Positions 1 through 64,000 of a stretch of 64,000 bases of DNA are shown piece after piece (within the stretch, counting starts at the first letter, position 1; every line of letters starts with the position of its first letter). The translations under genes and the position numbers were made by a program. The DNA lies in contig JBECUI020000040.1 in the NCBI GenBank assembly GCA_040954595.2, forward strand, positions 1-64,000. The letters run 5' to 3'. The notes under the pieces were generated by a model. It was not told the origin of the DNA. It saw nothing but the letters and a program-made list of their open reading frames with translations, and did no database searches. The DNA comes from Balanoglossus misakiensis (taxonomy: Eukaryota; Animalia; Hemichordata).

Positions 1-1230
1 AGCCGTGGGGTCAACAATCACAACAAACAGGTCCGCTGTTATCATTCCTCTATAATCGCCAATGCCCTGGACTGTCACGATATAAGAATATTCACCAGCA
101 AGCACCGTGCTAGCGAAGCTTACAATACCGCTACTCCCGTCAAAAGTTATACCCTCAGCAGGTGAGGGGCTGATGCTGTAGCTAAGGGTCTGATTCGCAT
201 CTTCCTGCCTTGTCCATACAGGCTCCACGCTGCCCTCTGTGCCCACATCGATACTAGTCCGCTCATACAAGAGGGTTCCGGTAATCACCTCAAAAACGGT
301 AAAGGCCAAAGTCGCCGTTACTGTTCCGCTATAGATGCCAATGCCCTGGGCTGTCACAAGATAGGTATAGTCACCCGCAAGCACCGTGGTACCGAGGGTT
401 AGAATTCCGCTACTCCTGTCAAAGGTTGTACCCTCAGCAGGTGAGGGACTGATGCTGTAGCTAAGGGTCTGATCCGCATCTTCTTGACCGGCCCATACAG
501 GCTCCACGCTGCCCTCTGTGCCCTCTTCGACACCGATTTGTTCATACGAGAAGGTTCCAGTAATCAAATCAAAAACAGTAAAGTTCAAATTCGCTGTTAC
601 TGTTCCGCTATAGCTACCGATACCCTGGGCTGTCACAACATAGGTATAGTCACCCATAAGCACCGTGGTACCGAGGGTTACAATTCCGCTATTCCCGTCA
701 AAAATCATACCCTCAGCAGGTGAGGGGCTGATGCTGTAGCTAAGGGTCTGATCCGCATCTTCTTGACCGGCCCATACAGGCTCCACGCTGCCCTCTGTGC
801 CCTCTTCGACACTAATTCGTTCATACAAGAAGGTTCCAGTAATCACAAGAGCCTCGGGATCAAAAACGCTAAAGCTTACAATTGCTGTTATGCTCCCTCT
901 GTAACTACCGTGGCCCTGGACCCTAACGGTGTAAGTATAGTCACCGGCAAGCGCCGTGCTGCCTATGCGGAGAATACCTGTCGCTGGATCAAAAGTTATA
1001 CCCTCAGCAGGTGAGGGGCTGATGCTGTAGCTAAAGGTCTGGTTAGCATCTTCCTGTCCTGTCCATACAGGCCCGACACTGCCCCCCGTTCCCTCACCAA
1101 ACTCAAGATTCTCTCCATAGCTCAATGTCCCGGTAATGGAGGTTTTTATCTCCGTATCACAGGAAAGTATGGCTACCAGGAAAAATGCCCAGGCGAAGGC
1201 ATGAAAGATTCGAATGCTTGTTAACCTCAT
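1..1230 (-). CDS. Divergent surface lipoprotein paralog, 5' part only (runs off the window start); signal peptide plus 4 Ig-like repeats visible
   Basis: ATG at 1228-1230 with AAGGAG upstream. Hand translation begins MRLTSIRIFHAFAWAFFLVAILSCDTEIKTSITGTLSY, homologous to the array N-termini, with repeats of about 279 bp. Absent from the ORF track because no stop lies in the window. Confidence 0.85.
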   Translation of the reverse strand, partial: MRLTSIRIFHAFAWAFFLVAILSCDTEIKTSITGTLSYGENLEFGEGTGGSVGPVWTGQEDANQTFSYSISPSPAEGITFDPATGILRIGSTALAGDYTYTVRVQGHGSYRGSITAIVSFSVFDPEALVITGTFLYERISVEEGTEGSVEPVWAGQEDADQTLSYSISPSPAEGMIFDGNSGIVTLGTTVLMGDYTYVVTAQGIGSYSGTVTANLNFTVFDLITGTFSYEQIGVEEGTEGSVEPVWAGQEDADQTLSYSISPSPAEGTTFDRSSGILTLGTTVLAGDYTYLVTAQGIGIYSGTVTATLAFTVFEVITGTLLYERTSIDVGTEGSVEPVWTRQEDANQTLSYSISPSPAEGITFDGSSGIVSFASTVLAGEYSYIVTVQGIGDYRGMITADLFVVIVDPTA

Positions 1231-1479
1231 CTCAAAAAACTCCTTCTGTTAGTATACATACTATCTCATTTCTGGAAAAACACAGAATATTGGAGAGATT
1301 TTCTGCCTGATAAGGGAGCTTAGCTGGAGTTTGTGGCTCTTATGGACCTGTTAGAAAGATTAGAGAGGCGTACTGGTTTACGGGGCTCAGCGTTGGAACC
1401 CAAACCCGTCTTAGAAGTCCGGGGGGGGGGCAAATAAGAAGGTTCTTCTTATCGTTCTTCCCCCTGGACAAAAAAGCTA

Positions 1480-3394
1480 TTAGAAGGTCGTCACAGTCCA
1501 CGTAGCACCACCCCATGCTTCACCATTAGCAGGATAGCCCTGTGAACCGGCAGGAATTTGCAGTTCGGGGTCAGTAGCGATCGAGGAAAAAGTCGAGTCT
1601 GTCACGCTTGGAGCCATGGGAGCCTCTATTCTCACCGTTTTGAGTGCTGTGTTGTTAAAAGCATGGATACTGATGGTAGTAACGGAAGCAGGAATAGTGA
1701 CACTGGTTAGTGAGCTACAATTCTGAAAAGCAAGCCGTCCAATGCTTGTAACTCCCAAAGGAATAGTGACACTGGTTAGTGAGGTACAATTCTGAAAAGC
1801 ACTATCTCCAATGCTTGTAACTCCCAAAGGAATAGTGACACTGGTTAGTGAGGAACAATTCTGAAAAGCACTCACACCAATGCTTGTAACTCCAAAAGGA
1901 ATAGTGACACTGGTTAGTGAGCTACAATTCAGAAAAGCATACTCTCCAATGCTTGTAACTCCAAAAGGAATAGTGACACTGGCTAGAGAGGGACAACCCT
2001 CAAAAGCTTGCGTTCCCAATACTCCTAACAGAGTCAGGTATGCTAACAGATGTCATTTTATAGTCCTGAAATCCATTATCAGCAATACTTGTCACCAGCT
2101 TCTCTGTTCCGCTATCATCAAAAACCTTCGGAATTACTATGGCGCCAGTAAACGTAGAATCATGCCCTCCAACGCTCCCAGAATAGGCCATACCCTCAAG
2201 AACCTTCAGGGTAATGGGCAACTCTAAACTTCCGGTGTAATTCCCACTCCCCCTTACGGTTATGGTGAAGGTATTGTTACCTGTGCTTGTCACAGCTGTC
2301 GGCGTGCCTAGTATCCTGCCGCTTATAACATTGCCAGCAGCATCTTTCTCAAAATCTAAGCCTGCCGGTAAGGCCGGGCTAACTTCATAGCTGAGCTGCG
2401 CATCTGCTGGGACCTCTCCAGCAGAGAAAAGCAGTTCAAGTGATGTGTTAACAAGGTAGCCTTCGTCAACGCTATAGCTCATGGAGGAAGCTCTAATGTC
2501 TCTTGGGCTTATCTCCAGGGTAAGGGCGGCTGTCTTGGTGCCCCTGAAAGTACCGAAACCCTCGGCGCTAACGGTATAGGAATACTCACCGAAATCCATA
2601 GTGCTATTAGCCTCCAGGGTCAAAACGCCGGTGCTGCTGTTAAAAGACAGATCAGACGGTGGTGCAGGGTCAATGCTGTACCGGAGGGTCTGATCCACAT
2701 CGCTCTGGCCTGACCATACCGGGCTGGCGCTGGATGATGTGGGGGAAGCGTATTCGGCCATGAGGCGGCTGTAGGTGAATGTCCCGCTAATCTCGGTTAG
2801 GGGAACTGTGGAATCAATGACAACAACAAACAGATCGGCTGTGATTGTTCCCCTATAGTTGCCCCTACCCTGGGCTGTCACAGTATAAGAATATTCACCG
2901 ACAAGCGCCGTGCTGCCTATGCTGAGAATACCTGTCTCTGAATCAAAAGTTATACCCTCAGCAGCTGAGGGGCTGATGCTGTAGCTAAGGGTCTGATTCG
3001 CATCTTCCTGACCAGTCCATACAGGCTCCACGCTGCCCACGCTGCCCTCATCGACACTGATTCGTTCATACGAGAAGGTTCCAGTAATCACAGAAGCCTC
3101 GGGATCAAAAACGCTGAAGCTTATAATTGCCGTTAGCCTCCCCCCGTAGTTGCCCCTACCCTGGGCTGTCACAGTATAAGAATATTCACCGACAAGCGCC
3201 GTGCTGCCTATGCTGAGAATACCTGTCTCTGGATCAAAAGTTATACCCTCAGCAGGTGAGGGGCTGATGCTGTAGCTAAAGGTCTGATTCGCATCTTCCT
3301 GTCCTGTCCATACAGGCTCCACGCTGCCCCCAGTACCCTCAGCAAATTCAAGGCCCTGCCCATAGCTCAATGTACCGGTAATGGAGGTTTTCAT
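1480..3394 (-). pseudogene. BspA-type LRR / Ig-like paralog lacking signal peptide and lipobox, with one frameshift
   Basis: Starts at MKTSITGT (ATG 3392-3394) and joins ORFs 2000..3583 and 1480..2019. An extra C near 2015 (gttcccaat vs gttccaat in paralogs) may be a sequencing error. Confidence 0.75.
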
Positions 3395-5130
3395 TAAATG
3401 ATAGTAACTCCCAAAGGAATAGTGACACTGGCTAGAGAGGTACAACCTTGAAAAAGACTCACTCCAATGCTTGTAACTCCCAAAGGAATAGTGACACTGG
3501 TTAGTGAGGAACAATTCTGAAAAGCACCAAAACCAATGCTTGTAACTCCAAAAGGAATAGTGACACTGGTTAGTGAGGTACAATCCTTAAAAGCACCATC
3601 TCCAATGCTTGTAACTCCAAAAGGAATAGTGACACTGGCTAGAGAGGTACAATTATCAAAAGCTTGCGTTCCAATACTCCTAACCGAGTCAGGTATGCTA
3701 ACAGATGTCATTTTATAGTTCACAAATCCAGATCCAGCAATACTTGTCACCAGCTTCTCTGTTCCGCCATCATCAAAAACCTTCGGAATTACTAAGGCGC
3801 CAGTAAACGTAGAATCATGCCCTCCAACGCTCCCAGAGTAGGCCATACCCTCAAGAACCTTCAGGGTAATGGACAACTCTAAACTTCCGGTGTAATTCCC
3901 ACTCCCCCTTACGGTTATGGTGAAGGTATTGTTACCTGTGCTTGTCACAGCTGTCGGCGTGCCTAGTATCCTGCCGCTTATAACATTGCCATCAGCATCT
4001 TTCTCAAAATCTAAGCCTGCCGGTAAGGCCGGGCTAACTTCATAGCTGAGCTGCGCATCTGCTGGGACCTCTCCAGCAGAGAAAAGCAGTTCAAGTGATG
4101 TGTTAACAAGGTAGCCTTCGTCAACGCTATAGCTCATGGAGGAAGCTCTAATGTCTCTTGGGCTTATCTCCAGGGTAAGGGCGGCTGTCTTGGTGCCCTT
4201 GAAAGTACCGAAACCCTCGGCGCTAACGGTATAGAAATACTCACCGAGTTCCATAGTGCTATTAGCCTCCAGGGTCAAAACGCCGGTGCTGCTGTTAAAA
4301 GACAGATCAGACGGTGGTGCAGGGTCAATGCTGTACCGGAGGGTCTGATCCACATCGCTCTGGCCTGACCATACCGGGCTGGCGCTGGATGATGTGGGGA
4401 AAGCGTATTCGGCCATGAGGCGGCTGTAGGTGAATGTCCCGCTAATCTCGGTTAGGGGAACTGTGGGATCGATGACAACAACAAACAGTTCAGCTGTTAT
4501 TGTTCCCCTATAGTTGCCCCTACCCTGGGCTGTCACAGTATAAGAATATTCACCGACAAGCGCCGTGCTGCCTATGCTGAGAATACCTGTCTCTGAATCA
4601 AAAGTTATACCCGCAGCAGCTGAGGGGCTGATGCTGTAGCTAAGGGTCGATTCGCATCTTCTTGACCAGTCCCATACAGGCTCCACGCTGCCCACGCTGC
4701 CTCATCGACACTGATTCGTTCATACGAGAAGGTTCCAGTAATCACAGAAGCCTCGGGATCAAAAACGCTGAAGCTTATTATTGCCGTTAGCCTCCCCCCA
4801 TAGCTGCCCTGGCCCTGGACCCCTAACGGTGTAGGTATAGTCACCGGCAAGCACCGTGCTGCCTATGCTGAGAATACCTGTCTCTGGATCAAAAGTTATA
4901 CCCTCAGCAGGTGAGGGGCTGATGCTGTAGCTAAAGGTCTGATTCGCATCTTCCTGTCCTGTCCATACAGGCTCCACGCTGCCCCCCGTACCCTCAGCAA
5001 ATTCAAGGCCCTGTCCATAGCTCAATGTACCGGTAATGGAGGTTTTCATTTCCGTATCACAGGAAAACATGGCTGCCAGGAGCAATGCCCAGGAGAGGCC
5101 ATGAAAGATTCGAATGCTTGTTAACTTCAT
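3394..5130 (-). pseudogene. BspA-type LRR / Ig-like lipoprotein paralog (cassette A), C-terminally truncated and frameshifted
   Basis: ORF pieces 4759..5130, 4605..4850 and 3394..4695. Single-base indels near 4821, 4700, 4671 and 4648 relative to paralogs. Ends VTII* in mid-LRR. Confidence 0.75.
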
Positions 5131-5154
5131 CTCAAGAAACTCCTTTTCTTAAAT

Positions 5155-5196
5155 TACATACTATCCTATACATACTAACTTATACATACTATCTCA
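5155..5196 (-). promoter_or_regulatory. Cassette A: three 14-bp direct repeats (plus strand TACATACTA-N5) just upstream of the RBS; also at 17506-17547, 19639-19680 and 24227-24268
   Basis: tacatactatccta tacatactaactta tacatactatctca. On the coding strand each unit contains TAGTAT, which resembles a -10 box. Function is inferred. Confidence 0.55.
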
Positions 5197-5344
5197 TTTC
5201 TGGAAAATCATAGAATATTGGAGAGATTTTCTGCCTGATAAGGGAGCTTAGCTGGAGTTTGTGGCTCTTATGGACCTGTTAGAAAGATTAGAGAGGCGCA
5301 CTGGCTTACGGGGCTCAGCGTTGGAACACAAACCCATCTTAGAC

Positions 5345-5389
5345 GTCTGGGGGGGGAATAAGAAGGTTCTTCTTATTCCCCCCCCAGAC
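5345..5389 (-). terminator. Perfect 21-bp-arm hairpin about 20 nt downstream of the lipoprotein stop (also at 17696-17740 and 19829-19873, near-perfect at 10461-10505; imperfect allele at 7877-7925, 12981-13029, 15484-15535, 22360-22412)
   Basis: gtct-g8-aataagaag-gtt-cttcttatt-c8-agac. There is no clear U-tail, so terminator versus stabilising hairpin is uncertain. Confidence 0.6.
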
Positions 5390-5409
5390 TGCCTGGGACA
5401 AAAAAGCTA

Positions 5410-7329
5410 TTAGAAGGTCGTCACAGTCCACGTAGCACCACCCCATGTTCCACCATCAGCGGGATAGCCCTGTGAATCGGCAGGGATTTGCAGTTCGAGG
5501 CCAGCAGCGATCGAGGGAAAAGTCAGGTCTGTCACGCTTGGAGCCATGGCAGCTTCTATCCTCACCGTTTTGAGTGCTGTGTTGTTAAAAACAAACCTAT
5601 TGATGGTAGTAACGGAAGCAGGAATAGTGACACTGGCTAGAGAGGTACAATTCTGAAAAAGACTCTCTTCAATGTTTGTAACTCCAAAAGGAATAGTGAC
5701 ACTGGTTAGTGAGGTACAATTCTGAAAAGCTTGCAGTCCAATGCTTGTAACTCCCAAAGGAATAGTGACACTGGTTAGTGAGGTACAATTCTGAAAAGCA
5801 AGCTGTCCAATGCTTGTAACTCCAAAAGGAATAGTGACACTGGTTAGTGAGGTACAATCCTTAAAAGCAAACAGTCCTATACTCGTAACCGAGTCAGGTA
5901 TGCTAACAGATGTCATTTTATAGTCCTGAAATCCAGATCTATCAATACTTGTCACCAGCTTCTCTGTTCCGCTATCATCAAAAACCTTCGGAATTACTAA
6001 GGCGCCAGTAAACGTAGAATCATGCCCTCCAACGCTCCCAGTATAGGCCATACCCTCAAGAACCTTCAGGGTAATGGGCAACTCTAAACTTCCGGTGTAA
6101 TTCCCACTCCCCCTTACGGTTATGGTGAAGGTATTGTTACCTGTGCTTGTCACAGATGTCGGCGTGCCTAGTATCCTGCCGCTTATAACATTGCCATCAG
6201 CATCTTTCTCAAAATCTAAGCCTGCCGGTAAGGCCGGGCTAACTTCATAGCTGAGCTGCGCATCTGCTGGGACCTCTCCAGCAGAGAAAAGCAGTTCAAG
6301 TGATGTGTTAACAAGGTAGCCTTCGTCAACGCTATAGCTCATGGAGGAAGCTCTAATGTCTCTTGGGCTTATCTCCAGGGTAAGGGCGGCTGTCTTGGTG
6401 CCCCTGAAAGTACCGAAACCCTCGGCGCTAACGGTATAGGAATACTCACCGAAATCCATAGTGCTATTAGCCTCCAGGGTCAAAACGCCGGTGCTGCTGT
6501 TAAAAGACAGATCAGACGGTGGTGCAGGGTCAATGCTGTACCGGAGGGTCTGATCCACATCGCTCTGGCCTGACCATACCGGGCTGGCGCTGGATGATGT
6601 GGGGAAAGCGTATTCGGCAATGAGGCGGCTGTAGGTGAATGTCCCGCTAATCTCGGTTAGGGGAACTGTGGGATCGATGACAACAACAAACAGATCGGCT
6701 GTTATTGTTCCCCTATAGTTGCCCCTACCCTGGGCTGTCACAGTATAAGAATATTCACCGACAGACAGCGTGCTCTCCAGGCTCAGTACACCCGTCTCTG
6801 AGTTAAAACTTGCACCCGCAGCAGCTGAGGGGCTGATGCTGTAGCTAAGGGTCTGATTCGCATCTTCTTGACCAGTCCATACAGGCTCCACGCTGCCCAC
6901 GCTGCCCTCATCGACACTGATTCGTTCATACGAGAAGGTTCCAGTAATCACAGAAGCCTCGGGATCAAAAACGCTGAAGCTTATTATTGCCGTTAGCCTC
7001 CCCCCGTAGCTTCCCTGGCCCTGGACCCTAACGGTGTAGGTATAGTCACCGACAAGCGCCGTGCTGCCTATGCTGAGAATACCTGTCTCTGGATCAAAGG
7101 TTATACCCTCAGCAGGTGAGGGGCTGATGCTGTAGCTAAAGGTCTGATTCGCATCTTCCTGCCCTGTCCATACAGGCTCCACGCTGCCCCCCGTACCCTC
7201 AGCAAATTCAAGGCCCTGTCCATAGCTCAATGTACCGGTAATGGAGGTTTTCATTTCCGTATCACAGGAAAACATGGCTGCCAGGAGCAATAAGGAGGTA
7301 AAAACAATTCCTAAGTTTGTCCATTTCAT
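5410..7329 (-). CDS. BspA/TpLRR leucine-rich-repeat surface lipoprotein with Ig-like stalk (cassette B)
   Basis: 23-aa repeats SLTSVTIPxGVTSIGxxAFxxC. The start is placed at MKWTNLGIVFTSLLLLAAMFSC (signal peptide plus lipobox Cys) rather than at the TTG at 7407. Confidence 0.9.
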   Translation of the reverse strand: MKWTNLGIVFTSLLLLAAMFSCDTEMKTSITGTLSYGQGLEFAEGTGGSVEPVWTGQEDANQTFSYSISPSPAEGITFDPETGILSIGSTALVGDYTYTVRVQGQGSYGGRLTAIISFSVFDPEASVITGTFSYERISVDEGSVGSVEPVWTGQEDANQTLSYSISPSAAAGASFNSETGVLSLESTLSVGEYSYTVTAQGRGNYRGTITADLFVVVIDPTVPLTEISGTFTYSRLIAEYAFPTSSSASPVWSGQSDVDQTLRYSIDPAPPSDLSFNSSTGVLTLEANSTMDFGEYSYTVSAEGFGTFRGTKTAALTLEISPRDIRASSMSYSVDEGYLVNTSLELLFSAGEVPADAQLSYEVSPALPAGLDFEKDADGNVISGRILGTPTSVTSTGNNTFTITVRGSGNYTGSLELPITLKVLEGMAYTGSVGGHDSTFTGALVIPKVFDDSGTEKLVTSIDRSGFQDYKMTSVSIPDSVTSIGLFAFKDCTSLTSVTIPFGVTSIGQLAFQNCTSLTSVTIPLGVTSIGLQAFQNCTSLTSVTIPFGVTNIEESLFQNCTSLASVTIPASVTTINRFVFNNTALKTVRIEAAMAPSVTDLTFPSIAAGLELQIPADSQGYPADGGTWGGATWTVTTF

Positions 7330-7563
7330 CTTGCCACACCCCCTTCCATAGCCAAGGGAGGCATGGGAGCTTGACAGCTCAGCGACCCTGAATCCTGATG
7401 GGAACAAGGCCAGGATGGAAGTGAGGCGAATGAAATGTGAGGGAATAGAAAAAAGCCAGGCTTCCTTTTATATTCTAACTCACGTGAGTGAGTGAGTGAG
7501 TGAGTGAGTGAGTGAGTGAGTGAGTGAGTGAGTGAGTGAGTGAGTGAGTGAGTTCATACGCAT
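7326..7563 (-). promoter_or_regulatory. Leader ORF region: AAGGAG, ATG CGT ATG AAC (TCAC)n, with one frame ending at a TGA that overlaps the lipoprotein ATG
   Basis: SD at 7567-7572, in-frame ATGs at 7563 and 7557, TGA at 7326-7328 overlapping ATG at 7327-7329. The same layout precedes all five cassette B genes. Confidence 0.75.
7484..7551 (-). repeat. (TCAC)17 microsatellite
   Basis: 68 bp of perfect (GTGA)n on the plus strand. Confidence 0.95.
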
Positions 7564-7596
7564 AGTCTCCTTATCAGTTTGGTTTGTAATTGGCCT

Positions 7597-7625
7597 AGTT
7601 TACTTTAATGATTCTTTTTTGTCAA
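7597..7625 (-). promoter_or_regulatory. Sigma70-type promoter TTGACA-N17-TAAACT (also at 10181-10209, 12701-12729, 15204-15232, 22081-22109)
   Basis: Consensus -35, 17-nt spacer, near-consensus -10 and an A-rich upstream tract. Conserved in all five cassette B copies. Confidence 0.8.
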
Positions 7626-7945
7626 GATTGTTTTTTTAAATACAAAAATTACCTGCCGTGGAAATCCTAACGGGAAGCCTGTCTCCCTTTCCTTGCTTAT
7701 ACCGCCTCAACTCTGAGGAAACGGTATAAGGTTAGGAAAGGGGTTCTTGGTCTAAGGTGAAAGGATTGAGTGAAACAAGGAGTTTTCAAGGATGCGTTAA
7801 AGAGTCTCCAAAGATCCCCCTCAGGGCTTTTCGGAGACTCTGGCTGGGCCACAACCCCATAAAGCCCGCCTTAGACGTCTGGGGGCAAATAAGAAGATTC
7901 TTCTTATTGTTACCCCCCCCCAGACTGCCTGGGACAAAAAAGCTA

Positions 7946-9865
7946 TTAGAAGGTCGTCACAGTCCACGTAGCACCACCCCATGTTCCACCATTAGCAGGA
8001 TAGCCCTGTGAACCGGCAGGGATTTGCAGTTCGGGGTCAGCAGCGATCGAGAAAAAAGTCGTGTCTGTCACGCTTGGAGCCATGGCAGCTTCTATCCTCA
8101 CCGTTTTGAGTGCTGTGCTGGCAAAAGCAAACCTATTGATGGTAGTAACGGAAGCAGGAATAGTGACACTGGCTAGAGAGGTACAATTCTGAAAAAGACT
8201 CTCTTCAATGCTTGTAACTCCCAAAGGAATAGTGACACTGGTTAGTGAGGAACAATTCTGAAAAGCACTCACACCAATGCTTGTAACTCCAAAAGGAATA
8301 GTGACACTGGTTAGTGAGCTACAATTCAGAAAAGCACCATCTCCAATGCTTGTAACTCCAAAAGGAATAGTGACACTGGCTAGAGAGGGACAACCCTCAA
8401 AAGCACTCCCTCCAATACTCGTAACCGAGTCAGGTATGCTAACAGATGTCATTTTATAGCTCTGAAATCCAACTCTAGCAATACTTGTCACCAGCTTCTC
8501 TGTTCCGCCATCATCAAAAACCTTCGGAATTACTAAGGCGCCAGTAAACGTAGAATCATGCCCTCCAACGCTCCCAGAGTAGGCCATACCCTCAAGAACC
8601 TTCAGGGTAATGGGCAACTCTAAACTTCCGGTGTAATTCCCACTCCCCCTTACGGTTATGGTGAAGGTATTGTTACCTGTGCTTGTCACAGCTGTCGGCG
8701 TGCCTAGTATCCTGCCGCTTATAACATTGCCATCAGCATCTTTCTCAAAATCTAAGCCTGCCGGTAAGGCCGGGCTAACTTCATAGCTGAGCTGCGCATC
8801 TGCAGGGACCTCTCCAGCAGAGAAAAGCAGTTCAAGTGATGTGTTAACAAGGTAGCCTTCGTCAACGCTATAGCTCATGGAGGAAGCTCTAATGTCTCTT
8901 GGGCTTATCTCCAGGGTAAGGGCGGCTGTTTTGCTGCCCTTGAAAGTACCGAAACCCTCGGCGCTAACGGTATAGGAATACTCACCGAGATCCATAGTGC
9001 TATTAGCCTCCAGGGTCAAAACGCCGGTGCTGCTGTTAAAAGACAGATCAGACGGTGGTGCAGGGTCAATGCTGTACCGGAGGGTCTGATCCACATCGCT
9101 CTGGCCTGACCATACCGGGCTGGCGCTGGATGATGTGGGGGAAGCGTATTCGGCCATGAGGCGGCTGTAGGTGAATGTCCCGCTAATCTCGGTTAGGGGA
9201 ACTGTGGGATCGATGACAACAACAAACAGTTCAGCTGTTATTGTTCCCCTATAGTTGCCCCTACCCTGGGCTGTCACAGTATAAGAATATTCACCGACAG
9301 ACAGCGTGCTCTCCAGGCTCAGTACACCCGTCTCTGAGTTAAAACTTGCACCCGCAGCAGCTGAGGGGCTGATGCTGTAGCTAAGGGTCTGATTCGCATC
9401 TTCCTGACCAGTCCATACAGGTTCCACGCTGCCCACGCTGCCCTCATCGACACTGATTCGTTCATACGAGAAGGTTCCAGTAATCACAGAAGCCTCGGGA
9501 TCAAAAACGCTGAAGCTTATTATTGCCGTTAGCCTCCCCCCATAGCTGCCCTGGCCCTGGACCCTAACGGTGTAGGTATAGTCACCGGCAAGCACCGTGC
9601 TGCCTATGCTGAGAATACCTGTCTCTGAATCAAAGGTTATACCCTCAGCAGGTGAGGGGCTGATGCTGTAGCTAAAGGTCTGATTCGCATCTTCCTGCCC
9701 TGTCCATACAGGCTCCACGCTGCCCCCCGTACCCTCAGCAAATTCAAGGCCCTGTCCATAGCTCAATGTACCGGTAATGGAGGTTTTCATTTCCGTATCA
9801 CAGGAAAACATGGCTGCCAGGAGCAATAAGGAGGTAAAAACAATTCCTAAGTTTGTCCATTTCAT
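7946..9865 (-). CDS. BspA/TpLRR surface lipoprotein with Ig-like stalk (cassette B)
   Basis: ORF 7946..9943, start reassigned to MKWTN; LRR repeats and lipobox present. Confidence 0.9.
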   Translation of the reverse strand: MKWTNLGIVFTSLLLLAAMFSCDTEMKTSITGTLSYGQGLEFAEGTGGSVEPVWTGQEDANQTFSYSISPSPAEGITFDSETGILSIGSTVLAGDYTYTVRVQGQGSYGGRLTAIISFSVFDPEASVITGTFSYERISVDEGSVGSVEPVWTGQEDANQTLSYSISPSAAAGASFNSETGVLSLESTLSVGEYSYTVTAQGRGNYRGTITAELFVVVIDPTVPLTEISGTFTYSRLMAEYASPTSSSASPVWSGQSDVDQTLRYSIDPAPPSDLSFNSSTGVLTLEANSTMDLGEYSYTVSAEGFGTFKGSKTAALTLEISPRDIRASSMSYSVDEGYLVNTSLELLFSAGEVPADAQLSYEVSPALPAGLDFEKDADGNVISGRILGTPTAVTSTGNNTFTITVRGSGNYTGSLELPITLKVLEGMAYSGSVGGHDSTFTGALVIPKVFDDGGTEKLVTSIARVGFQSYKMTSVSIPDSVTSIGGSAFEGCPSLASVTIPFGVTSIGDGAFLNCSSLTSVTIPFGVTSIGVSAFQNCSSLTSVTIPLGVTSIEESLFQNCTSLASVTIPASVTTINRFAFASTALKTVRIEAAMAPSVTDTTFFSIAADPELQIPAGSQGYPANGGTWGGATWTVTTF

Positions 9866-10020
9866 CTTGCCACACCCCCTTCCATAGCCAAGGGAGGCAT
9901 GGGAGCTTGACAGCTCAGCGACCCTGAATCCTGATGGGAACAAGGCCAGGATGGAAGTGAGGCGAATGAAATGTGAGGGAATAGAAAAAAGCCAGGCTTC
10001 CTTTTTATATTCTAACTCAC

Positions 10021-10136
10021 GTGAGTGAGTGAGTGAGTGAGTGAGTGAGTGAGTGAGTGAGTGAGTGAGTGAGTGAGTGAGTGAGTGAGTGAGTGAGTGA
10101 GTGAGTGAGTGAGTGAGTGAGTGAGTGAGTGAGTGA
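10021..10136 (-). repeat. (TCAC)29 microsatellite
   Basis: 116 bp of perfect (GTGA)n. Confidence 0.95.
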
Positions 10137-10525
10137 GTTCATACGCATAGTCTCCTTATCAGTTTGGTTTGAATTGGCCTAGTTTACTTTAATGATTCTT
10201 TTTTGTCAAGAGTGTTTTTTTAAATACAAAAATTACCTGCCGTGGAAATCCTAACGGGAAGCCTGTCTCCCTTTCTTTGCTTATACCGCCTCAACTCTGA
10301 GGAAACGGTATAAGGTTAGGAAAGGGGTTCCTGGTCTAAGGTGAAAGGATTGAGTGAAGCAAGGAGTTTTCAAGGATGCGTTAAAGAAGCTCCAAAGATC
10401 CCCCTCAGGGCTTTTCGGAGACTCTGGCTGGGCCACAACCCCATAAAGCCCGCCTTAGACGTCTGGGGGGGGAATAAGAAGGTTCTTCTTATTCCCCCCC
10501 CAGACTGCCTGGGACAAAAAAGCTA

Positions 10526-12445
10526 TTAGAAGGTCGTCACAGTCCACGTAGCACCACCCCATGTTCCACCATCAGCGGGATAGCCCTGTGAATCGGCAGG
10601 GATTTGCAGTTCGAGGCCAGCAGCGATCGAGGGAAAAGTCAGGTCTGTCACGCTTGGAGCCATGGCAGCTTCTATCCTCACCGTTTTGAGTGCTGTGTTG
10701 TTAAAAACAAACCTATTGATGGTAGTAACGGAAGCAGGAATAGTGACACTGGCTAGAGAGGTACAACCTTGAAAAAGACTCGCACCAATGCTTGTAACTC
10801 CCAAAGGAATAGTGACACTGGTTAGTGAGGTACAATTCTGAAAAGCTTCCAGTCCAATGCTTGTAACTCCCAAAGGAATAGTGACACTGGTTAGTGAGGT
10901 ACAACCCCAAAAAGCACCATCTCCAATGCTTGTAACTCCCAAAGGAATAGTGACACTGGCTAGAGAGGTACAACCCGAAAAAGCTTGCGTTCCAATACTC
11001 CTAACAGAGTCAGGTATGCTAACAGATGTCATTTTATAGTCCTGAAATCCAGTAATAGCAATACTTGTCACCAGCTTCTCTGTTCCGCTATCATCAAAAA
11101 CCTTCGGAATTACTATGGCGCCAGTAAACGTAGAATCATGCCCTCCAACGCTCCCAGAATAGGCCATACCCTCAAGAACCTTCAGGGTAATGGGCAACTC
11201 TAAACTTCCGGTGTAATTCCCACTCCCCCTTACGGTTATGGTGAAGGTATTGTTACCTGTGCTTGTCACAGCTGTCGGCGTGCCTAGTATCCTGCCGCTT
11301 ATAACATTGCCAGCAGCATCTTTCTCAAAATCTAAGCCTGCCGGTAAGGCCGGGCTAGCTTCATAGCTGAGCTGCGCATCTGCAGGGACCTCTCCAGCAG
11401 AGAAAAGCAGTTCAAGTGATGTGTTAACAAGGTAGCCTTCGTCAACGCTATAGCTCATGGAGGAAGCTCTAATGTCTCTTGGGCTTATCTCCAGGGTAAG
11501 GGCGGCTGTTTTGCTGCCCTTGAAAGTACCGAAACCCTCGGCGCTAACGGTATAGGAATACTCACCGAGATCCATAGTGCTATTAGCCTCCAGGGTCAAA
11601 ACGCCGGTGCTGCTGTTAAAAGACAGATCAGACGGTGGTGCAGGGTCAATGCTGTACCGGAGGGTCTGATCCACATCGCTCTGGCCTGACCATACCGGGC
11701 TGGCGCTGGATGATGTGGGGGAAGCGTATTCGGCCATGAGGCGGCTGTAGGTGAATGTCCCGCTAATCTCGGTTAGGGGAACTGTGGGATCGATGACAAC
11801 AACAAACAGATCGGCTGTGATTGTTCCCCTATAGTTGCCCCTACCCTGGGCTGTCACAGTATAAGAATATTCACCGACAGACAGCGTGCTCTCCAGGCTC
11901 AGTACACCCGTCTCTGAGTTAAAACTTGCACCCTCAGCAGCTGAGGGGCTGATGCTGTAGCTAAGGGTCTGATTCGCATCTTCCTGACCAGTCCATACAG
12001 GCTTCACGCTGCCCACGCTGCCCTCATCGACACTGATTCGTTCATACGAGAAGGTTCCAGTAATCACAGAAGCCTCGGGATCAAAAACGCTGAAGCTTAT
12101 TATTGCCGTTAGCCTCCCCCCGTAGCTTCCCTGGCCCTGGACCCTAACGGTGTAGGTATAGTCACCGGCAAGCACCGTGCTGCCTATGCTGAGAATACCT
12201 GTCTCTGAATCAAAGGTTATACCCTCAGCAGGTGAGGGGCTGATGCTGTAGCTAAAGGTCTGATTCGCATCTTCCTGCCCTGTCCATACAGGCTCCACGC
12301 TGCCCCCCGTACCCTCAGCAAATTCAAGGCCCTGTCCATAGCTCAATGTACCGGTAATGGAGGTTTTCATTTCCGTATCACAGGAAAACATGGCTGCCAG
12401 GAGCAATAAGGAGGTAAAAACAATTCCTAAGTTTGTCCATTTCAT
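10526..12445 (-). CDS. BspA/TpLRR surface lipoprotein with Ig-like stalk (cassette B)
   Basis: ORF 10526..12523, start reassigned to MKWTN. Confidence 0.9.
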   Translation of the reverse strand: MKWTNLGIVFTSLLLLAAMFSCDTEMKTSITGTLSYGQGLEFAEGTGGSVEPVWTGQEDANQTFSYSISPSPAEGITFDSETGILSIGSTVLAGDYTYTVRVQGQGSYGGRLTAIISFSVFDPEASVITGTFSYERISVDEGSVGSVKPVWTGQEDANQTLSYSISPSAAEGASFNSETGVLSLESTLSVGEYSYTVTAQGRGNYRGTITADLFVVVIDPTVPLTEISGTFTYSRLMAEYASPTSSSASPVWSGQSDVDQTLRYSIDPAPPSDLSFNSSTGVLTLEANSTMDLGEYSYTVSAEGFGTFKGSKTAALTLEISPRDIRASSMSYSVDEGYLVNTSLELLFSAGEVPADAQLSYEASPALPAGLDFEKDAAGNVISGRILGTPTAVTSTGNNTFTITVRGSGNYTGSLELPITLKVLEGMAYSGSVGGHDSTFTGAIVIPKVFDDSGTEKLVTSIAITGFQDYKMTSVSIPDSVRSIGTQAFSGCTSLASVTIPLGVTSIGDGAFWGCTSLTSVTIPLGVTSIGLEAFQNCTSLTSVTIPLGVTSIGASLFQGCTSLASVTIPASVTTINRFVFNNTALKTVRIEAAMAPSVTDLTFPSIAAGLELQIPADSQGYPADGGTWGGATWTVTTF

Positions 12446-12599
12446 CTTGCCACACCCCCTTCCATAGCCAAGGGAGGCATGGGAGCTTGACAGCTCAGCG
12501 ACCCTGAATCCTGATGGGAACAAGGCCAGGATGGAAGTGAGGCGAATGAAATGTGAGGGAATAGAAAAAAGCCAGGCTTCCTTTTATATTCTAACTCAC

Positions 12600-12655
12600 G
12601 TGAGTGAGTGAGTGAGTGAGTGAGTGAGTGAGTGAGTGAGTGAGTGAGTGAGTGA
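12600..12655 (-). repeat. (TCAC)14 microsatellite
   Basis: 56 bp of perfect (GTGA)n. Confidence 0.95.
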
Positions 12656-13049
12656 GTTCATACGCGTAGTCTCCTTATCAGTTTGGTTTGTAATTGGCCT
12701 AGTTTACTTTAATGATTCTTTTTTGTCAAGAGTGTTTTTTTAAATACAAAAATTACCTGCCGTGGAAATCCTAACGGGAAGCCTGTCTCCCTTTCTTTGC
12801 TTATACCGCCTCAACTCTGAGGAAACGGTATAAGGTTAGGAAAGGGGTTCCTGGTCTAAGGTGAAAGGATTGAGTGAAGCAAGGAGTTTTCAAGGATGCG
12901 TTAAAGAAGCTCCAAAGATCCCCCTCAGGGCTTTTCGGAGACTCTGGCTGGGCCACAACCCCATAAAGCCCGCCTTAGACGTCTGGGGGCAAATAAGAAG
13001 ATTCTTCTTATTGTTACCCCCCCCCAGACTGCCTGGGACAAAAAAGCTA

Positions 13050-14897
13050 TTAGAAGGTCGTCACAGTCCACGTAGCACCACCCCATGTTCCACCATTAGC
13101 GGGATAGCCCTGTGAACCGGCAGGAATTTGCAGTTCGGGGTCAGCAGCGATCGAGAAAAAAGTCGTGTCTGTCACGCTTGGAGCCATGGCAGCTTCTATT
13201 CTCACCGTTTTGAGTGCTGAGATGGTAAAAGCAACAGCTCCAATGCTTGTAACTCCCAAAGGAATAGTGACACTGGTTAGCGAAGTACCCTGAAAAGCAC
13301 CAAAACCAATGCTTGTAACTCCCAAAGGAATAGTGACACTGGTTAGTGAGTTACAAACCTGAAAAGCAAACTGTCCAATGCTTGTAACTCCCAAAGGAAT
13401 AGTGACACTGGTTAGAGAGGTACAACCCGAAAAAGCTTGCGTTCCAATACTCCTAACAGAGTCAGGTATGCTAACAGATGTCATTTTATAGCTCTGAAAT
13501 CCATTATCAGCAATACTTGTCACCAGCTTCTCTGTTCCGCCATCATCAAAAACCTTCGGAATTACTATGGCGCCAGTAAACGTAGAATCATGCCCTCCAA
13601 CGCTCCCAGTATAGGCCATACCCTCAAGAACCTTCAGGGTAATGGGCAACTCTAAACTTCCGGTGTAATTCCCACTCCCCCTTACGGTTATGGTGAAGGT
13701 ATTGTTACCTGTGCTTGTCACAGATGTCGGCGTGCCTAGTATCCTGCCGCTTATAACATTGCCATCAGCATCTTTCTCAAAATCTAAGCCTGCCGGTAAG
13801 GCCGGGCTAACTTCATAGCTGAGCTGCGCATCTGCTGGGACCTCTCCAGCAGAGAAAAGCAGTTCAAGTGATGTGTTAACAAGGTAGCCTTCGTCAACGC
13901 TATAGCTCATGGAGGAAGCTCTAATGTCTCTTGGGCTTATCTCCAGGGTAAGGGCGGCTGTTTTGCTGCCCTTGAAAGTACCGAAACCCTCGGCGCTAAC
14001 GGTATAGGAATACTCACCGAGCTCCATAGTGCTATTAGCCTCCAGGGTCAAAACGCCGGTGCTGCTGTTAAAAGACAGATCAGACGGTGGTGCAGGGTCA
14101 ATGCTGTACCGGAGGGTCTGATCCACATCGCTCTGGCCTGACCATACCGGGCTGGCGCTGGATGATGTGGGGAAAGCGTATTCGGCCATGAGGCGGCTGT
14201 AGGTGAATGTCCCGCTAATCTCGGTTAGGGGAACTGTGGGATCGATGACAACAACAAACAGATCGGCTGTTATTGTTCCCCTATAGTTGCCCCTACCCTG
14301 GGCTGTCACAGTATAAGAATATTCACCGACAAGCGCCGTGCTGCCTATGCTGAGAATACCTGTCTCTGAATCAAAAGTTATACCCTCAGCAGGTGAGGGG
14401 CTGATGCTGTAGCTAAAGGTCTGATTCGCATCTTCCTGACCTGTCCATACAGGCTCCACGCTGCCCACGCTGCCCTCATCGACACTGATTCGTTCATACG
14501 AGAAGGTTCCAGTAATCACAGAAGCCTCGGGATCAAAAACGCTGAAGCTTATTATTGCCGTTAGCCTCCCCCCATAGCTGCCCTGGCCCTGGACCCTAAC
14601 GGTGTAGGTATAGTCACCGGCAAGCACCGTGCTGCCTATGCTGAGAATACCTGTCTCTGGATCAAAAGTTATACCCTCAGCAGGTGAGGGGCTGATGCTG
14701 TAGCTAAAGGTCTGATTCGCATCTTCCTGCCCTGTCCATACAGGCTCCACGCTGCCCCCCGTACCCTCAGCAAATTCAAGGCCCTGTCCATAGCTCAATG
14801 TACCGGTAATGGAGGTTTTCATTTCCGTATCACAGGAAAACATGGCTGCCAGGAGCAATAAGGAGGTAAAAACAATTCCTAAGTTTGTCCATTTCAT
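13050..14897 (-). CDS. BspA/TpLRR surface lipoprotein with Ig-like stalk (cassette B, one LRR fewer)
   Basis: ORF 13050..14975, start reassigned to MKWTN. Confidence 0.9.
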   Translation of the reverse strand: MKWTNLGIVFTSLLLLAAMFSCDTEMKTSITGTLSYGQGLEFAEGTGGSVEPVWTGQEDANQTFSYSISPSPAEGITFDPETGILSIGSTVLAGDYTYTVRVQGQGSYGGRLTAIISFSVFDPEASVITGTFSYERISVDEGSVGSVEPVWTGQEDANQTFSYSISPSPAEGITFDSETGILSIGSTALVGEYSYTVTAQGRGNYRGTITADLFVVVIDPTVPLTEISGTFTYSRLMAEYAFPTSSSASPVWSGQSDVDQTLRYSIDPAPPSDLSFNSSTGVLTLEANSTMELGEYSYTVSAEGFGTFKGSKTAALTLEISPRDIRASSMSYSVDEGYLVNTSLELLFSAGEVPADAQLSYEVSPALPAGLDFEKDADGNVISGRILGTPTSVTSTGNNTFTITVRGSGNYTGSLELPITLKVLEGMAYTGSVGGHDSTFTGAIVIPKVFDDGGTEKLVTSIADNGFQSYKMTSVSIPDSVRSIGTQAFSGCTSLTSVTIPLGVTSIGQFAFQVCNSLTSVTIPLGVTSIGFGAFQGTSLTSVTIPLGVTSIGAVAFTISALKTVRIEAAMAPSVTDTTFFSIAADPELQIPAGSQGYPANGGTWGGATWTVTTF

Positions 14898-15051
14898 CTT
14901 GCCACACCCCCTTCCATAGCCAAGGGAGGCATGGGAGCTTGACAGCTCAGCGACCCTGAATCCTGATGGGAACAAGGCCAGGATGGAAGTGAGGCGAATG
15001 AAATGTGAGGGAATAGAAAAAAGCCAGGCTTCCTTTTATATTCTAACTCAC

Positions 15052-15159
15052 GTGAGTGAGTGAGTGAGTGAGTGAGTGAGTGAGTGAGTGAGTGAGTGAG
15101 TGAGTGAGTGAGTGAGTGAGTGAGTGAGTGAGTGAGTGAGTGAGTGAGTGAGTGAGTGA
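15052..15159 (-). repeat. (TCAC)27 microsatellite
   Basis: 108 bp of perfect (GTGA)n. Confidence 0.95.
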
Positions 15160-15555
15160 GTTCATACGCATAGTCTCCTTATCAGTTTGGTTTGAATTGG
15201 CCTAGTTTACTTTAATGATTCTTTTTTGTCAAGAGTGTTTTTTTAAATACAAAAATTACCTGCCGTGGAAATCCTAACGGGAAGCCTGTCTCCCTTTCTT
15301 TGCTTATACCGCCTCAACTCTGAGGAAACGGTATAAGGTTAGGAAAGGGGTTCCTGGTCTAAGGTGAAAGGATTGAGTGAAACAAGGAGTTTTCAAGGAT
15401 GCGTTAAAGAGTCTCCAAAGATCCCCCTCAGGGCTTTTCGGAGACTCTGACTGGGCCACAACCCCATAAAGCCCGCCTTAGACGTCTGGGGGGCAAATAA
15501 GAAGATTCTTCTTATTGTTCTTCCCCCCCCCAGACTGCCTGGGACAAAAAAGCTA

Positions 15556-17481
15556 TTAGAAGGTCGTCACAGTCCACGTAGCACCACCCCATGTTCCACC
15601 ATTAGCGGGATAGCCCTGTGAATCGGCAGGAATTTGCAGTTCGGGGTCAGGAGCGATCGAGGGAAAAGTCAGGTCTGTCACGCTTGGAGCCATGGCAGCT
15701 TCTATCCTCACCGTTTTGAGTGCTGTGTTGGTAAAAGCAAGCCTATTGATGGTAGTAACGGAAGCAGGAATAGTGACACTGGCTAGAGAGGTACAATTCT
15801 GAAAAAGACTCTCTTCAATGTTTGTAACTCCAAAAGGAATAGTGACACTGGTTAGTGAGGAACAACCCCAAAAAACAGCCCCTCCAATGCTTGTAACTCC
15901 CAAAGGAATAGTGACACTGGTTAGTGAGGTACAATTCTTAAAAGCAAGCTGTCCAATGCTTGTAACTCCCAAAGGAATAGTGACACTGGTTAGTGAGGTA
16001 CAACCAGAAAAAGCACTCACTCCTATACTCGTAACCGAGTCAGGTATGCTAACAGATGTCATTTTATAGTCCTGAAATCCAGTAATAGCAATACTTGTCA
16101 CCAGCTTCTCTGTTCCGCTATCATCAAAAACCTTCGGAATTACTAAGGCGCCAGTAAACGTAGAATCATGCCCTCCAACGCTCCCAGAGTAGGCCATACC
16201 CTCAAGAACCTTCAGGGTAATGGACAACTCTAAACTTCCGGTGTAATTCCCACTCCCCCTTACGGTTATGGTGAAGGTATTGTTACCTGTGCTTGTCACA
16301 GCTGTCGGCGTGCCTAGTATCCTGCCGCTTATAACATTGCCATCAGCATCTTTCTCAAAATCTAAGCCTGCCGGTAAGGCCGGGCTAACTTCATAGCTGA
16401 GCTGCGCATCTGCTGGGACCTCTCCAGCAGAGAAAAGCAGTTCAAGTGATGTGTTAACAAGGTAGCCTTCGTCAACGCTATAGCTCATGGAGGAAGCTCT
16501 AATGTCTCTTGGGCTTATCTCCAGGGTAAGGGCGGCTGTCTTGGTGCCCCTGAAAGTACCGAAACCCTCGGCGCTAACGGTATAGGAATACTCACCGAAA
16601 TCCATAGTGCTATTAGCCTCCAGGGTCAAAACGCCGGTGCTGCTGTTAAAAGACAGATCAGACGGTGGTGCAGGGTCAATGCTGTACCGGAGGGTCTGAT
16701 CCACATCGCTCTGGCCTGACCATACCGGGCTGGCGCTGAATGATGTGGGGAAAGCGTATTCGGCCATGAGGCGGCTGTAGGTGAATGTCCCGCTAATCTC
16801 GGTTAGGGGAACTGTGGGATCGATGACAACAACAAACAGATCGGCTGTTATTGTTCCCCTATAGTTGCCCCTACCCTGGGCTGTCACAGTATAAGAATAT
16901 TCACCGACAAGCGCCGTGCTGCCTATGCTGAGAATACCTGTCTCTGAATCAAAAGTTATACCCGCAGCAGCTGAGGGGCTGATGCTGTAGCTAAGGGTCT
17001 GATTCGCATCTTCCTGACCAGTCCATACAGGCTCCACGCTGCCCTCGCTGCCCTCATCGACACTGATTCGTTCATACGAGAAGGTTCCAGTAATCACAGA
17101 AGCCTCGGGATCAAAAACGCTGAAGCTTATAATTGCCGTTAGCCTCCCCCCATAGCTGCCCTGGCCCTGGACCCTAACGGTGTAGGTATAGTCACCGGCA
17201 AGCGCCGTGCTGCCTATGCTGAGAATACCTGTCTCTGAATCAAAGGTTATACCCTCAGTAGGTGAGGGGCTGATGCTGTAGCTAAAGGTCTGATTCGCAT
17301 CTTCCTGCCCTGTCCATACAGGCTCCACGCTGCCCCCCGTACCCTCAGCAAATTCAAGGCCCTGTCCATAGCTCAATGTACCGGTAATGGAGGTTTTCAT
17401 TTCCGTATCACAGGAAAACATGGCTGCCAGGAGCAATGCCCAGGAGAGGCCATGAAAGATTCGAATGCTTGTTAACTTCAT
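15556..17481 (-). CDS. BspA/TpLRR surface lipoprotein with Ig-like stalk (cassette A)
   Basis: MKLTSIRIFHGLSWALLLAAMFSC signal peptide and lipobox, AAGGAG RBS, LRR repeats. Confidence 0.9.
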   Translation of the reverse strand: MKLTSIRIFHGLSWALLLAAMFSCDTEMKTSITGTLSYGQGLEFAEGTGGSVEPVWTGQEDANQTFSYSISPSPTEGITFDSETGILSIGSTALAGDYTYTVRVQGQGSYGGRLTAIISFSVFDPEASVITGTFSYERISVDEGSEGSVEPVWTGQEDANQTLSYSISPSAAAGITFDSETGILSIGSTALVGEYSYTVTAQGRGNYRGTITADLFVVVIDPTVPLTEISGTFTYSRLMAEYAFPTSFSASPVWSGQSDVDQTLRYSIDPAPPSDLSFNSSTGVLTLEANSTMDFGEYSYTVSAEGFGTFRGTKTAALTLEISPRDIRASSMSYSVDEGYLVNTSLELLFSAGEVPADAQLSYEVSPALPAGLDFEKDADGNVISGRILGTPTAVTSTGNNTFTITVRGSGNYTGSLELSITLKVLEGMAYSGSVGGHDSTFTGALVIPKVFDDSGTEKLVTSIAITGFQDYKMTSVSIPDSVTSIGVSAFSGCTSLTSVTIPLGVTSIGQLAFKNCTSLTSVTIPLGVTSIGGAVFWGCSSLTSVTIPFGVTNIEESLFQNCTSLASVTIPASVTTINRLAFTNTALKTVRIEAAMAPSVTDLTFPSIAPDPELQIPADSQGYPANGGTWGGATWTVTTF

Positions 17482-17760
17482 CTCAAGAAACTCCTTTTCT
17501 TAAATTACATACTATCCTATACATACTAACTTATACATACTATCTCATTTCTGGAAAATCATAGAATATTGGAGAGATTTTCTGCCTGATAAGGGAGCTT
17601 AGCTGGAGTTTGTGGCTCTTATGGACCTGTTAGAAAGATTAGAGAGGCGCACTGGCTTACGGGGCTCAGCGTTGGAACACAAACCCATCTTAGACGTCTG
17701 GGGGGGGAATAAGAAGGTTCTTCTTATTCCCCCCCCAGACTGCCTGGGACAAAAAAGCTA

Positions 17761-19614
17761 TTAGAAGGTCGTCACAGTCCACGTAGCACCACCCCATGTT
17801 CCACCATCAGCGGGATAGCCCTGTGAATCGGCAGGAATTTGCAGTTCGGGGTCAGCAGCGATCGAGGTAAAAGTCGTGTTTATCACGCTTGGAGCCATGG
17901 CAGCTTCTATTCTCACCGTTTTGAGTGCTGGGCTGATAAAAGCATCTCCTCCAATGATAGTAATGGAAGCAGGAATAGTGACACTGGTTAGCGCAGTATC
18001 CTGAAAAGAAGCTCCGTAAATGATAGTAACTCCCAAAGGAATAGTGACACTGGCTAGAGAGGTACAACCTTGAAAAAGACTCCCTGCAATGTTTGTAACT
18101 CCAAAAGGAATAGTGACACTGGTTAGAGAGGTACAACCAGAAAAAGCAAAACCTCCTATACTCGTAACCGAGTCAGGTATGCTAACAGATGTCATTTTAT
18201 AGTCCTGAAATCCAGATCTATCAATACTTGTCACCAGCTTCTCTGTTCCGCTATCATCAAAAACCTTCGGAATTACTATGGCGCCAGTAAACGTAGAATC
18301 ATGCCCTCCAACGCTCCCAGAATAGGCCATACCCTCAAGAACCTTCAGGGTAATGGGCAACTCTAAACTTCCGGTGTAATTCCCACTCCCCCTTACGGTT
18401 ATGGTGAAGGTATTGTTACCTGTGCTTGTCACAGCTGTCGGCGTGCCTAGTATCCTGCCGCTTATAACATTGCCATCAGCATCTTTCTCAAAATCTAAGC
18501 CTGCCGGTAAGGCCGGGCTAACTTCATAGCTGAGCTGCGCATCTGCTGGGACCTCTCCAGCAGAGAAAAGCAGTTCAAGTGATGTGTTAACAAGGTAGCC
18601 TTCGTCAACGCTATAGCTCATGGAGGAAGCTCTAATGTCTCTTGGGCTTATCTCCAGGGTAAGGGCGGCTGTCTTGGTGCCCCTGAAAGTACCGAAACCC
18701 TCGGCGCTAACGGTATAGAAATACTCACCGAGTTCCATAGTGCTATTAGCCTCCAGGGTCAAAACGCCGGTGCTGCTGTTAAAAGACAGATCAGACGGTG
18801 GTGCAGGGTCAATGCTGTACCGGAGGGTCTGATCCACATCGCTCTGGCCTGACCATACCGGGCTGGCGCTGGATGATGTGGGGAAAGCGTATTCGGCCAT
18901 GAGGCGGCTGTAGGTGAATGTCCCGCTAATCTCGGTTAGGGGAACTGTGGGATCGATGACAACAACAAACAGTTCAGCTGTTATTGTTCCCCTATAGTTG
19001 CCCCTACCCTGGGCTGTCACAGTATAAGAATATTCACCGACAAGCGCCGTGCTGCCTATGCTGAGAATACCTGTCTCTGAATCAAAAGTTATACCCGCAG
19101 CAGCTGAGGGGCTGATGCTGTAGCTAAGGGTCTGATTCGCATCTTCTTGACCAGTCCATACAGGCTCCACGCTGCCCACGCTGCCCTCATCGACACTGAT
19201 TCGTTCATACGAGAAGGTTCCAGTAATCACAGAAGCCTCGGGATCAAAAACGCTGAAGCTTATTATTGCCGTTAGCCTCCCCCCATAGCTGCCCTGGCCC
19301 TGGACCCTAACGGTGTAGGTATAGTCACCGGCAAGCACCGTGCTGCCTATGCTGAGAATACCTGTCTCTGGATCAAAAGTTATACCCTCAGCAGGTGAGG
19401 GGCTGATGCTGTAGCTAAAGGTCTGATTCGCATCTTCCTGTCCTGTCCATACAGGCTCCACGCTGCCCCCCGTACCCTCAGCAAATTCAAGGCCCTGTCC
19501 ATAGCTCAATGTACCGGTAATGGAGGTTTTCATTTCCGTATCACAGGAAAACATGGCTGCCAGGAGCAATGCCCAGGAGAGGCCATGAAAGATTCGAATG
19601 CTTGTTAACTTCAT
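17761..19614 (-). CDS. BspA/TpLRR surface lipoprotein with Ig-like stalk (cassette A)
   Basis: 617-aa ORF with the same architecture. Confidence 0.9.
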   Translation of the reverse strand: MKLTSIRIFHGLSWALLLAAMFSCDTEMKTSITGTLSYGQGLEFAEGTGGSVEPVWTGQEDANQTFSYSISPSPAEGITFDPETGILSIGSTVLAGDYTYTVRVQGQGSYGGRLTAIISFSVFDPEASVITGTFSYERISVDEGSVGSVEPVWTGQEDANQTLSYSISPSAAAGITFDSETGILSIGSTALVGEYSYTVTAQGRGNYRGTITAELFVVVIDPTVPLTEISGTFTYSRLMAEYAFPTSSSASPVWSGQSDVDQTLRYSIDPAPPSDLSFNSSTGVLTLEANSTMELGEYFYTVSAEGFGTFRGTKTAALTLEISPRDIRASSMSYSVDEGYLVNTSLELLFSAGEVPADAQLSYEVSPALPAGLDFEKDADGNVISGRILGTPTAVTSTGNNTFTITVRGSGNYTGSLELPITLKVLEGMAYSGSVGGHDSTFTGAIVIPKVFDDSGTEKLVTSIDRSGFQDYKMTSVSIPDSVTSIGGFAFSGCTSLTSVTIPFGVTNIAGSLFQGCTSLASVTIPLGVTIIYGASFQDTALTSVTIPASITIIGGDAFISPALKTVRIEAAMAPSVINTTFTSIAADPELQIPADSQGYPADGGTWGGATWTVTTF

Positions 19615-19893
19615 CTCAAGAAACTCCTTTTCTTAAATTACATACTATCCTATACATACTAACTTATACATACTATCTCATTTCTGGAAAATCATAGAAT
19701 ATTGGAGAGATTTTCTGCCTGATAAGGGAGCTTAGCTGGAGTTTGTGGCTCTTATGGACCTGTTAGAAAGATTAGAGAGGCGCACTGGCTTACGGGGCTC
19801 AGCGTTGGAACACAAACCCATCTTAGACGTCTGGGGGGGGAATAAGAAGGTTCTTCTTATTCCCCCCCCAGACTGCCTGGGACAAAAAAGCTA

Positions 19894-21813
19894 TTAGAAG
19901 GTCGTCACAGTCCACGTAGCACCACCCCATGTTCCACCATCAGCGGGATAGCCCTGTGAATCGGCAGGGATTTGCAGTTCGAGGCCAGCAGCGATCGAGG
20001 GAAAAGTCAGGTCTGTCACGCTTGGAGCCATGGCAGCTTCTATCCTCACCGTTTTGAGTGCTGTGTTGTTAAAAACAAACCTATTGATGGTAGTAACGGA
20101 AGCAGGAATAGTGACACTGGCTAGAGAGGTACAATTCTGAAAAAGACTCTCTTCAATGTTTGTAACTCCAAAAGGAATAGTGACACTGGTTAGTGAGGTA
20201 CAATTCTGAAAAGCTTGCAGTCCAATGCTTGTAACTCCAAAAGGAATAGTGACACTGGTTAGTGAGGTACAATTCTGAAAAGCAAGCTGTCCAATGCTTG
20301 TAACTCCAAAAGGAATAGTGACACTGGTTAGTGAGGTACAATCCTTAAAAGCAAACAGTCCTATACTCGTAACCGAGTCAGGTATGCTAACAGATGTCAT
20401 TTTATAGCTCTGAAATCCAGCAGTAACAATACTTGTCACCAGCTTCTCTGTTCCGCTATCATCAAAAACCTTCGGAATTACTATGGCGCCAGTAAACGTA
20501 GAATCATGCCCTCCAACGCTCCCAGAGTAGGCCATACCCTCAAGAACCTTCAGGGTAATGGGCAACTCTAAACTTCCGGTGTAATTCCCACTCCCCCTTA
20601 CGGTTATGGTGAAGGTATTGTTACCTGTGCTTGTCACAGATGTCGGCGTGCCTAGTATCCTGCCGCTTATAACATTGCCATCAGCATCTTTCTCAAAATC
20701 TAAGCCTGCCGGTAAGGCCGGGCTAACTTCATAGCTGAGCTGCGCATCTGCTGGGACCTCTCCAGCAGAGAAAAGCAGTTCAAGTGATGTGTTAACAAGG
20801 TAGCCTTCGTCAACGCTATAGCTCATGGAGGAAGCTCTAATGTCTCTTGGGCTTATCTCCAGGGTAAGGGCGGCTGTCTTGGTGCCCCTGAAAGTACCGA
20901 AACCCTCGGCGCTAACGGTATAGGAATACTCACCGAAATCCATAGTGCTATTAGCCTCCAGGGTCAAAACGCCGGTGCTGCTGTTAAAAGACAGATCAGA
21001 CGGTGGTGCAGGGTCAATGCTGTACCGGAGGGTCTGATCCACATCGCTCTGGCCTGACCATACCGGGCTGGCGCTGAATGATGTGGGGAAAGCGTATTCG
21101 GCCATGAGGCGGCTGTAGGTGAATGTCCCGCTAATCTCGGTTAGGGGAACTGTGGGATCGATGACAACAACAAACAGTTCAGCTGTTATTGTTCCCCTAT
21201 AGTTGCCCCTACCCTGGGCTGTCACAGTATAAGAATATTCACCGACAAGCGCCGTGCTGCCTATGCTGAGAATACCTGTCTCTGAATCAAAAGTTATACC
21301 CGCAGCAGCTGAGGGGCTGATGCTGTAGCTAAAGGTCTGATTCGCATCTTCCTGACCTGTCCATACAGGCTCCACGCTGCCCACGCTGCCCTCATCGACA
21401 CTGATTCGTTCATACGAGAAGGTTCCAGTAATCACAGAAGCCTCGGGATCAAAAACGCTGAAGCTTATTATTGCCGTTAGCCTCCCCCCATAGCTGCCCT
21501 GGCCCTGGACCCTAACAGTGTAGGTATAGTCACCGGCAAGCGCCGTGCTGCCTATGCTGAGAATACCTGTCTCTGAATCAAAGGTTATACCCTCAGTAGG
21601 TGAGGGGCTGATGCTGTAGCTAAAGGTCTGATTCGCATCTTCCTGCCCTGTCCATACAGGCTCCACGCTGCCCCCCGTACCCTCAGCAAATTCAAGGCCC
21701 TGTCCATAGCTCAATGTACCGGTAATGGAGGTTTTCATTTCCGTATCACAGGAAAACATGGCTGCCAGGAGCAATAAGGAGGTAAAAACAATTCCTAAGT
21801 TTGTCCATTTCAT
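19894..21813 (-). CDS. BspA/TpLRR surface lipoprotein with Ig-like stalk (cassette B)
   Basis: ORF 19894..21891, start reassigned to MKWTN. Confidence 0.9.
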   Translation of the reverse strand: MKWTNLGIVFTSLLLLAAMFSCDTEMKTSITGTLSYGQGLEFAEGTGGSVEPVWTGQEDANQTFSYSISPSPTEGITFDSETGILSIGSTALAGDYTYTVRVQGQGSYGGRLTAIISFSVFDPEASVITGTFSYERISVDEGSVGSVEPVWTGQEDANQTFSYSISPSAAAGITFDSETGILSIGSTALVGEYSYTVTAQGRGNYRGTITAELFVVVIDPTVPLTEISGTFTYSRLMAEYAFPTSFSASPVWSGQSDVDQTLRYSIDPAPPSDLSFNSSTGVLTLEANSTMDFGEYSYTVSAEGFGTFRGTKTAALTLEISPRDIRASSMSYSVDEGYLVNTSLELLFSAGEVPADAQLSYEVSPALPAGLDFEKDADGNVISGRILGTPTSVTSTGNNTFTITVRGSGNYTGSLELPITLKVLEGMAYSGSVGGHDSTFTGAIVIPKVFDDSGTEKLVTSIVTAGFQSYKMTSVSIPDSVTSIGLFAFKDCTSLTSVTIPFGVTSIGQLAFQNCTSLTSVTIPFGVTSIGLQAFQNCTSLTSVTIPFGVTNIEESLFQNCTSLASVTIPASVTTINRFVFNNTALKTVRIEAAMAPSVTDLTFPSIAAGLELQIPADSQGYPADGGTWGGATWTVTTF

Positions 21814-21967
21814 CTTGCCACACCCCCTTCCATAGCCAAGGGAGGCATGGGAGCTTGACAGCTCAGCGACCCTGAATCCTGATGGGAACAAGGCCAGGAT
21901 GGAAGTGAGGCGAATGAAATGTGAGGGAATAGAAAAAAGCCAGGCTTCCTTTTATATTCTAACTCAC

Positions 21968-22035
21968 GTGAGTGAGTGAGTGAGTGAGTGAGTGAGTGAG
22001 TGAGTGAGTGAGTGAGTGAGTGAGTGAGTGAGTGA
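21968..22035 (-). repeat. (TCAC)17 microsatellite
   Basis: 68 bp of perfect (GTGA)n. Confidence 0.95.
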
Positions 22036-22432
22036 GTTCATACGCATAGTCTCCTTATCAGTTTGGTTTGTAATTGGCCTAGTTTACTTTAATGATTCTT
22101 TTTTGTCAAGAGTGTTTTTTTAAATACAAAAATTACCTGCCGTGGAAATCCTAACGGGAAGCCTGTCTCCCTTTCTGTGCTTATACCGCCTCAACTCTGA
22201 GGAAACGGTATAAGGTTATGAAAGAGGTTCCTGGTCTAAGGTGGAAGGATTGAGTGAAACAAGGAGTTTTCAAGGATGCGTTAAAGAAGCTCCAAAGATC
22301 CCCTCAGGGCTTTTCGGAGACTCTGGCTGGGCCACAACCCCATAAAGCCCGCCTTAGACGTCTGGGGGGCAAATAAGAAGATTCTTCTTATTGTTCTTCC
22401 CCCCCCCCAGACTGCCTGGGACAAAAAAGCTA

Positions 22433-24202
22433 TTAGAAGGTCGTCACAGTCCACGTAGCACCACCCCATGTTCCACCATCAGCGGGATAGCCCTGTGAAT
22501 CGGCAGGAATTTGCAGTTCGGGGTTAGCAGGGATCGAGAGAAAAGTCGTGTCTGTCACGCTTGGAGCCATGGGAGCCTCTATTCTCACCGTTTTGAGTGG
22601 TGTGTTGTTAAAAGCAAGGAAATCGAGGGTAGTAACGGAAGCAGGAATAGTGACACTGGCTAGAGAGCTACTATTCATAAAAGCTTGAAGTCCAATGCTT
22701 TTAACTCCTAAAGGAATAGTGACACTGGTTAGCCCAGTATGCTGAAAAGCTTGCGGTCCAATGCTTCTAACTCCCACAGGAATAGTGACACTGGTTAGAG
22801 AGGTACAACTCAGAAAAACACCATCTGCAATGCCTGTAACTCCCACAGGAATAGTGACACTGGTTAGTGAGCTACAATTCCAAAAAGCACCATCTGCAAT
22901 GCTTGTAACTCCCACAGGAATAGTGACACTGGTTAGTGAGGTACAATCCTTAAAAGCACTCACTCCAATGCTTGTAACTCCAAAAGGAATAGTGACACTG
23001 GCTAGAGAGGTACAATTATCAAAAGCTTGCGTTCCAATACTCCTAACCGAGTCAGGTATGCTAACAGATGTCATTTTATAGTTCTGAAATCCATTATCAG
23101 CAATACTTGTCACCAGCTTCTCTGTTCCGCCATCATCAAAAAACTTCGGAATTACTATGGCGCCAGTAAACCTAGAACCATGCCCTCCAACGCGCCCAGA
23201 ATAGGCCATACCCTCAAGAACCTTCAGGGTAATGGGCAACTCTAAACTTCCGGTGTAATTCCCACTCCCCCTTACGGTTATGGTGAAGGTATTGTTAACT
23301 GTGCTTGTCACAGATGTCGGCGTGCCTAGTATCCTGCCGCTTATAACATTGCCATCAGCATCTTTCTCAAAATCTAAGCCTGCCGGTAAGGCCGGGCTAG
23401 CTTCATAGCTGAGCTGCGCATCTGCTGGGACCTCTCCAGCAGAGAAAAGCAGTTCAAGTGATGTGTTAACAGGGTAGCCTTCGTCAACGCTATAGCTCAT
23501 GGAGGAATCGCTAATGTCTCTTGGGCTTATCTCCAGGGTAAGGGCGGCTGTTTTGCTGCCCTTGAAAGTACCGAAACCCTCGGCGCTAACGGTATAGGAA
23601 TACTCACCGAAATCCATAGTGCTATTAGCCTCCAGGGTCAAAACGCCGGTGCTGCTGTTAAAAGACAGATCAGACGGTGGTGCAGGGTCAATGCTGTACC
23701 GGAGGGTCTGATCCACATCGCTCTGGCCTGACCATACCGGGCTGGCGCTGGATGATGTGGGGAAAGCGTATTCGGCCATGAGGCGGCTGTAGGTGAATGT
23801 CCCGCTAATCTCGGTTAGGGGAACTGTGGGATCGATGACAACAACAAACAGATCGGCTGTTATTGTTCCCCTATAGTTGCCCCTACCCTGGGCTGTCACA
23901 GTATAAGAATATTCACCGACAAGCGCCGTGCTGCCTATGCTGAGAATACCTGTCTCTGGATCAAAAGTTATACCCTCAGCAGCTGAGGGGCTGATGCTGT
24001 AGCTAAAGGTCTGATTCGCATCTTCCTGCCCTGTCCATACAGGCTCCACGCTGCCCCCCGTACCCTCAGCAAATTCAAGGCCCTGTCCATAGCTCAATGT
24101 CCCGGTAATGGAGGTTTTCATTTCCGTATCACAGGAAAACATGGCTGCCAGGAGCAATGCCCAGGAGAGGCCATGAAAGATTCGAATGCTTGTTAACTTC
24201 AT
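22433..24202 (-). CDS. BspA/TpLRR surface lipoprotein (cassette A) with a shorter stalk and longer LRR region; first gene of the array
   Basis: 589-aa ORF lacking one Ig-like repeat and carrying 8 LRR units. Confidence 0.9.
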   Translation of the reverse strand: MKLTSIRIFHGLSWALLLAAMFSCDTEMKTSITGTLSYGQGLEFAEGTGGSVEPVWTGQEDANQTFSYSISPSAAEGITFDPETGILSIGSTALVGEYSYTVTAQGRGNYRGTITADLFVVVIDPTVPLTEISGTFTYSRLMAEYAFPTSSSASPVWSGQSDVDQTLRYSIDPAPPSDLSFNSSTGVLTLEANSTMDFGEYSYTVSAEGFGTFKGSKTAALTLEISPRDISDSSMSYSVDEGYPVNTSLELLFSAGEVPADAQLSYEASPALPAGLDFEKDADGNVISGRILGTPTSVTSTVNNTFTITVRGSGNYTGSLELPITLKVLEGMAYSGRVGGHGSRFTGAIVIPKFFDDGGTEKLVTSIADNGFQNYKMTSVSIPDSVRSIGTQAFDNCTSLASVTIPFGVTSIGVSAFKDCTSLTSVTIPVGVTSIADGAFWNCSSLTSVTIPVGVTGIADGVFLSCTSLTSVTIPVGVRSIGPQAFQHTGLTSVTIPLGVKSIGLQAFMNSSSLASVTIPASVTTLDFLAFNNTPLKTVRIEAPMAPSVTDTTFLSIPANPELQIPADSQGYPADGGTWGGATWTVTTF

Positions 24203-24561
24203 CTCAAGAAACTCCTTTTCTTAAATTACATACTAACTTATACATACTATCCTATACATACTATCTCATTTCTGGAAAATCATAGAATATTGGAGAGATT
24301 TTCTGCCTGATAAGGGAGCTTAGCTGGAGTTTGTGGCTCTTATGGACCTGTTAGAAAGATTAGAGAGGCGCACTGGCTTACGGGGCTCAGCGTTGAAACA
24401 CAAACCCAAGTTCTACCAGTATTGCTGAGGCAAAGTTCTACAATCTTTGACAATGCCTTATTCTTATTGGTCCTGACAGGCCAAGCGGCTGGTCCTTTAC
24501 CAAGCCCAAGGCATTCCTTAAGCTTATAAAAGAGTCGCAGCTACAGGGAAGAGGCCTGTTT

Positions 24562-25140
24562 ATGAGCATATCTACAAAGAAGAACAAAGAAGAAATTCTA
24601 ATCAAGACCTTAGGCCTACGGCCGGCTGTTTTTCAGGATGCAGCGTTGCTTCGGCGCTGGGATGCAGAACCGCATATTATTGAGGCCAAAGGTATGGAGG
24701 ACTGGGCTTGGGAAGAAGAACTACCCCGCAAACCAAACTGGCGTGAGCAGCTTATTGCCGAAGTCAAAAAAATTCCCATCGGCTATATTGAGATTATTGA
24801 CCCAGCCCGTGAGACGAGCCATTACTGGGGAGATTGCCCTGGCAATCTGCGTGCCATCGATATCTGGATTGGAGAAAAGGCCTATATTGGCCGCGGTTTT
24901 GGTACCCGGATGATGGAGCTGGCCATCGAGCGCTGCTTTGCCGATTCCTTGGTAGAGGCTATTCTCATTGATCCCCTGGTGTCGAACACGCGAGCCCATC
25001 GATTCTACAGGCGCCTCGGTTTTCGCTTCGTAGAAGATCGTCGATTCAAAGATGATCTCTGTGCTGTGTACCGCTTAGACCGCACAGCGATACCGCAGAG
25101 TACGGCAGGAGTAAGGCCAAAGCGTCCTCCTACACCATAG
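24562..25140 (+). CDS. GNAT family N-acetyltransferase (AAC(6')-like group)
   Basis: AIDIWIGEKAYIGRGFGT acetyl-CoA motif A and NTRAHRFYRRLGF motif B. Confidence 0.8.
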   Translation: MSISTKKNKEEILIKTLGLRPAVFQDAALLRRWDAEPHIIEAKGMEDWAWEEELPRKPNWREQLIAEVKKIPIGYIEIIDPARETSHYWGDCPGNLRAIDIWIGEKAYIGRGFGTRMMELAIERCFADSLVEAILIDPLVSNTRAHRFYRRLGFRFVEDRRFKDDLCAVYRLDRTAIPQSTAGVRPKRPPTP

Positions 25141-25325
25141 AAGACTGAAGATGTAAAGAAAACGGGTCTCTTCTTTTTTAATAATTTAATTCCTATGATG
25201 TATTCTGGTATTGGATCAAGGGAACTTTGAAATTTTCAAAAAGCATTTTTTGAAGCTGGGTGAAGGTCTGAGGTGGCGGCATAGACACAGCAGACTGGAG
25301 GGATGCCTGGAAAGGAGCATTATTC

Positions 25326-26393
25326 ATGACAATTTTGAGCAAAACACTTTCTACAATTACAGGACAAGTTCAGGACTACCGAGAAAGGGCTGTAGGGCAT
25401 CTTAAGCAGCTGCTTATGCCGCACTGGGCGCTGGGTAGACTGATGGATCTTGCCGTGGATATCTCTGGAATGACAAGAAGTCTGTGCCCAAGAGTCAGCC
25501 AAAGAACTATTTTTGTCTTCTCTGGCGATCACGGAGTCTGCAAAGAAAATGTCAGCCTCTATCCCCAGGAGGTAACAACCCAGATGGTTCAGAATTTTCT
25601 TCAGGGTAAGGCAGCCATCAATGCCCTTGCACGCCAAGCAGCAAGTGACCTTGTAATCGTAGATATGGGTGTTCTTGATCCTCTGGAAAGGTTCTGCGAT
25701 GAAGCAAAGTTCCGCTCCAGAAAAATCCGTGCCGGTACCTCAAACATTGCCAATGGCCCGGCTATGACCCGGGCTGAAGCTATCCAATCCGTAGAAACGG
25801 GCATTCAACTTGCCCTTGAGGCGGAGGGAAAAATAGACATCTTTGGCACTGGCGATATGGGCATTGGCAACACAACACCAAGTTCTGCAATAGTTGCAGC
25901 GGCAACGGGGCTACCAGTAAGCGAGCTAACTGGCCGTGGTACGGGCATAAACAAAGAACAATGGAAGAACAAGGTAAGAATCATTGAACAGGCACTCCGA
26001 GTCAATGCTCCAAGATCCGGGGATGGCATAGATATTCTGGCTAAGGTTGGCGGTTTTGAAATAGGTGGAATCGCTGGACTGATTCTTGGTGCAGCCAGCT
26101 TGCGTTGTCCCGCCGTCGTTGATGGGTTTATTTCCACCGCTGCTGCGCTTATTGCAGCCATGCTCTGCCCTGCATCATGCGACTTTATGATTGTCGCCCA
26201 CAGAAGCCTGGAGCCAGGCCATGATGCAGCTCTACAAAAACTCGGCCTTGAGCCTCTGCTGAATCTGAATCTCCGTTTGGGCGAGGGAAGCGGCTCGGCC
26301 CTGGCCATGAACATTATTGGGTCTGCAACTGCGCTGCTCAGCGAGGTGGGAACCTTTACTGAGACAGGGGTCTCTTCAGGGCCTAGACCCTAA
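25326..26393 (+). CDS. cobT: Nicotinate-nucleotide-dimethylbenzimidazole phosphoribosyltransferase
   Basis: GDHGV, GDMGIGNTTPSSA, GGFEIGG, VDGFI and LRLGEGSG motifs. Confidence 0.95.
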   Translation: MTILSKTLSTITGQVQDYRERAVGHLKQLLMPHWALGRLMDLAVDISGMTRSLCPRVSQRTIFVFSGDHGVCKENVSLYPQEVTTQMVQNFLQGKAAINALARQAASDLVIVDMGVLDPLERFCDEAKFRSRKIRAGTSNIANGPAMTRAEAIQSVETGIQLALEAEGKIDIFGTGDMGIGNTTPSSAIVAAATGLPVSELTGRGTGINKEQWKNKVRIIEQALRVNAPRSGDGIDILAKVGGFEIGGIAGLILGAASLRCPAVVDGFISTAAALIAAMLCPASCDFMIVAHRSLEPGHDAALQKLGLEPLLNLNLRLGEGSGSALAMNIIGSATALLSEVGTFTETGVSSGPRP

Positions 26394-26531
26394 AGACTCT
26401 ACTACGCTGCCCAAAGCCTGGGGTCCTGGGCTTGTTTAGAGGATTCTCTTGGTAACCCGAAAACTTTTCCTCTATAATGATTGAGAATTAATGCGTAGCA
26501 TTGTGAATAAAGAATTTTGTAGGAGATTGAA

Positions 26532-26819
26532 GTGAAAAAATTTATGTTTCTGTCTTATGGCTTTGAACAACCCACCCCAGAGATAATGGAAGAATGGAAC
26601 AAGTGGTTTAAACTGATTGCAGACAGGTTGGTCGAAAACGGTCATTTCCCGGGGGGTAGAGAAATATCCAAAGACGGAATAAAAAAACTCCCCCTGGAGA
26701 AGGACTCTCTTACAGGTTATTGCATTTTTAAAGCCGAAAGTCTTGATGATGCGGAGAAAATTGCCATGCAATGCCCCTACATCACAAGCAACCGAGTTTA
26801 TGAGATTATGGGCAAATAG
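26532..26819 (+). CDS. YCII/YciI-related protein
   Basis: 95 aa with MKKFM start and TGYCIFKAESLDDAEKIAMQCP pattern. Confidence 0.7.
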   Translation: MKKFMFLSYGFEQPTPEIMEEWNKWFKLIADRLVENGHFPGGREISKDGIKKLPLEKDSLTGYCIFKAESLDDAEKIAMQCPYITSNRVYEIMGK

Positions 26820-27049
26820 CAAAACGCCGAGGATGTTCTTTTCAAGACCCAAGGGACAGGATGAGCCTTTAGATAATCAAACCAATCCTTCCTTCCCCTC
26901 CCCTGGGGAGGAAAGGGCTTAGCTGCCCGAGAATTGGCAAAATTCTTACCTTAGCAAGCAGCTGTTTTGCTGTAAGCAATACCCCGGTAAGACCACATAA
27001 TGGCTCCACCGCCACCCTCTTCTGATTCTTTAATTTAAGAGAGAATACC

Positions 27050-28063
27050 TCAGAGCTTTTGCTTAACTTTCTGAGGTTCTTTGGCAGATTTTCCCAGAGA
27101 TATGACAACATTACCCTTTTTGAACCCTGCCTCAACATAGCAATGGGCGTCAGCAGTCTGTTCTAAGGAATAGATTCTATCTATTACCGTCTTTAGTTTT
27201 CCTGCCTCAATAAGCTCTTTTAGAAAGTTTAGATCTTTGGAGGTATAGTCCGCAAAGGCAAAAGAAACCTTCTTGCTGCTTGTCATTGAAGCCCAAAGAC
27301 CCCCAATCATTGTTCTTAGCAGAGGGTTGATCACGAGGTATCGTCCGTTTTTCTTAAGCGTTCTAAGGCTTCTTAAGAAGGGACTCTCCGCTATAACATC
27401 AAACAAGACATCATAAGACCTTGCATCTTTTCTAAAATCTTCCTTGGCATAATCAATAACCTTATCTGCACCAAGGGTGAGCAGCATGTCTAGCTTGTCC
27501 GCACTATCAACGGCAGTAACCCTGGCCCCAAAATGCTTAGCAAGTTGCACCACAAACAGACCTATATTACCAGCAGCACCATTAACAAGGACTTCTTCAC
27601 CTCTCTGGATATTGGCATTTCTTACATAATGCAAGGCATTCAAGCCTCCGGTGGGAATGGTGGCGGCTTCTTCGTAAGACATATTGAACGGTTTTATGGC
27701 TAAGACCTTGGCTTCATTAAGACATGCGTATTCAGCATAGGCAGCACAGCCAATTCCTGTGGCTGCCCATAACTGATCACCCTTGCTAAACAATGTAACA
27801 TCCTTGCCCACGGCCTCAATTTCTCCAGCCAATTCCTGCCCCAATATTTTCACTCTCTTCGGTCTCAGTAGTCCTGTGTATATTCGAAGAGGAAGCCAGA
27901 ACCAAAGAGGGAAACGAAAGCTTCTAAGCTCACAATCTCCCTTTACCACCGTTGCCGCATGAACCTTTATTAAGACCTCACTGTCCCCAGGAACTGGTTT
28001 TGCGACATTTTTAAGCTGCAGAACTTTCGGCGGTCCGTAGCGTTCGTATACCATGGCTTTCAT
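27050..28063 (-). CDS. NAD(P)-dependent medium-chain alcohol dehydrogenase / quinone oxidoreductase family protein
   Basis: MKAMVYERYGPPKVL start with GGAGA RBS, VLVNGAAGNIG Rossmann motif, KGNVVI C-terminus. Confidence 0.85.
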   Translation of the reverse strand: MKAMVYERYGPPKVLQLKNVAKPVPGDSEVLIKVHAATVVKGDCELRSFRFPLWFWLPLRIYTGLLRPKRVKILGQELAGEIEAVGKDVTLFSKGDQLWAATGIGCAAYAEYACLNEAKVLAIKPFNMSYEEAATIPTGGLNALHYVRNANIQRGEEVLVNGAAGNIGLFVVQLAKHFGARVTAVDSADKLDMLLTLGADKVIDYAKEDFRKDARSYDVLFDVIAESPFLRSLRTLKKNGRYLVINPLLRTMIGGLWASMTSSKKVSFAFADYTSKDLNFLKELIEAGKLKTVIDRIYSLEQTADAHCYVEAGFKKGNVVISLGKSAKEPQKVKQKL

Positions 28064-28450
28064 TATAGTTTCTCCCGCAAAACCGCATACAGGGCAGTTT
28101 CTCATTTAAAAAGCAGGCAGTGATTCTGTCAGTAATCTGCCCACCCCGGCGGAACACCGAAGGCCCAGAAAAGGCCTTGAGCTTACACTTTAAATACACA
28201 AAAAATACGCCTGTCATCGTCTATACTAAAAGAAATCGAAGACAGTAAAAAGTCCCACTAGACAAGAAAGGCTAAGGCATTGCTCTTCTTTCAGGAGACT
28301 CGCTTTTAACAAGAGAATAGGCAGAGAAATTTCCTGAAGTCCAGAAAGAGAAGTTAACTCCAGCAGCAAATCGCAGTTTTAAAGCTTGGCTTAGATATAC
28401 TTATTGAAAAATAACGCTGTACTCATGAAAAACAAGTTTCTAAAATATAC

Positions 28451-29380
28451 GTGAATATGTCAAAAATACCCACTATCCATAATGCTGGTTCCTTGAACAT
28501 TGACGATGTTTTCCACACGCCGCACATTGTCAGGCCGGGAGAGACTCTTGCCAGCACCGCACTCCATCGTTTTGCTGGAGGCAAAGGTTTAAATCAGTCA
28601 ACAGCTCTTGCCAGGGCCGGGGCCTCGGTTCGGCATATAGGCCGGATCGGAGAAGATGGGATTTCTCTACGGGAGAAACTGGCTTCCGATGGCGTGGATG
28701 TCTCTGGAATAGTTGTGGGCAAGGAACCCACTGGTCATGCCATAATTCAGGTGGCAGAGGACGGAGAGAACGCTATCGTTCTTTTTAGTGGAGCAAATCG
28801 CAGCTGGGGGCAGGATGATATTCGGCGAGTTACCGATAACAGTTCCCCAGGCGATATACTCCTGCTTCAGAACGAGATCAATGGGGCGATCGAACTAATG
28901 AATGCCGCTGCTGCTGGGGGGATGAGGCTGGCAATGAATCTCGCTCCTATGAGTCGGGAAATAGAAGAACTGCCTTTACATCTTCTTGACTGGCTTGTCC
29001 TCAATGAGCTTGAAGGGAGGGAACTATCCGGTTTTGGGCTTGATTGTCCCCCCAGCGACAAGGTAGATGAGGATCTGATCAATGAGCTGCATCGCCGTTA
29101 TCCAGATTCCGTTGTTGTGATGACCCTGGGGAAACGCGGTGCCATCCGGGTCGACAAAAAAGGTTTGCTCCGTTCCAGCTTCCGCGATGTGGGACAGAAA
29201 GTTGACAGCACAGGAGCCGGCGATGCCTTCATGGGCTATTTCCTGGCTGCAGAGGTGGCTGGTTTCCCCCCGGAAACGGCCATGGCACGGGCCTGTGCCG
29301 CCGGGGCCCTGGCGGTTAGCCGGGCCGGAGCCAGAGAGGGAATACCCTGGAAGTCCGAGGTGGACGCTCTGTTTCCCTAG
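28451..29380 (+). CDS. rbsK: Ribokinase (PfkB family)
   Basis: GSLNID, GGKGLNQ, LLLQNEI, NELE and DSTGAGDAF motifs. Confidence 0.85.
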   Translation: MNMSKIPTIHNAGSLNIDDVFHTPHIVRPGETLASTALHRFAGGKGLNQSTALARAGASVRHIGRIGEDGISLREKLASDGVDVSGIVVGKEPTGHAIIQVAEDGENAIVLFSGANRSWGQDDIRRVTDNSSPGDILLLQNEINGAIELMNAAAAGGMRLAMNLAPMSREIEELPLHLLDWLVLNELEGRELSGFGLDCPPSDKVDEDLINELHRRYPDSVVVMTLGKRGAIRVDKKGLLRSSFRDVGQKVDSTGAGDAFMGYFLAAEVAGFPPETAMARACAAGALAVSRAGAREGIPWKSEVDALFP

Positions 29381-29537
29381 GAAAAAGTGGAACAGATGCA
29401 CAGGAAAAACTTCTTCCTCGGCCTTCTGATACATGCTCCTTCAAGTGCAACAACTCTGGAATTTTACTCATCCAGAACAGAGGGTGGAAACCCTAAGCTT
29501 GGTCAGTCTTCCCCCTGCCTCTAAGATCAGGAATAGC

Positions 29538-31391
29538 CTAACGAATCAGAACCAAACTGAACCAGGGCACATACGTGATCAGGAGGACCACCACCAAGAG
29601 CACCAACAAGAAGGGAATAACCTGCCGGTAAATGTGGCTTACAGGCTCTTCAAAGGTATAACTAGCCAGAAAGAGGTTCATCCCCACCGGCGGCGTAAGG
29701 TAGCCCAGTTGAAGATTGGCCAGGAAAATGACACCCAACTGCACCGGATGGATTCCATAGAGTTCACCCAGAGGGATAATAAGGGGAGCCACCACCAGAA
29801 TGGCGGAATAGATGTCCATCAACACACCGGTAATCAACAGAACCAAATTCAACAGAATGAGAAAAACAACCGGTGAACTTACTTGCTCCCGAAAAAAGGC
29901 CGTAAGTTTCGTGGGTACCTGGGCATCGATAATGAAGTAGCTTAAACCTTTGGCCATGGCCAGAATGACTAAAATTCCTCCAATAACGGGAAGGCTACGC
30001 CGGAGTACATGCATGACCAACGTTGTTGTAAATTCTTTTTTTATGATTGTGAGAATGAGGGTATAGACAACGGCAAGGGCAGCGGTCTCCACAAGGGTGG
30101 TAATGCCGCCAAAATAGAAAAACAGAATGATTATGGGCAGCAGCAGTTCGCCAATGGCCAATTTAAAAGAAATCCATACCTCGGAAGCGTTCCAAGGAAG
30201 TCTCTCCCGTTTTTTTCTGACGGCTCGGAATACTCCCATACTTGCCAGGGCCAGGACCAGAAGCAGACCGGGAAAAACACCGCCTAAGAACATGTCCTTA
30301 ATACTGATTTGAGCGATAACCCCATACATGATGATGGGAAGAGCTGGAGGAAAGAGAAGCCCCACACTTCCCGAGGAAGTAATAAGCCCACGAGAAAAGT
30401 TCTTTCCGTAATGCCCGCTGTCTATAAGCACTGTGGCCAAGAGCCCGCCCAGGGCAAGAATGGTAACCCCCGAAGCCCCGGTAAAAGTAGTAAAGAAGGC
30501 ACAGGCTATTACCGCCACCACCGCCAGCCCCCCCGGGAGCCAGCCCAGAGAGGCTTGAAAGAACCGCACTAACCGCTTGCCCGAAGAACCAGAAGAAAGG
30601 AGGAAACCCGCAATAGTAAAGAGGGGAATGGCTGGAATCAGGTTCTGAATGAGCAGATTGTATGCCTCGTTAGGAAGGCTTTCCAAGGGGGACCAATTCC
30701 CATCTCCGGAGAAAAGGAACAGTGCTGTGCTCCCCAGTATCAGATAGATAGGCAGCCCCCTGCTCCCCATAAAAATGGTGAAAATAATCAGGGGCCAGCG
30801 CAGGTAGGTAAAGAGTGTGTACCAACTGTCGACCATGTCAAAAAGAACGGGAGGCATTCCCATCCACAGGCCTCCCAGAAAGTTGATAAGGGGGGGGAAG
30901 CCTAAAAAAATCCCTAGCAGCAAGTTTAGCGGAAAAAAAGCCACACGCCTGGGCTCCTCGGGATGGGAGATGGACCACAGAGACATGAGGAAAAAACCCA
31001 GGGGAAGAATAACCAACACCAAGCGAAGCGAAACAAGTCCTACCTTATCATCCGGAGAGATGCCTCCAGCAAGAAAGGAAAGAGAGGCAAAGGCAAATGC
31101 CATATTGATGCTCCCTCCCCAGATGTCCCGTACAGTTTCAATAAACTTCCAGAAACCTTCTTGAGGTTTTGTGCTGACAATGAGCGCAAGATGCTGCCTT
31201 TCCCGGGAAGCCACCACGCCCCCGATCAAGGTCAGCCAAACGACAAGATGCCGAAGAAGTCCAACAGAACCCATCAGGCCAGATCCCGTGGTTAGACGCA
31301 GTATTACTTCAATAACTGGCACCAAGGCAAGAAGAAAAAGGATCAGTCCACCAAGTATATCCTTGATAACAACATATTTATTGTAAATCAC
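29538..31391 (-). CDS. TRAP transporter fused small and large permease (DctQM)
   Basis: Polytopic; AIPLF and LGYLTPPVGMNLF DctM motifs with an N-terminal DctQ-like part. Confidence 0.9.
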   Translation of the reverse strand: MIYNKYVVIKDILGGLILFLLALVPVIEVILRLTTGSGLMGSVGLLRHLVVWLTLIGGVVASRERQHLALIVSTKPQEGFWKFIETVRDIWGGSINMAFAFASLSFLAGGISPDDKVGLVSLRLVLVILPLGFFLMSLWSISHPEEPRRVAFFPLNLLLGIFLGFPPLINFLGGLWMGMPPVLFDMVDSWYTLFTYLRWPLIIFTIFMGSRGLPIYLILGSTALFLFSGDGNWSPLESLPNEAYNLLIQNLIPAIPLFTIAGFLLSSGSSGKRLVRFFQASLGWLPGGLAVVAVIACAFFTTFTGASGVTILALGGLLATVLIDSGHYGKNFSRGLITSSGSVGLLFPPALPIIMYGVIAQISIKDMFLGGVFPGLLLVLALASMGVFRAVRKKRERLPWNASEVWISFKLAIGELLLPIIILFFYFGGITTLVETAALAVVYTLILTIIKKEFTTTLVMHVLRRSLPVIGGILVILAMAKGLSYFIIDAQVPTKLTAFFREQVSSPVVFLILLNLVLLITGVLMDIYSAILVVAPLIIPLGELYGIHPVQLGVIFLANLQLGYLTPPVGMNLFLASYTFEEPVSHIYRQVIPFLLVLLVVVLLITYVPWFSLVLIR

Positions 31392-32389
31392 TCACCTCCC
31401 CGGAAACTACTGAGCTCTTCGTAGAGCATTTCGTAGGACTGGCTGGAAATCCACTTGCCGTCACCAACAACCATCTGGCTTCCCCGCTCAAAAATTTTGA
31501 GCCATTCTTCTCTCTGCTCATCGGATATCCGATTCAGAATAAGGCCATTGTCCACCATGACCTGCATGGCCTCGTTGTTGAGGGACTCAGATTCCTGGCT
31601 GAAATTGACATTGATGTCTCTAATGATTTCTTGAAACAAATCCTGATATTTTGAGGGAATGCGATTCCAGGTCCGTTGGCTCATCACCGTGATGGCAAAC
31701 ACCGGTGCTACCTTGAAATCCATCATATGTGGAGCCAGGGCAAACCACTGAAAAGCCGCCGAGACCATGGGGGGAGCATAAAAAGCCTCCACCAGACCAC
31801 TTTGCAGCGAGACCATAAGTTCGCTAACACTGAGAGGAACAACATTAAAACGAAGTCCTTTAAAAATGGCAGCCACTTCGTCATCGGTACTGCTTACCGA
31901 CAGCTTCATAGTCTGCAGAACCCAGGGAGTCATGACAGAATTTTTTGAAAAGAAATAGGCCCAGCCAGCCCGCGACCAAGCAAGATTTTTAAAGCCAGCT
32001 TTGAGAAATTTCTCATCATAGCGACGAACCACATTGTTTAAAAGATAATCAACCTCTTTTGTATCTCTGGCCAGACCGGGAAGAGAGAGGAGAAAGGACT
32101 CAGGAAGTATGATCTTGGCCCCAAAAGAAGTCAGTATGGCCATATCGATCTGGCCTATCCGCATTTTGCGGATCATGTCTCCCTCACCCCCCGCAATACC
32201 CCCAGGATAAATACGCAGACGTAGTTCTCCACTGGAAAATTCAGCAATTCTGGCAGCCATTTTCTTTAGTTCCTGGTCCCAGGGAGAACCTTCGGGAAAG
32301 GGGCTGCCGACTTTTACAGTCAGAGCAGTTATAAAAGAGGTAAAAGACATAAGCAAAACAAGAACTAAACCGCATTTTTTATACTTCAT
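31388..32389 (-). CDS. dctP: TRAP transporter substrate-binding protein (DctP/TatP type)
   Basis: PEGSPW, IYPGGIAGGE, MIRKMRIGQID and LQSGLVEA motifs; operon context. Confidence 0.85.
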   Translation of the reverse strand: MKYKKCGLVLVLLMSFTSFITALTVKVGSPFPEGSPWDQELKKMAARIAEFSSGELRLRIYPGGIAGGEGDMIRKMRIGQIDMAILTSFGAKIILPESFLLSLPGLARDTKEVDYLLNNVVRRYDEKFLKAGFKNLAWSRAGWAYFFSKNSVMTPWVLQTMKLSVSSTDDEVAAIFKGLRFNVVPLSVSELMVSLQSGLVEAFYAPPMVSAAFQWFALAPHMMDFKVAPVFAITVMSQRTWNRIPSKYQDLFQEIIRDINVNFSQESESLNNEAMQVMVDNGLILNRISDEQREEWLKIFERGSQMVVGDGKWISSQSYEMLYEELSSFRGGE

Positions 32390-33408
32390 AACAAATCCTC
32401 AATGTCAACTAGAAAATATTCCTCTACATTCTCACGCAACCAACCAGCCTGCTTTTGATAAATGAGGGTCATAAGTTTTGAACTCGGGTCCTGGTCGGGA
32501 TCTATGGCCAAGACCCGGTCCAGAAGTTCTATGAATCCCTTGGCGTCCTGTTCTCTGACTTTTAACGACATAGCCAGAGCAATATGCGTAGCAGGATCTC
32601 CCCCCCCATTGAGAGTTACAGCCAGCTCATAATGATGTAGGGTCCGTTTAACAGGATCCTCGCCAATACCAGCCGAATTGTAATACCGCTCAACAAAGGC
32701 TTTTGTGACAGCACTGCGTTCCTCTGCCATAAGCAGAGCAGACAAAGGAAGTTCAAGAAGAAGTTGAATAAGGGCATTGTGAAGCCTGGCTTCTTTACCC
32801 TCCGAAAGATCCAGGAGGCGGTACAAAATGGCTAATGGTTTATCCAGGCTGCCTAGCAATTCCACATTAAAGGCATCGGTACTCACCATACCAAACCAAC
32901 CCATGGCAGCCCAGTAGGCGGTATCGATGTCTTCTTTTTCCAGGAGGAGCAAAGCCGCATCGTAGGATCCCTGGGCTAAAAGAGTTGTAAATCCTTCATG
33001 TTTTTGATCTAATGCCTCTAAAAGGTAGTCCCTACCCCGGCGAAAAAGTTTCTTGGCACGTTCCCGGGCCTCTTCTTCTTCCCGCCACTGCTCGGGAGAT
33101 AATCTCTGGGCAGGCATCTGAACAAAGGCAGCAGAGTACATAACAAAACTTCGTCCAGTCGCCCCTCGCAGGACCCAGTTCTCGGGATCCCTCGACAACA
33201 AAATTTCATATACTTTCAAAGTAAAAGGAAGGGCCTCGGCTATTAACTGGGGGTCGTCGTCCCCAGTGATAACCAGGGTGCCCTCCTCTCCTCCCAGCAT
33301 GTTTCCCAAGGTACGAAGCGCACTTCTTTCCAGGGAAGCACAGGAGCCAAGAATCGCAACTAAAACAGAAACTATGAAGATTCTTAATCGTTTCGCGTGT
33401 GATATCAT
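32386..33408 (-). CDS. TRAP-T (TPAT) TatT component lipoprotein
   Basis: Lipobox LGSC; DDDPQLIAEALPFTLKVYEILL, YSAAFVQ and RAKKLFRRGRDY resemble TatT; lies directly upstream of dctP/dctQM. Confidence 0.8.
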   Translation of the reverse strand: MISHAKRLRIFIVSVLVAILGSCASLERSALRTLGNMLGGEEGTLVITGDDDPQLIAEALPFTLKVYEILLSRDPENWVLRGATGRSFVMYSAAFVQMPAQRLSPEQWREEEEARERAKKLFRRGRDYLLEALDQKHEGFTTLLAQGSYDAALLLLEKEDIDTAYWAAMGWFGMVSTDAFNVELLGSLDKPLAILYRLLDLSEGKEARLHNALIQLLLELPLSALLMAEERSAVTKAFVERYYNSAGIGEDPVKRTLHHYELAVTLNGGGDPATHIALAMSLKVREQDAKGFIELLDRVLAIDPDQDPSSKLMTLIYQKQAGWLRENVEEYFLVDIEDLL

Positions 33409-33471
33409 AAATCTCTCTTTCTACCTAATCTATACCATATCCCCGATTCCTGCTACCGTAAAGTAACAATT

Positions 33472-34503
33472 CTATCTAAAAATTGGCTCAAAGGTAGTCA
33501 GTTCCTCAGATAAACGCCGGTAAACTGCTGGCATAGGGAAATTGGTAAGTTTCCTGATCGGCACCCATAAAGAGGCTTTAGGAAGCGGAATATCCTCTTC
33601 TTTAACCCGAAAGATCTGCGGGGTCAATGTCTCCCTATATCTAGTATACACATGCACATAATTTTTGAGCCTACCGATTTTCTCTCCTGGAGCACCTTCT
33701 GGAGGAAGAGGGGGAAAACTCCAGAGACCCCGCCCTATACCCTGCTTCCGGTGTTGGAGGAGTATCTTGTCTTTGTAAATAAGAATCATCACTGTAGTAC
33801 TAAGATTGCTGATAGACCTGGAGAGCCTTCGGGGGATTTCTTCGCTCCGCCCTTCCCGGGCTGCACGGCATTGTGGCAGAAGGGGACAGAGGGAACAGCG
33901 GGGCTTTCTAGGTCTGCAAATGAGCTGTCCTAACTGCATAAGGGCGGCATTCAGGTTTCCTGGCTGATAGGCAGGCATGGCAGTGCTCAGGTCCTTTTTT
34001 ATAAGGCGAGCAATCTCGGCATTCCAGTCCTCCTGCCCCCTCAGACGCAGAGCAATGCGCCGAACATTCGCATCTATGGCCGCCACCCGACGACCATAGG
34101 CCAGGCTCGCCACCGCAGCAGCGGTGTACTCCCCCACCCCGGGAAGCTCTTTAAGTTCCCTAATTCCTTGGGGAATTTTGCCCCCATGCTCCTCAAGAAT
34201 CTTTCTGGCTGCTGCTCTGAGACTGCGGGCCCGAGAATAGTAGCCCAGCCCCTCCCAGTACCGGAGAACCTCAGCCTCCCCGGCCATTGCCAGGCTTTCC
34301 ACTGTAGGAAACCTTTGCATCCAGCGGTTAAAATAGGGAATCACCGTGCTGACTGCTGTTTGTTGGAGCATAATTTCTGAGACCCAGACGGAATAGGGGG
34401 CGGGGTTTTCTGTCCAGGGATAAGAAAGGCCCTTCTGGTCAAACCAATAAAGCAGACCTTCGGCTTCTTCCAGGCCAAACAGAGAAGACCTATCCGGCAA
34501 CAT
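33472..34503 (-). CDS. mutY: A/G-specific adenine glycosylase
   Basis: VWVSEIMLQQT, WEGLGYYSRAR, LPGVGEYTA HhH motif and C-x6-C-x2-C-x5-C Fe-S cluster. Confidence 0.95.
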   Translation of the reverse strand: MLPDRSSLFGLEEAEGLLYWFDQKGLSYPWTENPAPYSVWVSEIMLQQTAVSTVIPYFNRWMQRFPTVESLAMAGEAEVLRYWEGLGYYSRARSLRAAARKILEEHGGKIPQGIRELKELPGVGEYTAAAVASLAYGRRVAAIDANVRRIALRLRGQEDWNAEIARLIKKDLSTAMPAYQPGNLNAALMQLGQLICRPRKPRCSLCPLLPQCRAAREGRSEEIPRRLSRSISNLSTTVMILIYKDKILLQHRKQGIGRGLWSFPPLPPEGAPGEKIGRLKNYVHVYTRYRETLTPQIFRVKEEDIPLPKASLWVPIRKLTNFPMPAVYRRLSEELTTFEPIFR

Positions 34504-35188
34504 TGTGAAAAGAGTTCCAAATGGGCTCCGCCGAGGGGGGGGAAGCTATTATTTTTAAAGGTTTCCTTGCAACAGGATGCTCAAAGTCCAGGGATCTGGC
34601 ATGAAGACAGATACTCCTGGGGGAACTGGTTTCTCTGGCTCCATACTTGCAATCTCCTACAATAGGAGAGCCTATCGTAGAGAATTGAACCCGAATCTGA
34701 TGATGACGGCCAGTAAGAAGTGTTACCTCTACCAAAAAATATTTCCCAACCGATTCAAGACAGCGGTAACTCAGCCTGGCCAGCTTAGCCCCAGGAATCC
34801 CTGGACATACGGAGCAGGATTTGTTGCTGCTTTTGTCTTTCTTGAGAAAATGGACCAGTTCGCCCTCGGGGAGTTGGGGAAGTTTCTCGATAACGGTCCA
34901 ATAAACTTTTCTAACCAGACCATCCCGGAATAAGGCCGTGAGTCGGGATAACATTTTGGAAGTTTTGGCTACAAGTAGAACCCCGCTACAGGGACGATCG
35001 AGGCGGTGGGGCTGTCCTAAAAAGACATTTCCAGACTTGGCATCTCTTTTTTTGATATAGGTTTTTAGAATGTCGGACACACAAGGATCACCACCACCAT
35101 CCCCCTGGCTGAGGGTTCCTGGAGCCTTGTTCACTACTATTAGATGATTATCTTCGTAGAGAATTTGGGGGATTTTTATGTTTTCCAT
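34490..35188 (-). CDS. RluA family pseudouridine synthase
   Basis: HRLD, TGRHHQIRV, PIVGD and LHA motifs. Confidence 0.9.
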   Translation of the reverse strand: MENIKIPQILYEDNHLIVVNKAPGTLSQGDGGGDPCVSDILKTYIKKRDAKSGNVFLGQPHRLDRPCSGVLLVAKTSKMLSRLTALFRDGLVRKVYWTVIEKLPQLPEGELVHFLKKDKSSNKSCSVCPGIPGAKLARLSYRCLESVGKYFLVEVTLLTGRHHQIRVQFSTIGSPIVGDCKYGARETSSPRSICLHARSLDFEHPVARKPLKIIASPPSAEPIWNSFHNVAG

Positions 35189-36883
35189 GAACGACGATGT
35201 TTGAAGTTTTTCAGAAGCAAAATAATCGCTACAAGCCCTGAGATGGCAAAACCAATCAGGGCAGCAAGGGAGATTCCAAAAAACAAGGGGGGAATCTGAG
35301 ACCAGGCCAGTATCGATGAACCCACAATCAGAGAGGCGGCCAGAATTGCCATGGAAAGCTGGAAAACAATGGAAGGCAACGTAGAATGCAGGGAATCGAT
35401 TCCCCTGTTCTTTATTTCAAACTGAAGTTTCCCCCCATTAAGAAGATTAAGGAAGTCAATACTTTCTCCGGGAAGCTTGCGGAGAAGCTGCAAAACGTCT
35501 CCCATGAGGCCGAAGGCTTGCTGGCCAAAATAAAGGGGTCTGAGTTCCGAGAGAAACATTTTTCGGACGTAGGGGCCTGCCACCTTTAAAAAACTGAATT
35601 GGGGGTCTAAGGTCACCGTTATGTTTTCAATGACCATCAGAGATTTTCCAAGAAGATAAAAATTGGAAGGTATTTCTATGTGATAACGGCGTATAAGGGA
35701 AAAACAAAGAGCAATAAACTTGCTAAGATTGATTTGTTCAAAAGGTCGGTTCAGGTATTGCTCGATGAGACCTTCCATATCCATGGTCAATTGATGAATC
35801 TCTGCGGGGTCTCGGTAACCGGACCAGGAAAGAATGGCTCTTACAGTTCGGGAAGCATCGGAGCTGACCAGGCCATGGAGCAGGTCTATCAGGAAGCGTC
35901 GCTGACTTGGAAGAATGGTCCCCATCATCCCAAAGTCAAGAAAGGCCAGCTTATTATCTGGAAGAACCAAAAGATTGGAACCATGGGGATCGGCATGAAA
36001 AAACCGGTGTTCAAAGATCTGCCGGAATATGGCATTAGCTCCCCGACGGACAATAAGGGAGAGATCGGCACCAGAAGAACGCAGAGCCTTCTGATCCCCC
36101 ACAGATATTCCCTCTATAAAGTCCATCACAAGGATTCGCTGACTGCAGTATCTGCGGTAAAGCTGAAGCAGCACCAAGGTCTGATCCTGAGCAAAATTTT
36201 TCCCGAAGTTTTCTATGTTATTAGCCTCGTTCCGAAAATCCAGCTCCTCCAGAAGAGCCCGCTCAAACTCCCTGATAATCTTCTGCGGACGAAAGGGGGC
36301 AAAGAAGGGACCCGACGTTCCGCCAGTCTGGCCAGATCACGCAATATCGCCAGGTCCTTTTCAACAATCTGTCGAATCCCGGACGCTGAACTTTTACCGC
36401 CACATGGTGCCGTCCAACAGAAAGGCCCGATGGACCTGGGCAATGGAAGCCGAAGCGACGGGTTGCTCATCAAAGGAGGAAAAAATTTTATGAAAGGGGT
36501 TCTCCCAGTTCTTCAACGATGAGGTTTCTGGGCATCTTTAAAGGGAAAGGAAGGAGCACTGCTCCGAAGGCATTCCAATTCCCTAATCATCTCCATTGAG
36601 AGGATATCGGGGCGGTGACTTAGCAGTTGTCCAATTTTTATGAATGTGGGACCGAGTTCCTCAAGGGCCCATCGGAAATGCTGGGCCGGGGTTCCTCTCC
36701 GGTGAGTCTGAGAACTCTTGTTTTTCTTTCGCCTTCCTCTTATCCGGCGATAGATCCTAGCATCAAGCTGATGCACAAAGTCGGCAAAACCATGCCGAAA
36801 AAAGTGCCGAGAATCTCAAAGTAGCGCAGGAAATACCCTAAGGCTCGGCCTAAAAATCGTTGCGGGGAGCGGAGAGTTGTCAA
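35176..36883 (-). CDS. AarF/UbiB (ABC1) family atypical kinase, split by several frameshifts
   Basis: LEELGPTFIKIGQLLS, FFHADPHGSN and LDFGM motifs across ORF pieces. Probable TTG start overlaps the upstream stop; start is approximate. Confidence 0.8.
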
Positions 36884-37197
36884 GCCTTGAACACTTTATC
36901 ATCTAGTTTTTTCTCCAGAGCATCTATTTTCTTTTGGAGTTCGGCAATTTCCTCTTGACTAGCAAACTTCAGTCCGTTTAGGGCCTTAGCTACGGTCTGT
37001 TCCACTTTTTCGTTGATTTTCTTTTTGGCCTTATCGGCCTCTTCCTTAATTCTCTCACCCACCTTAATTCCTCTTTCTTCGCTGCGGTTACATCCTCCCT
37101 CAAGAGTTTTCAGAACTTCATCTAATTTTTCTTTCGAGATGGCTGCCATGCCCAGCCCCGTGTAAGCAGCCTTCTCCAAGGTTTCAAAAAAGGTCAT
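36880..37197 (-). CDS. Phasin-like / PHA regulator family coiled-coil protein
   Basis: KAAYTGLG and ASQEEIAELQKKIDALE pattern; typical partner of UbiB-like kinases. Confidence 0.7.
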   Translation of the reverse strand: MTFFETLEKAAYTGLGMAAISKEKLDEVLKTLEGGCNRSEERGIKVGERIKEEADKAKKKINEKVEQTVAKALNGLKFASQEEIAELQKKIDALEKKLDDKVFKA

Positions 37198-37339
37198 AAG
37201 AAATTCCCCCTTAAAATTTTCAATATTATGTAGTATAAGTTAAATAAAGAGAAGACTCAAGCGGAGTCTCCTAATAGAACTCTACCTTCTATTGGGAGCC
37301 CAAGGGGTAGTATCAAAAACAAAAATACGGATTAAAACA

Positions 37340-37636
37340 ATGGCCGATACTGAAGACAGATTGCAAAAGCTGAAGTTTCTCCTGGTACGGAAGAAGCAGC
37401 ATGGCAACCGCCTGTGCTGGATCAGATGGAACCCTAACTCAGATTTTTCCTACGATATTGAAGATGCCAGGGAAGACATAGAATGGATGATTTACGAGAT
37501 TCAAAAACTCAAGGAAGAAAATAAGCAGCTACATGACTTTGTCAATGCTTTGCGCCTGGATATGGAAGATGAACTTAAGAAATCTCCGACTGGAAAGAAG
37601 TTTTCTCCGCCCAACGCTGAATCCGGGAATTCCTGA
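37340..37636 (+). CDS. Small hypothetical coiled-coil protein
   Basis: ORF 37292..37636 with a likely ATG at 37340; fills the gap between the phasin gene and recD. Confidence 0.55.
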   Translation: MADTEDRLQKLKFLLVRKKQHGNRLCWIRWNPNSDFSYDIEDAREDIEWMIYEIQKLKEENKQLHDFVNALRLDMEDELKKSPTGKKFSPPNAESGNS

Positions 37637-39418
37637 GCACCTTACGCCTTAGGGTTTTATCTAGGGTTCCCGAAGAACCCAGAAGTTCCACATTGGAGCG
37701 CGCTCTGGTTAGGGCCGTGTAAAGTATTTCCCGGGTTAGAAGTTCCCCTGCAGTTTCGGGCAACACGATGATCACCTTGTTAAATTCTGAGCCCTGACTC
37801 TTATGAATTGTTTGGACCCAAGCGGCTTCCCAACCAGGAAGGGTCGCAAGGGGAAAGGAACGATAAGCATTGCCAACCGAAAGAAAACTTTGGGAACTCC
37901 TCTGAGCAGCAGAATCAGACCCCGGTCGCCATTGGAAAATCCTCGTTCCCGGTCATTGCCTGTAAGAATAATGGGCATGCTCCCAGAAGAGGTTTCCCTC
38001 TTCCCAGAATCTCCTTAATTCTTCGATTCAGAGCTTCCACTCCGTAAGATCCCCGGCGGAGGGGAGAAAGAACTGTCAGATTTTCATAAAATTGGAACCA
38101 GGCTTCAAGATCTTTTCAGGGACAGAGACTGAGGAAAATTCCCCGCTCCCGGGGGGGGAGTCGTAAGCTCCAGCGAGGGAGACCGCCAGAGCTTCGGGGC
38201 GGGGGAGAGCTCTGCGTAGAAGAAACGGAGAGGAGGCCAGGGCCTCCAGGGCCTTGCTATCTCCCGCCTTTACAGCGGCGGCTCCCTGAAGTATGGGCTT
38301 TGTTGGAACGGTAGACCTTGGTTAGTTTGAGAACGTTTTGTGCCAAGGGACTCCCCGGCAAGGAAGAACCAGCCAAAAGGTCTCCCAGAAGGGCTCCCAC
38401 TCCCACCGAGGGAAGTTGGTCTGGATCTCCTACCAAAACCAGCGAAGCCCGCGGCGGAAGGGCCTTGAGCAAATGATTCATTAGGGAAAGCTCCACCATA
38501 GAGGCCTCATCCACCACCACAAGATCTCTCTCCAAAGTCCGATGAGAACCGTAAAGGGGAGGGCGGTTCGGAACAAGCCGATGAGGAATGAAGGGTGGAA
38601 ACAGAAGCCTCGGAAACCAGATCGGGGTCCAAGCTTTCAACGAGCCGTGCTGCTGCCCGACCGGTTGGAGCAGCCAGGGCGAAGTTCAGAGGAGGCAGAG
38701 CCGCCTCCCGACGTCCTGAATGCAGCAATCTGAGAAGTTGTGTTGTGGCCCTGGTCTTTCCTGTTCCCGGGCCTCCGGCCAGGATCAAAAAGCGCTGTCC
38801 CTGGCAAAGCAGGGAAGCCAGCTTCCCTTCAGGAGAATCGGTATCCAGAGAAGAAGGCAGGGGAAAGAGAGAAGTTTGCTGCCTTCTTGAACCAAGCCGT
38901 GACTCCAGAGAAGCAAGAAAAAATCTTCTTGACGCCGTCTTCGTAGAAGATAGACAAAGCGGCCATCGGGGGTCAGCACAAAGGGGGACGGGGAAAAGGC
39001 AGGCTGTCTACTCGGCTGTCCTCCGAAGGAAGGTTCTGGAAAAGCCGGGGATTCTCCTGGATAAGCTTAGAACAGCAAGCCGCCAGCCTGGCAGGAAACT
39101 CCCGAGACATTTCAGGTGGAGGCAGTCCTTCTTCGTCTAGAAACCAGATGGGCATCTCCTCACTCAGGGCCTGTAAGTCGCTGCGGACATGCCCGCTACC
39201 CGCCTGGATGAGAATGTGCAAAAGCAGAAAGGGGAGTTCCAGGCCGGGACTATCTCCCGCTTCTCCGCCATGGCCAGGGCAAGATAGATCCGGAACCAGG
39301 ACCAACCCTGCTTTTTTGCCCCCTGAATAAGAATGTTCCCTTCTTTCAAAGCGCTGGGAGAGCAGAGAGGAAAGGTGCCATTCCAGGGCTGCGGCTTCAG
39401 GACTTCAGAACGATTCAT
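37575..39418 (-). CDS. recD: Exodeoxyribonuclease V alpha subunit, frameshifted in the assembly
   Basis: GGPGTGKT, AAPTGRAAARL, VVDEASMV, LVGDPDQLPSVG, NGDRG and RELLYTA-like (REILYTALTRAR) motifs in successive fragments. Confidence 0.88.
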
Positions 39419-42400
39419 AGAAGAAACTCCGAGTATCCCAAGGCTTCAAACCAAGGACGCATTTCACTGGAATCGGGGTGGATGGAATAAATTCCCCGCT
39501 GGTCTCTTTCTCGGGTTCCACGCACAAAACAATAAAGGACTCCCCCTATTTCCCTGTCCCAGTCCACTGGAGTCCCCCGTAATTTTGCCAGCTGGCAGAC
39601 CAGGGCCAGCAGATAAATACGATATTGTAAATCGTAGTGATGCTCCTGCATCATCTGCTTGAGCATGGGGATTTCGTAGACCTCTTCGTCCAGGAATACG
39701 GTGGGAACGTTGGTCTTCCAGTCCGCCACCCACCAACGTCCCTCGTGCTGGAAAAATAGATCGATGAACCCTTTTAAAAATCCCTTTCGGAGCCGAAAGG
39801 AGCTGCCTGTCTCTATTATGGTGGCGGCCCGGGGAATGAACAGAAGAAACTCCGTTTCGACCCGCCGCTTGTGGGCCTCGAGCTCACAGAGCCGAAGACC
39901 TTCTAGTACCGGAGCCCGCAGGGTCTGCCAAATCAAAGTTTTAAGTTCGTTCTTCCTGGTCAGGTACCAGGCTAAGGGGAAATGCTTTTGAGAGATTGTC
40001 TCAAAAAATTTCTCCACACTGAGGTCAGCCTGGAACTCCTCAGACTTAAATTCCGGACCAGGACATAGTCGATCTCCTCAAACAAGGCATGAATTAAGGT
40101 GCCAAAAAGGGTGCCCCTGTCTTGGGCTAGGAGGATTTCTTCTCCCTCGACAGATCCGGGAAGAAAGGACTCGCTTAAGGTGGCTATCGACATCCCTGCC
40201 CTCCTCCGGTTCAGAGATTTTAAAGAGATGTCCTGCCAGAGAGCTGTAGCTGCTGGTATGGAAGCCTCTCTCAGCAAGGTCATCGGCGGGCAGAGGGGCA
40301 AGAATGAGAGGGAATCGTCTCGAAGAGCCGAAAGAGGGCTTGGGGGGGCGACTCCGGGCCAGGGTGAAATAATCTGGATGGGCAGAGATTACATGTTCCA
40401 GAAAAGTACTGAGGAACTTTTTCGCCTCGAGAGCTTCTTCTTTTCTGGTGTAGTAGTGCTGTAGGGAACCTGAGCCCAGGGATCGTTCGGGGTCAAAGGC
40501 TGCAAACAGGGATTCCACCGCCAAAAACTGCTTGCCAAGGGGACGGGGGAATCCCAAACCCGTTCTATGGCCCGGGTAAAGGCTACATACCAAAGCCGTT
40601 TCTGTTCTTCCCAGGCATAGGCCCGGTGAGATTCCTCATTGTTTCTGCGGCAGAGATAGTCCACCACCAGGGATTCCCCTTCCACAAAGTGCCAGGGCTC
40701 GCCTGTTTTTTTGCTCCCAAGATGGGTCCGAAGTCCCCCATGAATAAAGACCAGGGGAAACTGCAACCCCTTGGCAGCATGCATGGTCATGACCTTGACA
40801 GCTGCATCCTCACGTTCCAGCCTGAGAGCATTGTTGGCTTCTCCAGAAGCGCTTTCCTCCTGCTCCCGCATCCACAGAAGGAGAGCCCGGGGAGAGTTTT
40901 GCCCAGTCATCTGCCGTTCCTGAAGAAGCTCCAGGAGATGGTGGTAATCCGTCCAAAGCCGTTCGCCACCATTTTCGGCGAGTATCCGAATAGGCCAGGC
41001 CTGAGCAATTCGATGGCACTCATCAGGTTCGGCCCCAGCCTCCCGCGCCCAAAGGCTTAGCACTGGAGCCATGGCAAAAAGTTTCTCCACTCCAAGAATC
41101 AGATTTCCTTCTTCAGTGAACGCCGCCAGAGAGCCCGAATTCCGCCAGTTCATCCAAATGTCCCATCTTCTCCAAAGCTTCCAGTACTGGAGGCGAAATC
41201 CGAAAAAGGGACCCAGGAGAAGGGAGCGCCAATTCCCAGGAGATCGGGGACTGGCCAGTATTTTCAGATAGGTACGGAAGAAAGGAAGAACCGGCGAGCT
41301 AAAAACAGAAAGATTGCGGTAACGGAGCGCCGCAACCCCAAAGCTTTGCAGCAACTCCAGGACCTCTGTTTCTTCCTGCCCCCTTTCACAAAGGACAGCT
41401 ATGTCCGAGGCTGAAATTGGCCTCTTCTTGCCATCAGGGAAGAGCCAGAAGTTTTCATGCGCCGGGTTCAGCAGATAAAGAATCTCTGCAACAATTCCCT
41501 CAGACCAGCTGCGCCGGATATCGGGGAGTTTCTCTCCCTCCAGGGCTACAAAGGTAATGGGACTACCCTTTTGAGGGCTGATTAGAAGAGGCAAATCCCG
41601 GGCACCGGCATGCACGGGTTTGAAATTCATGGAATCCTCACCTCCTCCAGACTCAGAGAAAACCGCTCCGAAAAGTTGGTTTACAGCCTGGACCAACGCT
41701 GCGCTGGAACGGTAATTGGTTCCCAGACGGTAGCGTCGTTCCAGAGAAACGGTTCTGCTAGCCCGGTGGTAGGCCTGCAAGTCAGTGCCCCGGAAGCCAT
41801 AAATGGATTGCTTGGGGTCACCTATGAGTACCAGGAGATGGTCTTTATCGGCAAAAAGTCTACGGAAGATCTCCCACTGTCGGGGATCAGTGTCCTGAAA
41901 CTCATCAATCAGGGCAGCCTTAAATCGCCGTTGCAAAATTGAAACCAGGGCGGGACGAGCCTTTTCTCCCGTACAAATCTCCGCCACCCGGCGCACCAAA
42001 TCTGTAAAACTCCAAACGCCCGACTCGTCCTTGCGTTGCTCCACCTTCCGGCTCAATTCCTTAACAGCCCTGAGACGAAAGGCCAGAGCTTGGACCTGCT
42101 CATCAATGCGGTGTTCGATGTCACCCCAGTCTACCAGGGGCCCCAGGGCTTTTAGGAACTCCCTAAGGTTCCTGACCCAGTCCCCCTCAGCCTCGGAGCG
42201 GGCCACATTAAGAAGAGAAGAGAAATGTCTGTTGAGGCCAAGTCCTGCAGGATCGCCCCACAGGGCATCCATAAGCTCTTGAAAGCTCTCCGCCCGGAGA
42301 CAGACTTCTCTGTGAAGGTGGATTTTTTCCAGAACTGCCGAAGTTTTTCCCCGTTTGCTCATTTCAGCGTCAATGAGGGCCTGGTTGATTTCCTTGTCAG

Positions 42401-43064
42401 TCCCAGGGAGACCCAAGCCAGGCATCACGGGCCCTGAGAAGATCTCCTTTGCCCCCATTGAATTCTTCTACCAAATCCTTCACCCACGAAAGCTCCTCCT
42501 CGTTGGGTTGGATGATTGCCCCGGGGGCTATGGACTCATCATTCAGATCTCCAACCAAGATCTGGATCATCTCTTCCACATTTTTACAACTGTTGCGGAA
42601 GGCTCGCAGGGACTCTTTTTCCCATCCCTTCAAGTCCAGCGTTGCCAAATAGTCCCTTAGCACCTCGATCTCAGGAGAATTAATGGGATCCAGTGTCTGT
42701 TCAAAGGGAGAACCGCTTTCAAGGGGCCAGGTACGCAGGACATAGCGGCAGAAACCATGAATGGTGTGTATGGGAGCCATGTCAAAGTCCAGCAGGGCCC
42801 GACGGTAACGCCTTTTCTCGGTCGGGGGAAGCTTTCGTCGGCCGCATTGGCTTCCAGCAGCATTCTAATGCGTTCCCGCATTTCCACGGCCGCACGTTCT
42901 GTAAAAGTGACCACAAGAATTTCTTCGATTTTTAAAGGCGATTCTCCCTGAACCAAGAGTCGGGAGACCATTCTTTCAAGGGCAATAGGTCTTCCCCGTT
43001 CCTGCGAGGCCTCCAGGAGCAGAGAACCCTTAAGGGGGAAGTCTTCTGGATTGTAGACAGTCAT
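39415..43064 (-). CDS. recB: Exodeoxyribonuclease V beta subunit, frameshifted in the assembly
   Basis: ILVVTFTERAA, TIHGFC, LIDEFQDTD, IGDPKQSIYGFRG, TMHAAKGL, YVAFTRA and the C-terminal nuclease GFIDL..DWKTN..YDLQY. Confidence 0.9.
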
Positions 43065-46000
43065 GGGTACATATGGCGAAGCCCCTCTCGGAGCCAGGTC
43101 TGGAGAAGTCTGGAGCGGCAGGGAAGTAATGACCTCGATAGGGACAGTCCCGGGGGAGACTGGTAAAGAAAGTTTCCGTCATCAGTTCCCTCCAACTTTT
43201 TTTCGGCAATCTGAAGAAAATCTTCCTTATCGGCAAGACCTCTGAGCTTCTCAGCCCATTCAGGATAAAGGGGAATCGGTTCGGTTAAACCCGCAAGGTA
43301 GAGTTCCACCAGAGCTTGCAGACTCCGCCGGGGATGAGGCAGGGCCAGCTTCCCCCTGCCTTCCACTTGCTGTCTGTAACAATAGGACCGAACAGGATAA
43401 TTTCCCTTGCCAAGGCGAAACAGACGAAACTCCTGTAGGTTCGAAGGAGGGAGAACCGGCCCCAGACAAAGGGCTGTTACCCAGCTCTGCAAATGATGCC
43501 TGGCCTGAGGAGGAACGGAATCAATAAACTCCAGTCGTACAGCACATCTTTCTGATTCCGAAGTACCCGAAGACCGGGAATGTCTCCCACCACCGTAACA
43601 GAGTTCCTGCCAGCACGAAGAAAGCGGGGGGCAGGAACTTCCCAGATATTCTCTTCAGGAGACGGGCCATCCAGGAGTTCTGCAAGCGAAGGACTCAGGC
43701 GCAAGGTCATAGTAGGGCCAGTTTCCAGTCCTTTATTCCGGAGTGAGGCTAGCTGTCGGGCCATGGCTTTTACATCTTCCTCTTGTTTTTTCTCCTGGAA
43801 CTCTCCAAGAAGGCCCTCAGCCACCGCCCCACTCAGTTTAAGATGTCTTTGGAAGTCCTTTACAAGCTGCTCCTCCTCTTCCAGGGCCTCGGGATTGTTT
43901 TCCACCACCTGTTTTTTCCAGTTCCACCAAAGCAGGTAGTCAGGCTCCAGAATGTCCCCCTCCCAATAGTTCCGTTCTTCTTGGAAGGTTGGGACCCCCA
44001 TGCGTCGGAGGTAAAAAGTCTTTACTGGATTTTTGAGAAAATTCAGAAGCTCCACCCAGCTTATTTTCAGGTCCTCGGTTTCCGCTTGCCAAGGGGATAG
44101 GGGGGGGGAGAGTGAGGGATAGACGGGGGCCCGCTGCGCCTGGCCATGGCAAGGTCCAAGACCTCGGGATCGCTGCTGGAGCAGGGCCCCAGACCCTTTA
44201 AATTCTGTGGGTCATAGGGGACCAGAGGATGACCTATGGTCAAGTCTTTCCGGGCTCTTCCCCTCCCCTCTCCAGCGACAGCATAAATATTGTCATCCAA
44301 AGCTGAATAAAGCTCTTGAAGAGAAAGCGCCGGGGGGCGCGGCTCTCCGCTACTTGGATCGCGACCCACATAGGAGAAAGTCAAACTTTCCTTGGCGGAA
44401 AACAGAGTTTCCAGAAAGGCGTAATGATCCATATTCTCCCCGGAAACATCGATGAGCCTGCCTTGAATCCTTTCCCTAAGATTGTAACTTGGTAGATATT
44501 CCCGTCTCGGGCCAGGCCCCTTCTTCATCCCCAATACATGCAAATGCCGGAGGGAATGGCCCTCAGAGGCTTTAGCGAAGCGCAGAGGACACCTTCTCCC
44601 CGAGAATCTCCTTGCCACCATGCTTTAACAGAAAGTTTCTCCATGAGGAGGGTTCGGAAGGCCGTAAAACTAATTTCAGGACTGGCAAAATCCTTCATCT
44701 CAGCCACCTGCTCAGAAAGAATCAAAAGTTCCCGAATAACATTCTGAAACTGCCGGTGGTGGGAATTCATCCATTCTGTGTCCATCCCGAGGGCAAAGCC
44801 AGGTATTCACCAGGTTCGCTCCCAGAACTGACCAGTCCTGCAAAGACAGACGGCGATTCTTCAGAGACCCAAAATCTGCATAGAGATCCCGGAGCAACTT
44901 CATAAGGAGACCCGCCGCCTCGGCATAGGACTCCCCTTCTAAAGATGCCGGGTAAAGTTCTTCCAAATCCTCTTCCTCCCAGAGGTACGCAACCAAAAGT
45001 CGAGAAAAGGCAAACTCCCAGGAGCCCGTTTTTTCGTCACTGGCTCCATTTTGTCGGCGGTGATCCGCATCTACTCCCCAGCGGACATTGAGTTCCTCCA
45101 CCCATTTCCACCAGTTTTCCACCACTTCCCCATCCACTCCCAAGGCGGCGGCAAAGCAGGGGTTCTCAGCCAGATCAAGAATACTGCCGCAGCCAAAACG
45201 TCCCTGGGGAAGATCAAAAAGAGCTGTAATGCCCTCCGGATAGGGAGCATGGACTCCAGAATCCACATCGTTGAACCTGTAGAGGAGATCCCCCGGCAAC
45301 CTTTCTCCACTCTGGGGATCTCGACGGGGAAACACTGCTTGGATAATGGGGACATAGGGGGTAATATCCGGTGCCAGAACGCCAATGCTGGAGGGTGCAA
45401 GACTGGGGTCTTCTCTGAGGGAACGGAGGATTTGTTCCTTGACTACCTCCACCTCCCGGCGGCGGTTGGCAAGTACATGAAAGGTAAGGTTCGCCTCGCC
45501 GGAGGCAGGAGGGCCCTCTCCATCGGGGGCATCATTGATCAGAATTTGGCGAAAACGGTCCAGAAGGCTCCCCTGCCCTTCGGGGAAAGTCCAGTCATAC
45601 CATACTTCCTTAAGAGTTTTTTCCCCTGTAAAGGCAGAGAAACCACGGATAAGCTTCCCGATCTGTGCAGGATTTCCAGATTTTCTTCAGCTTGGACTTG
45701 GAGGTCTTCCCACCTTCGGCAACATTTTTGTAGGCCATGGAGGGAGTAAGCAGATAATGATGCACTTCAATATCCCGAGCCAGATAATGCAGAAATTCCA
45801 GACCTTTCTCCCCTAAAAACACCGATCCGAATAGAATGACCCGCCGGTATTGGCCGCTGTACTTCACCTTAGAGGCCATCAAGGAAGTCAGATGGCGGCT
45901 TAGATAGGTGTAGGGAGCCTCAGAATGAAAATTCTTCTCCATAAAAGCCTCTGCCAGACCTCGTGGGAACGATCTTCGGGCCGGCAACCTGGGTAGGTCC

Positions 46001-46462
46001 TGTTCTCTTCCCAGGCCTCCACCAGGGGCAGGCAGTTCATGCCATAATGGGAAAAAAGCTTCCCAACAGCATCGGCAAGAGAACCAGCCTGTCCTCCCGG
46101 GGAGGAGAACCTACGTAAGCGCTCAGAGCGGTGTAGGCATCTTCGCCGGAACTCAAGGCTTCTTCCAGTGCTTTGAGAGATACTATTTTTAAGCCATCAG
46201 GAAAAAGAATGGAGCGGGAAGCTTCTTCCCTTATGTAACCTGAGGCCAGCAGGCAAAGAGCCATTTCAGACAAGGCCGTTTCCAGTCCCATAAGCACCCC
46301 GGTACGCCAGGCCAGTTCCCGTTTCAGCCATTCACTGAGTCCTGCGTTTTGCAGAATAATCAGAACGTCCTGCGCTAAGGGATCCGAGGGCAGAAAACCA
46401 GCTATTCCCCTATCCAGAAAGGTCTCCAGCCGGGGAGATTGATACAGGTAATAACCGGGCAT
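43061..46462 (-). CDS. recC: Exodeoxyribonuclease V gamma subunit, frameshifted in the assembly
   Basis: LYQSPRLE, WLKRELA, VLAPDITPYVPIIQAVF, VRWG, LKPLRAIP and FLKNPVKTF fragments; recC-recB-recD order with 4-bp overlaps. Confidence 0.85.
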
Positions 46463-46633
46463 AGAATCATCCTACAGGATCCTAGATCCAGCTTCCACAA
46501 AAAGATTTTCAGATAAGCCGCCTTCTGAGGAATTTTCTTAGTGCTGCGCTGTGAAAATCATTCTTCAGGCTCCCAGAAAGGCCGCAGGAAGAACTGGACA
46601 GATTGACAGGGAGACTACGATGACAACAGAGAC

Positions 46634-46957
46634 TTAAGGATCTTTTTTTGCTTCTCTCTCTAAAGTCTTCTCCACTTCCTTGTCGATCATCCGCTGCATG
46701 ATGGAGGAATTATAGAGAAAAACACACAAACCATGAGATGTCACACCAATTTCCCAGCCCAGCATAGGCCAGATAAACCAAAGGTAGCCAGATCTACTAT
46801 TGGTGCTTAAGTTTACAATGATGAGTATAACATTGATCGCTATATAGATAAAAAAATGAGCATAAAATCCCAGTTTTACTCTTACTTGCCGCCTAGCCCT
46901 ATTGTAGGCTTCTTGCCTATCCATTTTTTCAATCTCCTTGCTTGTATTCTTGGGCAT
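46634..46957 (-). CDS. 2TM domain-containing membrane protein
   Basis: AYNRARRQV..GFYAHF..Y..IN and WFIWPMLGW motifs. Confidence 0.8.
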   Translation of the reverse strand: MPKNTSKEIEKMDRQEAYNRARRQVRVKLGFYAHFFIYIAINVILIIVNLSTNSRSGYLWFIWPMLGWEIGVTSHGLCVFLYNSSIMQRMIDKEVEKTLEREAKKDP

Positions 46958-47107
46958 CGTAAAAAAAAGTCAAGATCTTCCTGCTTTAATCTAGAGAGTT
47001 GTTTCTAAGCATTCTTCTTAACGTACATCCAAGTCCTTCCATCCTGAGAACAAGGTGAGGGCGGATCCTGCCTTAGCTAGCCAGAGAGCTAAGACGAATC
47101 TTCACAT

Positions 47108-48451
47108 TCAAGTCAGATGCGTTAGGAAACTAGCCCTGGTCAAGAAGAGTGATCTCGGCTTCATCTTCCAGGAGCTGGGGAACAAAGAAGATACGAATAG
47201 GGTAGATGAACTGATCAGAAGAAACCAGCATACGCTCCACTTCCTGGGGAGGAACAAAAAGAAGCCGCAGTCCCCCATTTTCAAAACCGTAGAGAAAGTT
47301 AAGCATCTGCCCACTGTCAAAGCGAAAGGTTAGAACACCCTCATGGTTGTCGGCAATCTGAAGATCCATAAAATGGTCAAAACTGATAATCCCAGTCGAT
47401 CCAGTATCCGCTGAAACCATGTTCCGGGAGATAAGAGAGGATTTGCCGATCCAGACGAACGCCCGGTCTCATCAAAGCTTAACTCACCGTAGGAACGACT
47501 TCTGTAGAGGTTTCCCAGGGCAATAAAATCTTTCAGAGTCTTCATGCGCCGGGAAACTTCCTGTTCAATGAGTTCCTTCACTTCTCCTTCCAGACGAATA
47601 AATACCTTGTTCAGTTCTTTGCCCTCAGCAATGTACTGAACGCTGGCAAACCGGAAGGCGGTAGGGTCACCCTGAAACTGGTTCCCACAAAATCGTAGCG
47701 GTTGCGGCCTAAGGAAACCGTCTTTGTCCAGGTCTCTATGACTTCGTGCTCCTGATTGCGTAGGGTAAGGGTCTTCTTTTCTCTGTCAAAAATAGGCCGT
47801 ATTCCTCCCGAAAACTCCTCAGGTCGATTCGCCTTCCCGAAACCATAGAGGCATAATAATCTGGTCGCCAAGGAGCAGAAAAGAAGTCCTCCAGGATGGG
47901 ATCCGTGGTTTCTTCTTCGTTAAGATAAACTCGTTTCTTCCTTCCTTGCGGAAAACTCTCAAATAGTAGTCAAAACCGTAGGCTTCCAGTCCACTTTCCG
48001 TAAGGAGATGATACCAATGCCCTTCCAGGGTGTCGGCTACAGTAACCAATTCGCCTTCTTGTTTTAGAACCTTGAGGATCTCCCCGTCCCGAAGTTTGTA
48101 GACCTGATCGGCAGTGGAGGATGGCTCGGTGCGCAGGGGAAGCCCCTGCCGGGTGGATTCGGCATAGATATCCTTCCACGGGAGGTACTGAGGAAGCCAT
48201 TTCTCAGCATCTTTTGCCTTGGAGAAAAAACGAAGCCGCCAGGTATCTAATTCCGCTTTTTCACGGGTTTCCGGATCGGTGATAATGTAGGATGAACGCA
48301 GCCGGGATTCGTCGTTGATGGTCAGGAGATCTCCAGCCTCCCATTGTCCATCTTCAGGAGGCCAAAGAACAATTCCAGTACCTAGGCGGGAACAACCTAA
48401 TGGAAACCAAAGGAGAACAAAGGGCACGAGGAATCGAAGGATTGTCAACAT
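47108..48451 (-). CDS. SH3-like domain putative lipoprotein, frameshifted (end approximate)
   Basis: LGC lipobox and LPLRTEP..YKLRDGEILKVL..WY SH3b-like segment; continuing minus-strand fragments to about 47110. Confidence 0.55.
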
Positions 48452-48651
48452 AGAGAAACTCCCAGCCTATTAAAACGGAACTTCTACACTTGGTCAATGA
48501 GGGAAAGCCAGAGAAGAATAAGGAACAAGGGGGGAAAGCAGGGAGGTTCCTAAGAGATTTTGCATACAAGGAACTGAGGCAGAGTTGTTTCATGCCTTGC
48601 TTTTCGCCTCCAAATCCGGGTTTCCCTTTGTAAGGAGGAAGAATGCTTTCT

Positions 48652-49518
48652 TTAAAATTTTAGGTTTCTAAGGGAACCTTCCCTATCTAAGGCAGGGTTG
48701 AATCGCTGATAATAAGGATGCGCCCTTCCTGAAGAATGCGACGCCCCGAGGGGGCCGTTAAAAGCTGCCGGACTGCCCTCTTCCGATATAATAAGATCAA
48801 AGGCTGTCTCGTCGTAGGCCCCTCTAGCCATCACACGATAGGGACGACGTCCACCCTCTCACCAAAGTTATCCCGTTCGGATAGGGAAGCATAGGCGGCA
48901 ACTCCCAAGAGCTCAAATTCTCCGATTTGACGATCCTGGAACCAGCAAGAACGCTGAAGTCCGGAGCAAGTATTCGGGGCAGTAGGACTGGCCCCGACGC
49001 TACCTTACGCCTTGTCCCTGAAGGGGAAGCTCTTGGGGAAGATAAATAACAAGTCCTGTCCAATCATCTTGGGGTACAGGCACCCACCCCAAAGGTTCCT
49101 TGGGCAGGGGAAGGCCCCTCTCCATGGAAATGAGACTGGACAGGAGAGGAAAAGATCCAGACGGTAACGGGCCTCCACGGCAGAATGGTCCAGGCTGAGC
49201 CGACTCCATTCCCGTACCAAAAGATCCCCAACCTTTTCCATACCCTGCGCCAATTCGGGGTTGAGCAAAAGGCGCTCTCCAATGGTTTGGGCTTCTTCCA
49301 GAGGAAGTTCACGGAGAATGGCATGCAGCTGGACATTGAGTTCCTGTTCCAGAAGTTCCAGGGTAAAAGGATGATCCCTGGGGAAGAATTCCTTCTTCCA
49401 GGGGCCGATGGGCCATAAGGAAGAGTCTCCCATGGCCCCAGTCTATTTCTATATCCACCGTAGTAGAGGCCCCTAGAAAGGAAGGTAGAAAAAATAAAAA
49501 AAGAACCTTAAGGTTCAC
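48652..49518 (-). CDS. Hypothetical exported protein, frameshifted
   Basis: Chain of overlapping minus-strand fragments beginning with a signal-like MNLKVLFLFFLPSFLGA. Confidence 0.5.
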
Positions 49519-49566
49519 GAGTTACCTCAGGCACAGTCAAAAAACTCCCAGCCCTCAACGGCCCAT

Positions 49567-50826
49567 TCAAAGGTCTGTGATTAGCTTCGGCAAGTTCCTC
49601 AGGCTAATACTGAAACGCCTGGCCAGATCCCACAGGGTATCTCCCGGCATAACCCTATAGCTCCCCGTCCATTGAGGGAGTTTATCATCGTCGGCTCCCG
49701 GAGGAGGAGGTCCCTTACCATCATGAGGAAGAAGTAGGCGCTGCCCAGTTCTCAGAAGTTCCGTGTTTCCATTATATCGAAGGAGATCGGCCGCAGCTAT
49801 ACCCGTCTTTGCAGAAATTATGGAAATGCTATCCCCCTGAACCACAGTGTAACGCCAGAAGCGATGGGGAGCATCCTCATCAAGAGAATCGAGCCAGGAC
49901 AGAAGAGATGGCAGCGCCTCCTCAGGCACCTTCAGGGCGTAGGGATTCAGTGGTGGAGGAGTCACAGGTAAACTCAGTTCCGCATGGGCCTGCCGAAGAA
50001 GCTCAGGAGATACAGGAAGCTGGGAACTCATTTCCGAAAAGGAAACTGCCCGGGTTAAAGGAACCCGGGACCAGAGAGGGGGAGGGGTCCAGGAGATGCT
50101 TAGTCCTTCTCTACCGGCTTGAGAAAGCAGCAAGGCAAGGGCTAGAATGCGGGGAATATAGGCCTGGGTTTCCGAAGGAAGGACTCCAGCCTCGTAAAGT
50201 CCCCAGAAATCAGAGATTCCTGTTTCTTTCTGAATTCTCGATAGTCGACTTAACCCGGCGTTATAGGCAGCCATGGCCAGGAGCCAGTCATTGGTCTTTC
50301 TATACAGAAAGGCCAGTTCTTCCAAGGCCGCTTCTGTGGAACGCCAGGGATCCCGCCGTTCATCCCGCCAGACATCGATAATGAGTTTACGGCTTTTAGC
50401 ACTGGCAGGAAGAAACTGCCAAGGGCCCACGGCTCCTGAGGAAGAAACCGCATCTACCCGCCAAGCCGACTCCACCATGGAAAGCCACTGGATTCCCGGA
50501 GGCATGTCGGCTTCTCTGATCTTGGCTGAGACCATGGACCGGAAGGGGAAAAACCTCTCCAGGGCCTCCTCGACAAAGTCCAACTCATTCCGCCATTTTT
50601 TTAACCAGAAGTCAATTTCCGGCCTTTCTTTAAAAGGGAGGGCCCAGACCTGCTGGGGGGCATGATGTTGCCGGGGGGGAAGGGCAAGCCAAGCCTGACC
50701 CGCAATGGGCAGAGCCCCCTGTTTGGGGGGAAGAGGCTCCGAAAACAAAGGAAACGGAAGGGACCCCAAGCAGAGGAGGAGAAAGCTTAGAGAGGTTCGC
50801 CGAAGTAAATTCCAGCCCATTCCCAC
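49567..50826 (-). CDS. MltD-like lytic transglycosylase with LysM domains (true stop probably at 49508 after a frameshift)
   Basis: VES, AVSSSGAVGPWQF, LAMAAYNAG and ETQAYIPR motifs; LysM YTVVQGDS and YRVMPGDTLWDLARRF. Confidence 0.88.
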   Translation of the reverse strand: MGMGWNLLRRTSLSFLLLCLGSLPFPLFSEPLPPKQGALPIAGQAWLALPPRQHHAPQQVWALPFKERPEIDFWLKKWRNELDFVEEALERFFPFRSMVSAKIREADMPPGIQWLSMVESAWRVDAVSSSGAVGPWQFLPASAKSRKLIIDVWRDERRDPWRSTEAALEELAFLYRKTNDWLLAMAAYNAGLSRLSRIQKETGISDFWGLYEAGVLPSETQAYIPRILALALLLSQAGREGLSISWTPPPLWSRVPLTRAVSFSEMSSQLPVSPELLRQAHAELSLPVTPPPLNPYALKVPEEALPSLLSWLDSLDEDAPHRFWRYTVVQGDSISIISAKTGIAAADLLRYNGNTELLRTGQRLLLPHDGKGPPPPGADDDKLPQWTGSYRVMPGDTLWDLARRFSISLRNLPKLITDL

Positions 50827-51824
50827 CGACCGTTAATTTCAGGATTTGCAGGATAGCGAATCTTTCGAAAATACAGATACCAGGTCTGAATGCGGTAGGA
50901 CCAGCCCCAGGTACGAAGATAAGCCTCGCTTTCGTTGGAAAAAGGTTCCAAATCCCTCTGGTAGCCCACCGAGGAAGTAAGAAACACCGCCAGGTCCATA
51001 GGAATATGGGTAAAAGAATCGGAAGTCTCTTGTAACCAGTTCATTAGAAAAAAGTCCTGGGCCCTATAACGATTGATTAAGCGGATATTCCGGGTCCTGA
51101 TGCCACGTTTAATGGTATTGACAAGGGTCTCCAGGTCTTCAACAGTCCAAGACTTATCGCTGGCGTGGAAGAGCAGATCCTTACGGACACTTTCGTAGGC
51201 GTTGGGCCTCCCAGGAATCTTGGTTTCAGGCAGCTGGAGAAAGGTCTTATAGGCTGTATAAGCGGCATTCCAATTGCCCACTTTCTCGTGGAGTTCAGCC
51301 AATACATAATGGGTGCGGCCCACATCGATCCTGTCGGAGAAACTTCTGAGCATTTTTTCATAAAGTTTGATAGCTTCATGAGGATCTTCAGTCTCCCTGG
51401 CGATTTCCTTCATGGCTAGAAGATGTAAAGACTGGTCCCGAATGATCAGTTCGGCAGAACTATTGAGCAGCCGACGCCAATAATCCAGAGCCACAGGTAA
51501 GGCTCCCACACTCCTCGCATTCTCTCCCAAGGCCATAAGGTAGTAAGCCTTGTAGGAATCCTCTGGCGAAATTTCCAAAATGTGCCAAAGAAGAAGTGTA
51601 AGTTCGTCCAGAGCATCGATCTCTTTATATTTGATAATAAGAAAATCCATGGCAGCAAAGCGATCTTCGGATAAGGTTTCCTGGTTCAAGGCCAGTGCCA
51701 GGAACTCCCGGGCATCCGTATCTTTGCTGAGTTCTTCGGGAAGAAGAACTTCTCCCCCGCATCCGCTCAAAAGCAAATAGAAGAAAAATGCGGATAATAA
51801 AACTGAAAGTGGACGAAGGATCAT
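50787..51824 (-). CDS. Tetratricopeptide-repeat lipoprotein
   Basis: LSGC lipobox and TPR-like helical repeats. Confidence 0.65.
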   Translation of the reverse strand: MILRPLSVLLSAFFFYLLLSGCGGEVLLPEELSKDTDAREFLALALNQETLSEDRFAAMDFLIIKYKEIDALDELTLLLWHILEISPEDSYKAYYLMALGENARSVGALPVALDYWRRLLNSSAELIIRDQSLHLLAMKEIARETEDPHEAIKLYEKMLRSFSDRIDVGRTHYVLAELHEKVGNWNAAYTAYKTFLQLPETKIPGRPNAYESVRKDLLFHASDKSWTVEDLETLVNTIKRGIRTRNIRLINRYRAQDFFLMNWLQETSDSFTHIPMDLAVFLTSSVGYQRDLEPFSNESEAYLRTWGWSYRIQTWYLYFRKIRYPANPEINGRWEWAGIYFGEPL

Positions 51825-51895
51825 TAGGACTAGGATAATACCCCTCGTTCAGACGAGGAGGCAAGTCCTATGCTCGAAAAAACAAAGATGAACCA

Positions 51896-53131
51896 TCAGC
51901 GTTCCTGGCCCTCCATATATTTTTTAAACTTCATGGAGTCGGATTGAAAAGCTACAATATTCTTCTCCGAATCCGACCTGTCCAGGGAACTTTGGGCTTC
52001 ACGAACAAGGCGATCAGGCTCCAATTGCCTATTGTTCCGGGAAGCGACACCGACAATAGCCTTGGTATTCCCATTCTTTTCCCTCCAGCCCCTCAGAAAT
52101 TTCTCTATAAGGGTTATTGCCTCGTCCTGGTTGACATTGGGCTGGATCAGGGCAAAGCCACGTCCCTCATAGTCAAAAATCAGATCTTGGGTGGTGAATT
52201 GGTCATGGATATAAGCGGAGAAATCATCGTATTCCTGAGCCGTAAGCTCTTCTGTATTTTGTATAAGTATGAGGCTCAGGTCTTGGTCAGCCAAGGTGGT
52301 TCTTTCCAGTTCCACGGCCAAGGTGTCTACCATGGAATCGCTTTTTTGTTCATCAAAATTCCCAATAAACTCATCTCCCGCTTCGTCCAATATGGACTCG
52401 GGGAAGTCCTCCATGGAAATTTTATTTTCCGCCATTGGACTGTCTGCATCCAAGTCAGTGGGAACAAAGAGTTCCTCATCTTCGGAGTCAAGGTCTTGTT
52501 TCTCTTCGTCTTCCGGAGGCAGATCACTGAAGGAATTTTCATCAAGTTCTGAAATGTACTGTTCCTTCCGCACTGCATCGGTAGAAAGCTGGGCTGAGAT
52601 CAAGATCATAAGAAGGGTGACCAGAAAAAGCGATACCACTACGATAAGATCTATCCGGAGTAGTTCCCGTAATTCCGCAGGCCCAAGAACTTGAAAGACA
52701 AAATCAGCGTCCAGGCCGGGCATCCCCTCAATATTTAAGGCTTGAGTTGCGGTGGTAAAACGCAGTTTCATCAGGGGCCGGTTAAAGACATTGGAGTTTA
52801 TTAACGCCGTATTGGCGAGGTTCTCAGCCAATGCATTTTCTCTGGTTGAAACTACACTCAGGCGCAGTCCACTGTCGTGAGAATAGAGTTGGACAACCTC
52901 CAGACGGGGCTCCTGGATAAGAAAAGAACGGGCAAGTTCTTTTTCTTTTTCGATATTGCGATCCTGAGCAATAGACCTACTCATCTCATTAGTCCAGGTT
53001 TCGACAAGAGGCTGAACCATGGCAATACGGGCATTTAGCATGGAACGCCCACTCAGAACTGTCCACCCCACTAGAACAAGAAGTGCAACAATCACAAAAA
53101 CTGTGTAGATGGTTGTAAATATCTTCTTCAT
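51896..53131 (-). CDS. Two-TM membrane protein with an acidic linker and a degenerate GGDEF-like C-terminal domain
   Basis: ELERT..DLSLILI, FDYEGRGFALIQPN and VGVASR; no GGDEF signature. Confidence 0.6.
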   Translation of the reverse strand: MKKIFTTIYTVFVIVALLVLVGWTVLSGRSMLNARIAMVQPLVETWTNEMSRSIAQDRNIEKEKELARSFLIQEPRLEVVQLYSHDSGLRLSVVSTRENALAENLANTALINSNVFNRPLMKLRFTTATQALNIEGMPGLDADFVFQVLGPAELRELLRIDLIVVVSLFLVTLLMILISAQLSTDAVRKEQYISELDENSFSDLPPEDEEKQDLDSEDEELFVPTDLDADSPMAENKISMEDFPESILDEAGDEFIGNFDEQKSDSMVDTLAVELERTTLADQDLSLILIQNTEELTAQEYDDFSAYIHDQFTTQDLIFDYEGRGFALIQPNVNQDEAITLIEKFLRGWREKNGNTKAIVGVASRNNRQLEPDRLVREAQSSLDRSDSEKNIVAFQSDSMKFKKYMEGQER

Positions 53132-53492
53132 AAGCTATGTTATACCAAAAGAACTGCTAAGGTATAGAGTACATTCCTTAATACAGCAGCCTAACCAGGA
53201 ATCAGCCCATATAAAGGGCTTCCGTAAAGTACGCAAACTCTGCTATATCTCTTTCTGACAATCCCTTCAATTTGGTTTCTATAGAGCTCCCACCCTAGCA
53301 GGACAGCTTAAAACCAGCAGGCATCAGTCAGCAAAGCGGGGACTGCAGAGCTCGGGATTCTCTCCTCTCAACTTCCCAATCCGGCAAGTTGGAAAAAATG
53401 TCAGCCCGAACCCATGAACCATTCCCCCCATACCCTTAATAACGGGCAGAAACCGCCTATTATTAAGCTTTCCCATACCTAAAAACTTCAAC

Positions 53493-53945
53493 CTACATAA
53501 GGTTTGTCATTAAAATAGAGGCAACCAAGGCTAAAATGGCATAAAATTCAGGAAAAACCGCCAGAATAAAGGTGTTAACAAACACATCATGCCCAGAGCC
53601 TATGCCGGAAATACCCGCAGCACAGACCCGACCCTGCTGAATCGCAGAGAAAAGGGCGGCTAAGCCCATGGCTATTCCTGCACTCAGTACTAAAGAGCCC
53701 TGGAAAATGGTAAGGTCCGGACTCAGATAACCTGAAAATATAATGTAGCAAACAAAACCGTACAAGCCCTGAGTGGCCGGAAGTCCCGAAAGCACCAAAT
53801 TCTGACCAAAAGTCTCAGGACGTTTTTTAATTGCTCCCAAGGCAGTTGTTCCCCCGATTACCAAACCAATCGCCGAACCTGTACCCGATAGTCCTACCAT
53901 CATCCCCAGGCCTATTCCGGCCAGAATCACAGCTAGTCCATTCAT
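53493..53945 (-). CDS. V/A-type ATP synthase subunit K
   Basis: Four TM helices, LPATQGLYGF and VFPEFYAI. Confidence 0.92.
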   Translation of the reverse strand: MNGLAVILAGIGLGMMVGLSGTGSAIGLVIGGTTALGAIKKRPETFGQNLVLSGLPATQGLYGFVCYIIFSGYLSPDLTIFQGSLVLSAGIAMGLAALFSAIQQGRVCAAGISGIGSGHDVFVNTFILAVFPEFYAILALVASILMTNLM

Positions 53946-55818
53946 CCCATTCCTCCATCAAGGACATTTCTTTTCATAAACGGTCGGTATGCCTTTCCCC
54001 CTCCAGTAAACCCAACAGCTTTGTAAAATTCTACAAAGGTCAGGCGCAAAGGGTGGACAAAGGCTCCCAGGGAGGCCAGGGCAAAGTTAATCCCGTGTCC
54101 TCCTAACAAAATAAGTAGCATAAAAATATAGGCAATAAAGTTCGGATTATCTCCCCGAACCATAAAGGCTATCTGGTTGACAGCCCCCCCCAACAATCCT
54201 CCAGCCAGGCTCAGGGCAAAGATCCTGATATAAGAGAGCACGTCACCGGGAACCCCGGAAACAATGCCGTACATCTCCCAAAGTCCCAGAAGCGGCCGAA
54301 TCCATATCTTCTTGTTCAAGTTATTGAAGAACAGCACCAGAGCCCCACCAAGAACAAGAAGATAAAGCCCTACCCTGGCCGGATTAACAGTCAGATAGAC
54401 CAAGAAACCCACAGGAATCGGCCCTACCTTGTAATCCGGCCCCAAGTTCTTCAGAGCAAGAAACAAGGTGCCGAGGATCAGCAGAAGAGTCCCCAGTGGC
54501 TGAAGCCCGCCAACAAATCCTCTTTGACGGATCCTATTAGCTATCTGCAGTCCATAGCCGACAAACAATTGCACAATACCCAAAGTCAAAGCAAAGGCCA
54601 TAGCGGCGTCTAAATCATCAAAGACAACAAAGCTTCGCAAGGCATCAGGCAGACCTGGAATATCCAGGATTTTAATTCCGAAAGCGGTATTAAACAACAG
54701 CCCGCCAAGCAGGGTCATAAACCCTAGCATAATGCCTAAGGAAGCAATAAATTTCCCAGGGGGCTTCTTTACCACAAAAAAGGCTGTTAGAGAAAGCCCC
54801 AGTACCAGAAGGCCATAACCGAAATCCGCAAGGCAGAGACCGAAAAAGAGTGCAAAAAAAGGTGCCAGAAAGGCAGTGGTATCAAATTCCCCGTAATTAG
54901 GAAGCCCGAATATACGGGTGATGGGCTCAAAGTACCGGAATGGACCAAAGTTTTTCAGTCTTATCGGAACTTCCTGGGGATCGCTGGGGTCATCCACCAG
55001 GTAAAGGACATCCTGCTTCTCCAAGAAGAGTTGGACAGAAGCCAGGTCTGCCTGAGGAACGTAGCCAACGAGGCTGAGCATCTCCCCTCCTGCTTCCTTA
55101 TTAAGGGAGAGATCCGCAACAAGGTAGTCCCTTTTTTCTTCCAGCTTTTCTATGTACAGCTCCAGCATCTTTCTCTGGGAATAAAGGCCAGACAGGAAAA
55201 CTTCTTCCTCTTTTATGGCCTGGTTTAGATTTCTCTGCTGAGTCTGGAGATGTTCAAGGTTTTTTCGGGAAATGTCTTGCGGAATAAGCCCTTCAAGCTC
55301 CACCGGCTCCTCCCCTTCCCTTGTGATGAGCAGGAGGTGGACCACATTTCCTTCCTCACTTAGAAAATAGACGCAGTGGTCTTTAAATGCCTCTGGATCA
55401 TACTTTCTTTTGGAGTGGGTCAGGAAAGAAAAACGCAGGCCCTGGCCCTCCAGGACCTCCAGAAGTTGAGGATCAAAATCCCCCAGGGCAGTAAGGACTT
55501 TATGTCCTTGTTCAGGTTTTCCTTTTCCGTGTGAAGATGGATAAGTTTCTGGAGGGAATCCGCGGCAGCCTGACAGAACTCATCCACATTGCTATAAGTT
55601 TTCACTTCAGTGGGAGGGGGGGGAGTCTTGTGGTTGGCTAAGAACTGGAGGGTTTTCTTCAGGTTCTTGAGTTTCTCATCAAGTTCTTCTACTTCGGCAC
55701 TAGGGTTGAGAGTCTGATTCGTCAAATGCATAACCCCAAGGCCCTGAAGACGGTCAAGGAACTCCCGCCGACTGCTGGCAAGAGCCAAGACCGAAAGCTT
55801 CTTCATCGGCTCTACCAT
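53942..55818 (-). CDS. V/A-type ATP synthase subunit I, frameshifted near 55350-55480
   Basis: ORFs 55420..55818 and 53942..55345; DVLSYIRIFAL and VHPLRLTFVEF motifs. Confidence 0.9.
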
Positions 55819-56420
55819 CAGGCTACCTCGACCCTTGCATTCTGCCGATTCTTGGTAATTTTCTGCCCAGCCTTTTCCAGGTTTTCAACGTCCTCCAGAT
55901 AGCGTTTGATCTTCAAGATGGAGCCGGAAAATTCAGGGATCTGTACTTTTTCATAAAGGTTTACCTTCTGGGTGGTTTTCTTCCGGGCATACTCCAGAAG
56001 TTCAATACGTTTCTTAGACACTTCTATCTCTGCCGACATCTTCCCCAGTGTTTTGACCATGGCGATTCCCCAGGGCAGCCAGGCCGGAGAAAGAAATGCC
56101 GAATAAGGTCGAAGGTCATAAGTAATCTCCCTCACTACAGGCACTTTGATCCCCGCAAGGTTATCTTCTTGCAAGGTTACTGACTGCAGTTGCAGTAGAG
56201 AATCGGGGAATTCCGCCCAGAGTCGATTACTTTCTTGAATTTCTTCCAGTTTTTTTTCCAGGGTCTTTTTCAGGTCGTCAAGGAGATGTTTTTCCTTCTT
56301 GAGAATAACCCTGAGGTAGGCCTCCTTGCTTTTTAAGGTGGGTAAGGCGTTTTGCCGTATTTTGAGCCCCTTCTGAAGCATCTGTAGAGCCACCTTATTA
56401 AACTGGAACTTCAATGACAT
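55818..56420 (-). CDS. V/A-type ATP synthase subunit D
   Basis: LPTLKSKE and KTTQKVNLYEKVQIP motifs. Confidence 0.92.
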   Translation of the reverse strand: MSLKFQFNKVALQMLQKGLKIRQNALPTLKSKEAYLRVILKKEKHLLDDLKKTLEKKLEEIQESNRLWAEFPDSLLQLQSVTLQEDNLAGIKVPVVREITYDLRPYSAFLSPAWLPWGIAMVKTLGKMSAEIEVSKKRIELLEYARKKTTQKVNLYEKVQIPEFSGSILKIKRYLEDVENLEKAGQKITKNRQNARVEVA

Positions 56421-56423
56421 ATT

Positions 56424-57746
56424 TTATTTCCCTTTCCAGTACTTGTCCATGATAGCTTTTTTCCCGGCAACCTCTTCCCGGGTAAAATGTCGACCTAAAA
56501 GCTCCCAGGCAAGGTCAAGCATGGCATTGGGTTCCAGGTCTACGTCTATAGCTAAAAGTTGGTCGGAGTATTCCCTAGCAAAGGAGATGGACCGGTTATC
56601 GTAGTCGCTAAGGTCAAAACCGTTATCCCGCTTGGTTTTGGCATCGGCGGCGTCAGAGTAAAGTCGTATAGCGGAATTCATGACAACCGAATGGTCTTCG
56701 CGGGTTTTTTTATTAATAACTAACTGTTTGAGCCTGGATAGGGAGCGGAAAGGGTCAACGATAACCTTCCCAATGTCCGTGTCGGTGCGCAGGAAAAGCT
56801 GCCCTTCTGTAATGTAACCCGTGTTGTCAGGGATAGCATGGGTAATGTCTCCGCCAGACAGGGTGGTCACAGCCACTATGGTTATAGAGCCTCCATTGGG
56901 AAACTGGACAGCCTTTTCGTAGAGTTTTGCCAGGTCGGAATACAGAGACCCGGGCATGGAGTCTTTTGATGGAATCTGGTCCATCTTGTTGGCAACTATG
57001 GCCAGGGCATCGGCGTAGAGAGTCATATCGGTCAGAAGGACCAGGACCTTCTCATTTTTATCCACCGCAAAGTATTCGGCGGCGGTAAGGGCCATATCCG
57101 GGACCAAGAGGCGCTCCACAGGGGGATTCTCGGTGGTGTTGATAAAGCTGATAATCTTGTCCATGGCTCCGGCATTTTCAAACAGATCTCGGAAGTACAG
57201 GTAGTCATCATTAGAGAGTCCCATGCCTCCTAAAATGATCTTGTCTGCCTCGGCCCTGAGGGCAACATTGGCCATCACCTCGTTGTAGGGCTGGTCCGGG
57301 TCGGCAAAGAAAGGAATCTTCTGCCCTCCTACCAGAGTGTTGTTCAGGTCTATTCCTGCTATGCCTGTGGTAATGAGCTGGGAAGGCTGCTGCCTGCGTA
57401 CCGGGTTCACCGAGGGACCGGCGATTATTCGTTCTTCACCTTCAATGTCTGGCCCTCCATCGATGGGCATGCCGTAGGCATTGAAGAAGCGCCCGGCAAG
57501 ATCTTCTGAGACCTTCAGGACGGGGGGGCGACCCAGAAAGGTCACCTGAGCTTGGGTGCTAATGCCTTCGGTACCCACAAAAACTTGCAGGGTCACCTCG
57601 TCTTTTTGAATTTTGACCACCTGGGCCAGACGATCTTCCACAAAGGCCATTTCTTCATTCCCAATGCCTTCGGCGGTCAAGGAGCAGGTCGCCTTGGTAA
57701 TTTTGTTGATTCTTGTATAGATTTTTCTAAACGCCTGACTCTGCAT
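56424..57746 (-). CDS. V/A-type ATP synthase subunit B
   Basis: GQKIPFF, LTDMTLYADAL and PDNTGYITEGQ motifs. Confidence 0.95.
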   Translation of the reverse strand: MQSQAFRKIYTRINKITKATCSLTAEGIGNEEMAFVEDRLAQVVKIQKDEVTLQVFVGTEGISTQAQVTFLGRPPVLKVSEDLAGRFFNAYGMPIDGGPDIEGEERIIAGPSVNPVRRQQPSQLITTGIAGIDLNNTLVGGQKIPFFADPDQPYNEVMANVALRAEADKIILGGMGLSNDDYLYFRDLFENAGAMDKIISFINTTENPPVERLLVPDMALTAAEYFAVDKNEKVLVLLTDMTLYADALAIVANKMDQIPSKDSMPGSLYSDLAKLYEKAVQFPNGGSITIVAVTTLSGGDITHAIPDNTGYITEGQLFLRTDTDIGKVIVDPFRSLSRLKQLVINKKTREDHSVVMNSAIRLYSDAADAKTKRDNGFDLSDYDNRSISFAREYSDQLLAIDVDLEPNAMLDLAWELLGRHFTREEVAGKKAIMDKYWKGK

Positions 57747-59500
57747 CAGGTTAGCCCTCCCTCTTGGAGAAGTTCCCGCAATTCCTTTTCAAAGTTTTGG
57801 AACCCTGTAGACTGAAATTCGCAGTAGTTCATCTGTCTTAAACAATCAATAACTCGCTTGAAGTAGGGTGATACCTCTTCAAAGCTATCAAAACGATACT
57901 CTCCGTCGCATACTTCTTTGACCAGTTCCAGGCTGTATTTCTGTCTCTCCAACCCGCAAAAACTATCAATGGGGTCAAAGGCATCCTGCTGAATCAGGCA
58001 GAAATCAATGACTTCGCCTTTCCAGAACTCCACATGGCTGGATACCGGAACCCCATCGTCCCCAAGAATATTAATCTGGTCCTGGGCCTCTCTTGCCCTA
58101 AGGAGAAGGTTCTTCAAGGTCAAAACATTATCAACCCAGCTCTCCCCAGATCTCTTTTTAAGGTATTGACGAATTTCCGGGCTTGCTAAGTATTGGGAAT
58201 AGCTTTCCAGGGGATCAACGGCAGGATAGCGCTTGGAATCCGCTCGTTTCTGAGAGAGGGCGTAGAAGCATTGGGCAACCTTCTTGGTCGCTTCTGTTAC
58301 CGGTTCTTTAAGATTACCCCCCGCCGGAGAGACGGTGCCCAGGAAGGTGAGAGAGCCAATTTCTCCATTATTCAACCGGACCACACCAGCTCGGGCATAA
58401 AAGTTCGCAATCACCGCCGATAAATCCATGGGGAATGCATCGGGACCGGGGAGTTCTTCCAAACGGTTGGACATTTCCCTAAGGGCCTGAGCCCATCGGG
58501 AAGTGGAATCCGCCAGGAGCAGGACACGGCATCCCATCTGCCGGTAGTACTCTCCAATAGTCATGGCGGTGTAGACTGAGGCCTCCCGAGCCGCAACCGG
58601 CATGTTGGAAGTGTTGCAGATAATGGTGGTCCGCTCACTCAGTTTGCGGCCTGTGCGGGTATCCTCAAGTTTGGGAAACTCGGTAAAGATTTCCACCACT
58701 TCATTGGCCCTTTCTCCACAGGCAGCAAAGATAATAATATCCGCCGAGGCATTTTTGGAGATGGCATGCTGCAACACGGTCTTCCCACAGCCGAAGGGGC
58801 CAGGGATAAATCCAGTGCCCCCTTCGCCCAGAGGGTTAAAGGTATCAAGAATGCGGTAACCCGTTTCTAGGAGACTAAAGGGTCGGGGCTTCTCTTTATA
58901 GGCTTTAAGGGGAATTTTAATGGGCCAGCGCTGCACCATACTGACCGAGACCGTCTCCCCCCGATCGTTTTCCAATAAGCCTATCTCGTCCCGTATGGTC
59001 AATGTGGTTTCTGTGATAATCCGGACAAGCCGCCAGCTGCCCTTAAGCTTGAAGGGCACCATGATTTTATGGGCCACCCAGTTTTCTTTTACTTCACCCA
59101 GCCAATCTCCGGCCACAACTATGTCTCCAGAACGGGCTAAGGGCTTAAAAATATAAGTCTTCTCTTCATCGAGGGGCGAGGTGTATTCTCCCCGCTTGAG
59201 GAAGATACCTTCCTTTTGATCCAAGTCGTTCTGCAGTCCATCGAAGTTTCTGGAGAGCAGACCCGGCCCCAGTTGAACCTCCAGCAAATCACCGGTAAAT
59301 TCAACATCCAGGCCTATCTTGATTCCCCGAGTGCTTTCAAAGCACTGAAGGCTGAGCATCTTACCGTGAATTTTTATTACTTCAGCCATCAACCGTTCCT
59401 GCCCAGAAACGATATAGGCGATTTCGTTCTGGCACACAGGGCCAGAAACTTCAACGGTAATAAGGTTGGCGATTATGCCGCTTACCTTACCAGTGGTCAT
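57746..59500 (-). CDS. V/A-type ATP synthase subunit A
   Basis: GPFGCGKTV P-loop, CGERANE, NTSNMPVAAREAS and DSTSRWAQALRE motifs. Confidence 0.96.
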   Translation of the reverse strand: MTTGKVSGIIANLITVEVSGPVCQNEIAYIVSGQERLMAEVIKIHGKMLSLQCFESTRGIKIGLDVEFTGDLLEVQLGPGLLSRNFDGLQNDLDQKEGIFLKRGEYTSPLDEEKTYIFKPLARSGDIVVAGDWLGEVKENWVAHKIMVPFKLKGSWRLVRIITETTLTIRDEIGLLENDRGETVSVSMVQRWPIKIPLKAYKEKPRPFSLLETGYRILDTFNPLGEGGTGFIPGPFGCGKTVLQHAISKNASADIIIFAACGERANEVVEIFTEFPKLEDTRTGRKLSERTTIICNTSNMPVAAREASVYTAMTIGEYYRQMGCRVLLLADSTSRWAQALREMSNRLEELPGPDAFPMDLSAVIANFYARAGVVRLNNGEIGSLTFLGTVSPAGGNLKEPVTEATKKVAQCFYALSQKRADSKRYPAVDPLESYSQYLASPEIRQYLKKRSGESWVDNVLTLKNLLLRAREAQDQINILGDDGVPVSSHVEFWKGEVIDFCLIQQDAFDPIDSFCGLERQKYSLELVKEVCDGEYRFDSFEEVSPYFKRVIDCLRQMNYCEFQSTGFQNFEKELRELLQEGGLT

Positions 59501-60300
59501 AGGCGTTCCTTTACTTGGCTTATCAGATTGTCTAGTTTTTGCTTACCTTCCTGGGGATCCAGAGCAAGCCATCTTTCTATGGAATGGATCTTCAGGGCAT
59601 AGGAAAAGACAGCTTCTTTGGAAAAGTAATGATAATCTATGGTTTCGTCGAGCCACGTCCAACGGATTTCATCAATTTTTTTTTCGATTTCTATGGGAGT
59701 AGCCCTGGCAAAAAGTTCTAGTAGGGGTTCAAAGATACCGATTTCACCAGCAAGGCCAAAATCCAGAGCCGTATTTGTGCCTAACTGCTCACAAAAATAA
59801 TCCCCAGGAATGAGTTCCTTCGTATAGCTCTGTCCTAAAACCCGGTGAGAAAGGGCCAGACAGAGGTTTCGACACCGACATTCAAAAAGCAGATAGTCTT
59901 TGACAAAAGCTCTGGCAAATTCATTTAGCCCCTCGTAGAGCAGCAGCAGCAGTTGGTCCCTGGGGGTAGTAAGCATTCCCTTGAGGTTTTCATCTGACTC
60001 CTCACGACTCTGGAGATAATCGGCCATAAAGGGAAACAGGAGATCGGTGTCCTTGAGTCCCTCAAGAAGTGTCTCTTCATTGTAGTAGGAAGGGCGAATA
60101 AAAGAACTATCACCGTGCAGACAACCCAGAAGATTATCTACATCGTTAAAGATAAAGCATCGACCCAACTCATCCCGATGGGCTGGTTTTAATTCTTCGG
60201 CGCAGAAGTCAAAAAAAGAAGGATAGGGATGCTTGCTTTCACTATCGGCTCTCAGGAGTTCTGGAAGGCTGGCAATAAGGTAGTGATATTCTTGTTTCAA
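59497..60300 (-). CDS. DUF2764 family protein (putative V-ATPase subunit C)
   Basis: YHYLIASLPEL N-terminus; position between subunits E and A. Confidence 0.75.
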   Translation of the reverse strand: MKQEYHYLIASLPELLRADSESKHPYPSFFDFCAEELKPAHRDELGRCFIFNDVDNLLGCLHGDSSFIRPSYYNEETLLEGLKDTDLLFPFMADYLQSREESDENLKGMLTTPRDQLLLLLYEGLNEFARAFVKDYLLFECRCRNLCLALSHRVLGQSYTKELIPGDYFCEQLGTNTALDFGLAGEIGIFEPLLELFARATPIEIEKKIDEIRWTWLDETIDYHYFSKEAVFSYALKIHSIERWLALDPQEGKQKLDNLISQVKERL

Positions 60301-60303
60301 AAC

Positions 60304-60933
60304 TTAGTTCTCAGTAAAGAGTAGGGCCTGAATTGTTTCTTTCACAAAGGATTTAAAGTACTCCTCAAAATCCTTATCACTGAAATTCAACTTGAAGGAA
60401 CCGTTCTTGGCTTCCAGGGTGAAACCATTGGACATACGCCCTTCGAAACGCAACTCCAAGCCCTTCATCAGAGGCACAGCCAAGGCATTTTGCAGATAGT
60501 CTGCAAACTCCTCCCGCTTGGTATGGCTGAGCACAACTCTGATATCCGGAGATTTTTCCATATTGTCCCAATGCGAAACTAAGTCTGCAATGAGCTTCTG
60601 CAGAAACTCCTTGTCGTCTAAGGCCACATTCAGTCTACGGCTTAAGATATCGTTAGCTAGTAGGTTCAACAAACGCTGCTTAAAGGCGCTCAATGCCTGC
60701 CTAGATGCCAGGGCAAGTTCGGACTTCCCCTGGCTTAGCAGTTTAGCAGCTGTTTTACGACCTTGACCAATAAGGGCTTGGGATTGTTTTTCAGCCTCAG
60801 AAAGGATATCCCTTCTCTGTTTCTCAGCCTCTTCCAAGATGGCTTGACCCTTAACCTCGGCTTTCTCAACACCTTCTCGGTAAAGCTTTTCTGTTAGTTC
60901 CCTTATCTTTTGATTCATTAAAATCTCACTCAC
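60304..60933 (-). CDS. V/A-type ATP synthase subunit E
   Basis: KIRELTEKLYREGVEKA coiled coil; first gene of the operon. Confidence 0.85.
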   Translation of the reverse strand: MSEILMNQKIRELTEKLYREGVEKAEVKGQAILEEAEKQRRDILSEAEKQSQALIGQGRKTAAKLLSQGKSELALASRQALSAFKQRLLNLLANDILSRRLNVALDDKEFLQKLIADLVSHWDNMEKSPDIRVVLSHTKREEFADYLQNALAVPLMKGLELRFEGRMSNGFTLEAKNGSFKLNFSDKDFEEYFKSFVKETIQALLFTEN

Positions 60934-61193
60934 TCCCAGCTGTATGCATATGATTTATATGGTACACACTACTTAGAGGATACTACCATAGGAGAAATTT
61001 AGCAAGGCATTTTATTTTCCATGTCCATTGGCTGCCCTCTCAAGCTCATGAGGAATATGGTGAGGAGAGTATCTCTAAGTTAGATTCAGGGATTCTCATT
61101 TTTGAGCTCAGTGTAATGGATGTGTCACCTGGGATGTGTAAGCTTTCGGCAACTAGTATATTGAGGACACATTAGCTATATTCTATATCGAAG

Positions 61194-62534
61194 ATGAAAA
61201 ACCGCCATTTCTTATCTTTCGAACGCCTGATACTCTATTCTTACTTCTTGGGACTCATTTTTTTGGGCACCCTGCTCTTGGCCCTACCTGCCTCCTGGGG
61301 AGGGGAAAAGGAGGAGCTAAAGTTTATAGATGCCTTTTTTATCGCCGTTTCGGCTGTCTGCGTCACGGGCTTGGTCTCTGTAGATACCTCGTCCTGGTCT
61401 TCCCTGGGGCAAATCGTTATTCTTGTTCTTATTCAGGCTGGAGGGCTGGGAATAGTAACTTTCAGTGTGCTCTATGTGATTCTTCCCAGAATGCGGGTTT
61501 CTTTAAGGAATTCAAAATTGATTCGCGAGTCCTTTACTCCAACCTTGGAAGTCAATCCAAAAACCATTATCCGCTCCATTCTGACCACAACTCTGCTAAT
61601 GGAAGGCATTGGAGCTGCGATTCTTGCCTGGGGCTTTGCCCGAACAGGGAGCAGCCGCCCCATAGTCAACGGAATATTCCATGCCGTTTCCGCCTTTTCC
61701 AACGCTGGCTTTTCTCGGTTTGATGACAGTTTTGTTTCTTATAGAGACAACGTTCTTGTGAATGTGACTCTTATGGTGCTGATTGTTGCAGGCGGTCTTG
61801 GGTTTATTGTCATTCGAGATATCCGCAGAAAAATTTTTGACTTTCGACGCCCTCTACTCTTACAAACCCGCCTGATGCTTCTGGCCCTGCCCCTCCTGAT
61901 TCTGGGAGGAGGCCTGGTTTACTTTATTTTTGAATCATCGGCGGCCTTTGCCGACATGCCCCTGGGACAAGGCATCCTTGCCGCCTTATTCCAATCTGTT
62001 ACCACCAGAACCGCTGGCTTTAATACCGTTGATCAGGCAAGTTTTTCCACAGCCTCCCGGTTCCTCACGATTCTGTTCATGCTGATTGGAGGCGGTTCAG
62101 GTTCTACCGCAGGAGGGCTCAAAGTATCCACAGTTTGTGTACTTCTTCTGGTGCTTTTTAAGGGCCTTAACAATAGGCGGGAAATTCATGTCCTGCATCG
62201 CCGTCTGGTTGCCCAGGACATTCACCGAGCCCTGCTTTTCTTCATGCGGGCAATGTTGATTCTGGGTCTCAGTGTTTTTGCCCTGATAATTCTGGAGCCT
62301 CCAGAGCTAACAGGCTTTTCTTTTATGGAACTTTTTTTTGAATCCGTTTCCGCCCTGGGAACTGTGGGGCTTTCTCTAGGAATTACAGCACAGCTTTCCG
62401 TGATGGGAAAGATTGTTCTAGCCGCCACCATGTTCAGCGGTCGGGTGGGGCTTTTTTCCCTAGCTATAAGCGTCTGGCAAGACAGGACGGAAAGATTGAT
62501 TGAATACTCCCGAGGGGAGGTACTTATTGGATGA
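61194..62534 (+). CDS. Trk/Ktr potassium uptake membrane subunit (TrkH/KtrB family)
   Basis: SAVCVTGL, SAFSNAGF, TRTAGF and SALGTVGLS pore loops. Confidence 0.93.
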   Translation: MKNRHFLSFERLILYSYFLGLIFLGTLLLALPASWGGEKEELKFIDAFFIAVSAVCVTGLVSVDTSSWSSLGQIVILVLIQAGGLGIVTFSVLYVILPRMRVSLRNSKLIRESFTPTLEVNPKTIIRSILTTTLLMEGIGAAILAWGFARTGSSRPIVNGIFHAVSAFSNAGFSRFDDSFVSYRDNVLVNVTLMVLIVAGGLGFIVIRDIRRKIFDFRRPLLLQTRLMLLALPLLILGGGLVYFIFESSAAFADMPLGQGILAALFQSVTTRTAGFNTVDQASFSTASRFLTILFMLIGGGSGSTAGGLKVSTVCVLLLVLFKGLNNRREIHVLHRRLVAQDIHRALLFFMRAMLILGLSVFALIILEPPELTGFSFMELFFESVSALGTVGLSLGITAQLSVMGKIVLAATMFSGRVGLFSLAISVWQDRTERLIEYSRGEVLIG

Positions 62535-63268
62535 AACAGTATGCCATTATTGGTGCTAGTACTTTTGGTAAGAGAATTCTTGAGGAACTGATTATTCTGG
62601 ATTGCGAGATTATTTTAATCGATAAAGATCAGGAACTCATCGATTTTTATAAAAACGAGGTCACTGCTGCCTATATAGCCAACGTGCTTAACGAGGACAC
62701 CATCAATAAACTTATTCCACCGGATATCGATGCAGCGGTGGTGGATTTGGGAACCCAGATAGAAGCTTCCATTTTGGTAACTCGATACCTCCAGGATTTA
62801 GGAATCAAGAGCATCATTGTCAAGGCAGAAACAGACCAACACGGAAAAATCCTGGAGATGGTGGGGGCAACCTTTGTGGTTTTCCCCAATTTAGAGGCTG
62901 CCAAGAGGGTAACTCCCCTGCTGGTTTCCGACCTACTCCTTAATTATCTGCCCATAAGTGGAGGGTTGATTATTGCTGAAACGGGTGTCCCTCCCCGATA
63001 CATAGGCAAAAATCTCGTCGAATCCCAGCTAAGGCAGTTGCAAAAAATCAACTTGGTGGCCATACGACAAGGCGGTTCTGGGGATTACACGTACTCTTCC
63101 CCGACCTATCGTCTGAAAAAAGAAGATATTCTTCTTATTGCTGGCAAGGAAAAGGATGTTTTTGTCTTTGCAGGAAAGGATATCCAAGAACGCTCCAAGG
63201 GGCTAGGAGATATTTTCCGGAAGCTTCTGACTGTTCCGGGCAGAATAAAAGATAAAGAGCAACAATGA
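62531..63268 (+). CDS. Trk/Ktr potassium uptake RCK subunit (TrkA/KtrA family)
   Basis: YAIIGASTFG RCK-N domain plus a TrkA-C domain; overlaps the upstream stop. Confidence 0.9.
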   Translation: MKQYAIIGASTFGKRILEELIILDCEIILIDKDQELIDFYKNEVTAAYIANVLNEDTINKLIPPDIDAAVVDLGTQIEASILVTRYLQDLGIKSIIVKAETDQHGKILEMVGATFVVFPNLEAAKRVTPLLVSDLLLNYLPISGGLIIAETGVPPRYIGKNLVESQLRQLQKINLVAIRQGGSGDYTYSSPTYRLKKEDILLIAGKEKDVFVFAGKDIQERSKGLGDIFRKLLTVPGRIKDKEQQ

Positions 63269-64000
63269 TGAGAAAGAGTCGTTATGAGCTAAAGAAGTGT
63301 CTGATTTAACTTATGAGTCGAGAAATGACACTTAACCCTCTGCGATGCTGAGTACCTGGGATTACAGGGAAGCAAAGAGGGCCCTCGCAAAACTTACTTA
63401 AGGGCCTAAGTAAAAAAATCAGGTAAGGAATTCTGCATTTTTTTCTTATTTATCCATAGTTCCTGTTGTTATTTTTTACTCACTATTATTTTTGTTATGT
63501 TTGTTCAGACAAATACATTTCAGGGAAGCTATTTTTTAGATCATTGCCTCACAAGAACCTGCTGTACTCCAAAGTTATTGACATTCGATTCGATAAGGCT
63601 GCCCATGGCCTTAAGGCCGTCTTTTCCAGAACCAGGAAGTGTCCTCCCAAGAGAGAATTCCAGAAGAAAAGTTTATTAAAATCGGAAAGATTGCTGTTGA
63701 CAAGAATGCATTGCCAGAGATAATACTTTCCTAGAATAAACATAATAAAACGTGTATCAATGAAGTACGGTCTCAATATTCTTAATGTTCCTGCGGATTT
63801 ACAGCAAGTTAAGCGAACCATTATAGTTATTGAGGTTATTATCAAAATAAGAAAAACTACAAAACCGTGTGGTTAAAGTACTCAAGGCAAACTTCTGAAA
63901 TCCATAACGTATGAGGAGTGTACAATGGTCAAACATAAACTTTCAGAGTACCAAAATGGCATGAATCTCCTTGTTTCCGAAGCTTCGGAGAGTGATAGGT

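Follow-up and report, generated by a model that had tools for sequence, protein, structure and literature searches.

A candidate repeat-gated translational switch ahead of five BspA-type lipoprotein paralogues in an uncultured spirochaete lineage

The window, the 64-kb stretch of DNA that was analysed, carries a tandem array of paralogous leucine-rich-repeat (LRR) lipoprotein genes from an uncultured spirochaete lineage. Five type-B cassettes, in which a repeat-containing leader precedes a lipoprotein gene, stand beside leaderless type-A sister genes (Table 1). The latter have a different upstream region with a predicted open Shine-Dalgarno sequence (SD; opening 9.8–10.9 kcal/mol in the three tested) and serve as an internal control. 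The protein encoded by B cassette 1 scores 127 bits against PF13306 (cut-off 27.7) and 54 bits against PF05345, and its signal peptide, delimited by eye and from hydropathy, ends in Cys22. By its PF13306 score above the curated cut-off it is assigned to the BspA-type LRR surface protein family; surface location, display and adhesin function of the B lipoproteins are predictions. It resembles BspA/TpLRR-type proteins in its LRR_5 repeats, which are carried on an Ig-like stalk, and differs from them in having no close relatives, the best matches being only 23–35% identical over the stalk. A protein search with 7997 scored gave 49 distant Ig-domain proteins, the ESM Atlas returned generic LRR_5 clusters only, and the stalk matched two weak loci (31–34%) from Clostridia in the genome collection, neither of which is a homologous array.

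Upstream of the cassette 1 gene, the repeat tract lies inside a short leader frame that is equipped with an RBS and a start codon. The sigma-70-type promoter match is weak on its own, since a scan of 7200–8050 returned two sites where 0.8 are expected; together with the leader SD and the second leader ATG it is intact in all five B cassettes. The ATG at 7563 is spaced from the SD by 3 nt and that at 7557 by 9 nt, the second being the likelier start; in the copy whose gene starts at 12445 the first is replaced by ACG. The repeat number shifts the leader stop by frameshift. When n was varied by script, the leader ended at TAG 7477 for n mod 3 = 0 and at TGA 7482 for n mod 3 = 2, while for n mod 3 = 1 it continued for 52 further codons; the TGA that then ends it, at 7328-7326, shares bases with the lipoprotein ATG at 7329. 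The leader is thus 26–27 codons long at n = 15 and 17 versus 77 codons at n = 16. The original prediction, made from the letters of this DNA, had located the promoter match, SD, leader ATG, (TCAC)17, both early stops, the 52-codon open frame and the ATGA overlap, and each lies where it was placed. The script likewise reproduced its statement that the tract is stop-free and that a single phase (n mod 3 = 1, hereafter ON) stays open while the two others (OFF) end early. It did not mention that the lipoprotein gene has a strong SD of its own, AAGGGGGTG, judged strong from its complementarity to the anti-SD consensus.

Table 1. Positions of the array genes and of the leader elements of B cassette 1 in the window.
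Feature	Position	Strand	Remarks
Type-B lipoprotein gene, cassette 1, 639 aa	5410..7329	-	Ig-like repeats, BspA-type LRR
B cassette 2	7946..10148	-	Leader ATG 10148; (TCAC)29 at 10136-10021; gene 9865-7946
B cassette 3	10526..12661	-	Second ATG 12661; (TCAC)14 at 12655-12600; gene 12445-10526
B cassette 4	13050..15171	-	Leader ATG 15171; (TCAC)27 at 15159-15052; gene 14897-13050
B cassette 5	19894..22047	-	Leader ATG 22047; (TCAC)17 at 22035-21968; gene 21813-19894
Type-A paralogues without leader	15556..24202	-	Starts 24202, 19614, 17481; also 5130, 1230
Sigma-70-type promoter match TTGACA-17-TAAACT	7597..7625	-	10/12 matches; TTGACA 7625-7620, 17 nt, TAAACT 7602-7597; A/T-rich stretch upstream
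Leader SD TAAGGAG	7567..7573	-	Predicted open, opening 5.4–5.7 kcal/mol
Two leader ATGs (7563, 7557)	7555..7563	-	In frame with each other
Perfect (TCAC)17 tract	7484..7551	-	Stop-free on minus strand; n mod 3 = 2, predicted OFF
Early stops of the two OFF frames	7475..7482	-	TGA 7482-7480, TAG 7477-7475
First hairpin after tract	7437..7483	-	-12.8 kcal/mol
Long-range anti-RBS arm	7417..7436	-	Predicted pairing with 7343-7323 (SD and start codon)
Second, local anti-SD arm	7354..7366	-	Backup hairpin with 7345-7334, -19.0 kcal/mol (local fragment)
Lipoprotein SD AAGGGGGTG	7337..7345	-	7 nt before ATG
ON-frame tail, 52 codons	7326..7484	-	Ends in TGA; off-frame-like codon usage
ATGA overlap	7326..7329	-	Lipoprotein start and ON-frame stop
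Long hairpin immediately upstream of promoter	7684..7742	-	z = -4.2

The repeat number differs among the five paralogues (17, 29, 14, 27 and 17; n mod 3 = 2, 2, 2, 0 and 2), and the predicted ON phase is found in none of them as assembled, an outcome with a chance of 0.13 if phases are equally frequent. In cassette 3 a stop directly follows the tract. The ATGA overlap lies in the n mod 3 = 1 frame of four of the five copies. The exception is cassette 2 (gene start 9865), which has A5 after the tract where the others have A4; because of this extra A, its n mod 3 = 1 phase produces an in-frame fusion and no overlap (at n = 28 a protein of 732 aa, with 93 residues ahead of the signal peptide). 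The claim that switching leaves the signal peptide unaltered thus holds for four copies and not for this one, whose product would be extended. The five B copies are near-identical and not independent of one another. They differ mainly in the LRR part (0.188 versus 0.039 non-synonymous differences per codon pair), so that switching between them would change the displayed surface.

The pattern of two frames closed within 30 nt and a third open to the overlap occurs in 0.9% of 20,000 shuffles, an open ON frame by itself in 12.4%. The ON tail has the codon usage of an off-frame sequence (0.626, versus 0.625 off-frame and 0.756 in-frame), as expected of a ribosome track. Its peptide gave five matches and no credible homologue among 1.84 billion representatives; the three matches inspected were rejected as unrelated tandem-repeat proteins whose scores were summed over repeats. 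The exact junction motif had no match in metagenome contigs, and metagenomes, genome collection and protein search yielded no homologous locus, only near-identical paralogues; conservation of an overlap across homologues is a criterion for coupling in the available part of PMC3711429. Rfam models on 5000–29000 found no riboswitch, only two chance-level snoZ178 matches. Three sequencing runs are listed, all from one study and one sample and none of them RNA. On 6950–7480, X1 contigs continue into the type-A signal, and the type-B signal is matched as far as 7329 by a single X2 contig of 271 nt at depth 6, leaving 7330–7480 uncovered; this sample may be the source of the window, and holes in its coverage prove nothing.

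The strong SD and AUG of the lipoprotein gene are predicted to be buried in a 120-nt structure and, in addition, in a backup hairpin. The helix of the long-range anti-RBS arm comprises 18 pairs with a mean computed pair probability of 0.95–1.0. Folding, modelled as an equilibrium at 37 °C, assigns the B start an opening cost of 28.1–28.2 kcal/mol (three of the five copies tested), as compared with a mean of 10.5 (sd 3.5, maximum 18.9) for 23 other gene starts; the downstream start would accordingly be a poor one if left alone. The segment from tract end to gene start folds at -67.1 kcal/mol (z = -3.4; 0/200 shuffles as low), and the opposite strand is weaker (z = -1.6; for the 121-nt core, -3.7 versus -2.3). 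When the upstream part was shuffled around a fixed start region, 2/200 sequences reached the B opening cost, and a duplex test gave 30/2000. All shuffle tests, those on the reading frames included, were chosen post hoc, once the sequence had been seen; owing to a G-rich SD and a C/U-rich spacer, even the shuffled sequences average 19.3 kcal/mol. An origin of the anti-RBS pairing from transposon ends is less likely, as the abundance of G-U pairs and the difference between the strands fit RNA pairing better.

In these computations the leader start is open, the lipoprotein start is locked and the lock is independent of repeat number: opening costs 26.1 kcal/mol at all eight values of n modelled (14–18, 27–29). 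It stays at 25.7–28.4 kcal/mol when a ribosome is placed on an early stop, and drops to 8.1 kcal/mol when the ON frame is covered to 15 nt before its stop. Slippage of the tract probably gates translational coupling, with ON at n mod 3 = 1 only. In the OFF phases the ribosome would leave at most 9 nt past the end of the tract, short of the anti-RBS arm, and the lock would stay shut. In the ON phase, leader ribosomes would traverse the fold, terminate at the ATGA overlap and reinitiate on the lipoprotein gene, such that gain or loss of one repeat would decide whether they reach and open its start while the protein itself remains unchanged. Since the backup hairpin can form, a passing ribosome would merely weaken the lock, and delivery to the overlap would itself matter. 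Because the gate would operate at translation, switching of each cassette would be independent of the others, read-through transcripts included. Activity of the promoter match, leader translation, slippage in the population, reinitiation and surface display are all predictions of this scheme. For the translational coupling originally proposed, the anatomy, the n-independent lock and the lack of an intrinsic terminator all fit, and the predicted sequestration is of importance because coupling needs a closed start where the downstream gene has a good SD; against it stand the lack of a homologous locus in the collections searched, the OFF phase of all five copies as assembled and the fusion predicted for one of them.

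The closest precedent is the pil1 locus of Streptococcus gallolyticus, where, in the available portion of PMC3894217, a GCAGA repeat and an intrinsic terminator provide transcriptional control and both out-of-frame states are high. In both systems, as predicted for the present one, a simple repeat in a translated leader shifts the ribosome stop and so controls a surface-protein gene whose coding sequence is left intact. The present module differs by its TCAC unit, by its predicted target (a sequestered SD/AUG with an ATGA overlap), by having one predicted ON phase in three and by its presence before five paralogues. It is unlikely, though the strongest of the alternatives, that transcription is the switch here too, the naked C/U-rich leader loading Rho or forming a weak terminator after an early stop and the ON ribosome preventing this as in pil1. 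The stretch 20–80 nt past the tract (21 C, 24 T, 7 G, 15 YC dinucleotides) shows the excess of C over G reported for Rut sites in the accessible text of PMC12360218, and 15 nt beyond the tract there is a small hairpin with U after it. Yet this C/U-rich stretch is predicted to be paired, and 7200–8050 contains no terminator-like site: the inner stem and U run of the first hairpin reach -4.5 kcal/mol and fail the scan, compared with -28.2 for pil3 (PMC3894217, same portion). The analogy with pil1 drawn at the outset extends to the stop-shifting repeat leader and not to attenuation at an intrinsic terminator. Nor does a Rho or terminator reading account for an arm that lies in register over SD and AUG, or for a frame that ends exactly at the ATGA. 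Within the favoured translational gate, the block may be strengthened by Rho polarity acting on the OFF leader where it is untranslated.

That all five tracts are OFF as assembled would also be expected if the B modules were silent or decayed, their starts locked and their genes kept as a store of LRR variants that could recombine into type-A genes, with tract length reflecting drift or, in part, assembly noise. The paralogues do look mosaic, and in one cassette error-like indels occur together with an odd junction. Because of four single-base gaps in 1.4 kb of one type-A cassette, single bases and n values of the assembly may be wrong. We nevertheless regard decay as quite improbable. Eight of the nine cassettes tested are free of single-base gaps, and promoter match, SD and second ATG are preserved throughout. 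The 154-nt spacer has one variable alignment column among the B copies versus 26/393 upstream, although homogenisation could explain this, the start of the coding region being invariant as well. Long perfect tracts are moreover rare: the five TCAC tracts are the sole perfect tetranucleotide runs of at least four units in the window, and even (TCAC)6 occurs in only 2/401 sampled genomes of another phylum, used as background (three loci, with degenerate tracts and no leader).

Coding repeats in the signal peptide underlie slipped-strand phase variation of Neisseria opa genes. Phase variation of Haemophilus influenzae mod is likewise ascribed to slipped-strand mispairing in coding repeats in the available part of PMC3711429. 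The B cassettes have in common with such genes a long perfect tract after a start codon, an ON state in one of three phases and a surface-protein target; they depart from them in that four of five copies carry the tract in a separate upstream frame and give a product free of repeat-encoded residues. Only in the A5 copy would the tract and the switched gene share a coding frame, in a fusion-like arrangement. If that fusion were the original layout and the A4 copies were derived or miscalled, the system would be a classical coding-repeat switch. Consistent with this, the lipoprotein frame extends 46 codons upstream free of stops, and codon usage there resembles that of the gene (0.699; gene 0.704). 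TCAC tracts are also found right after start codons in unrelated bacteria, with n varying at an unrelated orthologous locus (7, 7, 8, 9, 10 and 11 in one methyltransferase family). SD-ATG-(TCAC)n is a recurring frameshift layout, which speaks for the favoured gate as well: in 9 of 23 metagenome loci, with direct fusion, one phase alone opens a gene of 259–864 codons. Of the others, nine have one flank in common and lie in gene-poor DNA, probably a repeat of an animal host, and five are too short or unclear; neither group was counted as support. Frame lengths alone were computed for these 23 loci, and the overlap layout was seen in none. A coding-repeat switch appears very doubtful here, as the gene frame has two stops in its upstream part in four of five copies, the gene comes with an SD 7 nt from its ATG and with a complete signal peptide, and the fusion would set 93 residues ahead of that peptide. 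Note that A4 and A5 versions share n mod 3 = 1 as ON phase and both would send ribosomes over the fold.

The available text of PMC12721329 describes hmw1A of H. influenzae, whose repeats form one arm of a hairpin and act gradually with length through RNase III, affecting mRNA structure and stability; the likeness is a transcribed repeat ahead of an adhesin gene in a structured leader that affects expression. Such frame-independent tuning is the least credible reading for the B cassettes: the tract sits in the transcribed leader and its end can pair, by computation, with the six bases after it, but the repeats lie outside the predicted lock and inside a reading frame, do not pair with the RBS region, leave the opening energy constant over all eight n and follow a strong open SD and ATG directly, with stops arranged by frame. 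Closer to the favoured gate are Salmonella mgtQ-mgtB (uORF translational coupling; PMC8092293, available part) and the coupled uORFs of Sinorhizobium (S.) meliloti, where upstream-frame translation is needed (PMC13285730, likewise in part). There too, translation of a short upstream frame frees or feeds the downstream start; as described in those parts, control is physiological or fixed, while here the predicted input is a heritable repeat number.

Repeat-gated translational coupling, or a spirochaete switch of this kind, was not encountered in the literature searched, which excluded most subscription papers and supplements; the available parts of PMC3711429, PMC11868660, PMC12707154, PMC5909438, PMC12360218, PMC12721329 and bioRxiv 10.1101/2022.11.09.515450 describe no such coupling. 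The one tested repeat-leader switch that this search did find, pil1, works via a transcription terminator (PMC3894217, available portion). If the proposed gate is correct, repeat slippage can control a gene at translation initiation alone, surveys for repeats inside coding sequences or promoters would miss such loci, and intact-looking genes may in fact be OFF. It would also suggest that surface variation in this uncultured lineage of spirochaetes is combinatorial. We hold it an even question whether promoter, repeat leader, double anti-RBS lock and ATGA hand-over constitute a portable module that confers purely translational phase variation on five LRR paralogues, differing in their binding tips, of a host-associated spirochaete, giving up to 32 independent surface states plus the unswitched type-A copies without recombination or protein change. 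With its named helices, single ON phase in three and leaderless sister genes as internal control, the locus is a clean test case. The whole module measures about 300 nt, and the long hairpin immediately upstream of its promoter match perhaps acts as insulation.

A tandem array of about ten paralogous genes, roughly 590–640 codons each, occupies the minus strand in the window's first 24 kb. The complete ones code for a signal peptide with a terminal cysteine, followed by Ig-like repeats and BspA-type leucine-rich repeats (LRR); their lipoprotein status is based on a signal peptide judged by eye and on hydropathy. Profile searches with an array lipoprotein matched PF13306 (127 bits, cut-off 27.7) and also PF05345. 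The array proteins would be surface-located adhesins. The named best hits of the V-ATPase subunit B encoded in the window are Spirochaetales proteins (identity up to 88%), which makes the host an uncultured spirochaete. The genes fall into two types distinguished by their upstream regions (see table) and by the n-region of the signal peptide. The LRR part is the main site of paralogue divergence, with 0.188 non-synonymous differences per codon pair versus 0.039 in the stalk, both being raw counts and not dN/dS. Between 5410 and 24202 the stalks share 97–99% identity while the paralogues vary in LRR number and at positions within the LRR, and the type-B genes starting at 7329 and 21813 have a nearly identical LRR block. 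This pattern resembles the outcome of gene conversion or of a recent duplication. Note that a 14-bp unit lies upstream of the type-A genes, in a single copy at gene 1230; the units may be repeated -10 boxes or else operator sites, providing a second mode of expression tuning.

Features of the array and its surroundings (forward-strand coordinates)
Feature	Position	Strand	Description
Type-A genes	starts 24202, 19614, 17481, 5130, 1230	minus	short upstream region, ordinary SD
Type-B genes	starts 21813, 14897, 12445, 9865, 7329	minus	600–660 nt upstream region with repeat leader
14-bp units	24227-24265, 19639-19677, 17506-17544, 5155-5193		about three copies immediately 5' of type-A SD
Leader of gene 7329	7625-7326	minus	promoter match to ATGA overlap
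Palindrome	7478-7489		perfect, 12 bp
First arm	7436-7417		predicted to pair with lipoprotein SD and start codon
Second arm	7366-7354		predicted local hairpin over SD
Hairpins	7684-7742, 7877-7925	minus	between upstream gene's stop and type-B promoter
Cassette of gene 5130	3394-5130	minus	type A
ubiB-like gene	35176-36177		first half absent from that ORF
recC, recB, recD	37600-46500	minus	each in several pieces

The original prediction of a promoter match, SD, leader ATG, (TCAC)n tract, stops and ATGA overlap upstream of gene 7329 was borne out for every element. Varying the repeat count n by script reproduced the frames it had proposed: a stop at most 9 nt past the tract end when n mod 3 is 0 or 2, and 52 further codons ending at a TGA in overlap with the lipoprotein start codon when n mod 3 is 1 (the ON phase). 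Apart from the five tracts (n = 17, 29, 14, 27 and 17 as assembled, gene 7329 and gene 21813 both having 17), the window has no perfect tetranucleotide run of at least four units; (TCAC)6 occurs in 2 of 401 genomes sampled from another phylum, in degenerate tracts without leader. All five copies have the promoter match at an identical place, but by itself it is weak (2 found versus 0.8 expected). The leader more likely starts at the second ATG, which lies 9 nt from TAAGGAG; the first ATG is lost in one copy. The palindrome is formed by the tract end and the next six bases and contains both early stops. Two frames shut within 30 nt with the third open to the overlap were found in 0.9% of 20,000 shuffles, and an open frame to the overlap alone in 12.4%. 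The 52-codon tail has the codon usage of off-frame sequence and gave 5 hits against 1.84 billion representatives, the three inspected being unrelated repeat proteins; it looks like a ribosome track and not a protein.

The sequence-only reading had missed that the lipoprotein gene itself carries a strong SD, 7 nt 5' of its ATG, so the overlap alone would not make it leader-dependent. The missing part may be the 154-nt spacer, which is predicted to fold over the start (z = -3.4, reached by 0 of 200 shuffles). The first arm would pair in register across both SD and start codon (18 pairs at probabilities of 0.95–1.0), and the second can form its local hairpin. The predicted cost of opening the start region is ~28 kcal/mol in the three type-B copies tested. 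Elsewhere in the window, 23 other gene starts cost 10.5 +/- 3.5 (maximum 18.9), three type-A starts cost ~10 and leader starts ~5.5; these energies are equilibrium predictions, and the fold and shuffle tests were picked after the sequence had been seen. Shuffling the upstream part gave a mean of 19.3, the observed value being reached in 2 of 200, and a duplex test reached it in 30 of 2000; occlusion is easy because the SD is G-rich. Of the two strands, the transcribed one has the stronger fold, which already amounts to 14.6–18.9 kcal/mol on transcripts whose end lies at the start codon or immediately 5' of it. Among the five copies a single spacer column is variable, versus 26 of 393 upstream columns, and the beginning of the coding region is as uniform as the spacer.

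We consider it probable that repeat slippage sets the frame of leader ribosomes and thereby gates a locked lipoprotein start, which would be ON in one phase. Slipped-strand changes in n would reset the frame; in two phases ribosomes would depart early and leave the start locked, while in the third they would unwind the lock, halt at ATGA and restart on the lipoprotein. Slippage, leader translation, reinitiation and display are the presumed steps. In the calculations a ribosome at either early stop leaves the lock shut (25.7, 28.4), a 30-nt footprint over the distal arm region lowers opening to 16–18 only, and coverage of the ON frame to within 15 nt of its stop lowers it to 8.1. Independent switching would alter the displayed binding surfaces, since paralogues differ mainly in their LRR part. 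The feature is real and the mechanism coherent, testable and predicted, on the basis of one assembly and computation.

Transcriptional polarity, in which the naked leader loads Rho after an early stop, is an unlikely alternative. A C/U-rich stretch past the early stops, judged by the Rut features in the available text of PMC12360218, could load Rho as rival or second layer; the terminator scan found no intrinsic terminator, the U-run hairpin after the tract reaches just -4.5 kcal/mol, and neither hairpin upstream of the promoter passes that scan. A silent reservoir or noise is a little less likely still; all five assembled tracts are OFF by the frame rule (chance 0.13 if phases are equal). It is improbable that the leader is joined in frame to the lipoprotein as a fusion switch. 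The lipoprotein frame is open 46 codons further upstream, where codon usage resembles that of the gene, and copy 9865 has one additional A after the tract (five, not four), so that there n mod 3 = 1 puts leader and gene in a single frame (a fusion of 732 aa at n = 28), but this coding-repeat layout is absent in four of the five copies. A gradual effect of tract length is the least probable, with opening at 26.1 for all eight n values tested.

As far as the available text of PMC3894217 describes them, Streptococcus gallolyticus pil1/pil3 share the use of a repeat leader with the type-B genes but differ in having a terminator feature and two ON phases instead of one. The type-B leader has coupling features in common with the uORF systems in the available parts of PMC8092293 and PMC13285730, and is not of the hmw1A kind (PMC12721329, same scope). 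Phase variation and coupling are handled as separate classes in the part of PMC3711429 covered, and no description of repeat-gated coupling was found in the main texts and passages covered, an incomplete selection of the literature. No homologous locus was found in metagenome contigs, the genome collection, protein search or ESM Atlas; the public sequencing runs, contigs of one sample with the leader uncovered, are uninformative either way.

Assembly quality is mixed, and single bases and n values are provisional. Single-base gaps relative to a reference copy are absent from eight cassettes and number four in one, that of gene 5130 (within 1.4 kb). At ~3395 the LRR part of this cassette continues directly into the beginning of the following mature protein, without promoter or signal peptide, by misassembly or as a recombination scar. 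The rec genes show frame changes or stops; their breakage and that of the ubiB-like gene reflect real decay or local assembly error, and V-ATPase subunit B aligns as one piece. RecBCD loss could bear on array stability.

A pattern search for SD-ATG-(TCAC)7 retrieved 23 metagenome loci. In nine a single phase opens a gene of 259–864 further codons, and two of these nine have the open phase in the assembly. Another nine have a common flank and lie in gene-poor DNA; the remaining five are ambiguous. Four of the gene-opening loci and two viral contigs form one family (L004, L005, L011, L020, L027, L028) coding a DNA adenine methyltransferase-like protein, with (TCAC)7-11 directly after the start, in or out of frame, and 87–99% flank identity among the four compared. 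Its NCBIfam matches fall below cut-off, and it is a candidate phase-variable methyltransferase; the TCAC unit has 0 occurrences in the main text of the type III mod survey PMC5909438. These loci and this family argue that in bacteria a TCAC tract behind a start codon is a frameshift motif of variable length; in them the tract lies inside the gene itself, unlike in the type-B leader. Five unrelated bacterial-looking genes (L007, L009, L013, L017, L022) carry (TCAC)7-12 straight after ATG with one phase open, most having signal-peptide-like starts.
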